The position numbers and the translations under genes were made by a program. From the NCBI GenBank assembly GCA_017499595.2, contig CM039006.1, forward strand, positions 620,001-684,000: a stretch of 64,000 nucleotides of DNA, given 5' to 3'. Shown here one piece after another: positions 1 through 64,000 of this stretch; positions within the stretch are counted from its first letter, which is position 1; every line of letters starts with the position of its first letter. This DNA comes from Psilocybe cubensis (lineage: Eukaryota). Below the pieces are notes generated by a model. That model saw only the letters and a program-made list of their open reading frames with translations, made no database searches and was not told the DNA's origin.

Positions 1-1039
1 GGCTACTACTTCGCGGTGATGCCTAGGTCATTCTTTCACTGGAACACTATGGAACCACTGTCGCTGAATAGTTTTATTAGATGGGGCCGTAGCGTTACTG
101 TGCCATACATCTTCAAGGTATCCGAGGTCATTCCGTTAATTCGATCAATGCTGAAGGTAGTGTTAACATATCTTAATATCTTCTCACGTGTATCTGAAGG
201 CAAAATGCAGGCTTTGGCTTATTTGCATGAGAATAACATCACCCACGGTGTCGGTCATTTTTTTAAAAAATGTCAATATTCTTTATTTTAATGTGGTTGA
301 AAACATTTAGGATATTGGAAAACATAACGTTTTAACCAACCACTTCTATTGCCTGAACGACATGGGGTATTTGGAGCGCTACTCCATGAGGAGTAGAGGG
401 ATCCTCCTGTATGCAGTCATTGACTTCGATGCCTCTGTGATGCTGCCAGCAGACGTAGACAGGTCCAAGTTTCGCCTCCCTTACGAAAAAGGCTTTCGCA
501 GATATCCCACTATTAAGGACATGCAGACGGGCCCATTTGATTATAATCCTTTTGTACAAGACGTTGGAGCCATGGGTGCAATGCTGTGTCTAAATTTTCA
601 GGTGAGTTTCGAACATGAGTGAATTCAAACCGATAAACTGACAACTTGATAGCATCTCTCTCTGCACTTGCCACTGCTGGCACCTCTTTTTGACGGGATG
701 ACTACATGGGAGCTCGACAAGCGATTTACGGCCAGCGAGGCACTCCAATTCTTTAACGACCGCGTATCTGAAATTGTGGAAGAGCAGTTAGGAGAGTGCC
801 CACAAAGTGAAAATGACAGCCAACTTTACTACTATGATGATTACGACCGATGGAAGACGCTTTCTCCCGACTTTGTGGAGAAATGGAAAGTATATAAAGC
901 TCGAAAGGTACCGTTACGGATTCGCCTCCTCCGTTGGCTATATTTCAAGCCATACTTCTGCCATATTTTACCTAAAACTAGACTCTTCTTTCACAAACTT
1001 TTCCATCTTCCTCGTGTAATCATAGAAATGTTCATGTAG
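1..1039 (+). CDS. Fungal protein-kinase-like gene K1 (AgaK1-like family), 5' part outside window
   Basis: GT-AG spliced exons give FAVMPR, LAYLHENNITHG-DIGKHNVL, YAVIDFD, YNPFVQDVGAMG and MTTWELDKRFTASEAL. The visible part is open. Confidence 0.85.
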
Positions 1040-1086
1040 ACAAATGCTGCTTAATACACTTGATATAATCACTAGCATGTAGCTGA

Positions 1087-1229
1087 TTTCGAGGTCAATT
1101 CATCTTCCATTGCTACCCAAGGGACTAGGATGCGTCGCCCGACTGCTCCTTCTTGCGTAGTCCCTTGCTAAAGCTTCATCACGCCAGTAGAGAAGACCTA
1201 TGGGCACGATGTGCATCAAGTTCCCATTG
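1087..1229 (-). pseudogene. ARH remnant with ~600-bp internal deletion and 5' truncation
   Basis: 1118-1229 matches 22539-22650 of the intact gene and is joined directly to a diverged copy of its last codons (1087-1114). Confidence 0.85.
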
Positions 1230-3402
1230 ATAGAAAAGTGACGTTCGGCATAGCAGCATATAAGAAGGTGTTGTCGGAATGGCGGTTTGAGGGACAATCA
1301 AAGAATTCATAGGACCGAGAGTTGGAGACAGCGATTTGAGGAAAGGTACGGGAAATTTACAGAGTTGAAGGGTGTCTCTATCAGAAATAATCAATCGCAA
1401 GATAAGTGCAATACGCACTATGACATTGTGAAGGTGAGAGGCGGAAGGTTTGAGTGCGCTACAGTCGACGGTGGAGAGCGACCAAACGATTTTCCGTGAC
1501 GTTGAATTCACCCGGGACTTTCCGTCGCATTGTCGGCCCGTCAATGCCGTCGATCTCGACTCAAACCCAACTCCGAGTCAACTCCCGCCACTCGCCATTG
1601 TTGCTTCGAGTCAGAGATCTGCCTTACATCCATCCCTCTTGATCATGTATACACAGCCTTCGGTATATGAGGTGTCTCTTAGATTGAAAGAATGCATCTT
1701 CTGTCTGAAGTTCATACCTTGTACTAAGTTGTAGAACATCCGGTCTTGCGATGTCCTCCGTCAGCCTGCCAACCATATCGCATATCGCAACGTGGAATGA
1801 TAAGTGATAGAACACCTGAGGCAGTTTTCAAGTCAAAAAAAGTAATCATCTTGAATTATTCATCCAAGAGTCATGACCGCCATGGACAGTGAAATTCTCA
1901 GATTGCTTCCTCGGTCCCATTATAGTTTTTCTTACTACATATCTCACGTAAAAGTGCTATTACGTGTATGCTAAGAATAGAGATCATTTTCATCTTTCTT
2001 GTGTGTAAAGTACTTGGATCGTCGTGGATGCGGAATCGATTCGCCTGAAAATCCAAATCTAGTCATCGGTGAAACCAGGTTTGAAACATGATTCATAGAA
2101 CTCGCGCTGGCTGTCAATGATGGGAACACAACCTTTCTATACAATCGTCCTCTCGGCGGAATAAATCACATATTCGACGGTGAGTGGCACTCTACCATCT
2201 GGAGCTTATAGAGGCACATGTACCCTGAAGTATATTAGTACATGTTCCCAGCCAAAGATGCTCGAAGAAGGGTTCTGTGTATGTGAGGCCCACTGCGGAG
2301 GATTCCAGAGAACACCCTGAGTTTCAACGCCGGGAAGCAAGCTGGAAAATTACAGGTCTTCAGACACTGGGCAGTCTTCTATTGGAAGATACCATTGTCA
2401 AAAAAAAATTTGTCTTTCCGGATGCGAAAACTTCTTCTGAATTGAGACAGAAGTTCTTGTGCGACTCCTGAATTCTGGCGGCGGACACGACCAGCTGAGT
2501 GGCTTGCCACTCGAGCGAGGGAAAGATTGTTGTGATTTGACAGATTTTTGATTTAAAACTGCTTCTCGGACTATGTACCGAATTATTTTGGGGTGTGCGG
2601 GCAAGCGGAGTGGTGTTTGTTGGGCTGTCAAGTACATCTCCAGAAGTGCTCCATGGTAGAAGAATAGTTCGCTATAACTCCGTCGACTTTCGTCTCAAGG
2701 CGTACCTTCTTGTGCGGTCTGGATAATCGATTATACATTCTAAGACTAGATTTCCCACAGCTTCACACAAAAAACAAGTCGTCTAGTCAGCAGTTATAAT
2801 CTGATCAGCTACACACACACTTAGCGAGTGGCGTGTGAAAGTGAATATGGCAGACTTAATGACTCGATTACGACTACCAAAGCATTGAATCTGAAGGGTC
2901 GCAGCTTTATCCGCGGTGCTGGGGATAGGTACACGAGGATATGGAAGTTTCGGGATCTCGGTCCTCAATTATCCTATCTTTATTTGTTCTTTTGTCGGAA
3001 GATCCAATGAAGTCATTACTGCAGATGACTCCCTCATCCGCCCTTTAGTAGAGATATTCCACGTAAGGGTAGCATAAATCCATAGATCCACCGACTCATC
3101 GCCGCATAGGATCGCAGTAGACATCACGCAACAGGCTATACGAAATAGTATCAAGCTTTGTTTTCTCTACACGTCCCTGGAAGATAAACCTGTTCATCTT
3201 GATTGATTTCTAAGAAGGGAGAATCTAGCAATTGTTCCCACACATGAGTCATCTTGAATAGTACCTTACTTCAAAACCCCGATGATGTGAATGAATACCG
3301 GCGGTACTAGTGCTAATTACAAACAGACACGGAGAACTTGTCGGTATCCATGCCCATACCGATTTTGTGAGTATACCATTTTCAGTGGCAAGCGCTTAAT
3401 CA
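1118..3402. repeat. Segmental duplication copy A (copy B = 9240-9509 + 14480-16574)
   Basis: Direct sequence match, near-identical to ~2560 and increasingly diverged to the right. Confidence 0.95.
1230..3380 (-). pseudogene. Degenerate multi-exon gene remnant of unknown family
   Basis: Protein-like fragments with stops and frameshifts in both duplicate copies. The ~2020-2140 segment (GCVPIIDSQ...LDLDFQANRF) is homologous to ORF 3656-3898. Confidence 0.4.
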
Positions 3403-3655
3403 ACGCTGGTCTAAATCGACAAAGAACAACATGCAGCTAACATTACAGATTTAACTTAGCCCTGAGTTACTTGTATGAATTTTACGGAAAAAGATTTAAG
3501 ACGGCAAGAAAAGGTGTATGATGATGATGATGATGACGTGTGCCAGTCAGAGGAAGAGAAACAAACAAACGACTTGGTCATCTCAGTAACTAATACTACA
3601 TGACTTACATACTATTCTAAACAATATAGCAGATAGCAGAGTATTGTGCATTGAT

Positions 3656-3898
3656 TTAAATTTTGGAACTGTTTTGCGAGAGGTACTTGTAAGGATCTTT
3701 CGAAGTTCGATTATCGTTCACATGAAATTGATTTGCCGAGAAATCCAAATCGAGAGAAATCCATCCATTGATGAGAACAGGGTTGAACCATGATGTTTTG
3801 AACACGCTCTGGCTGTCAATGATTGGAATACAACCGTGTTTGGCGTTTCTATACAAACATGCTCTCAAGAACTTCAAGAATTCCAAGACTGAAGTCAT
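3656..3898 (-). pseudogene. Fragment paralogous to the remnant at ~2020-2140
   Basis: LYRNAKHGCIPIIDSQ...LDLDFSANQF aligns with the frameshifted translation of 2141-2020. Confidence 0.45.
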
Positions 3899-4801
3899 TA
3901 AATAGGTAATGACTCAATTGAAAACAGTCAGGCTAATTATTGTGTACCCTGCAAGGTATCTAGCGGAATAAAGGCAGATCCTTCCGCAGTATTGGCGATG
4001 GTCGTTGGTTTGTGGACCTTAGCTTACTACAGACAAGGAGCCAAACGCGTCTTGGGACTCCACATTCCATATCGGTGTTACTGCTTCATCATTAGTTGTA
4101 AATCATTTTAATTTGTTCCGTGATATACTATCTATCTCTGCATCTCCGTGATAGAGCAGTGATATGAGTGTGAAAAATTCCCCCTAAACATTAGCCATCC
4201 CTGGCCATCCTATTAAATAAATCAGGGTTTCTGCGTACAAGACGTGTCGATCTGTGTCGATTTCAGAAAACACGCTGGACTTTCTAAGCTTGGAACACGA
4301 GCTAAAGAAGTTCATATTCTGGCAGATGTCAAGACAAAAGCGTTTTTTGGCAACCAAATACTATAGTGGACTGGAATTCATTATTGTCAGAAGGGGAAGA
4401 ACCCCTCCGGGAGCTTCCTGGGGTCTATATTCCAATCGGAGTTACTACACGTTCACAACTGTCGCTCAATCCCAAACATCCTCATGGAGGTCCGGAAGAG
4501 TATCGACGAATCAAGTACAAGTGACTCGGGGAAAAGATGTGAGATCTCCTTGCTCACATTATCTGATAGGTACTCGATTCCATCCGTGTCTGGATATGCA
4601 ACATGCAGGATGGTCCAACGGGAGATTTTCTCCCTTGCCTCGTTTTAATCATTTGGCCAGTGAAATCTCTGGCGTTAAAATTGCAATTTAAAATATATAA
4701 AGTGGATCTCATGAAATTGACAAGCCCCAAGTCCATTCAGTCCTTAATCTTTATTTCGAATTAGTACTCCTCCCAAGGCGTTCCCTCAGTCTTCAGTCGA
4801 A

Positions 4802-5669
4802 ATGTCAACAGTCCTACCTTCTAGAGATGCCATTCCTCAACCTGTGAGTTTGGAATTATCACAGTCGAGTAAAGTTCTTAAAGGCAAACATCATTCTCAG
4901 ATCCAAAAGGGCGAATTGGTAAAGTTGACAGAAAGTATACCCGGCAAGTATTATGATCAGAACTCGGACAAATATGAATACACAGTTCCGGCTGGAACAA
5001 TTGTTCGCATACACGATTCATTGCTGACCAGACAAGCGGTTAGTGTCTAGTTCAAATGTTCCATAAATTTTACAATTTTTTATTCTCAGATCGAGGGGCA
5101 AGCTCGATTAGGCTACGATTACATATTTTCGTTGGACATGGACGACTTCAAATACCACTTGGTGGCTCCTACAGGCATCTCTGTGATTTCAAACCCAATT
5201 CCACATACAAAACTTGCCATTCTGCCTACGTCTTCTACCAATACGAGGGAGATGAGGAAAGACCGTTTTTGGAAGGTATGTCCTTGCCATTCTCTGAGCT
5301 ACTTTCTTATTTCGAACTTGCGGACTGAAACAGTAAAACTAGATTAAGAATGTTGCCTTTGTTCGAGAGGCCCACAGAGCTCCTGTCGGCAAGCAGACTG
5401 AAAGCGGCTGGGTGACTGTCAACGTTGGAGATGGTATTATAATCGAAGGTTTTCCTGAATCCCGTAAGGTGGGTACCGATTTTATCCGGAGCGAAAATTG
5501 TCACTGACACGCTTAATGAACATGGAAATCCAAACTGTAGGGCAGCACGCGAGTCCCAAATTATGAGTCTGCCTTCTACAATTTTGGTGTGGGCCGTATT
5601 GTTGGCACCAAGACACCAGTTTGGCACTCAGCCACTCGCCACGGGCCACATGTCTTTGAGAGAACTTAA
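4802..5669 (+). CDS. Hypothetical protein (~205 aa, 5 exons), paralog of 17198-18138
   Basis: TATA-like motif at ~4694. Four phase-0 GT-AG introns splice to an open frame MSTVLPSRDAIPQP/IQKGELVKL.../IEGQ...DRFWK/IKNVAF.../GSTRVP...ERT*. Confidence 0.75.
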
Positions 5670-6405
5670 ATAAGGGCTATACAGTACAACTTCTGATGAT
5701 AATGGCTTGAGATTGCAACGTTACAGCTATTTTCATATCGATAGGCCTAACGTACAAACATACATATTCATACAGTCGGACTTGAATTTCTGCGTAGCCG
5801 AGTTACATAGGGCCCCCTATGGGATGCTCCTATTTTACAATTTTACACCAAGGCATTGACATACCCTTTAGTTTGAGAGGGAAATGGATCTAAAAATGCA
5901 GCTGTCGCGATGGTATCAAAGTTTGTTTTATTAGCTCAATTTTTTACGAGGAGTCCTGACTGTCACGGTAAGGAAGGGCCTGTTAGCGAAGCAGGACGTG
6001 GCTTTGCTTCGCTCAACCCATGGCGGGTAGCAACGGATCATAAAGCTCGTCGATATGAACACCGCTATATAGATGTAATATTGAGTAGTCCTGAAGCGCC
6101 GCCGTCGTGGGCAGCACACACTGGCATGGGCAGCATAGCCAGCCCACCTGCATATCGACTTTTAACTATTTGTGCATACTGGATCGGGATTCGGGACACC
6201 TTTTACACCTTTCTTTTTGACCCAACAGAGCAGCCAATGATGTCTATCAATATAATGAATGTTTGGCATAATTACGTTGGTAAAATCTAGAGATGGCAGA
6301 GGAAACCGAACGTAATCCCAGCCAATTAGGACCATAATATAAACAAGAACAAATTGAACGAGAGTCCATGATGGGTTTTAAAACATGAGGTGATGATGAT
6401 CTGGA

Positions 6406-8073
6406 TTAAATCGCAATTTTTGAGGAGAAAACAAAACTGTAAACTGTTTTAAACACAGATGCCAGACACGAGAGGTAGAACCGGGTCTTAGGGAGGATAT
6501 AGGGGTTCAATCTTGACAAGTGTCGGTCCAAGAAGCGGAATGTTTGTAGATGCCAAGGGATGGGTGGGGTCCTGTATGATTTCCAATCTTCTGCAACTTC
6601 TGCAGGAACACGAGCCCATATGTCCCATTCTAAATAGGCCTTATGGGGGCTAATAGCTCCGATGTAATCACGGAGTTCCTCTTCTGGAACTTCCGCTAGA
6701 CGTTCTTCAAAAAATATGAGAGCCTCCGATGCCGTGAATCGTTGACTGATATCCCATGTTGTCATCTTATCGATCAATGGTGCCAGAAAGTGAATCTTCG
6801 CTGCTGCAAGCTAGAGATCAATTTATTGGTTCAACAATCTCATTTAATAATACTCGAAATGAAACGAAACCTACGCCGAAATTCTGAGCAAATTGTACAC
6901 CAAGCCCACCCACATCCAAAGCAAACGGATCATAGTCGTACTCCCCACCTGCTGTATCGTAGCTTAGATTGAACGTGCCCCAGGATTCGTAATGGGGGAG
7001 TCGGCATTCCGTTTTATTCGCTGTAGGCGGAAACATAATCGAGAGATCGTAGTCGCAAAGGGCGTATCGGATTACCCTATTCTCTCGACGCTCTTTACAC
7101 CATACATTTATATCGTTGAAATCTTCATTTGACATGTTGGAAAAATGGCTTAACAACACGTTCTCAAACCTGATGTCCTGGTGTTGGTGTTAGTACATGG
7201 TTCATCCGGATTATCAGAATTGAACAAAACGTACCCCGTGAACGATATTATGTTCGTGAAGATAGCTTAATCCCTATGTTTTATATTAGAAAAATGAATA
7301 AAATGTGGCTGGGATTTAACGCACTTTCAAGCATGAATGCATGATCTCAATGATTTCGAACATATAGGTAAAGGAAGGACGAAAAAGATCCGGCCCCCAT
7401 CTCAAAGTCAAAACCATTCATCAGGTGAGAGTGGGGTATAGGTCAAGGAACAGCCTACCTCGGCATAACAGCAAACCAGAATCCATCATTGGGTAGCAAT
7501 TCCAGGACAGGAAGGATGCAGCTCTTCTTCAAAACCTCGAGGTTCTGCTGGTTCAAAAATCGTAGCACACGGTACTCGTCCGTGTCAGCATGCACAATTT
7601 TAATCGCAACATGTCGCTTATGCGTGTCTTGTGCAAACACAACTTTTCCCTATTTGTTTGGTTTTCGTTAATTGAAAGGCAGCAACACTAGTTGTACTCA
7701 CAGTCGTCTCACAGGCGCCAAGGGGAGGTTGAGGTGGGAAACCCTCCCAGACATTGACCCTAACATCATACGATGAATATGGATACTCGACATCAACAAA
7801 TTCGCTGTCGGACTCCGGGGGGAAGACAGGATACGACGAGTCCGTTGGCAATGTTGCCCCCGTCGAATAGGTAGCGTATCCACGCTGGTACAGAGTGTAT
7901 CCTCGGAGCTTAAACCATTCGATGGTATCAGGGGAGTCCCAGAACTCCCGACGCTCTGGATCGCCAGAACCACCTTGTCCTGCCTTGAAAGAAAATGTGA
8001 CTTTGAGGGGAGGTGACTAACATAATTTAGCAGCTTCAATAGCATACACAGGAAGCAGATTACTTACCTCCAT
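6406..8073 (-). CDS. Fungal protein-kinase-like gene K2, apparently intact
   Basis: Spliced exons: ME/SPPL..FWDSPDTIEWFKLRGYTLY, HVAIKIV, LHEHNIVHG-DIRFENVL, YALCDYDLS, YDPFALDVGGLG, RFTASEAL. Confidence 0.85.
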
Positions 8074-8618
8074 GTTAAACCTCTGTGGAACCTCGTGCAA
8101 TCTAAATTAAAGAGCTAGATGGTCAAATATCGCACAGCTCTTAAGCCGTGTTCGCAAAAGTGGAAGCACAAAGTTTGGTTCAATTGAACTTCGTTGAACT
8201 AACGTTGAACCATTTCCCTCGTGGCTTCGACGTGAGATAATTCCCACATCTCTCAGGTGACTGTGCCTCACCGTACATCACAGGAAAAAATCGTGTAGGG
8301 CCGGACGTCTACGGCATAATATATTACCGACAACTGAGAACATCCACTTTTTTTTTATTGTCGTGCAACAAGCAATCGATGTGCTAAGACGGACGGGTGA
8401 GCGTTTCTCACCTTTCTACGCTAAGGTATCTACTGTCCTAAGAATAGCGGGGTTTGTATATCTATTGGATCAGCTGTAGGTGTTAGTTTGCATTATCGGT
8501 GGTTTGTAGAGAACATCCACTTGGGCTTAGTTACGAGTCCTCCTTTAGGAGGATTCGTTGTGTATCATCGACACCCCGCCAAAATGTTTGCTATACTTAA
8601 TCACTCGTATTTAGCTGA

Positions 8619-9351
8619 TTACAAGTTAAATTCATATTCCATTGCTGCCAGATCCTTGGCCACCGTGTCGATAATATCACGGCGTACCAAGTCTTCGCAC
8701 CATGATTTGACTCGTGTCGTCCAGAACACTCTATCTCCATCTCCTTCCTCTGCTGAATACCAGCAAGCAGCCAGACCTGCGAAGATAGCGCCAACAGTAT
8801 CCGCATCGTCACCAAGGTTCACCGCCAACAATGCACCGTCTTCAAATGTCGATGTGGCAAAAAAGCAGTAGAGCGCAGCTACGGCAGAATCTAGGACGTA
8901 TCCTGTCGAAGGCAGCTGCTTGACTGGAGGGATAGTATAAGCAAAACCCTTTGTCTTCGTGGAAACTGTTCCTGGTCGTTGGGTGTCCGCGATGAGTCGG
9001 AGTAATGGATGGTGCTGCCAATACCAGGCCTCGCGATCGACATCATCTTCAGGAGCAGGACGGATACGAGAGGGAATCGCTAGGGCATCCCGGAGTGTAA
9101 TAGTCTTATAAGGGAAGCTAGAAATGTAGTGAAGTAGGTCAAGTTTTGAGAATCGTTTAGCGGAGGGTTTGGGGGCACGTGTACTCTCCGCCATGATGGT
9201 GGCGATCGCACCGGTCCACATCTCGCACATTTCAAGACACAAGGGACTAGGATGCGTCGCCCGACTGCTCCTTCTTGCGTAGTCCCTTGCTAAAGCTTCA
9301 TCACGCCAGTAGAGAAGACCTATGGGCACGATGCGCATCAAGCTCCCATTG
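8619..9351 (-). pseudogene. 5'-truncated ARH copy
   Basis: Protein-identical to the intact gene from NGSLMR to KDL. It lacks the DALG and TDDT motifs and is fused upstream to unrelated sequence with no in-frame ATG. Confidence 0.85.
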
Positions 9352-9608
9352 ATAGAAAAGTGACGTTCGGCATAGCAGCATAAAAGAAGGTGTTGTCGGA
9401 ATGGCGGTTTGAGGGACAATCAAAGAATTCATAGGACCGAGAGTTGGAGACAGCGATTTGAGGAAAGGTACGGGAAATTTACAGAGTTGAAGGGTGTCTC
9501 TATCAGAAACTTGTTTTAGTGGGCCACCGCGGAGCGTGGCATGACGAGTCTTTACGATTCAGCGTCACGCTTTGTAATAATATAATATATATATAATATA
9601 ATATAAAT

Positions 9609-10583
9609 ATGTCCAACTTTGACGTGGATATCGGTGCAATGGACGAAGTAATATTCAGACTCCAAGGCATAGTTAGCGACAAGATGCTACCACCAATGGC
9701 AAAGCCTGCTTCGTACGTCCACTCCATTGAGGTGAATTAATTACAAATGAGGACTGTTACAGCCGCAACAGAACGGTCAAGCAACAACCATATTTACGTA
9801 CCGCCATTGCTATCACGGGACTCGGAGACATTGTGTTCAATAAGGTGATGGAAAAGCTAGAAGAAGTTTTCCTCCGTTTTGCAAACAATTTTCCCGCGGA
9901 CAGCGTCAGCGGCTATGACCCAGTTCTTCACAAAGACACGGGTTTCAATGTTTTCCATGCGCATAGCCAATATTTCACGAAGGTATCCGCATATCAAGAC
10001 AAATCTGACAACATAGGTTTTCATCCCCTGGTCGACCCTGATAACGTGTTGGCGTCCATGGTAGGGGACAGTTTCATCCACGCAATTGATAACAAGGTAC
10101 AGTTTCTTTGTCGGGAGATACTTCCTGATGGAACAGCCAGATATGTTTAGAAAATACCAATAACACATCACAACCAAACTAATATCATGTTGCAACAGAT
10201 ATTATTCTTATAATCCTGCCTCCATACGAATTGGAGACATTGTCGAGATCAGTGTTGCCTTTGTCACATTTCCTGCCCAAGGAAACAAGTACAAATTTGT
10301 TGTCGCTCTTCGCGGAATACTTGTCTTGGACCAGGAGGCAAGAGAGGTAAGCAATGTTACATTGAACAGTCTCATAGCCATTCATAACTTCCAACAGAAA
10401 GCTGATATTCTCAGAATGCGGTCGCGCTATACTCCAGCGAAAAGACAGGTTGCTGTTTTGTGTAGGACAAAGAGGCAGCTGTACAAAGGTCAGATTGACA
10501 TTGAAGACACGCAACAGAGGATGACACGTATGCGCTTAAATGAGGACACAGTCCACAATAGAAATACTATGTCCCAAGATTAA
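9609..10583 (+). pseudogene. Element cargo gene A: putative OB-fold/ssDNA-binding-like protein, splice donor damaged
   Basis: Four exons: FRLQGIV, TAIAITGLG, VDPDNVL, DNKVQF, PASIRIGDIVEISVAF...LRGILVLD. The intron 2 donor at 10141 reads AT instead of GT. The fold is inference. Confidence 0.6.
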
Positions 10584-10728
10584 TACATATGTACATAGAA
10601 AGACAAGGATATCATAAATGTGCTGAACGAACAATCAATCCATTTGCGTGAACATTGTAAATAACAAGGAATAATTTGTCAAGTCATTTTCATGACAGAA
10701 ATTATCTGAAGATGTTAGTTGGCACCCC

Positions 10729-10909
10729 ATGGGAGAATCCTGCGTACACTATACGCAGAATATTCCCACACTCGGCTGAATATCGGCGAGGAAGTCTGTG
10801 GGAGAATTCTGCGTACACTGTACGCAGAATATTTCCACACTTGGCTGAATATCGGGAGAGGTTGACCGTGGGAATATTCTGCGTACACTGTACGCAGGAT
10901 ATTCCCACG
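10729..10909. repeat. Three tandem ~69-bp units, each with a 41-bp palindrome
   Basis: GTGGGAATATTCTGCGTACA-C-TGTACGCAGRATATTCCCAC-like units starting at 10729, 10798 and 10868. Confidence 0.95.
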
Positions 10910-12084
10910 CTCATCCGCAAGTCAAACTTACAAATTAAGACAAAAAGAATGAGGACAAGAACACAAGTTTATTTCGAACAAAAATTTGACTAAGGATGGA
11001 AGAAATTACAAATATCCATTCCACAAGAGGCTTTGTGGTTGAGGGCGATGCAACCAAAAAATATCTGCCTTTCTGGATAGCAAATACAAAACAGTTGCAT
11101 GTACACGGTCATCTTTTTGCCTACATTACAGGAATTAAATTGACAAATACTAAAACTAAAGAGCACACACCTTATACCCCTTTCCCAGGATTTGATAGCT
11201 TTTTTGACACGCTTGTGTAATTGGTAAACATCTGCCGCTGTGTAGTGAAAATCTAATGCAATACCGCTGATGCGACGGACACCAAAATGCAAACAATCAA
11301 ATTCATTGAGCAACAATGCCCACAAATTGGCTTCAACAAAGGAAGTCTGATTTGCTTTGGGTAAAAGAGGCAAAGAATAAACCCAACAATGCCTGTCGCC
11401 AACCCGTCTAATCCCAGGAGAGAACAACTCTGGATAAGGATCGTAATCCAGCACAACGAGAACATGACCACGAGATGAACTATACCCAACATTTACGTTG
11501 TCCCTGATAGACTGTATCCTGCTTTGGATATGGCGGTCCATTTTCAAAGTTTGCGATGGAATGGAAAGAACAAATTTCAAGCCACGGGAATGATATTTTG
11601 CAAGAAATTTTTGCGCGCGCTTGAGGTCGGCAGAAGGTTGCAACAGAGAGACTTGATGTCCAAAGGTAGCATTTGGATACAAGCTGTACACCTTCTCAAA
11701 GGTAACAAAATTCATGACGCCGGCTGCAGTAGAACAAAATTGAAGTTAACATTGTTTTGACACATGACATTGGGGACATACTGCTATGATACCCCAAAAT
11801 GCACTCTACCACCGATTGACAAGTCGTAATCAGTTGGACAAAAGAACCTTGGCACCATAGGTTAACGACCACTCCAGTGGTATTGTAATGTCGATGAAGA
11901 GGATGTTTCTGAAGGACGATTTTTTCTATTTTCAAAATTTTTTCCGCTGTGGTGTTGTCCGGATATTTGGGATGCGGCATGATAGTAAATCCAATGGACA
12001 TCATCCAGGAAAGAACGGGAAGAGCATATCTGTGCTCGACATACATGTCCATGTCACCCGGAATCCATATATTAGCACGATTGA

Positions 12085-13524
12085 TTACGAAACTTTATGT
12101 AAGTAAAGTGAGTTCTTTTATCCCCACAACCCACTGTACAAAAATATGTCCTTGCCAATTGTCCCCATCAGTAAATCATTGATGCCATCAAAATTGCGTG
12201 ATTAATACCGGTTTTTTACTTAACCGGTATGCTTGACTTAATAATCGGTTACTATCATAGAATTTCTGTTAGTTTTTGTTCCTACCAAGGGGATATGGAA
12301 ATTAAAATACTAGATATTAGCTAGGTAGATAGGTTAGCTGCCATATGGTAGAAAACAAAATTAGATACCATTACATTATGACTTTTTAATTGCAAGTTAA
12401 ACATTTTGACGCAGATAATCATCGCTCATAACCAAAAACTTTATAATAATGACCTCATTTAACTGATTTAAGGCCATTAATTAGTCAAAATCAATTACAT
12501 ACCAACTGTTTTGCATGCTTTATACACCTCTAACGGCAAGTAGAGGTAAATAGAATGCTTTATTGTTATCAAAAAAAATTTAGCATGAATGACTAGCAGA
12601 CTGTGGTGGCATAGAATAAAGAATAATAAACATTATGTATCTAGCTATTATCTTTAATGCCACTTCAAATAACTTGTCATATTAAACTTGTTGTGCTGTT
12701 CATACTGGCCATAAATTAATAAGCAGACTGTGGGAATAACTTGCATATAGTGTATGCAAGTTATTCTCACGGTTGCCGCACTTTGCATTGAGCAACTTGA
12801 ACTTCTCTGGTAATTCCTGATATATTACTGAGATGCATTGCATATACTTTAGGTAAAATACAAGTATTTTTGGCAATAATAATTATTTTCAGTCCTAGTT
12901 TAGATGATCTTATTATATTTTACTTGCTGTGGTGTTTGTACTGGCCGTGAATTAATAAGCAGGTCGTGGGAATATCCTGCGTACAGTGTGCGCAGGATAT
13001 TCCCACGGTCACTACACTCAATTTGCATTGAGCACTGGCCACTTTGGTCAAGAGATGGTCATTTTGAATAATGTTTTCCATGCATTGAATGTATTTTGGG
13101 GAAGAAATAATGCACTAACACTTGCAAATTATGCTTGAAATATGTTTCCACACAGCCAATTGTGTTCACAGCAACATCAAACTATGCCAAAAAGAAATAT
13201 GCGCACCAAACAAATGTTTTTGCACACAATATTGTTTCACTCTTGATGCACTTTTCAAAAATAAGAAAATTATATTTATGGGAAATATGTCCCCACTTGG
13301 GCAGCCATACACATGAGCATTCTTCCATCAGTTTTCCATACGGGATTCTCCCAGCAGATCTGGAATTCTTCAATATTTAGCAGGTATGAAAATTATAATA
13401 GACAAGTTCTTCCTTACAATTAGGCCTTATAACCTGTGCATAATCTAGATTAAAAAATATTTTATACAATTGTGAGATGTAAAGTCTTGTCATGCCACGC
13501 TTTGCGTTGGACCACTAAAACAAG
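12085..13524 (+). mobile_element. Nested 1,440-bp non-autonomous element of the same family, inverted
   Basis: First ~140 bp are homologous to the outer 5' end. It ends tgtaaagtcttgtcatgccacgc...ccactaaaacaag like the outer 3' end. Excision restores the codons LHFINR. Confidence 0.85.
12730..13007. repeat. Two more copies of the 41-bp palindrome within a ~236-bp tandem duplication
   Basis: Palindromes at 12730-12770 and 12966-13006 with homologous flanks (actggcc..aattaataagcag upstream, tttgcattgagca downstream). Confidence 0.9.
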
Positions 13525-14479
13525 TAAAATGCAAAAAGGTGGAACCTGAAATAACCAGGCCAGTCTTGAACTGGAGAAGACGAAACAGCAAATGTTCATT
13601 GGGTTTGAAGATAGGAGCAAATAAATTTTTGGGACGGAAGGCGCGGCGCATATAGCCCGAAACGCGGTCGTTTAGCTTCTTGCAAGTCCAAGAGAAACGG
13701 TAAAGAGTTTTCAGATCCATCTGATCCATGTACACATCGTCCATGGGAGGCGGAAAGACTCTAAAAAATAAGTAATAACCAAATGAGATAAAACAGTGAA
13801 CATACTGTTGGAAACGCAGTGCGGAGAAAAGTGCATTGTCTATACTACGTCAATAAATATATTAACCGTAAGCCGATAGACGCCCGACGTAGGGGAAGAA
13901 CAAATTGGTATGTGTGAGAAACAATCATGAATCAGAAAATCAAATTCAAATAGTACAGAACGCCCAGAACCCAAGAACGCGTAATTATTTCTATTTGAAC
14001 TCTGATTGATGAAGCTACCGATATCAAGGAACGTGTGTGCCTGCACAGTTCTATTTCCAACCTTTCAGACCCATAGTTCAAAGAGTGCATTTGTTCCATC
14101 TCTAAGTATTAGTACAATATATAAGCACGTTGGCTAGACGGTTCCACATGGTTTTAAAAATTAAACAACAACGCAAAAAAGTGAATTGAGTAGGACTATT
14201 GTTGTTGGGTATAATTAATTTTATGGAAACGCACATTCACATTGCGATCAAAACAAATCAAAAACAACCTTTAAAGTAACCAATGGTAAAAAGAAGTCGT
14301 AGAATGAATTGGAAAGGGGTTGCTTAGGGGGTCCGGTGACCGCTTAAGGAAAATACCGATAGCGGTAACGACATTGATCGCATCAATAATATTTTGATGG
14401 GGACAATTGGCGAGGACATTATTGCTCGCTGGGTTGTGGGGATAAAAGAACTCATCTTTACTTACGTAAAGACTCGTAA

Positions 14480-16574
14480 TAATCAATCGCAAGATAAGTG
14501 CAATACGCACTATGACATTGTGAAGGTGAGAGGCGGAAGGTTTGAGTGCGCTACAGTCGACAGTGGAGAGCGACCAAACGATTTTCCGTGACGTTGAATT
14601 CACCCGGGACTTTCCGTCGCATTGTCGGCCCGTCAATGCCGTCGATCTCGACTCAAACCCAACTCCGAGTCAACTCCCGCCACTCGCCATTGTTGCTTCG
14701 AGTCAGAGATCTGCCTTACATCCATCCCTCTTGATCATGTATACACAGCCTTCGGTATATGAGGTGTCTCTTAGATTGAAAGAATGCATCTTCTGTCTGA
14801 AGTTCATACCTCGCCGACCTTGTACTAAGTTGCAGAACATCCGGTCTTGCGATGTCCTCCGTCAGCCTGCCAACCATATCGCATATCGCAACGTGGAATG
14901 ATAAGTGATAGAACACCTGAGGCAGTTTTCAAGTCAAAAAAAGTAATCATCTTGAATTATTCATCCAAGAGTCATGACCGCCATGGACAGTGAAATTCTC
15001 AGATTGCTTCTTCGGTCCCATTATAGTTTTTCTTACTACATATCTCACGTAAAAGTGCTATTACGTGTATGCTAAGAATAGAGATCATTTTCATCTTTCT
15101 TGTGTGTAAAGTACTTGGATCGTCGTGGATGCGGAATCGTTTCGCCTGAAAATCCAAATCTAGTCATCGGTAAAACCAGGTTTGAAACATGATTCATAGA
15201 ACTCGCGCTGGCTGTCAATGATGGGAACACAACCTTTCTATACAATCGTCCTCTCGGCGGAATAAATCACATATTCGACGGTGAGTGGCACTCTACCATC
15301 TGGAGCTTATAGAGGCACATGTACCCTGAAGTATATTAGTACATGTTCCCAGCCAAAGATGCTCGAAGAAGGGTTCTGTGTATGTGAGGCCCACTGCGGA
15401 GGATTCCAGAGAACACCCTGAGTTTCAACGCCGGGAAGCAAGCTGGAAAATTACAGGTCTTTAGACACTGGGCAGTCTTCTATTGGAAGATACCATTGTC
15501 AAAAAAAATTTGTCTTTCCGGATGCGAAAACTTCTTCTGAATTGAGACAGAAGTTCTTGTGCGACTCCTGAATTGTGGCGGCGGACACGACCAGCTGAGT
15601 GGCTTGCCACTCGAGCGAGGGAAAGATTGTTGTGATTTGACAGATTTTTGATTTAAAACTGCTTCTCGGACTACGTACCGAATTATTCAGGGGTGTGCGG
15701 GCAAGCGGAGTGGTGTTTGTTGGGCTGTCAAGTACATCTCCAGAAGTGCTCCATGGTTGAAGAATACTTCGATATAACCCCGTCGACTTTCGTGTCAAGG
15801 CGTACCTTCTTGTCCGGTTTGGATAATCGATTATACTTTCCAAGGCTAGATTTCCCACAACTACACACAAAAAAACAAGGCTTCTAGTCAGCAGTTGTAA
15901 TCTGATCAGCTACACACACTTAACGAGTGGCGTGTGAAAGTGAATATGGCAGACTTAATGACTCGATTATGTCTAGCAGAGCATTGAAATGTGAAGAGTC
16001 GCAGCATTATCCGCAGTGTTGGGGATAGGTACACGAGGACATGGAAGCTTCGGGGTTTCGGTCCTCAGTTACCCTATCTTCGTTGTTCATTTGTCGGAAG
16101 ATCCAACGGAATCATTACTGCAGATGACTCCCTCATCCCCTCCTTACTAGAGATATCCCATCCAAGGGACGCATAGATCCATATATCCGCCGACTCTTCG
16201 CCGCATAGAATTTCAGCAGACAATACACAACAGTCTATAATGTATAAGCTTCTTTCGCCTTACACATTCCTAGAAGATAACCCTGTCCATCCTGATTAAT
16301 GTCTTTGAAGAAGGGAGAATCTGGCAGTTCTTCCTACATCCGAGTCGTCCTTGAGTCAAAACACCTATGATGTGGATAGATACCAGCCTTACCGCTGTGC
16401 ACTCGGAAGGCGTGTAATATGGTTTGACACGTTTGAGATGCGTTGCAATTAAGCGCAATAGCGAACTTGTCTGCGTTTCCATTTGTTGTCAATTGAGTAG
16501 ATAGTTGATTATAACATTATTCATTGGTTTCGATCTCGTGAGTATACCATCTTCAGTGGCGGGTGCTTAATCAA
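14480..16574. repeat. Segmental duplication copy B (right part)
   Basis: Matches 1388-3402. Confidence 0.95.
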
Positions 16575-17197
16575 GGACCGGTCTCAAAAAAATAACATAA
16601 CGGAGTATGTTTTTCGTAGCAAGTTGAAGGAATGCCATCTTTTTATCGGAGATTGAATAAGCTATTTTCGCCGTTTCCATGTGCCAGAAATCACTGTCAA
16701 TGGGAAACGTTCAATTTGACACATCTTTTGTCTCAGCCATACAATCCAGTATCTCAATTTCGTAAGTTTATATCAATCTTCCATAAACAAGCGCCCGACG
16801 TGAAGGTATTAGTTGAATATTACCGTATCACTTCGCGGCAGTGAACTCAGAACGTTTTCGATGCTAAAGATAGCTGTTGAGATACCTACCTTTCTCCAGA
16901 CCTCACTTGAGGGACTCCTTGCTGTTAGCATATTGTGCTAGGTAACTAATTTAGCTATGACTTTAACTCCTTTTGTTCGATTTCCTGCCCACGATTTGTG
17001 AAGTTCACCCGATGTATCTTCAGGCGCAACATCCCGAAGATACCGCAAAATGTATTGTGCACAACTAGTCCAATATCCCTAAATATAGTACCCACTGAAT
17101 GTATAAGAACCCTAATGTTCAACCATCCTATTTTTCAGTTTGCAACCACACGCGCCATACCAGCTCACAGAACGCTTATCATTTCTTTCGGAGCGCC

Positions 17198-18138
17198 ATG
17201 TCAACAAATCTAGTGCATGCACCTGTTCCGACTGTCAGTCCGTCATTTTTGCCGTTGCTTAGACGCCGTGTTAATTTGTCATTCTTTCCTTAGCCTCTCG
17301 CTGAAGGGACACTTGTTACCCTCTCCCGAGAGATAACCGGAAAATATAAGTACGATGGCCAAGATGCTACGCAGACGCTCCCGCCCGGGACACAAGTTGC
17401 TATTGGGAAGTCCATGGAACTTGCCCATACCCGAGTGTCTGTGAGTTTTGCTTGTAGATTGCATTATTGCGTCCACGCGGAGCTCACTGATCTTTCCACA
17501 CTTTCAGACAGGTCTACCAGGCGGACGACCTGATGGTTTCATGTATACGCTATATGTTGAGTTACCAGACAAAACTTGGTGGACTTTCCTGTCCGACGGA
17601 GTAGTTATTGGAGGGAGAAACAAAAATATTCCTCATAAGCTTTTATCCAAAGAGCCTACATCGAAAAAGACGAAGACCAGTCCCGCCGTAGTGGGAACAT
17701 ACTTAACCGACAGATTTTTTAGGGTACGTATCTTGTTCCTGCGCTCAGATTTGAGCTAACTGGTATAAAACAGCCCAACGAGATGCCATATTTAAGAGGT
17801 GACCACACCTACAATGCAGGTAGAAATGGCACGGGCCCCGGTTCAACCATTACCCTCACTCTTGGAGATCGTATAGTCATATCCTCTGATGCACATAGCA
17901 ACAATGTATGCTCTATTTATTGCCAATGAATCGCATTTCCACTGCTTACTATACACTGTCTTGATACCAGGCTTCCCTCAAGATATCGGTACCGCCGACT
18001 CGGATGCCAACGCCGAAAAATCTACAGGAAGCTCACTATCATTTCTCTGCAACACAGCGTGGAGAGAAGGTTATTCCTGTCTGGACATCTGAAATTTTCT
18101 GTATCGAGGGTGTCGATTTTACCGTCAATCGCCAGTAA
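17198..18138 (+). CDS. Hypothetical protein (5 exons), paralog of 4802-5669
   Basis: Four phase-0 introns give an open frame MSTNLVHAPVPT/PLAEGTLVTLSREITGKY.../TGLP...DRFFR/PNEMPY...LGDRIVI/ASLK...PVWTS...NRQ*. Confidence 0.75.
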
Positions 18139-19324
18139 ATAGCAACTAAATTTCTTTGTCAATTCAAGGTTTCCAGGTAGTCTGCTTCTTCTAGGCGCCT
18201 AATTATTTTGCTCAGCCTGTGGTAAAGATGTACCAAATAATGAGATTACAAGTTTATAAAATTTTTATTTATGGAATTTTTGAAGTCCGCAGAGTGAAAT
18301 GTGTGGTCATTGTGATGCCACGGCGACTCACAATTGAAGCATTCGACATAGTCAGCATAGTTAATCTACATGGTTAATCCGGTAATTGAACGCATGTGCC
18401 AAGATTTGAGAAGAGAATTTCGTACATTAGCGAACAATATAGTCAAATCGAAAGGAAAAAAGGACGTCTAGGAGGTAACACTGGAGTCACTGTGTACTTA
18501 AAAGTTAAAGCACTTAGAACGTTACGGAAGGTCACACATCTCGGTCTAAGTTCAGGTCCAGGTCCATTTGGCCTCACTCCCAGTCGATCCGACGGTCTCC
18601 GTGTTCTATATATAAATATTGTTGATTGTTGGTTCTCAGAAAGGAATTCGGAAGAAAACGCGGATGTCGTTCCTCATCGGCAATGCCTTGCTGAAAGTGA
18701 AATTTGGAACTTGATTGGACTCCTTTGGAATTAAAATATGCCTTGGGATCATGCATTCTGTAGGATGGTTATAAAATCACTGGAATTTTATTTCCGAATT
18801 TCATTGGATAGTTGGAGAAAGTACTGAAAAAAGCCAAAAGGTCATCCTTGATAATTCGAACAATTGTTACGCACGTATATGTACAGTACTGTCCAAGGCC
18901 TGCTACTATGGTGGTTGATCGGTTTGGACATTCGTTTAGTCATCAGCAAAAATTTTACATATAAAAGGTGTTTTGTCAGAAACGGTGGCAGGGAACGAGC
19001 CGAAGTCAGACGATGTCTTGATGCCAGGGAAGTCGGTTTGGACATACATTCGTTTGACCCATTTCCTATTTGTTATGGCAAAAAAAAATCATGCAGAGTA
19101 TACATTAGAATACATGTACAAATTTTCATGAGGAGCACAGTATCGCGAGATCCAAACCAGTGTCCAATCCGATCGCGAAATCCAGGACCCAGGTCATCTG
19201 ATGCGGGATCACTACAAACATTGGCAAGCATTGGTTGAAGTTATGATGCTTATCCCCAACTTCTCTTTGCTTCCAACTGTCACTAAGTAATTGGAAACAC
19301 CCGCACCTGTAAAGAAGTCTCATA

Positions 19325-20949
19325 ATGGTGAGCTTACTTCCACTATATTTATGATTCTGCGTAATGATACAAGTTTCGACAGTCTTCAGGGCTCACGATT
19401 CCCTTTTCATTTGAACATGGCGTTGAAGTCGATGAATTGGAGCGATTTGCTTTCTGGGACTCTCCCGACGTGGTCAAATGGTTCAAGGATCACGGTTATA
19501 CCCTATACAAGCGCAGCGTTTACAGCGGCGAAGAATTAGCCACGTTTCCCATCTTCCCACCAGACCCTCAAAGTGGACCTGTTGAAGCCGATTTCCCATA
19601 TGCTCACCATGATATGGATACGACGGATCTTCCAGAGGTATACCAAACAGACCCACCTCTATCTGGTGTTGATACATCTGTAGGTGGATGTTGTGAACTA
19701 TCATTATAATCTTCTAATATTACATCTCTAGGGAAAAATTCTATATGCTCAGGACTCCCTGAAACGACATGTTGTAATCAAGCTTGTGCCAGACAACACA
19801 GACGAGTATCGAGTGCTGCGGTTTTTGAGCGAGCAAAGTATGGATACGTTGAAGGAGAACTGTGTTATTCCTGTACTGGATCTCCTACCAATAGAGGGGT
19901 TCTGGCTCGCGGTGATGCCAAGGTAAGCTTGGTTTGCTTTAACAACTTTGGTATGTTCTCAAAGTGGCTTGCAGATGGGGCATTGGTATTTATCAGCCAA
20001 ATCCACGGTATGTGTATGAGATTGTCGATATCATTTACTCGAGACTCAAGGTATATTTGAATGATATACTGGTGTCAACCTTGCTAACCTAGCTATACGA
20101 CAGAGTCTAGCCTATCTCCATGATAATAACATCTCGCATGGGGTTAGCTTTAAAGCAATTCAAGCTCAATTTCTGGATTTACTGACATACTTTTGACAGG
20201 ACATTAGGGATGCGAACGTTGTAGTGAACCATTTTGCAGATTCACGATTACTACCGAGAGGGTACCATCGGCGTAGTAAACTGCGCACTGAAAGGCGCCT
20301 GTTGTACGCCCTCATTGACTTTGACTTTTCAGTCATGCTGGCACCAGACGCTGATAGGACTAAATTTCGATTGCCTTACCAACGATTTTTGGGTACAAAC
20401 AACGTAAGTAATGACACGGCTGCTGGGGAACACGATTATAGCCCATTCGTTGGTGATGTGGGGGCTTTGGGTGTTTCATTGTGTTTTGAATATCAGGTAC
20501 ACTATTCTGTGTTTACTTCTATATAGTGCTGGCGCTAAAGAGTATGATTATAGTGCCGCACAAAGTATCTTCCTGTCTTAGCACCTCTGCTAGATATGAT
20601 GACAACCTGGGATCTTAAACGACGGTTTACTGCGGCTGAAGCTTTGAAATTCTTTGAGCAAAGCCTTTCCGAGATGACGCAGAAGGAGCTAGAAGTTGAA
20701 ATTTCCGGAAGTATCCATTACGAAAATTACTCGACTTATAACAGGTGGCAGCAGATGCATCCAGCCTTGATGGAAAAGTGGAAGGTGTATAGGACGCCGC
20801 CCATTCCCTGGCATCTGAAAACCCTTCGTGCCATATACGGACGCTCAGCAGAATATAATCTCCACATCATACCTCAGACCCGGCGATTTTTTGCGGGGGT
20901 TATGTCCATGGCATTCAAACTTTACTGCAAGCTCCTATTCTGGGCGTAA
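19325..20949 (+). CDS. Fungal protein-kinase-like gene K3, apparently intact
   Basis: ATG-only first exon; FWDSPDVVKWFKDHGYTLY, HVVIKLV, LHDNNISHG-DIRDANV, YALIDFDFS, YSPFVGDVGALG, RFTAAEAL. Confidence 0.85.
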
Positions 20950-21309
20950 AATCATATCTAAATATTCCTCTGGATGTATCTACTACATCGCTATAGCCGT
21001 ATTTTACTTTGGTTCCGTTATTTTACGCTTCATCAAAGAGTTTAAATAAATTACGGGACGATCCCCAATGTTCGACTTTGAGCCATTTATTCAGCAAAGT
21101 CATTGAGTCTTCTGGTCTTGCCATAGGGCGCGCAAGATACACATTGGGTCACTAAATACCCTACCTTCATTCATGCTTCGACAATGGATCTCCGTCGCCT
21201 TCCTCTGCAACATACCAGTAGCCAGCCAAACCTACGAAGAAAAATCCAAAGGTATCTACATCATAGCCAACAACAATGCATGAAGTTCCTCCGTGCCATG
21301 AACGACCGC

Positions 21310-21870
21310 CTCAACCAATTTCCCCATCGCATACCGCAGACACGACGGAATTACCTTTTCTACGGTGCCTGATGCAGACAGGGATGCTCAACGGGAATTT
21401 TGGAGTTCTTCAACGACTTTGGAATGGTTCAAGCATCGTGGCTATAAGCTTTATCGCTCTATTGACGAAACCGATAAAATCTATCCAATGCACCCACCTG
21501 AATGCTTTGAAGACTCTGAATTCTCCTTTTACTTGGCTTATTATTCATTCTTACGCTTCCTTCGAGACTCTGAAAGATAATGATATGCACCCACTTGAGG
21601 ATGACAACATCCGGGTGAGTATTTATTAACAGATATTATTACATTCGCAGCCAATATCACAAATACGATGATTACGACCGATGGAAGACGCTTTCTCCCG
21701 ACTTTGTGGAGAAATGGAAAGTATATAAAGCTCGAAAGGTACCGTTACGGATTCGCCTCCTCCGTTGGCTATATTTCAAGCCATACTTCTGCCATATTAT
21801 ACCTAAAACTAGACTCTTCTTTAACAAACTTTCCTATCTTCCTCGTGTAATCGTAGGAATGTTCCTGTAG
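21310..21870 (+). pseudogene. Kinase K4 remnant with the catalytic core deleted
   Basis: An N-terminal exon (EFWSSSTTLEWFKHRGYKLY, frameshifted) is joined within its intron to 21664-21870, which is near-identical to 833-1039. Confidence 0.85.
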
Positions 21871-21917
21871 ACAAATGCTCCTTAACACACTTGATATGAT
21901 CAATAGTATGTAGCTGA

Positions 21918-23174
21918 TTACGAGCCAACTTTATCTTTCATTGCTGACAGATCCTTGGCCACCGTGTCGATAATATCACGGCGTACCAAGTCTTCGCACC
22001 ATGATTTGACTCGTGTCGTCCAGAACACTCTATCTCCATCTCCTTCCTCTGCTGAATACCAGCAAGCAGCCAGACCTGCGAAGATAGCGCCAACAGTATC
22101 CGCATCGTCACCAAGGTTCACCGCCAACAATGCACCGTCTTCAAATGTCGATGTGGCAAAAAAGCAGTAGAGCGCAGCTACAGCAGAATCTAGGACGTAT
22201 CCGGTCGAAGGCAGCTGCTTGACCGGAGGGATAGTATAAGCAAAACCCTTTGTCTTCGTGGAAACTGTTCCTGGTCGTTGGGTGTCCGCGATGAGTCGGA
22301 GTAATGGATGGTGCTGCCAATACCAGGCCTCGCGATCGACATCATCTTCAGGAGCAGGACGGATACGAGAAGGAATCGCTAGGGCATCCCGGAGTGTAAT
22401 CGTCTTATAAGGGAAGCTAGAAATGTAGTGAAGGAGGTCAAGTTTTGAGAATCGTTTAGCGGAGGGTTTGGGGGCACGTGTACTCTCCGCCATGATGGTG
22501 GCGATCGCACCGGTCCACATCTCGCACATTTCAAGACACAAGGGACTAGGATGCGTCGCCCGACTGCTCCTTCTTGCGTAGTCCCTTGCTAAAGCTTCAT
22601 CACGCCAGTAGAGAAGACCTATGGGTACGATGCGCATCAAGCTCCCATTGCCAGAGAAGTTGACGCTCGACAAGTTGCTCTGAATGCGATCAAGCGCTTC
22701 TTCAGGTTTCGATGACTCATAGATATATAGTGCTTTATTGATAGTTGCCCCGACGTCAAAGCAGCTCCCGATCGCTGATAGATGGCCTTCGTTACGCCAT
22801 CGATTATAGAGTTCAAGTTGATGCAGTTCGTCGAATCCACCTTTCTCGGATGACTGGGTTGGTGGCTGGTAGGTGGTCAAAGATTCTGCAAGACAGAGTG
22901 TCATGGAGGTGTCGTCTGTCCATACCCCAGCGGGGAGGCCAAAAGTTTTATTGGGCTTCATGGTATCGATGAAGGGGAATGAGAACCGGCCGCGGAATTC
23001 AGCAGGGCCACCGAGTGCATCGACGAGTGCGGTGGCAAGGATGGTTAACTGAATTTTGGTAGCTGAGGACGCATGTGTTGGGTACTGTGTGCGGAGCGAT
23101 CCAATGTTTGGCGTGTCTGGTTGCAATTGGACGCCCGACACACTCTCAGCGTCATTCTTTCCAAAAGGTGCCAT
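21918..23174 (-). CDS. ADP-ribosylglycohydrolase (ARH/DraG family), intronless, 418 aa
   Basis: Motifs DALG, WTDDT, GNGSLMR, SRATHP and NLGDDADT. Confidence 0.93.
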   Translation of the reverse strand: MAPFGKNDAESVSGVQLQPDTPNIGSLRTQYPTHASSATKIQLTILATALVDALGGPAEFRGRFSFPFIDTMKPNKTFGLPAGVWTDDTSMTLCLAESLTTYQPPTQSSEKGGFDELHQLELYNRWRNEGHLSAIGSCFDVGATINKALYIYESSKPEEALDRIQSNLSSVNFSGNGSLMRIVPIGLLYWRDEALARDYARRSSRATHPSPLCLEMCEMWTGAIATIMAESTRAPKPSAKRFSKLDLLHYISSFPYKTITLRDALAIPSRIRPAPEDDVDREAWYWQHHPLLRLIADTQRPGTVSTKTKGFAYTIPPVKQLPSTGYVLDSAVAALYCFFATSTFEDGALLAVNLGDDADTVGAIFAGLAACWYSAEEGDGDRVFWTTRVKSWCEDLVRRDIIDTVAKDLSAMKDKVGS

Positions 23175-23797
23175 GGATAGCCAATCTCTTGCGGGTCAAA
23201 TAGAAGCGTAGTCTGAGCGTTATGTGTTAGGTTTGTGGTCCTTTTAAGTGGCAATTGTTTGGGGCGCTCGTACAGCCTTCAACTTTCATAAAATGCTGTG
23301 CATTTGGGCGGAAGTGCACGGTGTCAAACCATGGCACCATACACTGATACCGCTGCCAAGGCACACGCAGCTGTGCTCTGTAGCAATCGATTTATTGCTC
23401 GCAGTGCGTCTGCACTTAGTTTGGTGATGTTAACCTGGACCTCGTATGAAAGCAGTGAATTGAAGGGATTGCTATGAGAATAGAGATGTTATGGTTGGTA
23501 TAAGTTGTGTCCATCCGAAAACCAAGGCCCAGAATCACAACACAGGCACAGGGAACATGGTATCCAGCGCGTAAGATATAAGACGTCCCACTAGATGCGG
23601 TCAAGAGACGATAAAGAGAGATGATGTAGCGGATTTCACCCTCACGATGCAAGCATGCAGGATAACGAAGGGATCGGTGGCTCTCCGCAAGAAATCTTCA
23701 CAGGTTCAACTTCCTAAAAGACTTTCCAGTCATCTAAATCTATCAAAAGGAAAATAATTAGCATTTTGAATGGCAATAAAATGTATGATGAGAAAGG

Positions 23798-23889
23798 TCA
23801 GGATAACTAGGATTTATTCGGGTGCACATTGCGCAACGTTTTGATTTTAAACGGCGTTCGCTCGAATTCATATGACATGAATTCATCAC
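23798..23889 (-). ncRNA. Candidate intronic box C/D snoRNA-like RNA, copy 1
   Basis: GTGATGA...CTGA inside predicted intron 23924-23740; nearly identical to 55076-55166 while the flanks are diverged. Confidence 0.6.
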
Positions 23890-24412
23890 ATAGCGAAGGG
23901 ATCAGAAAGGAACAACGAACTCACCATGGGATTGCAGAGATCAGATTGCAATTGTATTGAACAGCAGCGTAGCAGAGAGACCCGTCTGGATCACCTTGAA
24001 TCCGAGACCGCAATGAAATGTCATGGAATGGGGACCAGAGCCAGACTCGATAGATAAACCAGAGCCAAAACAATATCCGTTACCGACAAGGAAGGAAAGG
24101 AAAGGAAGCAGTACGTTTATGTGAGCTGGGTCTCATCGAGGTCGGGGGTACACGGGAAGATAAGAGATGACATGGCATGATGGCATCTTTGCCGTCTTTG
24201 TTTGCCATACGCCGGTGAACCAAGCTCGGCATCATCCGAAACCTTGTCATAATGGCCTCGCTGCGAACTTAAACTTGCTGGCTACCTTTGTACTCGAAAT
24301 CAGATTTTACTTTCATCCTTTGATAAACGGTTGCAAATCTCGTGAATGGATCTATATCCCCGGTGGCGGGATGTTTTTAAGATTCCATTTCTCCCATCCT
24401 CCACCAGTTTCA

Positions 24413-25894
24413 ATGAGTCTTTGGTACATGACGGAACCGACCACGACAAAGGAATATTGGAGGCATCATATAAAGGTACGCATTCTGGAAATCGACTATC
24501 GTTCCTACTTCTCTTCTGACCGTTTTAAATAATTTTTGCGCCAGTCGCTATTAATACCCAAGTTTCGATAATTCAGGTGTACACTTCATTGTAGGTCATT
24601 GCGTTCACTATCGATCTTGGATACACTCACATACGTCGAATCTAGTCATTCGCTCATTTCCAAACGTTTAAGTGGACAGGTACCACTACTTGAAATACAC
24701 TCGTCTGATACATCATTTCTTGTTTATTCAATCGGTTTACTTCCATGTCTGGTCATACCACTGAACACACGCCTGAATGGGATTTCGTGAGGGACTTGGA
24801 CAACCCTTCAAATTTTACATCTACTTCGATAATATCATTGTCGGAGAACAGAGCAAGGATTAATGAATGTGACGATGTATGCCCGATAATCCGTTCATGG
24901 AGCTCTGACTGACCAAGGAATACTTAGAGTTGGCTGGCTGAGCAATCTTCTGGACCGCCCGGTAAGATTACAAACGACTATGACAAGTTCACCTTTAACG
25001 AGAATCTAGATGTACCCACTTTCACCCCTGCCGCTCAAAAAGTTAGTAAAGTTAAGATATTGTTTCATTTTACTGAATCCTGAACTACATTATCCCAGGT
25101 TCTCAAGGCGCTCAGTTCCAGACTATATAACATTGCAGTTCATGTAGTAGACAACGTAATTCAGACAGCACAGTCGGATGCTATCGAATACAACCGTACA
25201 GTAATCAGCGCAAATGATCTTACATTTCCTGAGTTTGGTGGGTCATTTTACATGTCGCTAAACGTCAACTTATGACTAATTTTTGAATGCTAGACTTTCG
25301 CATAACGAACATCAATGCCGACAGCATTGAGGCGTCGTACAAGATGCACGGATACCCCTGTTTCGGTAGTTCTAATGGTATGATGCTGATTTACTGACTA
25401 TATCGATCTCTGAGCGCTTCGATAGGCAACCCGACTCAGGATACGCAAGCATCTGTGAACGTCGAAGATTCTGACAAGCAGTCATCCGCAAAGTCGACTA
25501 TAGATAGACCGACAAAGGATCTTCCAAAGTCGATGACAAAAAAACGGACTCTCCCCGCGTCGTTTGAGTCTGTGTCTTCCTATTCGATGTACCTTCCGTC
25601 GGGTTCAAAGAATGAAGTATCTTCCTCACAAAAATCGTCCTCTTTACATTGGAAGAGCGAGAGAAAAAGGCAAAAACTTGCATATGTCCAGAGAAGGTAT
25701 GGCATAGATTTATCTCCCACTTTATATCTAATATCAGTATCTCAAATTTACTGAATTCTCAGGCTATAACTCAAGCCCATGCTCTTGACGGGCATTTCGA
25801 CTCTATCAAGAGTAGCTTCAAGTTCTTCCTCTGCCCCCCTGGAAAAAGGCTAGAGTTGAATTTTACGTCAATAGTAGGATTTCCTGAACAGTAG
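24413..25894 (+). CDS. Hypothetical multi-exon protein with a histone-fold-like segment; boundaries uncertain
   Basis: Spliced exons FTPAAQK/VLKALSSRLYNIAVHVVDNVIQTAQSDAIEYNRTVISANDL followed by a Ser/Lys-rich tail with an NLS-like ERKRQK. Confidence 0.5.
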
Positions 25895-26029
25895 TAGTAT
25901 ATCTATATACATATCTTAATGAAACCTTTCTTCTGGTGCCTTTGGTATCTGGCGTTGATACTTAGCAATCTCGCAGCACGACTCGATGGATTTATACCGT
26001 GAATTAAGAGGGCGTGTGAATCGGACACC

Positions 26030-26080
26030 TGACGTAAACGCGTTTCTACGCGTTAGTCCATGTGACGTGACTCAACGCGT
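26030..26080. promoter_or_regulatory. Cluster of three ACGCGT (MCB-like) plus TGACGT/TGACTCA motifs
   Basis: ACGCGT at 26038, 26048 and 26075, about 75-120 bp upstream of the ATG at 26155. Confidence 0.45.
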
Positions 26081-26154
26081 TCAAGTTCTTATTTCGTGTG
26101 TCACGAAGTTGCATTCGTCACAGCGGTTCTTTCTTTTTGATTCTATAGAGCAGG

Positions 26155-29100
26155 ATGTCTTTCTCTGTCCCGACGTCGCCTGCAATGTCCCGCTCGAATA
26201 AAGCGCAGCCAGTAACACCTCAGCGACTACCTCGGCAGCAACCTCGTTCCCAGTCCTACTACAGGTCACCACTTACGCCCTCAGCAAGTCCTTACACTCC
26301 GATTAGCCTCCGTTCTTTGGATTCAACAAGCTCATCTACCTTGACCACCCCCGACAACATTGGCAGCGGTCTCAAGAAACGCTTAGCGTTTTCTGCTGGA
26401 TCTCCTGATGTTCTGCGCAACATCAATTCTAGCCAGGACAAGAGTCTGGCTGATATCGCCGAGAACTGGCGATCTCGCGCTAGTGAGAATGGTATCAAAG
26501 TCGCGCCCGCGCCTCAAGACGAATCCCAGTTCGGTGCAGACGAATGTAAGCTTCGTATATGCGCTTCAAATTCCATATTTTGCCACTAACGATGCGCATA
26601 TAGCCAGTGACATGTCAATGTCCGACGTCGTCAACGATCACAGCATTCTTTCCTCGGAAGAAGGTTCGTGCATAAGCGCCAATTTACGACACTGTACTGA
26701 CTCTCTACTAGCCCTTCTAGCCGCTCCATTTCTTACCACCCACAGAAGGCTGAACAGCTTGCCCGCCATAAGACCTAGGGCGCAATCGCACGCGTCTCTG
26801 CCCTCTTCTCGCATGAACCCTTTGTCTCCTGTAACCTCGCGTATCAATAATCGCATAATTCCGACATCGTCCCCCTTGCAACCTCGTCGGGTGCCAGTAT
26901 CGATGAACCAGAATATCATGTCTACGCCTCCCCCTAATCGCATTTTGGCGAGACAATTGAAGTTGAAAGGGAGTCACACGGATCCTGCACAACCTAGAAG
27001 GCGCGAAGCCTTTGGAGCGGTACGTTTTAACTTATATCTCAGGTTTCATTGTCTAATCTGTGCTTCAGGCTCCTACGCCTTCACGCAGCATTGGTCACAA
27101 AAATGCCAGCTTGAGTCTTACCCTGGAACCTGACACATCCCTTGACTTGTTTGATATCGATGAAAACGACTACGAGGCCGAGCAAGAGTACCAAGACGAG
27201 ATCGAGAATTCCTTCTCTCGTGATTTACAAGCCCTTCAAAACAGTAACTATGGCTATCCCTCCTTTGGTTTACAGCAGCAGCAACCTCAAGTTTTCGGAC
27301 AGTCACACTTTGCCGATCCTTTCCAACCAATCAGCAACGGCAATGGATTCGTGAAAGGCCACATGCTGAATGGCATTCCAGAGGGCATCGAACACCAATT
27401 CCATGCCGTCCGTCAACCCAATCCTCAGAAACAATATTACGACGACCACCGCCAAAGTGGTCATGTATTTTACAATCTACTTCCACAACATCAGCCTCAA
27501 TACAATCCAGCCATGCCTCATCCTTACGCTGCACCTAATTATGTCCCTATGTCGCAGCCATCTCTACTCCCTTTCCAACATTCATCCACTCCCGCAACGG
27601 GTTTCTCTGACCATTCTACCCCGGCTATGATGTCCAAAATTCATTCGCCACCCCATGTCCCTGATGTTTCCCCAACCGACTGCTCTGTTTGTCTTGCTTC
27701 AAAGCCTGCATCTCTTGCTATTTTACAGCCATGCAAGCACCCCCTTTGTTCCGCTTGTCTCACGAGTGCGCTCAATATTGTCGGGGAGAAAGACATGGAG
27801 TGCGCTGTGTGCAAGCAAAGCGTTGCCGACTTCAAACTGGTTATGGGTGCGTCAGCTTCATCACCAGGTAAGATCAATATCCCTGTTGAACCAATCAAAA
27901 CCTCTGGAGAGCCTATTGGTTCATTTGCCTCTACATTGGATAACTCAAACATCTTCGACGATGGGGCGATGGAGGATATAGAAGAGTTACAGAGCGCATT
28001 TGAATTTGGACTTGACTTTGGGGACCTTCGCGCCTCCACCCCCAAGCTCGAACAACAGGTCGAAGATCGCTCCATCGATGGCAGATCCCAGCACTCTGTT
28101 TCTCAACTCGGATCTAGAAGAGACGTTAGGAAGGGCGAGGACAACGTAGTTCTCCGTATTGATAACGTTCCTTGGGTAAGTATTACTTCCCTTGTCAGGC
28201 GCAATGGCTAATTTTTTTTTTTTTTTAGGATATCACACCTTTACAGATCACCAAATGGCTTCAACAGCCAATCGAGCGAGTGCATGTCCTTCTCGACGGG
28301 AAGGGCAAGACTCTTAGCCATGCTTATGTGGAAGTTCGCGATGCGACTACCGCTGGTGCTATTTTGAGAGGAGAAGCTGCTTCGCCTAACTCTTCTGGCA
28401 AGAAGGAAAGAGGAAGTGTTCTCGGCAGGGGAAGAAGGGCTCGCGGCGTGACAGTTACCAGGAGTGGGCAACAGGAATTAATGAGAGACGTATGTGATAT
28501 CCAATCTGTAACTATGGTTCGCACCATTTACACCGTGTTTGACAGCTCTTTCCTCATTGGCGTGGAGGTTTCGATGGTTCTCGCCCTTCTCTCGCTGGTT
28601 TGGAAGGAGACAGGATCATTGGAGCCCTTGAGGGCGGCCTCTTGACTGAGCAAGAGATATCTGGGTTGCTCTATCTGATCCGAGAACCTGACGTCAGTCT
28701 TTTCATACCCTCATGAGGATGCGTTCGCTGATTTTTGCCTTTGCAGTCGCACTTCCTTAAAGTGCCTTCGCTGCCGTTCCATTCTCTTGCAAGCATCTTA
28801 AGCAAGTTTCCCGCCGATGTTGATAGCCGTGTGTTCTGGTCAACTGGTATCAGAGACGTACTGCTAGGTATGTTCTACAGCTAGCACTTTTGAATTCTTG
28901 CTAATCGTGCATAATAACTTGTTTTAGACGCTACATATAGTAAGTTTTATTTTTACTTTATTTCGTGCACTGTCTGACCATGTGCTGTAGCTGCTCTTCA
29001 AACTCTTATTCCTCGTGTGGAAAAGGCTACCGAAAAGGCGAAGTCTTCTGGACAACCTGAAGAAGAATTTACCATGGATTTAGTCATCAACCTCCTCCAT

Positions 29101-29454
29101 ACTGCATTGGAATGCAAAGGTACTTATCTTTTTATGGCGATGCAACTTTCACCTAAGCTCTTCAACTTTGTAGCCTTTACCGCTCAGCAACTCCGGAAGT
29201 TGACTGAATTCGCCCATACCCACTCTCTCCCGCTGCCGGAAAGCGATCTTTCCGGGATGTTTGAACCCCATGGCTCGGTGAATTCATCCAACTTTTTGAA
29301 GACAGCATCGACACACGACTCTTCAAACATGGCGGTCAATCAAAATCAAAAGTCACTTGCCAATGAAGCATCTCTCGATGATTTGGCTCGTGAATTTGGA
29401 GTTGATGCGCAGGTCGTGCAAGCTCTTGCTCAAAGGTTGTCCAAGATGGCCTAG
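26155..29454 (+). CDS. RING-finger (C3HC4) plus RRM-like domain protein
   Basis: CSVC...PCKHPLCSAC...CAVC; VLRIDNVPWDIT...KGKTLSHAYVEV; multiple GT-AG introns. Confidence 0.85.
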
Positions 29455-30321
29455 GTTTCCTATATGCTCCAGTCACGAAAATCATGCCCTGGGCGGTCGA
29501 TCGCCCATTTACAAGAGATTGATTCTCTTGGACATTGCTTTCATCGTTTTCTCTCTTCCGTTTCTCTTTTCCTTATCAATCATCCGGTTTCTCTTCAGCA
29601 TTCCGTCGTTATCCACTTGCTATCCAACGCTCTCTTGCTCTTCCTTCTGCTATCATCGCTTCTGCGCTCAACCCATACTTCAATCCGCCTGCGTCTTCCC
29701 CCTTCATTTTTCCCATCCAAACATCATTCAATGCCCCGTAACCTGCCATACAATTTGCATGCCTTGCCGAACTGCCCATTCATCATATATACCTAATTGC
29801 ATCAAAAACAAACCACATTCCTCACCCTCGACCTCAACGCCATGGACTGTTACTCCTGCGCTTGTCCGTACCCCATCGCTGTCAATTCATCTTGGCTTAC
29901 TCTTTTATTATATTCCCGTCTCACTTTTTTTGTTATTCCCCTTAATAGGCTCCTGATACCTCGTTGTTCACGGATGTATTATGGTTCCCACTTTTAGTGC
30001 GCTGTTCTGCCCTCCTCCCCCTGGTGTATAATTTTTATGAAATCGTTGCAATGTTTCGTTATAACGTCCTTTTTTTATTACGTGTATTCATCAGTTCTCG
30101 GTCGAATGTTATTAAAAATGACTGTTGTGGTCCCATATATTACATGCCCGTGTCTGCCAGTGCTTACTGCTGCTCGACTCAAGTCGAGGTAGTGAAATGG
30201 ATTTGGGGTTCATTCATCGCAAACACCAATTTGCAACACTTCTGCACTTTCGGAGCAAAAGAAGAACGGAAAAGGAAAAGATAAACAGTTATATCTATTT
30301 TTGGATCTACAACAGCAGTAT

Positions 30322-32385
30322 CTACCTCCTTGTCCTCCATTGTCGTTGTCGCTCTCCTTGCCGTCTCACACTTGAATTCATTAAAAAAACTATCAGAAGC
30401 AAAAAAGCGCCAAACAGCTCCAACACCTATAAAATCACAAAAATAGATGGGAGTTTGGTTAGTTAGTTTAAGCGATTTCCATGAACAGTCCTGCTTTCCA
30501 CTCACCCCAGTGAACACACACCCAGCCCACCAGCGATCACGGCCTACAAGAGCCGCGGCAATAGGCGTGCCAATCAGACTCGCCAGTCCTACGGGAACAG
30601 ATGCCAGCCCGAGGCGCAGGCCTGAGCGCGACACGTCTTGGTCCAGGGAGAGCACCGCAGGAAAGTACAGTGACACCGCTGAGTCGGTTTTAGTATGACT
30701 GACTCTGAAAGGAAGTATGATCGGATATGCGTACCAGACCCAGAGAACATCCCGTACCTTTGTTAGTTAGTTGGTATGAATATCAGTATCCTTTTAAGAG
30801 TGGAAACGATGGTTGACTGACAATATACAAAATAATATGATTGATGGGAGGTTCGTGCATTTCGTCATTACCGACGCTATGATACCTAGTATCCTCCCAG
30901 AAGGAAGGAAATTATCAACCCCCAAACAACAAGAAGAAGAAGAAGAAGAAGACATCGCGCAATGTATCACCCACCTGTAGCCGCCATACAAGGAATAAAC
31001 ACCTCGAACACGCCATACCAATCTGCCATCTGGTTGAAAAACAGCCTGCCGAAAATGCTGCTCGTGTTCAGGATCGCGAGCAGGTACCCGCCTAGGGATG
31101 TGGATACGTGTGCTTCGCGCAGCGCGAAGAGTTCGATGGAGAATATGGGGTTGTACAGCGCGAGAGAGCCGACGAAGCCGAATATGATGAACACGAGGTA
31201 CGATGGGGTGCGCACGAGCTGGCGTAGTAGAGGCATGCCGCTCTCCTGGACGGTGGTGGCAGGCCCGGGTGGCGTACTAGCCTGGGCAATGTGTGTGTCC
31301 GCAGAGCCAGAGTTGATCTCCGGTGGCGGATAGTTGGTTTTGATGAGCATATTTGCCAGAGCGAGGCATGCGAGGCTGATAAATCCGCATATGCGCACAC
31401 CCCATGCGAACCCGATGGGCCCATTCAGGAATTTCTCAAGGACGATCGAGAAGAATGTGCCTCCGAGTGCGGTTCCAGTGGTTATAATCCCCTGGTGATG
31501 CGTTGAATACACAATGGCATTTTTGGAGACTGGTAAATTTCGCGTACCATTGCTAGACCACGTCGTTCGATGAAATGCTGTGATACAGCTGACGAGATGG
31601 GGGTGTATATTATACCTATCGCAAGGCCGAGTCCCACACCCTGCGATAGGAATACTTGATAAAACATGTTTTCTTTCGCCAATGAAAGCATGAAGAGTCT
31701 GTCATGATGATTCTCAGCAAAACGGCGCACAGAATTTAAATCGTACTTACGAGAGCAAGAACAGAACATAACCAGGCAGGGAAAGCCACCGGAAATGGCC
31801 AGAATCAAATCTGGGGGCCATTCAACATTGTCATAAGTAACCTTGATATTCCTGAGAGAACGACGCGCATACATACACTCCTGCTACAAGCACACCCACC
31901 AAACTTTGAAATCCCAGCTGAAGCGAGCCTTCATAATGTTCATTGTACAGGAAATAAAAAAGACTTCAAGGAGACTGACTTACCAATCCAGTTTATACTA
32001 GACGGAGTAGAATTCGGCAGGTAATGTTGCACGTAGAAGTTCTCCATTGTACCGAACGATGCAGGGCCCAGACCTATCACACAGAACATCGCCAACCATC
32101 CTCCGGCGACTGTGAGATTGCAATTCGATTAGCGCCGGAATAATACACTCTAATTTTCATATGGATAAGAGAGTACTAGCCTGTACACCATGCATCCATC
32201 CCTCCATCGTACTTCAAGACCACTGGAGAGACACCTGCAGTCTCTGCATCGAGCGCACTCCGCCCCTCGGATTCGAGAGAGCTAACAGGCACGACCTCGG
32301 ATCCGTCCAACCCTCCATGCACACATTTCTCCCTGTCCAGCACCTTCAACTCGGAAGTCGCAGAGAGAGATGCCATAGCAGTCAT
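30322..32385 (-). CDS. MFS transporter, monocarboxylate-porter (Mch-like) family
   Basis: DGGMDAW, QVFLSQGVGLGLAIG, SQHFIERRGLAMGI, IFGRL...ADWYG, LIGTPIAAAL; many hydrophobic segments. Confidence 0.9.
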
Positions 32386-34514
32386 ACAGAGAACAATAGT
32401 AGTGGGTACAAATAGGCGGAAAATCAAAACACCCACTCAAGGCTTTTGAACCTACCCAAGTCACACAAATTCAAAGCGCGAACTTGAAGCAAGCCATCAG
32501 AAATCGAATCATACGCCGGAGCCTGTTATGAGCCGCTACCGTGACCAGTGGTAGTACCTGGCCAGCTAGACAGACGCGGCTCGATCCCCCCGAGGAAGTC
32601 CAAGATAGAAGACAAGGAAGACTAGGAGTGTAGGAAGTCTGCACCGGTCGGCGTGTTAATCACCGAGCTTTTAATTTCTGATCATGATGAATGGCTCCAA
32701 CGACTAATAGGTACACATGAGCAAGTGCTTATAGGTTCCCGGAGCTTCAGACTCCAGGGCAAGCTAGGTTCTTCTATAACCTGCCCCCTTTTTTTCTAAT
32801 ATTCAACTCGAGTGTCGCTATTCGTGATGGCAGCCATCCAGTACCAAGATCAACGTTCTGGTCTCAGTCAGGCTATCCATGAGTCAATTGTCTATGAACG
32901 ATGATGGATCGATGCTGCTCACAAATGCACTTCATCTATAATCATACTGACAGGCCGTTGCCACTGCAATGACGCTGTTCATTTAACTTCAGCGGTTCGC
33001 CTTCGAAAGTCGCCCCTGTGAGTAGAGTAGATTGTAAGCCTTTAGGAAACCGGTTTGAACCTGGTTGCATCCTCGATCACGTACTTATTTCCTTGAGACT
33101 GTACAATTCTAAGATGTTAATTTACCTGAATAGTATATGCATCTCCTCGAATGCTATACATGCCGTCCACCGGCGCCTATTCTGTCTCCTTGATCAAGTC
33201 GCCAAACATTGCAAAGCTCATTGCATCCGAACACACGGGAAAAATATGTAAGCGACTTTAGACCTAAAAATAACCAAAACGGGGCAGAATATGGGCAAAA
33301 TTCTTAAGTAGGATTAAGCCCCTGTCTTGCTTCTGGGCCTGCGAGGCCTGCAGTTGATTGTCCTTGCCTTTGTTGCACCGCTGTATTACGTATGGTAACA
33401 AATTGTTTATTACTTCTCATCCACCTCCAATCATCAAATGAGTTCTAAATCATACCCCCTAAAGGGAGAGTCTGTCGTAAAAGGTCATAAAGATCTATCT
33501 AACAATACAAGGGATGGACGAAAAAGCAAATCCAAAAAAACCCAGTAGTACGATCGTGAACACATCAACGATTGTACAGATGCCCGGGTCATTCCTGCAC
33601 GAGGAAAAGAGGAAAAAAGGCTTGGGTCAACGTAGTGTAAATCGTAACCGTGATCGTGATTGTAACTGCAATTATACTTGTAACAAGAAGAGGTGACAAA
33701 ACAAAAGAAAAAAAAGCGAGACATAGAACTTAGAAGACGATCAAACTCATCTGAAGATAGTATATACCAATACCAACCAACGACAACGGTAATATAAATG
33801 ATATAAAAGAAATAGAAAAGAGGAGATCCCAGACGAAGGCTCATAAGTCTAAAAAGAATGAAAATAAATTTGGATATGACGGGATTATGATGAACTTGGA
33901 AGAATAGTAGATGCACAGGCGATGAATATGAATACAGTGGAAATGAACGTGATAGTGCTGGTGATTAACAAAGATGCTGTTGGATGCTGAAGCTGAACAA
34001 TGATGATAACAAACAAATATAAAAAAAGAGTGTGCGAGGGTCGTCGTTGATCGATGAATGACATGACATGAAAAAGAAAAATGAGGTTTATATGTGATCA
34101 TATTAAGATGGGTAAAAAGGAAGTATGGAAACAATAATCGATAGCCTCTTCAGAAAAGACGAAAAAAAAAATGGCAAAAAACACATAAGATCCAGAAAAA
34201 ACAAAACAAGAGGAGAGTATGAATTGGATGGAGATCGTGAGGATTTCGTGAATGAAAATGATGATATGGTGATGATGATGTGTGTCGTTGATGTCGAATA
34301 AAAATACACATTTTGTTTGCTTGATGCGAAAAGTGGAGAGTGGACGCATAGACTGGGTGCATGAGACTGTTGGGGGGATGAGAGAATAGGTAGTCGAGGT
34401 TCGGAACAGAATGCCGTAGTTGGAAGGATGTGTTTGCAAACAAGTGAGAAGAGATGGAATTGAAGGTGGGCAGAACGCAAGAGAGGAATTTCGGTGCCTT
34501 GAATGAAAGGAGAA

Positions 34515-36678
34515 TCAGGATCCTCCGCCCCAGGCACTCACAAAACCAAGCCTGCTCCGCCCCGAACCCGTGTTCGCGTTTCCTCGAGAGTTGTCAAAAA
34601 ACCCAATAAACGACTCGACATCATCATCTTCAGTCGATCCCCTCCTCCCCTGGCCTCCCCTTCGCGAACCAGCCCAACTACCGCCCCATTCTTCGGAAAA
34701 CTCGCCATCCCAATCGTCCTCCTCTGCTTGGATTGTAGATTTGCGCCTCAGCAAGCTCGGCGTTCGACTACTGACCAGGTTTGCTGACGATCCACGTCTA
34801 CCTCCTGCTGCAGCAGAAGCAAAGTTCTTCATCAAAGACTGTTGCGCACTAGCCTGTGAAGCGAGATGTTTGCGGAGGCTCTTGATCGAGTTCTGGCGCT
34901 TTGGAGGGACGAGAAGCCGTGCTAGATCGAGCTCTCCTTCATCTTCGTCATCGGAACTCACACCCACACCATCTGACTCGCCGTCAGCTTCTCCCCACCT
35001 TTCCGGAGCCATCGACCCAGCGCCGTGCTTATACCCGCTTCTCGTCCGCGACCACATATCACCCTCCACCTGCGTTCTGGCGAGACTAGGGAGACGATCG
35101 CACTCATTCTTCTTCTTCCTGCCCCTGCCCCTCTCATATCCAAGTTGCCACCTCTCTTTACCCCTTTCACCACGCACGACGGACCCCGACCGGCTCGACG
35201 GCGCACTGCGACACATTACACGGGCGACGGACACCTCGCCCTCGCTCCGGCCTGCCCTACCACGCTCGATCATAGAAAATAACAAAGGCGGGGGCGGCGC
35301 GAGAAGCCCTGTCGTGTTTGTCTGGTCAGAGAGCCTGCTGCGAGACGCCACAGGCCGCTTTGCTGGACGCCGCACTGGTGCCTGTGACAGTGAGCTGCGA
35401 GTCTGGCGGAGCACAGGTGTTTTTCCAGTCCGTGTCTTGGACACGTGCGGCGACGGATCATGCAAATTATGCTGCGACGGACCGCCAATGTACGCTCCGC
35501 CGCCCCCAAAAAGTACAGCGCGCGCTACAGTCTCGAGCCATGTGGGTGGGAGCGGCGGCTCCCCGTGACCCTCCTCCTCCCCTTCGCCATTACCCCGGCG
35601 GTTATACGCCACTCCAGGGTCCTCGGAGTCGCCTTCGTGTGAGTGCATCGTGTTTCTGTTGAACAAGTGGACCGGCGTCGAATTGGGTCTTCCCGGCATG
35701 CTTTGCGTCGAGGCCATGTGTCTGAGATATGCCCCAGCGCGAGACGGCCGCGGAGAGGCTATGCCCATCGAATTTTCGCCGGGGCCTGGAAAGGCATGGT
35801 TTGTCTGGCGATTTACAGAGGTCCGTGATGACTGGCGCGGGATCAGAGATGATTGATGGGCAGGGGGACTGGTCTGTGGGTGGGTAGTGGTGGGATTTGG
35901 TTTGCTTGCCCAGGAGTTTTTTGGGCGAATGAGACGCGGAGTGGGCTCTCCAAAGCTTTCATTGGATGAGGCCGTCGATGGTTCAGTCAGATCGAGACTT
36001 GGTCTTCCTCCCTGTCCGAAGGAGCGCCGCTTCGCAAGGGGTGATGTAGGCGGCGAATACTCTCGTGGCGACGCCGTCAGCTGATTTTCTCCCTCGGTAG
36101 TCGTTAGATTGGTTCTGCTAGCAGCAGCGCTTGGCAACAACCCCGCAAAAAAGCCAACGACAGCCTCCATGCCATCCTTGACGACACTAGTTCTGTTGTC
36201 GTCTCCTGCTTTCGTCGAGTCCCCTCCATCTCTCCTGTGATCCATGCGCTCTGCCTCTGGTGTGAAAATTCGAGTCTCCTTGTATCCCGCCTCCTTCAAC
36301 AGATCCTCGAGCCGCTCGTATGTCTTAGATGTGCCCCGTCGGTGCAAAGGCACCCGGCGCAGATCAGCGGGGTACCGCGGCCTGGCAATCACACGGGGCG
36401 GCGTTGTTGGCTCGGGAGGCGAGCTGGACGAATTCGAGGCTGAGTTTGAGGCTGATTGAGCGAGCCCGGGCGATGTTGTATCCGTGGGCGATGGTAAAGA
36501 GGGTTTTACGCCGTAGTTCGTCTGTAACACAATCAATCGACCAACACCCAATCGCATCGTCATTTTCCGATGCATTAAACAAAGGCAACTAGAGGCTTAC
36601 CCTTTCTCGTGTAGAGTTTTCGGTGTGTCCAGTGCTGCGTCCCCTGTAAGAATCGGACCTCACGGGCGCGTCAGACAT
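34515..36678 (-). CDS. Hypothetical low-complexity Ser/Pro/Arg/Gly-rich protein
   Basis: A 2-kb open exon plus a short upstream exon (MSDAPVRSD...RER) joined by a GT-AG intron. Confidence 0.8.
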
Positions 36679-38214
36679 CGTTGGTTGATCGTCACTGGTG
36701 AAGCCAGGGATAGTGATGGGACTGGGGGTAGTGTGTGGACACTAGAATGAGCTGAAAGGCTATCCCAGATACTTCAAATAGCTCCCTGGACGAATTCTGG
36801 ACGATGGTGTTGAGGAAGATGAGAACCGAGAGGTAGGCACATTCGAGTTCAGTCTTGGGGAAAATCAAATCCAGCCGTGGCACAAGTGCCTATTACGTAA
36901 CACGATAAACAATGGCACCGCTACAGGGGTTACCCCTAATTTCCGCCTATTGTAAAAAGAAGAACCAACAAACTTCCTACTATTCACTCAGTCTTCCTAC
37001 AGTGTTGAAAAATGTTTGTATGAGATGATAACAGCACTGTATAGGCCATTCTGGTATGCTAAAGGGTTTCTGAGGATTATATTAAATAATGACCCGATTC
37101 TCGTTTTTTCCTGGCCGGAATATAAGGTTTGAAATCACCAGTGTGTAGCAGAAACCCACGCTTACGATCGCATTATTTTTTAAATTTGCTTTTTGTTCCT
37201 CCTATACTGCATATGATACGAGCTGCCACGATATACTCTCCAATGAAGGTGTGCCTCAACCTCATGGACGGATTGGAGGTGGCGATCAAGTGATGGATAT
37301 CTGCTATCCATTGTTGAGTTCTGTGGCATATCGGAGCGAAACAATAGGTAAAGATAGATTGCAACGCTCTCGAGAAGGGAGTCTGAACTTACGCCAAAGG
37401 TTTTCCGAGGCTTCAGCTTCATCACTGATATTTGATGCAACACACACCGCAGAGGACTTCTGTTTTTTTGTTTTGTATTTATCTATTGAAACCGACTATC
37501 TCGCCTGCCGCGCCATCCACATCATCTACAATGACAAGTCTAAGGAATTCGAGGACCATCGGACATCTATCCATTCCACGATTACATGATTCAAGATTCA
37601 TCGACGTCCCATGGAGGTTATTCATTCCATTTTACACTGACAGACAGCTCTAAGTACAACTCTCAATGATTACTTATTCAACTTCAGGTCCCGGGGGCGA
37701 CTCGGAGTCGAAATATCGGCACCACCACCACAGGGCAGTCTATTTTTAGATCACATGCCATGGCGGGATGATGTCGTCGAAATGGTCACCGTCGCTCGAA
37801 ACCTAAACACTTTTTGAGCAAGCCTGCGCTGATAAGATTGCTATACCTATGTTTGTACAAAGTTTTGTTCATTTAGAGATGGTTATCGCGTCAATCTATG
37901 TCCAAGTCTCGATTTGCATTACATTTCGTTTTGCATTGAGAGGTTTTAGAGTGCCAGTCCAATAGATTTTTAGATTTGCAGCGATGGCTACCAGTCACAA
38001 TGGCTTGGATTGAGAGATTTCTATGTTCAGGCACGCGCGGCGCGGTCAGTCTGTACCGCAGATATATATCATCTAATCTGATGGCTCTATACGATAATGT
38101 AGCTCGTAGACAATGCCTAGCTGGTATAAATACGAAGGTATTGGAAAGGAAAGGCAAGCTAAAGTCTAGTGCTATACACCTCAGCTTTCAAACACAACCG
38201 AATCAATAATCCAA

Positions 38215-39078
38215 ATGGCTTTCTTCAAATCAGCTCTGTCTATCGCTCTTCTCGCAGCCGCACACACGTTTTCAGCTGGAGCCGTTGGTACACCTGTACG
38301 TCCTATACATCTCTGAGTCTCTTGACGAGACCAGAAGGACTAACTTATGACCGATCATCTTTATCTGTCTGGCGAGCAGCTTCCGTGTGTCATCATTCCT
38401 CCAGGAAACTATGTCATTCAAAGCGTGACCATTAACCCTGGCGTACCACTCAACGTCGGGCTTCCCAACACGCTGGGAAATGTCATAATCATGACGAGCA
38501 GTGCACCCCAGCCAGAGCTTGGCGTTGTAAGCAAAATATTTTCTTCTAATGTTCTCAATTCAACCAAACTTACATCCAATAGTGGAATATCAAACCTGCG
38601 GACCAGGGAGGGTTCCACATCCAGAACGTCGGACTTCGTCGGAATGTAACTAGCATCCACCTCACCGAGTCTGTACGTGCTCGCACATCAGTTGGTTAAT
38701 TTGTGATGTGAATTTTATGCTCATACAGAATCTTTTCCTCCCTGTGGTCGCGGTCACGAATACCCCTGCAACCACCTACGCCATCCAATGCGCTGGTGGT
38801 GGAGAATATGTGGTAAGAAATTTTTTATTGCATCAACGAGAGATCAACTTGATCTTCCAATTACTCTGGGTTCTGAATGAGTTTGCGTAGATCAAGAATG
38901 TCGTGGCCGATCAGCTGTGGACACCGGTCCCTTCTTCAGATCAGGAGGTCTCGACGGTGAGTAACGCTTTACATCGTCTCTAGATGATAAATAAGTGAAT
39001 ATATACGATTACATGTAGATTGAACTACTTCCTGCGAGCGGATCGCGCACTCAGCACTGGAATTTCGTGCCAGCGTGA
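38215..39078 (+). CDS. Small secreted protein, probable beta-trefoil (ricin-B-like lectin or protease-inhibitor fold)
   Basis: TATAAATA at ~38126; signal peptide MAFFKSALSIALLAAA; six exons with PGNYVI, WNIK, GGFHIQNV, GEYVIKN and QHW repeats. Confidence 0.75.
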
Positions 39079-40626
39079 GCAGTTCGACTCCATGAGTCTG
39101 CTACATGTAGAGAGCCCAGTACATATCAGACATTTGTAATAATGGACCCAGAGTAACCGAAAGTTGTCGATGTACTTCTTCAGCGGTATTTGATTCGAAC
39201 CCGAGCAACTTTGCAATATCCGGATCCGTTCATGATTCAATTAAAACGGTTTGTAACTGCATGCCAATGGTACATGAGGTGGAATTTCTTATACACGTAA
39301 AAGGGAGTATAAGCAGGGATATACGGTTGCAAAAATTTTCCAGACATTCTCAAGATAACAAAGACCATAGGAAGTTTGTGACTGGACTCAGTTATCAAGT
39401 CGAAGCACAAGTAGATGTGCCGTGAGATGCCGGCCGATAATATTCGTCATCAGCTGCGGTCGGAAGACGGAATTACCCGAATAACCGCAGAGGTCCTTGA
39501 GGCTGAATTTGCAATTGCTAACATTCACCGTCAACGACTCGATGTGACAAATCCTTGACGAAAGCCCTCTTGCGATCCGCTGAATTGTTAACGCCTTTTG
39601 ATTTCAAACTCTAATGCTGTATATCTGCTTGAAATATGGGTTTCGAGTGCAAGTCATTTTCATCGACTTCCAAGTGAGGATCGAAAACTTCCAACTTAAT
39701 CACGAACAAGTGACTCCGAGTTCATACACCTCAGAAAGTCAGTATGCAGGGAGGTACGCCGCCCATAAGATTGGGCTCATCAGAAACCAGCACCCTTACG
39801 TAATCAATGGGCTTGGCGCCAAGAGCGGCCAAAATCCAGCTCGAAAAAAAAATCAAAAGTTATGTTGACGGAAAATGGTTTCAGACAAAAAGTTTAAAAA
39901 AAAAAAATTCATAAATGTGCATATACAATCCTTACTACTAGCCTTTATGCCCACAATAATAGAATTACACCTCAGAGGTCAAATTGTAGTCTCTGGAAGT
40001 CCATAATGAGTCTGAGAGGTATTACTTAGGCGTGACTTATTGTCACGTGTGGTCACGTGTACCATTATATAAGCGGCCAAAAGAACATTGTCAAATTTTC
40101 GAAAATCTCCCAAACTCGAGAAAACACCATTTCTGACGTGTTAGACTAAAAAAAAAGGAAAAAAATTAAAATCTTTATAACTTCTTGAGATCAAAATTTT
40201 TTTGAAAAAAAAAACCACAGATGTGTTCAAAGAAGCATAACCTACATATCTGTGGTTCAAAAATGTAGAATAGTGTGAGTGCAGAAGGGTTGAAAAGGTT
40301 CGGAGGTAAGCCAACTTTTGCTTACCTAAGGGGGTGCTGGTTCCTGATGAGCCCAATCTTAACATCATCGGAGTCAATGATCTACTTTTTAGATAGGGAC
40401 CGTGTATGTTAAGTAATCTTTCTCACTCTCCAAACGTCGGAAATAGCTCAAGTGCTTGGATTGTTCTTACTGAAAAGGATTTGCAAAAAAATCTGCGAGC
40501 CAGCTGACCCAATGTCTTACCGCTATCCGTCTTATCCGTTTCAATCTCTTAAATAGCTGAGGAATGAAGGGGACTCCAAAGATCTTAACCCCACGATATT
40601 GAGCATCCCAGCTTATCCACTGTCTA

Positions 40627-41409
40627 ATGTCGTCCGCATCAACTCTTCCATTGCAAGGGAAAGTGGCGATTGTCACCGGCGGAAGCAAAGGAATTGGAGC
40701 AGCAATAACACTTCACCTCCTCTCCCTCGGCGCAAACGTGGTCTTTTCCTACTCCAGCGATGAATCCAGCGCGTCTGCTCTTGAAGCAAAAATCAATTCC
40801 GAGTTCCCTGCACCCCACGGTGCCCCTCCTCGAGCAGTTAGCTTCAAAGGAGACTCGTCGTCCATACCGGATATCGATGCATTGGTGGACTATACCCTCA
40901 AAACATACCACCACCTCAATATCGTTGTGGCGAACGCGGCTATCATGTCCCTCCAGGACCTTGCACACACAACCGAGGAGATCTTCGATCGTCACATGAG
41001 TGTCAACGTGAAGGGCCCCTTCTTCCTTGCCCAACGCACTGCACAACATCTAGGGGAAGGTGGTCGAATCATCTTCCTCTCCTCATCCCTCATCGCCAAC
41101 AGCTCGGTTGCACCACCATACCTCGTATATCTCGCCACCAAAGGTGCTATTGAACAAATGGTTCGGGTGCTAGCCAGGGATCTCGCAAAAGGGAAAATCA
41201 CAGTCAATGCAGTCGCACCTGGACCTACAGCGACCGATATGTTTTTGAACGGGAAGTCCGATGCTTTGTTGCAGGCCATCAAATCGTCAATTCCGATGGG
41301 TAGATTTGGTACACCTGAAGAAATTGCAGACATCGTTGGATTTTTGTCGGGAGAGGGTAGCCGTTGGGTGTCGGGACAAGTGATAAGGGCAAATGGTGCT
41401 ATGGCGTAG
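40627..41409 (+). CDS. Classical short-chain dehydrogenase/reductase, intronless
   Basis: TGGSKGIG, VANAA, YLATK, VNAVAPGP, WVSGQ. Confidence 0.95.
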   Translation: MSSASTLPLQGKVAIVTGGSKGIGAAITLHLLSLGANVVFSYSSDESSASALEAKINSEFPAPHGAPPRAVSFKGDSSSIPDIDALVDYTLKTYHHLNIVVANAAIMSLQDLAHTTEEIFDRHMSVNVKGPFFLAQRTAQHLGEGGRIIFLSSSLIANSSVAPPYLVYLATKGAIEQMVRVLARDLAKGKITVNAVAPGPTATDMFLNGKSDALLQAIKSSIPMGRFGTPEEIADIVGFLSGEGSRWVSGQVIRANGAMA

Positions 41410-41742
41410 TTACAATCAATTGATGTTAGAAAAAATTGCGCTCTATTTTTAGGTCTGTGGCAATCGTACAATTCAACGTTCACACGTTTACACTCTGCCT
41501 TTGACGTCAGCAGTCTTTTTCGGTTGGTCTGGCATCTGTTGGAACATGGGTGATTGTTTCTATCTACCATCCGAGTCGGACATCGGACGTCGTTCGTAAA
41601 CTTGTTCTGATTTTCTCACTACACATTCGCAGTCTCTCGCTCTCAACCAGGAAAGAGCTAAAAATGGGGCCTGCAAGTTTGTGGCCGCCAATATATATCA
41701 TCCTCGGTCAACAGCTAAAGTCCAAACCACCATCGACGAACC

Positions 41743-44440
41743 ATGCTTTTTCGCTCTATCGCTGGAGAACTTCCCTCAATACCTGATGATCTTTCAATTC
41801 CTCAATTCATACTGGACTCTCAGCATGAGTTACGACCAGACCGCCCACATGGTCTACCGTGGCTTGTGGCGGACAAGTCAGGCAAGACACTTGGACTAGA
41901 CGAGGTATGCATATCAATTTATCGAAGATTTTCGAGGCTAACTCTCTATGTATTTGAATTTCGATGTCACATATAGATTCAACGGAGAACAAATGCGTTA
42001 GCAGTCCGTCTTCGCGATGGCTTTGGCATCAGTGAGTTTCAAATAATTGCGTTGCTGTATTGTAAATTGACATTCATTAGGGCATAACGATCCCGGTAAA
42101 TAGCTTCATGTCTTGGATGAAGTTGTTCGATAACTGATTTGGTCCTAAAGTCGTGTTTTTCAGCAGCAACCATATAGGTTCTACTCTCACTTAGTTCACT
42201 CTGAACGACGCTAATAGCTATCTCTCAGACTACCCCATATGCATGTGGGCCGTCCATCGGCTCCTTGGAATTGTGACGTGGGTGTCATGTTCCGCACATT
42301 CCATATGTCTATATTAACAGAATCTTGAATGACAGTCCCTGCAACCCGTCCCTTACTGTCCCAGAACTTGTGCAGGTCCTCAAGCTTGCAAAACCAAAAC
42401 TTATCGTCAGCCATGTCGATTGTTTGGCGGTAGCAGTTAACGCCGCAGAGAAGTTTGGGATCGGGGCAGACCGTATCATTGTTCTGCAAAATCAAGACGA
42501 AAGTCCATCCACGCAATCAGCTTTCGGAGACTCGAAGACTGTCGAGCATCTCATTCAGGAGGGTTCTAAATCTACGGATCTCATACATGGAAGACGATTT
42601 AACTCTGGCGAAGCAAAGACGCAGGTCGCGTTCTACAGCTCGTCTAGCGGCACCACTGGACCGCCGAAGGTAAATGGTCATTTTCAATCAGTCACTCTAG
42701 AACGCTTATACCGGCATCCAGATGGTCAAAATCTCGCACTATGCATTCATAGCGGATATCATTCTCACGGCGGCGTTGAATAAAGTGGGAAGAAAGGAAC
42801 TAAGTCCTAGATATGTTCCAGGAGATCGATGCCTCGGTGTTCTCCCGTTCTATCGTAAGTATATTCAATCCCCAAGTTACGAGTGGAGGAGTTCACGCTA
42901 CATTCGCCTCCTAGACATCTATGGACTGGTTCTCATAGTAAGATTCTTGTTCCCCACTCGGTGGTGCAACGCGCGCTTATCGTCCATCTCAGTTGCATTT
43001 CAACTTCTTCGCAGCAGTAAGTTTATTTCATTCAAGTCCGAAATCAGCGTACTCTTAACCATCGTTTGCAGATATCTGTCGTGGTTGTCTCAAAGTTCAA
43101 CTTTGCAGATATGCTTCACAGCATTGATAGATATAAAATCAATTCTCTTATGGTCGTTCCCCCTCAAGTAGTCCTCCTTAGCAAGGTACGTGGGTAGGAA
43201 GCCTACAGAGTCATCTTTTCTAAATGCACTACCGTTTACATCAGGAACCTATAGTCAAGAACTACGACTTATCGCATATTCGAACGGTTCTCTGCTCTGC
43301 AGCCCCGTTAGCAGGTAAGATTTGTATGTCCCGGTCAAGCTAGTGGGTTTTAATGAAATTGGATCCAGGTGAACTATATGATCAGCTCATCAAACTAGTG
43401 CCCCAGGCTACCATAAGCCAGGCTTACGGTTAGAACTCCTTTTTGCATTTGGGGCTCTCACAGTACCTAAAGACTCACATGGCTTTTTTCCGTAAGGCTC
43501 CACGGAAGCGACGGGCGTAGTTTCTATGACCCAAGCTAACGAGAAGCATGGTCGTCAATGTGGAATCATGGCTCCGGGGATTCAGGGACGTGTCGTAAGA
43601 TCTGATGGCACTCTTGCGGGTTACGATGAAGAAGGGGAATTGCATATCAAAACGCCCGCTTCTGCTATGGGATATCTTGATAATGAAGCAGCGTAAGTAT
43701 TCTCAGTTTTCAAAGTCAATTATAATCGCTTGACCTCACTTCCATTTCATAGGACGAAGGAGACTTTCTTAGATGACTCGTAAGTGTTCAACTCTACTGT
43801 CAGGACTGCAGTCAATCTACCGAGAAGTTGACATTAATTGAAATTTCAGTTGGATGAGAACGGGGGATCTAGTGAAAATAGATAGGAATGATGAGATTGT
43901 TGTTCTTGATCGTGTCAAGGTGAAGTAGGGTGCACAACATATGATCCATGTCTTCTCATGTCCGTCCATGTCCGCGTTATAGGAAATGATCAAAGTAGGT
44001 GGTACTCATCTTTGTTTCCAGACCAGGTTAACCTCAGTCGCAAATTTAGGTCCGTGGATTCCAGGTCGCTCCTGCAGAACTCGAGGGCTGCATTTTGGAC
44101 CATCCACTCGTTGCGGATGTTGGCGTTGTTGGAGTCCCAGACTCATTCAGTGGTGAAGTTCCTCTTGCATTTGTGACTCTCACGCCAGAAGGGCATAAGC
44201 TACCTTTGAGTGACCTAAAAGGCTCACTCCATAAAGTGAGCTGCGATCTTTATGATGGGTTTCGCGTTGATCTTACTTTTCAAACCCGTTTAGCATGTCG
44301 CTGAGAACAAAGCCCCGTTTAAACATCTTCGTTACATCGAAGTCATTGATTCAATCCCAAAGACTCCCAGTGGCAAGCTTCTTCGACGTGACCTTCGTGA
44401 AAAGGGTAGAAGCTTGGTTGCTCGGGAGACGAAGCTCTGA
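41743..44440 (+). CDS. 4-coumarate-CoA-ligase-like acyl-CoA ligase
   Basis: SSGTTGPPK, QAYG-STE, WMRTGD, GFQVAPAELE, IPKTPSGKLLRR; C-terminus -TKL. Confidence 0.92.
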
Positions 44441-45262
44441 GCAACTCGACTAGCAGAGCACACGGTAGCCACTTTATATTTTCATGTAAAACCATCACCA
44501 GTACTCTTCGTTGCTATTCCAATAATATAATTAGACTATCAGTGAATACGTCTTCGTAGAATGGTAATTCTTTGATTTGAGACCTCGGTGACTTTTTGCA
44601 TGGCCTGGCAATCCAGAGAGAGCTCATTTAACCATAGTTAATCTAGCTGGCCACAAATGCATCTTCTAGAACAGTAGCGGCGTCGAGGTCATGTTCCTTT
44701 GCCTCGAAATCTTCTCCTTCTGAATTCCTGACATGTTTTCGACGCTGTGAGGTAAAAGACAAATCAAACTTTCAAATTTACGCCTCATGGGAACACCTCT
44801 TGAGGTTTGAGCACGTCCCAGTTCTTCTCCGATGTCAAATCGGAACTCTGGCCTACATCGCCATTTTGACTAAGACGCAAACCTGCTTCTAGACATTTAT
44901 ATTTAGATTGCCCAGACTCCTGGAAGTTTTGCACTCGCTTACAGTCCGAAGCAGTCCGTTGGTCGGCAGACCTAATTCAACAGTAAAGAACGAATAGGTC
45001 TACATATTCCTGAGAAATAATGTGGCTTATTCGTCACCCTACTTCTTAACAACTACTCCACACTCTCCATCAGTGACGCCAAACATGTACATATGAGAAG
45101 AAGGGAAACAGATGTTGGTAGAATCATCATATCAGGGTTCTCTTGCTCAATTTGTATATTCGCCCGACGTTTTTCTCTGGAAGTATCCACCAATAAAAGC
45201 CTGGTCTCTCCGCCGATTGCTCCCTTGCTTGTCCCCTCCAGTGCCAAACGTCCTCCCCAACA

Positions 45263-46634
45263 ATGAGCCCAATTTCGCTTCCTAAAGCAAATGTACGCCA
45301 TTAAATACTATTTCATCGATACACAAGCTGATAATCGCGACGTTTGATTAATCAAGTTCCTTGCACTGGTGCTAGAAACATTGCTTTACGGTATATAGGG
45401 TCGTTCGTGCCAAGAGGGCTAAGAGAGGGCTAATGGTTCTTTAGGCGCCTTCACCGTTCTTTTTTTGGCCGCGCTATGGGTTATAACAGTCCAGCGGTCT
45501 GTCATAAATTATAGGCTCTTGTTCACAGTGGTGGCCATATGGCTTATTTCTACTACGGTGAGTAAAAAGTTGCAATGTCGACACTTCCAATTTTTATTGA
45601 CGTGTGAGTTCCCTAGCACCTGATTTTAGACATTGTTCGAGCAGTGAATGCCTTCGTTGACAGTCCACAGCCAGGAGGTGCACTTGAGTATTATGGAAAC
45701 TTGTCGGATCCACTTCAAGCTGCAAAGACTGCGGTATTTGTGCTGTTGACGTTGGTAGGGGATGCATTTGTGGTATGTTCGCATTTCCTACTTTCAGAAT
45801 AAATACAATTTATAACATTCGCCTGAAGATCTATCGTTGCTATATTATTTGGAGTCGACAATGGTGGATTGTTATTCTCCCTCTTTTATGCTGGTGTGGC
45901 ACGGGGGGTAAGTGTCACGTCAATTTACAGAGTGTATTGGCGAACTCGGTTAAATGACTTTTGAATAGTGGGAGGATTTGGGGCAACTGTCGCCTTCTCC
46001 AGAGCTGCCCCCGGTGCAGCGGTGTTTCTTCCTGCTATCGTACCATGGATCACCAGCTTCATTTCCATGACCCTCGCCACCAACATACTTTGCACCTGTC
46101 AGTATCTTTTCCCCACATCATTATTGATTAAAAACCGACAGTCTCAACTCAGTGTTAATCGGGTATCGCATTGAAAAAATTCGAAGAGGCCTGAAAGGTG
46201 CATCTGTGACTGGAAGTGCAGCACAGTCTGCTGTCATTATGATCATAGAGTCAGCCGCCATATACTCCACCGCTGTGATATGCCTCATGATTACATATCA
46301 ATTGGGATCTAATGCCCAATACACTGTCCTTGATCTTGTAAGTATTGTTTATGCTTGTCCTGAACTGTTTCGCCTAAACGTTTTCACGCAGACATCCCCA
46401 CTCATTGGAATTACGTTCACTATTATCATCCTGCGTGTCAGCTTGGGAATTAGCACCAAACAACTCTCGACATACTCTTCCAATCACAACCTCACCGGCG
46501 GTCCCTCGAGACCGACGGATATTCGCTTCCAGCAAAGATCGATGCCCGTCAATGTCAAGGTCTCGCATCTCGTAGAGATGGACAACGGCAGTAACGGCTA
46601 CTCGAGTGCGAAAGGCACGGTGGAAGATGTATAG
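45263..46634 (+). CDS. Multi-pass (about 7-TM) membrane protein of unknown function
   Basis: LETLLYG, GDAFVIYRCYIIW, TNILCT, IIESAAIY, LIGITFTIIILRVSLG. Confidence 0.8.
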
Positions 46635-46719
46635 ACTTGGAATAAGCTGCAAGCGCTTTCATGCCTTTGTAATTGAAATTACCCTACACTAGTCGGGTAG
46701 AATTAGATGTACAGAATGG

Positions 46720-49102
46720 TTATAATTTGTAACCTTGTCCAGTCCTGCCATGGGCGCCGTAAATACTTTGCCTGTGTGTAGACAGCTGTGGGAGAACATG
46801 TGCATATACATGCGATGCCCACTTTTTAATAAAACAAGTTGTTAGAATACGTCATAATGCCCTATGTAGATTTGCTTGTTTGACAGATAGGTGCTTACTT
46901 CGCATGCCAGTGGGCGCGTATCGCGGGGATCTATGATTTCTTCAACGCCAAATTTGTGGGCAGTTTTCAAAGGGCTCCGGACATCCTCAAATTTTGAGAG
47001 AAGATCATTCATCAACTTTTCTCTTTCTTCAGGAGAAGATGTTGCGTCAAGTTGGCGCTTATACGCGGCCTCGATACCGCCCTCCAAGGGGAGACTACCC
47101 CAATCCCCTGAAGGCCTTTTGACGGCGGATAAACATGAGTCTCATTGCCGCTGCCAAAGACCTCACGTTAAAGAAAAAAAGAACTGACCAAGAGACACGG
47201 GTACCTGACCCGTCGTTTGGATCGGCAAACGCCCCACCAGCTACACCAAATGCTCTGCGAAGAATGACCGTGTAGATGGGGATGGTGGAATTGTATATGG
47301 CAGCCATTGTTGCGGCACCGTGGTGAATTGTTGCCATCCGCTCAGCGATCGAACCTACGCGAGAAGATAAGTAATCATTTGAGAGGAACGGACCAGAACG
47401 TAAGTAAAACTCGGCACAGAAACGGCATTCCAAATGGTGGACTCATAATCCGCAACTCATAATACAGGCTAGATAGGAGAACTGACCGATGGCAAAACCG
47501 GGTTGATCGACGAGATTTAATATGGGAAGCCTGAAAAGACAAGGTACCTGAGAAAAAACATTCTAAGGGGAAGTCTGTAGCGCGTACCCAAAGTGATTAC
47601 AAAGTGTCACGAACTTGGTTGTCTTCTGGCTCCCCAAAGCGTCTATAGCGCCTAAAATATTTTGGTGTTGTTACAGAGCAAACGCTTCCAAATATGTGGG
47701 TATTTACCTCCATTGACTTTGCAGTCGCTTGTTAGGATACCAACTGGCCGCCCGTCCAACCTTGCAAAACCAGTCACGATGCATCGACCCCATGTTTCCC
47801 CTATTTCGAAGAAAGATGATGTAGCTGAATATGGATTACCGTCTGTATCCACAACCATTCTGATTACGCTTCGCACATCGTATTGTCTAGTCCGGCGTCG
47901 CGGTATGATACTGACGAGAGCTTCCTCTCTGCGTGTAACTGAATCTGAGGAAGATTTTACAGGCGGGAGCTGGAATATGGACGATGGGAGGAAGGACAAG
48001 AATGCACGGACTTGAAGAAAGGCGTCATGCTCGGAAGTAGCCACGTTATCTACGGTTCCATTCGTGGCGTGAATCTCCCAACCTCCAAGGGCTTCCTTGG
48101 ACAGATCCTCAAAGGTGGCCTGTTTTACGACAGGTGGTCCAGCCGCGAAGAGTTGACTTAAACCCTTCACCATTACACTATTGGCTTTACTTCAGCGTAT
48201 TTTCATCCAGGTGGCAATGACTCTCACCTGAAGTGGCTTAAGGCGGCCTTCGCTGCGGCCAAACCAACAACGGGTCCAAGGAGTGCTGAAACGACTGGGA
48301 CTGCACCAAGAACATCGATGCTTCGACTCATGCCTGGCAGACTTGGAATATAAGTCGCTCCCATAGTCAAATCTGGTTTTATAATGTAAGAGCTGATGAA
48401 CGAGAAGCGCACGGGTACTAACAAGTTGCAACACTCCCCCCTCCACTAGATCCATCCAAAAGTCGAATCTGTGTGTTGAAGATTAGAGGGAGCACGTCGA
48501 TAAGAGAAATCGAATGCTCACCAGAGGAACCTTGAATTTGAGTGCTTGTGACTTTGCTGCAAATTAATTTTGTTATACATAATGGTTTGTGAATTATTCT
48601 TACCTCTCCGTACGGTGCCTTGTTACTAATTCCACCATCCGCATGCCCGCCCCGAACACTGAAGTCATCAGCAGTTACAAAAACCTTCCTGCCATGTATG
48701 CGGCCCCAGCCTGTAACAGAATTACTGAATGTGTGTCAAAAGCAGGTTAAGAAACAAAAGAGGATGCCTACGCAGGTATGAAGGACTTCAAGCTACCATC
48801 TTCGTCTACGACTGGCTTCCCAGTTATCGAACCAACTTCGACAAACGAATTTTGGTCTAGCAAAGCGTCGATACGCTCACGAACCCATAGTTTATTATTT
48901 GCCTTCTGTCGGATGTACCCTGGGTCATTGAGATTGGGTGAGCGTATGATGCGTTGCTGAGCTTTGAGTTCCTCCAAAGGAGCCTATACTCATAGGCCAT
49001 GTCTTTCAATCGACTCTTTATCCCGAAATATGAGGAACACACCTTCCAAGAGGATCCATCGTCCAACGTTTTTCCTTCTCGTTCAGGATCGTCTGATGGC
49101 AT
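46720..49102 (-). CDS. Acyl-CoA carboxylase, carboxyltransferase (beta) subunit
   Basis: LWVRERIDALLD, TADDFSVRGG, LFAAGPPVV, TGFARLDGRPVG, RRAFGVAGG, EIIDPRDTRP. Confidence 0.92.
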
Positions 49103-49808
49103 TGTGGCCGTAATGTTCTGAGTTGACGAGCAATAAACGCTATCCTTCGATTGTCCAAGATTCAAAGCTGAGCCATTCATGGAACAGTGCTTCGGCATAG
49201 CTATTACCGAACGTCAGGGCGATATGGGGTTGGATGTTCCCATGTTGTTCCCATGACCAACCACCTCGAATTGCCAACCTAGTTTGAGTTGGATATTTGC
49301 CAAGGGAGACTAGGGACTACTAGGGACAGTGGAACGGAGGAAGTCTTCCGAATCATGGACGCATCGACAACTATAAAGTCCTCTCCTGAGCTTGTCCTGA
49401 GCAGATCTTTCAAGGTTTAGATTTTGTTGGCACAATGGCACCAGACAAAAAGTTTCAATCTCCTACGATCTCCGCTTTAAAGGTCGATTCTGCTTTCTTT
49501 GCTGCTCGTCTTGCTTCAGCCTGGTACCTGACACTTAACATGATCCATCTCCCATGCTGAACCGAAATTATTTTCTTGATATGATTTCATTATTCCAAAG
49601 GCGTTAAAGGTGAGTGCCTAACATTCTTTGATTCAATTCAAATAACTTTTCACAGAGCCTCCGGCACTGCCAGTAACCGGGAAGTTGACCTTTCGCCCCT
49701 ATTGCATGCGTCATGCTGGTACTACCAGCTGCGTTCAAATCGTTACTTTGATTGACCTCTCAACGTCTTTTCGTGTTCGAGGGAATTGGCTCTCAGGTTC
49801 CTTCAACG

Positions 49809-52292
49809 ATGATGTTCAAAATATTAGTAGCCAATCGAGGAGAGAGTGAGTCTAAAACAGCGCTTCCATTGTTTGCTCCAGACCTTATGATACCAATCAG
49901 TTGCCACTCGCATATTACGCTCTGCCTCTGAGCTCGGGTGGAAGACCGTAGCCATCTACACCGAAAACGACACCAGTCATGCAACCTACGCTGACGAAGC
50001 CGTCAAACTTGAAAGCGTCGTAGGTTTTCTCGACGTAGATACCATTGTCACTATAGCCTATAGGTACGTCCTTCAGGATGTATGTACTTTGGCGCAATTA
50101 ACGCTTCTTCTAGTACAAACTGCACACATGTGCACCCAGGTTACGGTTTCCTCTCTGAATCTCCAAAGCTCCCCGTGGCACTGTCGCGACAGCAAGGCGG
50201 CGGCAAATGTATAGAATTCATCGGACCTTCACCAGAGGCACTCCGAATTGCGTCTGACAAGATGCTGTCCCGCGAACTTGCGACTCTGCTCGGTATTCCC
50301 GTTTCCCCTGGGAGACACATCTCTACCCCAGAGGAAATACGTCAGTTTTCTCGGAATTTAGGGCATAGATACCCATTGATCATCAAAGCTCTCGATGGAG
50401 GAGGTGGACGCGGAATTCGTATTGTAAACTCCGAGGATGAGGTAGAGGAAGCTTTCCAAAGGTTTGTGGTATTTCAGACCTACCTATTAATCGCGCCGGA
50501 ATACTTAATTTAGTCATAGATGCATTGGAGAAAGTCCTTCCAAGCAAGCATTCGTCGAAAAGGCACTGGCGGGTCCTGGCTGGAAGCATGTAGAAGTACA
50601 GGTGATAGGAGATGGAACCAACGTCAACCATTTCTGGGAAAGAGAGTGTAGTGTTCAGCGCCGGTACGTAAATGCCTTGTTAATGTTTCTATAGTGTATA
50701 TTGAGCTACGCATAGTTTTCAAAAGCTTGTGGAGGTGATTTGAAGCGGTATAGCTTGTTTATTTCAACCTCTTACTAGTTTTTCTTCAGATTGCTCCTTC
50801 ACGCCTACCGCGATCGGCAGTTCAACCTCTCATCGATGCTTCCTTAAAGATGGCTCAACGACTGCAATATAAAGGCCTCGGTACATTCGAATTTCTCCTC
50901 AATGCCCGATCTCCTTCCGACTGGGTGTTTCTCGAAATCAATCCACGGATCCAAGTCGAACACACTGTTACCGGTATGATCTGTCTATTTTATCTCCATG
51001 CTTGTTTCTGACAAGCTTTAGAGGAAATAAATGACATCGATCTCGTTCGTACACAACTTCTTCTTTTCTCTCCCTCTACACGCACGCTCGCTTCTCTCCG
51101 TTTCGACCGACCACCCACTTCACCGACGTCATATGCAATTCAACTTCGTGTCAATGCTGAGGATCCATCGAAAGGCTTTCAACTGGCGCCGGGGACATTA
51201 CTTCCGCAAGACGTGGTATGGCCTCTAGGCAGGGGCATCCGGGTTGACACCTGGCTTAGCATAAGTCCCTCCGGTCATTCACCAGACGCAAAGTTTAATG
51301 TTGGCACCGATTTCGACTCGCTACTCGCCAAGATCATTGTAAAGGGCGCGTCCTTTGAAGAAGCTACGCAGAGGGGCATCCGTGCGTTACGAGAGCTCCG
51401 AGTCGGCGATTCTAGCAAAGAAATAAGCGGATTCAAGTCAGTGAAAACCAACGCAGTTGTTTTGGCAGGTACTCTTAGTCATTCCGATTGGTTTGGGACG
51501 CACGGGGAGGTGGATACACTGTGGTTGGAAAGGAATTTGAGAGACGTGATAGAACTGGGAGACAAAGTCCTGCCTCCAAAGGCAATCGTTGGGTTGCAGA
51601 AACCGACGTCAGCCGGTGCTATGAATGGACATGAATCAGGCCCTTCTAGTGGGGCAGGTAGCGTCCTCCTTCAACCGGGAACCTTGTTCTCTCTTATAAT
51701 GTCTCCCTCCGGACAAAGTGTGGGTGAAAGCTCTAGAACGGGTGGCACTGTCAAGCACTCGATTACGATCACCTCTATTGAACGAAACGCGTTTCCTCAA
51801 GTTCTTTCTGGGACGTTTCTGTCAACTCTTCCATCCCCCTTCGCGTCTGTTGACTCATCGGGTCTGGGAAATGCATCGCAAGTACCTATTCCATTCACAC
51901 TAACTCAATCAACATCTGTGAATGTGTCAGGCGGACAGCAACAACAATTTGAACTGGCCGATCCTAACGCTAATGGACACATAGGCTCACCGATGACCGG
52001 GAAGGTTGTCGAGTTGCATCCTGCTCTCCTTCAAGCTCTATCTAATAGTACGGGCACGACTCACAAGGACAAAATCAAGGTTCGTCAAGGCCAACCCTTG
52101 CTTCTGTTGAGCGTTATGAAGATGGAGAATGCCATCGTTGCTCCTTGGGATGGATACGTACAACGTGTGGGGAAGGGTATTAAGCTCGGCGTGGTTTTAG
52201 GCGAGGGCATGCTCGTTTGTGTGCTTGAACGAGGATCGAATTTGCCAACTGATTCCGGAAGCGATAACAATAATGGGAGGGCACGATTATGA
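49809..52292 (+). CDS. Acyl-CoA carboxylase, biotin carboxylase plus biotin-carrier (alpha) subunit
   Basis: ILVANRGEIA, HPGYGFLSE, GGGGRG, ERECSVQRR, EINPRIQVEH, VMKME; C-terminal ARL (PTS1-like). Confidence 0.92.
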
Positions 52293-52407
52293 ACATCCCA
52301 TTAATTGGGAACTTGGCGACAACGTTGGAATATCTGATCGATAGTTCGCTACTGTACAACATGAAAAAACCACCTTGATATATATGCGCGTTCTTTTGGT
52401 TTCCCTA

Positions 52408-53869
52408 TCACTCGAATTTTGCGTAATAACTGTTCCACCCGAGTTGATCGAGTGTCCAGCCCCAAACTTGTCCGTACTTGGGATCCGCAGCATTGCAAAG
52501 ACGTTGGCCACGGTCGAGGTGCCAGATTTTCTCGATGTCCACTTCAGAAATGTTGGGAATCTGAAAGCCAGATGTCAGTGATATTCTTCGAGTAAGGCAA
52601 GTAAGTTCCGTTCTTACGTTAAGATTCTCCTTCTGTCTTGTACTGTCTTTGCTAGTAGGTATAACTACATATTTTCGAGACAGATGCCAGGCCAAAATGA
52701 CTTGAGTAGGGGTCACATTGTACTTCTCGGCCAAGCTGACAATGAGCGGGTCATTTCGGACGGTGCTGTATCCTAAATCGATGGACAATCAATACCATTG
52801 ATTCGGAGAGATCAAAAAATGATACTGACCACTGGGAGTGTATGCTGTCATCAAGATGCCTTTCCTGGTGCAATAATCACGCAGCCCGTTCTGGGCGAGA
52901 TAAGGGTGCATCCTATGATGTCAATCAGATCAGTTTTGGAGGGGTCTATAATTTACTACTTACTCGACTTGATTAACAGCTGGTACAACTTTTGCGGTTG
53001 CCAACAGTTTTTCCAAACTGTAAAATTACCGATTAGAATATTCTCTGATATATTTGTCGAACTTGGGGGCGTACTTCATTACAGAGAAGTTACTGACTCC
53101 AATGGCTCTCACTTTCCCAGTGTCGAGAAGTTTTTCCATCTCGGCCCAGGTGTCATTGAATGATACATCATCGTCAGTCTTGTAGGAACCATCGGCTCTC
53201 CGTGGCATCTCGTTGCCTTCATGGAAGGAAATAGGTTGAGGCCAGTGGAGGAGATACTGCTCAAAAGATCAAAATGTATACCCCACAGAGTATAAATAAA
53301 CATACTAAATCGATGTACCCGGTTCCCAGGTCCGCCAAACTCTCCTCAAAAGACTCTCGTACGCGAGTCTGGTGATGCCAACTATGGATAGAGTCAGAAA
53401 GCGCGATCAAATTAAAAGGCGTTTATACTCACGGTAATTTGGTCGTGACAAATATTTCCTCCCGAGGTAAACCCGACTCTTTGATTGCTATTCCAACAGA
53501 TTTTTCGGTGCCTGTGAGACCGCAGTCAGAAACCGTACACTCAAGGACGTGCTTATCAGTCTTACGATATCCCCAGGCAGTGTCTATGTGACGGAAACCG
53601 TTCTGAAGGATAGGGGAAAGGCGCAATTGAGCTTCACCGCCCTTGCTGAGGTTTAACATATGTTTGGAGCACTGACCTTGATTGCGCTAAGAATCCAGCC
53701 CGGAACAGCTGCTTGAGCTTTATCATCCGTAGGTGGAGCGTATGATCCAGTTGCTGGAATAGTTACAGTGGGATCAGCTTCGCTGGCTAGACGCTGGGAA
53801 AGAGGGTTCAATACCTAGAAGAGGTATTTCTACACCGTTGTTGAGAGTGGCCTTCAAACTGCTGGACAT
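52408..53869 (-). CDS. Aldo-keto reductase
   Basis: LNNGVEIP, GFRHIDTAWGY, FVTTKLP, LLHWP, VRAIGVSNFS, VIPTS. Confidence 0.93.
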
Positions 53870-55075
53870 GATGGATGTAGAAGATGAAGAATTTGGGTAT
53901 GCAATGAGAAGTGAGTGGGATTTCCACCGATTACTGGTGTTTATATATCTATTTCTCCACCCATGTGATGAACGTGGAATCTCGAACTTGGAAGGATATG
54001 TTCATGACGCTTGAGTATTGACACGTGCTTTTCATTCTTCTTTAAGAAAATCAGTGATATCTTATTTAGATTTAAGGTATACTAGAAAAGGTTCGTCATA
54101 TAAATAACGGCTGTTCTATGAGCCAAGTGTTACTCAGCAGCAACTTGGTACTAAGTGATAAACTGACTAATGATACGCAAGGATGGGAATACCCAATGAC
54201 TAAACATAGGCATTAAGATGCATATGACTCGAGCAAGTCTTCCTCATGAGTCATTAAAAAAAGTCTCGTCAATCCCAGGGGGTGTTAAATTGCGGTGTCC
54301 GCGGTACCAGGCTCCTATAAAGCCCCTATTTGTATGCGGCATAGTGGCCCGGTTCCGGCCCAACGGAAAGCACAGATTTGAGAGGTTGATCTATCACATC
54401 TCGCATACCTACATTGAGATAGAACGCAGAAGTATATCTTATTCTGTTGAACAGATGATACTGACTCAAGAAAACACCTTTGCTCACCCTGACACGTCGC
54501 GACGCGTACGCTTCATGTCTCAGTCACGATCACGTGAATAGGGGCCCGGGCACGCGACTTCAAAACCAACAACAATTTCGAGCAACAGTAAATCTTTTAG
54601 TTTTAGGGAGTACCAGGCGGTGTAGTGTGCATTATTTATTGCTCCCCAGAATCCGTAATATGGAAGTCAAAAACATTTTCGATTGACTCCGAGTTCGACC
54701 TGCCTATCGACACCAGTCGACACCCCATGCGAATTTGATACACCGTGAGAAAGTCACCCAAGTGTGGTTCGGGGCTGAATGCCAAACAAAAACAATTCAA
54801 TCAAAGGAGTGGCATCTTATCTTCCCGTGTACACCCGACCTCAATGAGATTCAGCTCACATCCGCGTACTGTTCCCTTCATATTCTTTTTCTGCAACGGA
54901 AATCGTTTGGCTCTGGTTTATCTATCGAGTCTTGCCCAGTCCAACAACGCTATTCCAGTGACACTTCATCAGGTTCTCCAATTTCAAGTTGATTCCGACA
55001 AACCAATGAGAATTGATGTCTGAGCTCTGCATGAATATGGTGGGTTCGTTGTTCCTTTCTCACCCCCTACTACAT

Positions 55076-55166
55076 GTGATGAATTCATGTCATATGAATT
55101 CGAGCGAACGCCGTTTAGTATCAAATGTTGCGCAATGTGCATCCGAATAAATCCTAGTTATCCTGA
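55076..55166 (+). ncRNA. Candidate intronic box C/D snoRNA-like RNA, copy 2
   Basis: GTGATGA...CTGA inside predicted intron 55040-55228, with box D 62 nt upstream of the 3' splice site. Confidence 0.6.
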
Positions 55167-56006
55167 CCTTCTCTTGTCAATGATTTTTGTTTTCATTTCG
55201 CACAGGCTGATTACTTCCCTTTTGATAGATCTCAAAGACCTGACAGTCTTTTTGGATATCGTAAGTTGAATCTGTGAAGCTTTCTTGCGGAGTAGCCTTA
55301 AATCTGGACTGTTCGCGCCTCTCGAGCTTTGTGCCTTGCCGTTCATTGTCATGCATTGTTTCACTGTGAGGTTTCAATCCACGTACATCGACCTTTCTTC
55401 ATCGTCCGTTGACCGCATCAAGCGGGGACATCTTATATCTTGCCCTACTCAACCGTCTTTAGGGGACAAACTTGTGCTGTCCCAAGGGAGACCTCGATGA
55501 CCTGGACAACGACATCCCCAGGATTCACATCATACGACATGGACGAGGGAAACGACAACAAACGAGTCTGTCGTTGCAATCTTAAGGTAATCGGAGGGTA
55601 GAGGAAGGGCAGAGAATCATCTCGTGAGCAGCTACATGTACGATTGTGCAACATCTGCTTTGACTGGACGCCACCGTTTTATCAAAACAGCAGAAAAACA
55701 TTGCCTCATTTCTGGAGAATATTTGCTTTTGTGGTGAAATTTTCAACTTTGTTTGTTGTAGCCCACGGCCTGGTTGTTATCTTTGTGCTTCCATTTTTAA
55801 CTAATTATCATTTGCGTGGTACTTAATATAAATGCTTTCATAGCTCAAAATGAGGATCAACACCAACTAGCTCAGTCCATTGGCGCTTCGACGACGTCCT
55901 TCCCCACCAACGGTGGAACTTCCATTTATAAAATTGTTGAAGGCATCAAACTGTGCTTGAACATATGTACACACTCCGGAAATCGAAATCCAGCATTGAT
56001 TTGTCT

Positions 56007-58120
56007 TCAATTGCCATCAACAATTAACCTCCTTGCCGCAGGAGATCGAACTTCGAATGAACACTGAAATTTGGCCTTCTGGCTGAGCCGGCCATGAGCA
56101 AGGTAAGTCGCCACAGTCAAACCCATGCGAAGTTGTTGACAAATACGTACTGCATTAGACCCAAATCTTCAATTTCATGGTTGATATCAATTTCATTGCC
56201 ATTTTCGTCTTTGGCTTTAACAATATTGAAACAAGCAAGAACGGAGGCCATCATAAGCCATAACTATGGTAGTGAAATGTCAATGGTTTTCTTTTAAAGA
56301 TGATCCAATATAGAAGCCTCATACTGTTGAGCTCGCCATGTGTTTTCCAACACAAATCCTGGAATGACACGAGAGTTAGGTTTGCCAATGCGTACCGCAT
56401 ACATTACAGTTCCTATTATCTCACCGGCGGCCGAACCCATATGCTATAACACGGTCATCGCCAATCAACTTTCCGTTTTCATCAAAAAATCTCTCTGGCT
56501 TGAAAGTATATGGTTCAGGATAGTCTTCTTCATCATGTGTCATTGCCCTATGGAAGGTGTTATTCTATCATATAATTGAGAATATGGTCGCAAACAAACC
56601 AGATATTTGTAAATACAGTTGCACCTGTGCAAATGAACATTAATAGGACCTGGAGATGTCACAGATACTGTTCAGACCTTTAGGAATTAAATATCCCTTG
56701 TAGTAATTGTCCTCGGTTACGCGATGCGGTACACCAAGAGGCAATGGAGGTCTCATTCTCATGACTTCACGATATATGGCCTCAACGAATGGTAGCGACT
56801 TCCTATCCTCCAACGTAGGAAGCCGTTTGGAGCCTGTCAGGCCGTCGATCTCTTCCTGCGCCTTCCTTTGTACATCGGGGTTTGCTGCCATGAGGTAGAA
56901 AAATGAACCAGTAGACGATATTGTCGTATCTGACGCGGCTGTGAAGGTTTAGACATATTTAGTACAGAAATTTTTGCGGACGCCAGAAATGTTGTACTAA
57001 CCGCCATTGACTGTATAGGCAATATTGCGTATTATTTCTTCCTCTTCATTTGAAGCACCGAGTGTTTGCTTCTTCTCAATAAAATTTGTAAAAAATGATG
57101 GAGCAGCCTTCCCTTCTTCCTGCTCACAGAAATTCTAGGCACCACGTTTTGAATATCGAGGTAGGACTCACGAAATTTGCCTTTACTTGATCCACTGGAA
57201 TCCTGATCACCTCCTCTGTCATACGGCCAATCATGTCCGCCTTTCTTAACGAAGTAGCACCAGGAAACCAAGCTGGAATATGTCGAAGGACAGGGACAAT
57301 ATTAGCTAGGCTACCGCCTGGCATAAGTAAATCCGTCCCAAGCTTGACAGCCTTGTGCGCTAAAGCTATACACGGCTCATCCGCCGATTTTATTTCGATC
57401 CCATACATCATTTCCATCGTAAGGGATATTGAAAGCCTGTAAGTAGGCTTTATTACAGCGGAATAAATGCAGATAAGAAATCCACCTTCATTTTATTGTG
57501 AGCATCAAAGTCCTTTGGCGTGTCGCACAGAGCCCGAAGCAATTGAATCACTTTGTTTGTCAAGATACCATGGTACTGTTGAGACCCTTTCAAGCTAAAA
57601 TTCTCCTGACTGATTCTTCGGTATTGCCTCCATTCATCTCCATATCTTAAGAAGCCAAAGTTGCGATACCACCCCATCCTTGATATGTGTCAGCCAATGT
57701 TGTTTGGTTGGAAAGAATATAGTATCTCTTACCGATTCAAGATTGGGATATAGGGTCTATCAGAGTATAGCTTAGCCCTCCTTTCGCATAACTCAATGGC
57801 ATCTTCTCGCTTGTTGACGACAATAATACGATTTCCCAGAGCCTCTGCAGATACCACGGTACCTTAATAGCAAAGGTTACGTCAATATGTCAAAACACTG
57901 CAAATGTGGAATAAAACGCACTATTGTATTTCTTGCCCCATTCTATATAGCCATCGGCAGGCCACGCTGTAGGGAAATCGAATGCATTTCCCACCAGTGG
58001 CTTGGGAGGTGGACCAGGAGGGTAGGGACCACGGGATGCAGAACGATTGATATAATCAATAAACATCTTGAGTCCGAACATGCCCATAAAGACATACACC
58101 AGTGTCGTAGATTCTGGCAT
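56007..58120 (-). CDS. Cytochrome P450 monooxygenase
   Basis: N-terminal anchor, PPGPPPKPLVGN, EVMR (ExxR), PERF and heme motif YGFGRR-ICVG. Confidence 0.95.
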
Positions 58121-58785
58121 GATTGCGATTAGGCGACGTGGAGGAGGGAAAGCGAGTTGAAGCTTGAAGATTTACACCCGTGGTTTATATGTGAACCCTG
58201 AATTCCGAGTTTCCAAAAAAATGAAAATAGAATGATATTAAGACTTACATCTGTGATCTCAGGCTGTCCCACACCATGAACATGTGTCCTTAAAATCAAT
58301 ACAGCTAGTGTTTTCGCTTGGCTTCGATGTCCATGATATTAATGCGTGGGCATCTCTGACCTGAAGAAAGATAAGTCGAATACGTCAGAGCTGTATAGAA
58401 ATAGGTTAAAGCGGTTGGATTGCGAGTGTCGATCGGGAGCGCCGCTTTAATGTCTAGATATATGTTGGTTATCATTATGTTATCGGAGAAAGAGATAGAT
58501 AATCACCATCGAAAGCGAGTTAGAAAGGCAGCTCTTTGATAGGTCCGCCCGGTCGAGGGTGCTGACCCACAGCGAGGTGGTGACTTGTGATGTTATAGTA
58601 ATTGAGTCAGATTAGGTCTGAGATCTCATAACTTAAGGAGTGCCCTCCAGATTAGACTGGTGGGTGCAGTCTTCCCAGAGAAACCATAAGATTATGAAAG
58701 TGAGAAGATAAATATGTGGCAAGTGTGTTTGAACCAATTCGAGCCCATTAGGTGTTGAGTCAGCGGCAATTTCCGTGCGGACCTG

Positions 58786-60419
58786 ATGGTAAGTTGAACT
58801 TTGATGACAGTCTTTCTGTTCTGATTCGACAGTCATCAGAGATGGACATACTCCACATACCCTTCTACTTTGAACCAGGCCTGGGGTTATATGATATGGA
58901 GAAACGGTTTACATTTTGGGCGTCCCCAGAAGTTCGAGAATGGTTCAAAGCCCGCGGATACACCCTGTATGAGCGTTGCTGGGAAGAGGATATGATACTC
59001 GATACATCCATACCAGCTATTCCCCCCCAGACTGATTGCGGTGAAGCCGAGTATCCTTACGCATACTTTGACACAGATTCTGAAGAACCCGAAGAGCCCA
59101 AGATGCCGCTCCGGTCAAGGGACATGACCGTAAGTCGTTGCTCGCTCAAACTACGCAAGCAAAAACAACCAACTGGTTTCTAAAGGGTAAGGCCGGGTTT
59201 GCGCAAGATGCGTTAGGCCGACATGTTGCAATCAAGATTGTGCGTGCGGACACCGACGAATATCGCATTTTGCGGTTTTTACATGAACAAAGTCTGGACA
59301 CACTCAAGGAAAATAGCATAATCCCTGTTCTGGAACTAATACCAAACGGAGCCTTCTGGTTTGCGGTCATGCCTCGGTAAGAAATTGCTAATTTACGTGT
59401 TCATCTCAGTACTAATTATTATCGAAAAGATGGGCTTTGTATATTGATACACCTGAGCCTGTGTACATCCATGAAGTTGTTTTTATCGTACATTCTCTGC
59501 TCAAAGTATGACTCTTACTTCGGTCATTCGTATACCTAATTCGTTTTATAGGGTCTTCATTATTTGCATGCTAATAACATCGTCCACGGGGTTTGGTTCT
59601 CCTTAATTCACCGTTATACATCTTGTTAATGGTTGTATCCTTGTGTAGGACATTTGCTCTGGAAATTTTCTCGTAAATCACATCACCGATGACTGGATAG
59701 GGATACCCAGGCGCGGTCACCTACGCGCTGAGAAGCGCCTGTTGTATGCCTTGTTTGACTTCGACCTTTCCATTATACCTCCATCTGGAACCGGCTTCCA
59801 GCTGACAGATCCTACGGCTCGTTTAACCTGAGCAATGATACTTCGGCCGGAGAATTCGACTACAACCCTTTCGTACTTGATGTCGGTGGTATGGGTGTCT
59901 TTTTTTGTAGGAAGTATCAGGTGAGCGTGTTACCTCGTCCTTATCCCATTTCTAACATAGATTTTTTAGCACATCACCGACCGACTTCCAATTCTTGCAC
60001 CACTTCTCGATATGATGACCCACAGAAACCTTAAACGCCGATTCACCGCAGACGAGGCATTGCTATTTTTTGAGGACCGTGCTGCAGAACTTTCGGAGGC
60101 GGAATTGGCAGCTGCAATTCGCCCAACGAAAGACAGAGAGGCCGGCATAAAATATGATAATTATGATAGATGGGAGGACCTCCCACCATTATTCGTGGAT
60201 AGATGGAAAAAGTATAGAGCAACGCCTGTGCCTTGGTACACAAGATTGCTTCGCCGATTCTGCGCAACAGAATTTGGGGAACGTTATGTGCCAAAAGTGC
60301 GTTATTTTATGTTTAGACTTTGGTCTATTCCATCCACATTCTTCAAGAGACTTCTTCCAGGAAAAATTGCTCTTAAAGTAGTGTTTATTGTAGATGTCAT
60401 TGCTATTAGACATAATTGA
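58786..60419 (+). pseudogene. Fungal protein-kinase-like gene K5 with a frameshift near 59790
   Basis: Same exon layout as K3. After DFDLSIIPPSGT the frame hits TGA, and RLPADRSYGSFNLSND continues in another frame. Confidence 0.75.
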
Positions 60420-61176
60420 TATACCTGAAATACTTTCTTTTGTTTAGTTGTCATGATGTGGCGCATAGCCCACTGGCATACATTGAGGGAAAGCTGGATT
60501 ATTAAGCGCTCGTCATTGAACACTACTATTGCGTATGCTCGTACTCGCTATTAATCCATATACTTGCAAAAATAATTGACCAGCCGCAAGACACAATCTA
60601 CTCGTGCTGTGCTACACATTCCTGACTGCGTCGTTCCCAAAGCCACGGGGTCCGAAAACCGCTCTCCACTTGATATGAGTTCTCTTCTCTTTGTAACTCT
60701 TGGAAGCATTCACATTTTTCTTCCTCCATGGCGATCTCCCGAAAGATGAGTTGAATGCATCTATTAAAGACAGCTTGATCATGACCATTAATCATGTCAA
60801 TGGATTGGAGTTTAAATGATTCCATTTCGACTCGATTTATGCTGAATATTCTAATCTAACTGTAAAGCTATGACATAACTAATTTACGAGAGAAATTCAG
60901 CTTGCATACCACTGTTATGATTTTTAAAGCAAGAAATTATGGAAGCCTTCAAAGCATTGCTTCAGTCAAAATTCTTTGTGCAATCTTTCAAACAGTAACT
61001 TGGAAAAAATTTCTAAATTTTCCACATCGACACTCTGGTATGTATAAAAGCCCAGCGTGCAAAGCGGTGAAAGTCAGAGAACTTTACTCATCTACATCTC
61101 ATAAACAGTAAGCTCCAGCTACAGTCAGTACACAAATCTGCCTTTCTGATTCCAGTCTCTATCAAAGGCATCAACA

Positions 61177-61497
61177 ATGTCTAAAACCGCTCAAGGCAGA
61201 ATCACCGGAACATCTGGTACCCGCTTCACAGCTACCTTTGTCCTTCCTGGAAGCGGCATGCAGGTCAACTATCTCGGAAATTTTAGTTCCAGCATCCAGA
61301 CTTTCAACTCGGCAAATGCCACTTTGAAATACAATGCAGACAATGAGCTCACCGCTACTCGTCAATTCGACGGCCAGCTCGGGGTCAACAACATCAAGCT
61401 CACGTTGACGAATGGACCTGTCATCGAAGGAGTTCTCGACATGCCTATCTCTCCTCCCAGCAGCGTTTCTGGAAGCGGTGTCTGGGCCATCAATTAG
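61177..61497 (+). CDS. Small 106-aa beta-strand-rich protein
   Basis: TATAAAAG at ~61043, good start context (caacaATG), alternating hydrophobic pattern, no signal peptide. Confidence 0.8.
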   Translation: MSKTAQGRITGTSGTRFTATFVLPGSGMQVNYLGNFSSSIQTFNSANATLKYNADNELTATRQFDGQLGVNNIKLTLTNGPVIEGVLDMPISPPSSVSGSGVWAIN

Positions 61498-62005
61498 GTA
61501 AAAACAATACGAGGAACTTGCGCTCTCACTTACGCCTTTCTTCTTTCTTACACAGCAACCTTCTGCTCTCCAAGTATTGTTTTCGTAAGCAATTCCTAGT
61601 AGAAAGAAATTACTTGCGTTGGGAGAACGGATCCATCGACTAGCGTTATTTCTTTATTTTTGAAGTTTACGAATACACCCTACTGCTGTAATACAATACA
61701 TTTGTGGTGATACGTCCAGGAACCTTGTCTCCTCTGGGGGATACAAGAATGCCTTACTAAGAGTTACTAACGACAAGAGGATAACACGATCTGAAGTTCA
61801 AATGGTAGTATAAGCGCCCAAAACCGGTGATCCCCGAATTGGATACCCACCTAATTCTGTGTACGCATCGTTCTTGACCAATTAATATTACACATAATCG
61901 CCACAAGTAACAGAATTATACATGCATATAGCTAAGCTACGCTGATTTATATCTATCGTGTTATATCAGCACACCACCTTGGTCTACAAACCATTTCCAA
62001 AAAAA

Positions 62006-63223
62006 TCAATGGATTTGGTCATCAGCCACCAATGCCTGACGCTCTGGGTGATCACCAAAAGGCACAAGGTCAACAAACCTGGCAGCGTATTCAGGTTTCA
62101 AGAACCGTACGGAAAGATATTCAGGACGCCCTGGTATAATTCGTATAGAATGAACCATGCTAGTGCTGAGCCCGACATTCCTGACTGCGTCGTGTCCGAC
62201 AGCTACAGGATCGGAAAGGTCCGCTGCGCTCGATATGGGTCCATATACCACCTCTCGTTGGTACTCGTGGATTGAGTTGGAGCGTGACTGCAGTGCACTG
62301 TGAGCGGCGCTAGTGGACGGTCGGGAGGTCGGGGGAACATCCGTGTTGAGAAATTCATCTGACGATCTCCTTCGTTTTGTACCAGGGATAAACGGCCTCT
62401 CAAAAAGACTGGGAGAAGACGTGAGGGAGTGGGGCGGCGCCATGATAGTATGATCGGGATGGAGCCCAGCGATAGCTGACTCAGAACTTTCCGGGAAGGG
62501 AGACGTAAGTCGGCGCACGCTGTCCGCCAAAAATGCGATGGACTCTCTGGTTGTAGAAGAAAACGATGCGATGTCTTTAGTAAGCTCGTCAAGAGCTTTC
62601 CGAGTCTCGTTATGCGCTTCAACGAGAGCCGTGAACTCTGGCTGCAGATTCACAGAGCTGGAGGATTGGTTGTTCGACTTCAACAAATCGATTGAATTTT
62701 TGTGATCTGTAAGGACACGATAGAAGTCCTGAGCCCGTTGAGCATGGGCTGACTCAGACGCGTAGTAATTCTTTTGAAGTCGCGAAAGATGGCGTGCGAG
62801 TATGACCTCGTTCCGAACGAGTCGGTTCTGGTTGTAGATGGCGTCTTTGTTGGGCATGAATGGGGACATTCCAAGGACTGCTACGCTTTCGCTGTCTGTT
62901 GGAATAATTTCATCGGTGACCACTTTCCGCGTGCGATGTCTAGTGCGAGGCTGGACTGTGTTTGTATTCACACCTGGCGCAGTCCCGCCGATTAAAGATG
63001 GGTCACTCATCCTGCTATCCGGAAATGCGAGAGGTGTATGTAGAAGAAGAGGAGCAGCTGGATGATCAGGATGAGATGAGCCAGAAATTTGCTCTGACTG
63101 TGCTAGATCTCGGCGTTGGTATGTCAATGATGTGGTTGATTTTTCGGGGACATCTACTGTACTTTTATTGTTAGTAATTGAAATTTGGTTTACCAGCCAT
63201 AACATACCTGGGTCAACATACAA
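62006..63223 (-). CDS. Intronless ORF with a coiled coil and a C-terminal RRM-like segment; possibly retrotransposon ORF1-like
   Basis: 1.2-kb open frame; heptad region LVEAHNETRKALDELTKDIA; EVVYGPI...YLSVRF..PEYAARFV. Start uncertain and no ORF2 seen. Confidence 0.5.
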   Translation of the reverse strand: MYVDPGMLWLVNQISITNNKSTVDVPEKSTTSLTYQRRDLAQSEQISGSSHPDHPAAPLLLHTPLAFPDSRMSDPSLIGGTAPGVNTNTVQPRTRHRTRKVVTDEIIPTDSESVAVLGMSPFMPNKDAIYNQNRLVRNEVILARHLSRLQKNYYASESAHAQRAQDFYRVLTDHKNSIDLLKSNNQSSSSVNLQPEFTALVEAHNETRKALDELTKDIASFSSTTRESIAFLADSVRRLTSPFPESSESAIAGLHPDHTIMAPPHSLTSSPSLFERPFIPGTKRRRSSDEFLNTDVPPTSRPSTSAAHSALQSRSNSIHEYQREVVYGPISSAADLSDPVAVGHDAVRNVGLSTSMVHSIRIIPGRPEYLSVRFLKPEYAARFVDLVPFGDHPERQALVADDQIH

Positions 63224-64000
63224 ATGTTTCCTAGCATAGGTAGGCGCCGGGGGATGCGATGTTGTAAGGTTGCTTAGCTCGTCTAATGGAGATGCTTGAA
63301 TGCTACGTCAATCATTAGAATACAGAAAAAACTTACCATTGACTTGATTTTCTTCCTCTTTGTTGAGCTGTGCCATGTGTTGAGATAGAATGAGGTATGA
63401 AGTTTATCTGGGATTGGAACTTGTATGTAAATCTGACGGGGCTTAAATAAGAGACAAAAGCCATGGATCTGTTTTTAAGTTTTAACATACCATTACCTTA
63501 ATACAAATCTGCAAAGACGGCGGAAAACAAACCGTATACGTCGCGTCGGATGCGTCTGTAGCAACACACGATGACAGACTGTGTCTGTCAACGATCCATA
63601 TCGGTTGGCCGTAGCGTTTGGGAAGGCTGTCCCGGAATCGGGGGTGGGCAACGGTTATAATTAGCATTTTCACAACGTGCCCGAGGTTGGGGCCATCAGT
63701 GGTCCTATCTGCTCAGTCAGCCGTTTTTGACAATAGGCGGATTCCTGAATATTGCCAGGATAGACACTGATGACGGATGGTAGTACTGGAAGGTTCCATA
63801 AATTGCCAGTAGAGATTTCTTCTCGTTCTTGAAGTTGACTCAACAACTTGAACGAGTGATGAAATTAAAGATCGTGGTAAAGAATTCATTTGGTCTGACT
63901 CATGGAACAAAATCTTACGCTTAGTATTGCACAGAGTCCAACATCCAAGATTATATAACACCTTGTATACTCATAAATTTAAGGAAGCTACTTATATGAC

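Follow-up and report, generated by a model that had tools for sequence, protein, structure and literature searches.

A gene-carrying, composite and probably Helitron2-type transposon of Psilocybe cubensis, with its empty site in the same window

Positions 9510–14479 of the window (the whole 64-kb stretch of Psilocybe cubensis DNA that was analyzed) are occupied by a block containing two convergent, intron-containing genes, as a first-pass annotation of the sequence had proposed, and a smaller related copy at 12085–13524, which that annotation had overlooked. The window also holds a paralogous region, copy A, that lacks the block; the filled region is referred to here as copy B. As seen in a self-BLAST of the window, the segment with the element is locally triplicated. 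The components of the locus are as follows.

9510–14479, minus strand: outer element, 4,970 bp, probably non-autonomous and of the Helitron2/HLE2 type, delimited by the empty paralogous site at 1387/1388 and by contig breaks
1379–1397, no strand: empty target site in paralogous copy A, of the never-filled or pre-insertion type, from a 19-mer match and self-BLAST
9237–9509, no strand: left flank of the filled site, 98.5% identical to 1115–1387 (self-BLAST)
14480–16354, no strand: right flank of the filled site, 93.9% identical to 1388–3257 (self-BLAST)
9609–10583, plus strand: cargo gene 2, with exons 9609–9713, ~9761–10144, and 10197–10583, open in this copy
11006–13744, minus strand: cargo gene 1, with exon 13744–13526, then the nested element, then exons 12085–11780, ~11726–11170, and 11122–11006
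12085–13524, plus strand: nested second member, 1,440 bp, non-coding, 34% G+C, delimited by an empty site in reads and by paralogue P0009
12673–13034, no strand: palindrome-bearing repeat, two copies within the nested element, the same repeat as in the central array
10730–10912, no strand: central tandem array, 69-bp unit repeated 2.6 times, with an ~40-nt palindrome (GTGGGAATAT..ATATTCCCAC) in each unit
9577–9610, no strand: AT-rich microsatellite (ATAAT)n, just internal to the 3′ repeat

The earlier claim of a 4,970-bp insertion without target-site duplication, relative to empty copy A, is borne out by two lines of evidence. The joined 19-mer tatcagaaa|taatcaatcg has a single occurrence, at 1379–1397, and was matched in none of 100 shuffles. 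In the self-BLAST, 1386–3257 aligns with 14478–16354 (93.9% identity) and 1115–1387 with 9237–9509 (98.5%), so that copy B holds exactly 4,970 bases more than copy A, with the target duplication being absent; the boundaries of the outer element are ambiguous by 2 nt (TT). When the remainder of the window was searched with the element by low-stringency BLAST, no additional fragments were recovered outside 9510–14479. A contig from run X1 that joins 9507 to 14478 carries a copy-B-like right flank, with 16 differences in 1,719 nt, and might be taken for an insertion polymorphism at the filled locus; we did not count it as such, because its left side comprises only 37 nt, identical in copies A and B, and its depth is double.

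The nested copy provides a second insertion with an empty site. In 36 reads from run X16, 12084 is joined directly to 13525, giving ...GATTGA|TAAAATG without duplication, and this exact skip restores the reading frame ...LHF-INRAN..., as in the uninterrupted paralogue P0009. The ends of the nested copy read TT-ACGAAACTTTATG ... TGTAAAGTCTTGT-CAT-hairpin-CCACTAAAACAAG, and its homology to the outer element, which extends over ~150 bp at the 5′ terminus and ~50 bp at the 3′ terminus, begins and ends at exactly identical bases in both copies. Thus, target duplication, the presence of which at other copies had been named as a check, is absent at both insertions for which an empty site is available.

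Cargo gene 1 is interrupted by the nested element between its G-S and D-x-D motifs and is predicted, from a structure model with a mean pLDDT of 78, to encode a nucleotidyltransferase-fold protein of a large Agaricales family. The best structural matches of the model are class II CCA-adding enzymes (Foldseek E 1.6e-4; Z 11.2, rmsd 4.1 over 176 residues), and it displays the features by which a Pol-beta-like nucleotidyltransferase fold was judged, namely, G-[GS] and D-x-[DE] motifs on a core alpha/beta fold. Across 60 relatives, G83, S84, and D102 are invariant, and D100 is conserved in at least 90%. Pfam assigned no family to cargo protein P0009, only a sub-threshold CDC48_N match (E 0.06) to cargo protein P0003, and no family to 27 of the 28 gene 1 relatives searched, the remaining one having an unrelated PXA domain. 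The same search of 28 relatives yielded no confirmation of the idea that the gene 1 family consists of F-box proteins; "F-box domain-containing" is a UniRef name only, attached to two of the nine listed cluster members. Cargo gene 2 belongs to an uncharacterized basidiomycete family.

On the minus strand, the outer element reads TT-ACGAGTCTTTACG ... CGTAAAGACTCGT-CAT-GCCACGCTCCGCGGTGGC-CCACTAAAACAAG, followed by TTTCTG, in agreement with the ends quoted in the first-pass annotation, including the TT start and the TTT after the 3′ end. The terminal features are these.

14465–14479, minus strand: 5′ terminus, TT followed by the 13-nt left inverted repeat ACGAGTCTTTACG, a perfect complement of 9544–9556
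14455–14472, minus strand: 5′ hairpin TCTTTAC-GTAA-GTAAAGA, overlapping the left repeat (-4.7 kcal/mol, z -2.2)
14330–14464, minus strand: 5′ subterminal block of ~150 bp, common to the nested copy and including the invariant TGAGTTCTTTTATCCCCACAACCCA (87% mean column identity)
9544–9556, minus strand: right (subterminal) inverted repeat CGTAAAGACTCGT, 34 nt from the 3′ end
9523–9540, minus strand: 3′ hairpin GCCACGC-TCC-GCGGTGGC, with one bulge, immediately after the right repeat
9510–9522, minus strand: 3′ terminal 13-mer CCACTAAAACAAG, with the same letters in the outer and nested copies

The inverted repeat of the outer copy is perfect (13/13) and asymmetrically placed, with its left copy 2 nt from the 5′ end and its right copy 34 nt from the 3′ end. 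Among 20,000 random pairs, each consisting of one 20-nt and one 60-nt stretch of the window located about equally far apart, only two reached 13. In both copies, the 3′ hairpin lies 3 nt past the repeat, and its stem comprises 7 pairs and one bulge. Both the asymmetric repeat and this hairpin had been described previously and are indeed present, although the hairpin is imperfect and energetically unexceptional, with z of -0.77 in the outer copy and +0.33 in the nested one, where it persists with altered bases in the loop and at the bulge. In the nested copy, decay of the inverted repeat has left 9 of 13 pairs, including 6 contiguous ones, and the 5′ hairpin has the same 7-pair stem, closed by A-T instead of T-A (z +0.10, not unusual). 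In the outer element, base 6 of the left repeat is T, and the two bases with which it pairs, one within the 5′ hairpin and one within the right repeat, are both A; the nested element has A at this position and T at both partners. This three-site covariation is read from two sequences only. Covariation of this kind is a prediction of the alternate-pairing model (PMC3627910, in the portion consulted).

Numerous other copies of the element exist in the genome. The X16 read depth is ~700–860 over 9708–14423 compared to ~20–60 in the single-copy flanks, that is, roughly 15-fold, and is uniform over the cargo genes and the nested copy in the raw reads; therefore, the composite, outer element and nested copy together, is amplified as one unit. 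Contigs from runs X7 and X8 match it at 98–99%; the match stops exactly at 9508 and at 14479, with unrelated sequence beyond. Another copy is inserted in a paralogue of gene 1 (joint 14478 to 13736, 28 reads), and paralogues of both cargo genes are annotated on at least five different megabase-sized contigs. Multiple copies with the same termini, the check set in the first-pass annotation, are hence found in the nested copy, in the ~15-fold depth, and in identical end bases elsewhere. The number of units in the central array differs between copies (read joint 10912 to 10868). No head-to-tail joints, whether from circles or tandems, were present among 15 of the 41 read joints. The element/flank depth ratio is also ~14-fold in "organisms D and E", and we accordingly do not infer horizontal transfer to them; both resemble samples, sequenced at low coverage, of this genome or a close one. 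The earlier view of the element as a gene vehicle has to be qualified: in most copies, the nested element splits one of the two genes.

These copies make it particularly unlikely, indeed barely conceivable, that the 5-kb block is not a transposon and instead arose by segmental duplication, gene conversion, or assembly error between paralogous regions. The position of the locus within a locally triplicated segment would accord with such an origin, as would the X1 empty-site contig, which is not assignable with certainty to copy A or B. However, the breakpoints are base-exact, homologous ends also bound a second insertion in a different context, and the unrelated flanks, the ~15-fold depth, and the paralogues on at least five large contigs in practice already refute this explanation.

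Due to the 2-nt ambiguity of the ends, two target readings are equally possible. If the element is read as TACGA...CAAGT, all four known 5′ flanks end in T and three of the four known 3′ flanks begin with T, a T^T insertion; read as TTACGAG...CAAG, three of the four 5′ flanks end in A and all four 3′ flanks start with T, which corresponds to A^T, the rule for Helitron1. The TNAT^T preference given for FoHeli1/2 (PMC5148889) is matched by two of the four 5′ flanks.

Taken together, we assign 9510–14479, with a probability of about 0.8, to the non-autonomous composite rolling-circle transposons of the Helitron2/HLE2 type (the Helitron2-Helentron-HINE group). The class suggested in the first-pass annotation is supported, with the end architecture agreeing item by item with the published Helitron2/HLE2 definition: a short (8–16 nt) inverted repeat with its left copy 0–2 nt from the 5′ end and its right copy subterminal, a 3′ hairpin right after the right repeat, a 5′ hairpin with part of the left repeat, and insertion without target duplication (at two empty sites) between T and T, the A^T reading being equally possible. 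A DDE "cut-and-paste" transposon with terminal inverted repeats, or a MITE, was rejected, given that the right repeat lies 34 nt internal and that duplication is found at neither empty site.

Unlikely, in our estimation, is a canonical Helitron (Helitron1/HLE1-like) with unusual ends as in Pleurotus HELPO, which would insert between A and T and in which the inverted repeat would be incidental. The A^T pattern obtained with the ends TTACGAG...CAAG (three of four 5′ flanks, four of four 3′ flanks) is compatible with this possibility, as is the hairpin stopping 13 nt short of the 3′ end (10–12 nt in canonical elements), and helitrons that insert at AT and end in a non-canonical CTTG are on record for Agaricales (PMC4289320, in part). 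Nevertheless, the canonical 5′ TC and 3′ CTRR are both absent, the ends being TTACGAG... and ...AACAAG, and the perfect 13-nt left/right repeat, the 5′ hairpin, and the covariation are the marks that, in the published descriptions as far as consulted, separate Helitron2/HLE2 from Helitron1.

No Rep or helicase domain was detected in 61 scanned ORFs out of the 80 of at least 110 aa in the window, consistent with the earlier statement that the element lacks a Rep-helicase, so membership in the Helitron superfamily is suggested by structure. Neither the conserved 5′ block nor the 3′ end gave a match (0 each) in exact-pattern scans of a metagenome collection, a result uninformative on the host fungus. 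A RepHel not being seen among these 61 of 80 ORFs would also suit a duplication-free element moved by another enzyme, such as a Crypton-type tyrosine recombinase, an IS607-like serine recombinase, or an unknown single-strand transposase, the ends of which mimic those of Helitron2. At each of the two empty sites, the element end and its target have one or two bases (T or TT) in common (2 and 1, respectively), which likewise fits recombination at a short common core. We regard this as improbable: an overlap of 1–2 nt is too short for a recombinase core. To our knowledge, no such end structure has been reported for Cryptons. Moreover, according to the consulted parts of PMC3627910, PMC11417382, and PMC4067079, the asymmetric repeat combined with both hairpins and with T flanks is a set of features specific to HLE2.

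For a Helitron2-type element, the following course of events can be envisaged. A 1.44-kb relative would have inserted, in opposite orientation, into one of the two convergent genes of an older element, and the composite would then have been copied to ~15 places. We infer that the element is mobilized by a RepHel transposase whose gene lies elsewhere; this enzyme would nick the top strand at the 5′ T/TACGAG end and then unwind and displace that strand, with the right inverted repeat, the 3′ hairpin, and the CCACTAAAACAAG tail together probably recognized as the stop signal. The displaced single strand, probably circularized, would insert at a T^T (or A^T) step without target duplication. The nested copy would be a passenger in this process, since it lies on the other strand and its ends are not read.

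A different reading, to which we attach little weight, is that the genome has no RepHel partner of known type or that the amplified unit is more than junk. In the latter case, the antisense nested copy may be kept in ~14 of the ~15 copies because the composite, and not the simple element, is the efficient substrate, possibly via paired palindrome arrays or an extra set of end signals. If so, the element would be a self-built "two-element" Helitron, the success of which is driven by structure rather than by the transposase, and the three-site base change would be a direct natural test of the alternate-pairing model of Helitron2 end recognition.

As a Helitron2-type element, the locus represents a well-supported non-autonomous family of a known and fairly ordinary kind of transposon, and our general understanding of such elements is unchanged by these findings. 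It does document a recently active, gene-carrying rolling-circle family in P. cubensis, and a composite element amplified after self-insertion. The filled and empty sites in one 64-kb window, together with the second empty site from reads, make a natural example of textbook quality, and the three-way covariation lends small comparative support to the Helitron2 end-recognition model. Copies of the element also inflate two annotated gene families, in which at least six and at least four "hypothetical protein" clusters, respectively, are copies of the element. As to the suggestion that the family might be undescribed, literature searches, which are its basis, returned neither a paper on Helitrons in the genus Psilocybe nor one describing this element family.

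Comparison with the described systems, in the parts of the respective papers that we consulted, places the element closest to known relatives as follows. Helitron2/HLE2 elements (Bao & Jurka 2013, PMC3627910; Li et al. 2024, PMC11417382) have the same asymmetric repeats, with the left one 2 nt from the 5′ end, the same subterminal right repeat directly upstream of the 3′ hairpin, a 5′ hairpin that includes the left repeat, and the same T start, T flanks, lack of target duplication, and compensatory change keeping the pairings. The right repeat, stated to lie 20–30 nt from the 3′ end in Helitron2 (PMC3627910), is slightly outside this range here, at 34 nt, but within the range reported for FoHeli and HINE; the terminal sequences are unrelated to the published examples, and the element is known here without a transposase. 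The non-autonomous Helentrons HINE/DINE-1 (Thomas et al. 2014, PMC4067079) share 13-bp subterminal repeats located 2–4 nt from the 5′ end, together with a 5′ inverted repeat close by; they also agree in the 3′ stem-loop, in having T at the boundaries, and in the placement of the microsatellite and the central tandem array, but are short, non-coding, and found in animals, whereas the present element is fungal, spans 5 kb, and carries two genes. FoHeli1 and FoHeli2 of Fusarium oxysporum (Chellapan et al. 2016, PMC5148889) are also fungal, ~5–6 kb in size, with hairpins at both ends and a similar 12-bp asymmetric inverted repeat, the right copy of which lies 38–51 bp from the 3′ end; they insert between TNAT and T, and self-insertions making composites have been described, as observed here. 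Unlike the present element, they are autonomous, encoding RepHel, reside in an ascomycete, and have the ends TCAG... and ...ATTTT. Finally, HELPO1 and HELPO2 of Pleurotus ostreatus (Castanera et al. 2014, PMC4289320) share the Agaricales host, the subterminal hairpin, and the absence of target duplication, but have canonical-like ends, T[C/G]...CTRR/CTTG, and A-T insertion, with terminal inverted repeats not mentioned in the sections consulted; their non-autonomous copies contain whole "captured" genes of unknown origin amplified with the element, similar to the situation in P. cubensis.

Self-BLAST of the window pairs positions 1115-1387 with 9237-9509 at 98.5% identity and 1386-3257 with 14478-16354 at 93.9% identity; therefore, one segment is present in the window as two paralogous copies. 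Where copy A runs on uninterrupted, copy B contains exactly 4,970 additional bases, and the comparison of the two copies demonstrates an insertion with no target duplication (0 bases repeated), with the cut points shiftable by up to 2 nt because TT is found on both sides. The junction of the empty site, tatcagaaa/taatcaatcg, occurs only once in the window, at 1379-1397 (string search). The first-pass annotation, which had proposed a duplication-free 4,970-bp insert with its empty site in the same window, is thus borne out, and all the details it gave for the termini on the minus strand are present in the sequence. The higher identity between the copies on the left than on the right of the insertion (98.5% versus 93.9%) hints at gene conversion.

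The insert contains a second member of the same family, which was overlooked in the first-pass annotation. Pattern searches of the window located each end of the family, 5' and 3', exactly twice, and self-BLAST yielded two inverted pairings (12079-12191 with 14484-14374 and 9509-9561 with 13525-13473). The features of the composite are as follows:

9510-14479, minus strand: outer element, 4,970 bp
12085-13524, plus strand: nested family member, 1,440 bp, 34% G+C, in the opposite orientation to the outer element
9609-9713, about 9761-10144 and 10197-10583, plus strand: exons of cargo gene 2, open in the window copy
13744-11006, minus strand: cargo gene 1, convergent with gene 2 and interrupted by the nested element after ...LHF
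10730-10912: 69-bp tandem array bearing a palindrome, in the outer element
12673-13034: two occurrences of the palindrome, in the nested copy

In alignments, the outer and nested members are homologous over their first ~150 bp and last ~50 bp, and in both copies the homology starts at TTACGA and stops at AAAACAAG(T). The palindrome common to both members is near-perfect and about 40 nt long (GTGGGAATAT...ATATTCCCAC), and reads indicate that the number of units in the array differs in other copies. No long open reading frame is present in the 1,440 bp of the nested copy. Its empty site was recovered from the public sequencing run X16, in which 36 reads, about one copy's worth, join 12084 to 13525, yielding the duplication-free sequence ...CGATTGA/TAAAATGC.

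On the minus strand, the outer element starts with TT-ACGAGTCTTTACG and ends with CGTAAAGACTCGT-CAT-GCCACGCTCCGCGGTGGC-CCACTAAAACAAG, with TTTCTG following outside. The complementarity between the left and right 13-nt repeats is perfect, a length reached by 2 of 20,000 pairs of random 20-nt and 60-nt stretches taken from the same window at about equal spacing. Single-stranded DNA folding yields a 5' hairpin that overlaps the left repeat, TCTTTAC-GTAA-GTAAAGA (-4.7 kcal/mol, z -2.2); the nested copy has the corresponding 7-pair 5' stem, of unremarkable energy (z +0.10), and the 3' hairpins in the outer and nested copies are of ordinary energy as well (z -0.77 and +0.33, respectively). At base 6 of the left repeat, the outer copy has T and the nested copy has A; the two bases that pair with it, one in the 5' hairpin and one in the right repeat, are A in the former copy and T in the latter. 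Overall, 9 of the 13 positions of the nested repeat are paired, the remaining differences weakening the pairing. In the model proposed by Bao and Jurka, the downstream arm and the right repeat are alternate pairing partners of the left repeat, and compensatory changes are reported there for two Culex elements (PMC3627910). The concerted change at three sites in the outer/nested pair (n = 2 sequences) matches this behavior.

To assess copy number, X16 raw reads and contigs of X1, X7, and X8, four of 16 public runs, were mapped on positions 800-16500 of the window at a likeness of at least 85%. With the two mate columns summed, X16 depth is ~20-60 in the flanks (800-5515 and 14948-16500) and 584-861 in nine bins spanning 9708-14423, a roughly 15-fold ratio that is even across both genes and the nested copy. 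The X7 and X8 contigs match the element at ~98-99% (for instance, 4 differences in 498 nt) and break off exactly at 9508 (X7 and X8) and 14479 (X7), beyond which lie three unrelated flanks; this reveals the multiple copies with identical termini that the first-pass annotation had named as a check of its proposal. In addition, 28 X16 reads join 14478 to 13736, and therefore another copy has its 5' end in the start of a gene 1 paralogue. Relative to most copies, the one in the window lacks 125 nt at 13441 and 29 nt at 13816 and thus has a few private deletions. Independent evidence comes from the protein database, in which paralogues of gene 2 form six clusters (77-96% identity) and those of gene 1 form four, all named Psilocybe cubensis and located on at least five different Mb-size contigs. 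Therefore, the depth, the copies with foreign flanks, and the paralogue clusters jointly demonstrate that the whole composite, beyond its ends, has been multiplied and dispersed.

The target site was compared across four 5' flanks (outer copy, nested copy, the 13736 joint, and X7) and four 3' flanks (outer copy, nested copy, X7, and X8). In the register TACGA...CAAGT, T ends all four 5' flanks and starts three of the four 3' flanks; in the register TTACGA...CAAG, A ends three of the four 5' flanks and T starts all four 3' flanks. A third possible register is ruled out by the empty site of the nested copy. The TNAT^T preference described for FoHeli1/2 (PMC5148889) fits two of the four 5' flanks here (TTAT and TGAT).

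For gene 2, no Pfam family was found, and the Atlas clusters closest to it consist of unnamed proteins from basidiomycetes. The uninterrupted paralogue of gene 1, P0009, reads LHF-INRAN across the interruption point, which agrees with the empty site derived from reads. For gene 1, 1,022 representatives were recovered at E ≤0.001 by a full HMMER scan; among the best 8 of these, 7 are named, all from Agaricales (P. cubensis, Panaeolus, Crassisporium, Agrocybe/Cyclocybe, P. cyanescens, Flammula, and Volvariella). With the element-borne paralogues P0008, P0010, and the 96-residue P0020 (88%) set aside, the closest relative found is the P. cubensis protein P0011 (45% identity). In an alignment of 60 family members, G83, S84, and D102 are invariant and D100 is at least 90% conserved. 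The AlphaFold model (mean pLDDT 78) matches class II CCA-adding enzymes as well as other nucleotidyltransferases of the Pol-beta type (Foldseek E 1.6e-4; Z 11.2, rmsd 4.1 over 176 residues). Thus, gene 1 belongs to a large host family and encodes a protein with a nucleotidyltransferase fold. Because the nested element separates the G-S motif from the D-x-D motif, gene 1 is broken in most copies. The family (P0009, P0011-P0158) is very large, belongs to Agaricales, and is without a Pfam model; certain members carry the UniRef name 'F-box domain-containing'.

The surroundings of the element are gene-rich. A segment with an ADP-ribosylglycohydrolase gene is locally triplicated (817-3257; 8600-9509 plus 14478-16354; 21648-22669), with PF03747 matches in the ORFs 8622-9419 and 21921-23195; copy A is without most of this gene. 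Read depth across 5516-8659 is 2-3 times that of a single copy, and a short piece near 5721-5812 reaches about 470-480, and 460 reads have a loose end at 5721. Nine reads that connect 13309 with 5764 place this piece in further copies of the nested-type element, and a BLAST search of the rest of the window gave no match to it. Self-BLAST also detected two diverged repeats in inverted orientation (23573-24165 and 54815-55441; ~600 bp, 76% identity, 31 kb apart), which are probably both old copies of another repeat. At 47098-52289, carboxyltransferase and biotin carboxylase/biotin-lipoyl protein genes (Pfam) adjoin on opposite strands, an ordinary metabolic context.

As described for Helitron2/HLE2 elements, the inverted repeats are short, the left lying 0-2 nt from the 5' end and the right in a subterminal position; a stem-loop follows the right repeat and a 5' hairpin forms on the left repeat; and the elements start with T and insert at T^T without duplication (PMC3627910; PMC11417382). 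HINE/DINE-1 elements are additionally described as having a microsatellite, central tandem repeats, and a variable number of boundary Ts (PMC4067079). All these structural items are present in the element. A RepHel partner also belongs to the definition of the group, and the assignment to Helitron2/HLE2 is made from structure; canonical Helitron1 ends (TC...CTRR) are absent from it. By analogy with the family, we infer a trans-acting route, in which a RepHel enzyme supplied in trans would nick at the 5' T, displace the top strand, and stop at the right repeat and hairpin, the strand then being integrated at a T-rich step. The nested copy would be carried passively because it lies on the other strand, where its signals would be encountered in the wrong sense, which would explain its presence in ~14 of ~15 copies. 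Among the papers listed by full-text searches of the literature, none deals with Helitron-type elements in the genus Psilocybe. Although unsurprising to a specialist, the element is a clean case, with empty sites, covariation, and a nested copy that was amplified together with it. Like the element described here, HELPO of Pleurotus resides in an Agaricales host and has amplified 'captured genes of unknown origin', but its ends are described as canonical-like (PMC4289320). In Fusarium, composites arising from self-insertion in the opposite orientation, as in the present element, have been discussed (PMC5148889).

Follow-up and report, generated by a model that had tools for sequence, protein, structure and literature searches.

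A duplicated, probable intronic box C/D snoRNA of Psilocybe cubensis with a predicted 18S rRNA target at A1229

The window analyzed here, a stretch of 64,000 nucleotides of Psilocybe cubensis (GenBank assembly GCA_017499595.2, contig CM039006.1, positions 620,001 to 684,000), contains two copies, A and B, of an element that is most probably a single-guide intronic box C/D snoRNA with a predicted target at A1229 of 18S rRNA, duplicated together with its host; both the RNA and the methyl group are predictions. Assignment to this class, already made in the first-pass annotation, is supported by splicing of the copy A intron, by intronic homologues, and by low copy number, with no sign of a high-copy repeat. 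The element appears to represent a new snoRNA family whose kind is ordinary and whose single 18S target is apparently unlisted; no new mechanism is suggested. For basidiomycetes, snoRNA inventories have relied largely on homology to families of ascomycetes, with seven found in Pleurotus through Rfam (PMC5040776), an approach by which lineage-specific guides are missed. The present family yields a precise prediction: A1229 of 18S rRNA, in the small-subunit head, should carry a 2'-O-methyl group, where S. pombe has an unmodified G. Rfam would gain a family, and the origin of new rRNA marks a test case. Feature coordinates are given in Table 1.

Table 1. Features of the two snoRNA copies, their hosts and the neighboring gene (window coordinates)
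Feature	Position	Strand	Remarks
Box C/D snoRNA copy A	23798..23889	-	92 nt including both boxes
Box C (GTGATGA), copy A	23883..23889	-	
Hairpin over D' spacer, copy A	23864..23884	-	Shares final GA with box C; retained in L026, disrupted in most homologues
Candidate box D' (GCGA), copy A	23858..23861	-	Degenerate; putative assignment
Stem-loop between D' and C' candidates, copy A	23831..23857	-	Variable length
Candidate box C' (AATGTG), copy A	23825..23830	-	Degenerate; putative assignment
D guide, copy A	23803..23814	-	12/12 complement of own 18S 1226-1237; D+5 nucleotide opposite A1229
Box D (CTGA), copy A	23798..23801	-	
Box C/D snoRNA copy B	55076..55166	+	91 nt; C 55076-55082, D' 55104-55107, C' 55134-55139, D 55163-55166
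D guide, copy B	55150..55161	+	Same 12 nt as copy A
Whole duplicated host unit B	54815..55441	+	
Host intron A	23740..23924	-	185 nt, GT-AG (GTGAGT, GCTAAT, TAG); branch site 23762-23757; spliced in X1 and X2
Predicted host intron B	55040..55228	+	189 nt (GTGGGT, GCTGAT, TAG); branch site 55206-55211; from motifs only
Host exon 1 of A	23925..24147	-	As far as RNA contigs extend; homology with B continues to 24165
27-nt exonic block	24043..24069	-	Identical in A and B; exon 1; not seen in homologous loci
Host exon 2 of A	23571..23739	-	Part common to copy B
ADP-ribosylglycohydrolase ORF	21918..23174	-	Intronless, 418 aa (PF03747, E 1.8e-53); syntenic neighbor of the snoRNA

In both copies, a box C (RUGAUGA) lies close to the 5' end and a box D (CUGA) close to the 3' end, spaced within the range of 60 to 150 nt, and directly before box D is an antisense element that falls within 10 to 21 nt and is complementary at 12 of 12 positions to the species' own 18S rRNA. 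The C' and D' boxes are represented by degenerate candidates around a stem whose covariation was equalled or exceeded in 130 of 500 shuffles. This stem can be folded between D' and C' in all 13 copies, with covariation not above that of shuffles, and the RNAalifold consensus fold selected another small helix and did not recover it. A terminal stem is absent. The internal hairpin described in the first-pass annotation is present, yet the RNAs fold no better than shuffled sequences (z = -1.09 and -0.16), and the hairpin was rejected as a family feature, being broken in most homologues. The conserved block reported upstream is indeed identical in both copies and lies in exon 1; it is likewise not a family feature. 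At 27 nt, it is slightly longer than expected by chance (P = 0.018). It was rejected as an rRNA or snRNA guide, as its best duplex (-23.0 kcal/mol) was equalled or bettered by 8 of 15 shuffles, and no H/ACA-like fold was evident by eye in exon 1.

Potential targets were taken from the species' own genome and comprised one rDNA unit (rRNA and spacers), U2, and U6. A 12-nt stretch, separated from box D by one base, is a perfect Watson-Crick complement of 18S 1226-1237, and the earlier suggestion of an orphan guide is not supported. When the 20 nt before box D were shuffled, a complement of at least 12 nt arose in 13 of 20,000 cases. Four of the 501 CTGA sites in the window are preceded by a complement of at least 12 nt: two are copies A and B, and the others lack a box C within 130 nt. 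The guide word has 12 matches in the genome, comprising three in rDNA, the two copies, and seven without boxes. For the D' spacer of A and B, no conserved target was found (rank 164 of 282 windows; shuffle P of about 0.6). Elsewhere in the window, positions 20337-20354 (plus strand) hold a 14-nt complement of 18S rRNA (from 559) before a CTGA, with no box C within 130 nt, which is probably due to chance.

Under the D+5 rule, the methylated base pairs with the fifth nucleotide before box D (PMC2780460), which, applied to the 12-nt guide, gives Am1229 of 18S rRNA as the predicted target. The D guide would thus direct 2'-O-methylation of A1229, a step that is probable to the degree that the explanation as a whole is. 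The m1acp3-modified uridine lies at 18S 1196 in P. cubensis and 1208 in S. pombe and at 1191 in budding yeast; by these offsets, A1229 corresponds to S. pombe G1241 and budding-yeast A1224. The predicted site would fall in the helix 33 region in the head of the small subunit. In Arabidopsis, positions 1219 and 1261-1263, which are placed in helix 33, bracket it (PMC8351944).

The proposed pathway begins with transcription of the host and removal of the 185-nt intron, both seen in contigs for copy A only. As in other members of the class, the debranched intron would be trimmed to ~90 nt and protected by Snu13, Nop56, Nop58, and fibrillarin bound to boxes C and D. The D guide would then pair with pre-18S 1226-1237, its computed complement, before helix 33 folds, and fibrillarin would 2'-O-methylate A1229 if the D+5 rule applies. 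Some snoRNAs, such as snR190 and U8, are of the chaperone type, and the snoRNP could instead assist folding of helix 33 through 18S 1226-1237, with methylation partial or lacking. The duplex would form on the 5' side of the helix 33 region, and the equivalent position is unmodified in S. pombe and plants, as this reading would lead one to expect. The geometry, however, is exactly that of a methylation guide, with 12 to 14 bp that stop 1 nt short of a perfect box D, and no second conserved antisense element was found; a chaperone role is considered unlikely.

Among own rRNA, spacers, U2, and U6, the 18S site formed the best duplex for all six intact copies tested (-15.3 to -17.9 kcal/mol, against -13.0 to -14.9 kcal/mol for the next best), with a small margin for copy A (-15.3 versus -13.0 kcal/mol). 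It is quite improbable, more so than a chaperone role, that the true or an additional target is a weaker one, at 25S 2545-2554, 25S 2829-2839, or 18S 142-150 or in tRNA, U1, U4, U5, or mRNA. Duplexes of 9 to 11 bp with one or two G-U pairs do exist, but all alternatives among own rRNA, spacers, U2, and U6 are shorter or weaker, and that at 25S 2545 would have G-U pairing at +5. The 25S 2829 and 18S 142 sites require a C just before box D, where 7 of the 11 homologues have C and 4 have A; this base is unpaired at the 18S 1226-1237 site either way.

As the first-pass annotation stated, both copies sit in GT-AG introns of 185 to 189 nt with a branch site. Five sequencing runs are listed, none of them recorded as RNA; two from the same study were guessed to be RNA, and three were mapped on 23000-24800. 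Runs X1 and X2 each yielded one contig, starting at 24147 or 24138, in which precisely 23740-23924 is missing (CT..AC, corresponding to minus-strand GT-AG) and 23739 is joined to 23925; DNA-like X3 carries unspliced DNA. The snoRNA of copy A is, on this support, encoded wholly inside a spliced intron, the RNA label of the runs being guessed and the contigs coming from one study; lack of splicing, named at the outset as an argument against the snoRNA, does not hold for this copy. That of copy B is placed in an intron predicted by motif. The lack of cover over the intron in X1 and X2 is uninformative on a small RNA. A candidate first intron beginning with GTACTG at 24114 was discarded, as these contigs do not splice it.

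The spliced flanks had been described as encoding just MI* or MISKT*, which holds for the junction ATG; in copy B, two additional ATGs are in frame (12 aa). The longest ORF of B, with the predicted intron removed, is 59 aa. A short exon-1 peptide common to both was rejected (18 aa in A and 59 aa in B, with frames diverging after six codons). The host is likely noncoding, as first proposed, for copy B and most homologues, and this is uncertain for copy A. Its spliced contigs continue to 23000, the edge of the mapped stretch, and are there already 174 nt inside the 418-aa ADP-ribosylglycohydrolase ORF. The joined leader up to this ORF is 788 nt long, with 11 upstream ATGs and a longest leader ORF of 37 aa. 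A contig across two genes is not proof of a single transcript, so host A is either a noncoding RNA abutting the 418-aa gene or its long 5' leader, which it may be. Unit B has an aldo-keto reductase piece in divergent orientation on one side and, on the other, a convergent gene that is P450-like by its motifs. Partial copies of the ADP-ribosylglycohydrolase gene, 92 to 98% identical to 21648-22672, occur in an earlier duplicated block of the window (8600-9372, 1115-1387, and 817-1114), where the frame 8622-9419 still matches PF03747.

Homologues were sought in one metagenome scan with a pattern of box C, a 52- to 82-nt gap, the guide, and box D, so that boxes and guide are conserved by construction; scoring was against P. 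cubensis RNAs. Of the 16 loci obtained, ten were kept; they contain 11 credible copies and, in L023, one decayed copy as well. Outside the pattern, a splice donor lies 26 to 46 nt upstream of box C in every one of the 11 homologues, and a branch site and AG lie 50 to 65 nt downstream of box D in 9 of 11. A core of NYGA/GCTA, stem, and NATGTG is also shared. The base 5' of the guide, likewise outside the pattern, is T in nine and C in two homologues, either of which could pair with G1238, and is A in both window copies, with no extension to G1238. No compensatory guide change was seen among the homologues. The remaining loci (L016, L017, L024, L025, L029, and L030) were dropped as chance matches, scoring 14.5 to 20.2 bits versus 51 to 79 for kept loci, a partly circular comparison, as the model was built from the latter; none of the six has both donor and branch-AG context.

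Some of these loci show individual features. L020 (2426-2725, minus strand) carries two diverged snoRNA copies in consecutive introns of one host. The tandem second copy of L023 (1171-1257, plus strand) has a damaged guide, no branch site, and no 18S duplex and is a decaying duplicate. In L021, a long near-perfect hairpin (2063-2121) lies ~120 nt upstream of the snoRNA; its matches to miRNA models are weak and below threshold. Dropped locus L030 has faint look-alikes of the internal motifs at 2501-2575, on a contig of 28% GC, and could be a distant member.

An ADP-ribosylglycohydrolase gene, 41 to 68% identical in matched parts, adjoins the snoRNA in 5 of the 10 loci, in tandem (L015, L022, and L028), convergent (L020), or divergent (L026) orientation, and these mixed orientations indicate that the linkage is positional. 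Together with the spliced A contigs that run into the ORF, this recurrence could be taken to mean that the intron serves mainly ADP-ribosylglycohydrolase expression through the 788-nt leader, the RNA being a passenger or a cis element. Such a role is very unlikely: besides the variable orientation, the gap to the gene is 1.7 to 2.4 kb in the tandem loci, copy B has no such gene, and the contig over two genes shows no single transcript. Moreover, the proposal concerns the host and not the guide match. Other window neighbors recur in L019 and L028; two conserved window ORFs with no Pfam match, 34518-36596 (minus strand) and 26149-27130 (plus strand), are also snoRNA neighbors in these loci.

The two copies of the methylation-guide candidate are inverted, 31 kb apart, and alignable over ~600 bp (23573-24165 versus 54815-55441), somewhat beyond the ~500 bp noted before. 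From GTGATGA to CTGA, 87 of 92 columns are identical, in agreement with the five or so differences first counted. Ungapped identity is 96% in the element (87/91) versus 74% in the flanks (352/478; Fisher P = 5e-7), with an edge less sharp than the claim that conservation starts and stops at the boxes, as flanking 20-nt bins at 23700, 23900, 24040, and 24140 are identical at 18 or 19 of 20 positions (90 to 95%). A DNA search of the 46.6-Mb genome returned three pieces, all at A and B, so that only two copies exist and the high-copy transposon fragment contemplated in the first-pass annotation does not apply. Recent duplication of the snoRNA along with the whole host unit is proposed as part of the best explanation. 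A functionless chance remnant of local duplication or of a transposon, for which the many other duplications in the window might speak, is largely refuted by the two-copy count, the splicing seen for copy A, and the intronic homologues; the excess identity of the element and the presence of homologues beside genes with only 41 to 60% protein identity also speak against it.

These other duplications include a direct one of 1.9 kb with 93% identity (1386-3302 and 14478-16387) and a three-copy family with 68 to 72% identity (7452-7652, 19729-19929, and 59184-59381). Short tandem and inverted repeats occur at 10727-10912 and 12673-13034, with 47-nt arms near 10863-10913 and 12965-13011.

Comparison with Rfam 15, recommended at the outset, gave no family: there was no match at the gathering threshold in the window and only chance-level matches around A, B, and the 11 metagenome loci. 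The site equivalent to A1229 is, to our knowledge, absent from budding-yeast and human marks. In the S. pombe mass-spectrometry table, only pseudouridine 1231 lies between 1208 and Um1248, and G1241 is unmodified; the plant lists consulted pass from Cm1219 to Um1235 with nothing at the equivalent site. Um1227 is the sole mark of this stretch in the N. crassa table, and none of the guides in Table 1 and supplement 1 of that study targets the equivalent site (PMC2780460). No literature naming the predicted site or a mushroom guide was found, and such a family may be included in fungal snoRNAome supplements.

The nearest guide family described so far comprises N. crassa CD44, S. pombe snR82, plant snoR14, and human SNORD110 (18S Um1227, Um1248, Um1235, and Um1288, respectively), whose common target equals U1236 of P. 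cubensis and lies inside the A/B duplex. These RNAs use a D' guide in a register 7 nt downstream, whereas copies A and B use a D guide for A1229. Descent from the CD44/snR82 family is possible. A tentative and rather doubtful extension is that a guide switch is part-way complete, the family deriving from an ancient Um1231 guide (yeast numbering) with a decaying D' guide and a newer D guide at A1224; mushroom-type fungi would then have traded a widely shared 18S methylation for a mark of their own seven bases upstream, in a part of helix 33 that varies between lineages, which is equally doubtful. The D' spacer of L021 can form 10 bp (two G-U) with 18S 1234-1243, placing D'+5 on U1236 (shuffle P = 0.02), and that of L022 can form 8+4 bp (P = 0.036); with 2 of 13 tests under 0.05, these values are not significant after correction. 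Only L021 fits the register of a D' guide with D'+5 on U1231 (yeast numbering), and A and B fail; RF00610 has no match in either copy. A nonexhaustive search of the genome for a separate Um1236 guide found none among 46 non-rDNA matches to an 11-nt pattern, 22 matches to two looser patterns, or matches to RF00610. Sixteen of the 46 share one context, that of a dispersed repeat family (e.g., L036, L039, L044, and L045) carrying an 11-nt 18S-complementary word.

The 25S G2815 guides snR38, SNORD1, and N. crassa CD23 have in common with A and B a short guide-like word beside a CUGA box. Relative to box D, the word is placed 3 nt differently, so that the D+5 base would not be that G, and the 5' guide bases of A and B do not pair at 25S G2815. 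A close parallel is with fungal intronic box C/D guides in noncoding hosts, described for N. crassa and S. pombe, which are alike in size, in boxes C and D, in having one snoRNA per intron, in a 10- to 21-bp guide, in the D+5 rule, and, probably for copy B, in hosts with short ORFs only (PMC2780460). In the same source, the usual distance from donor to box C in N. crassa is 41 to 60 nt, and the 35 to 36 nt found here are slightly less.
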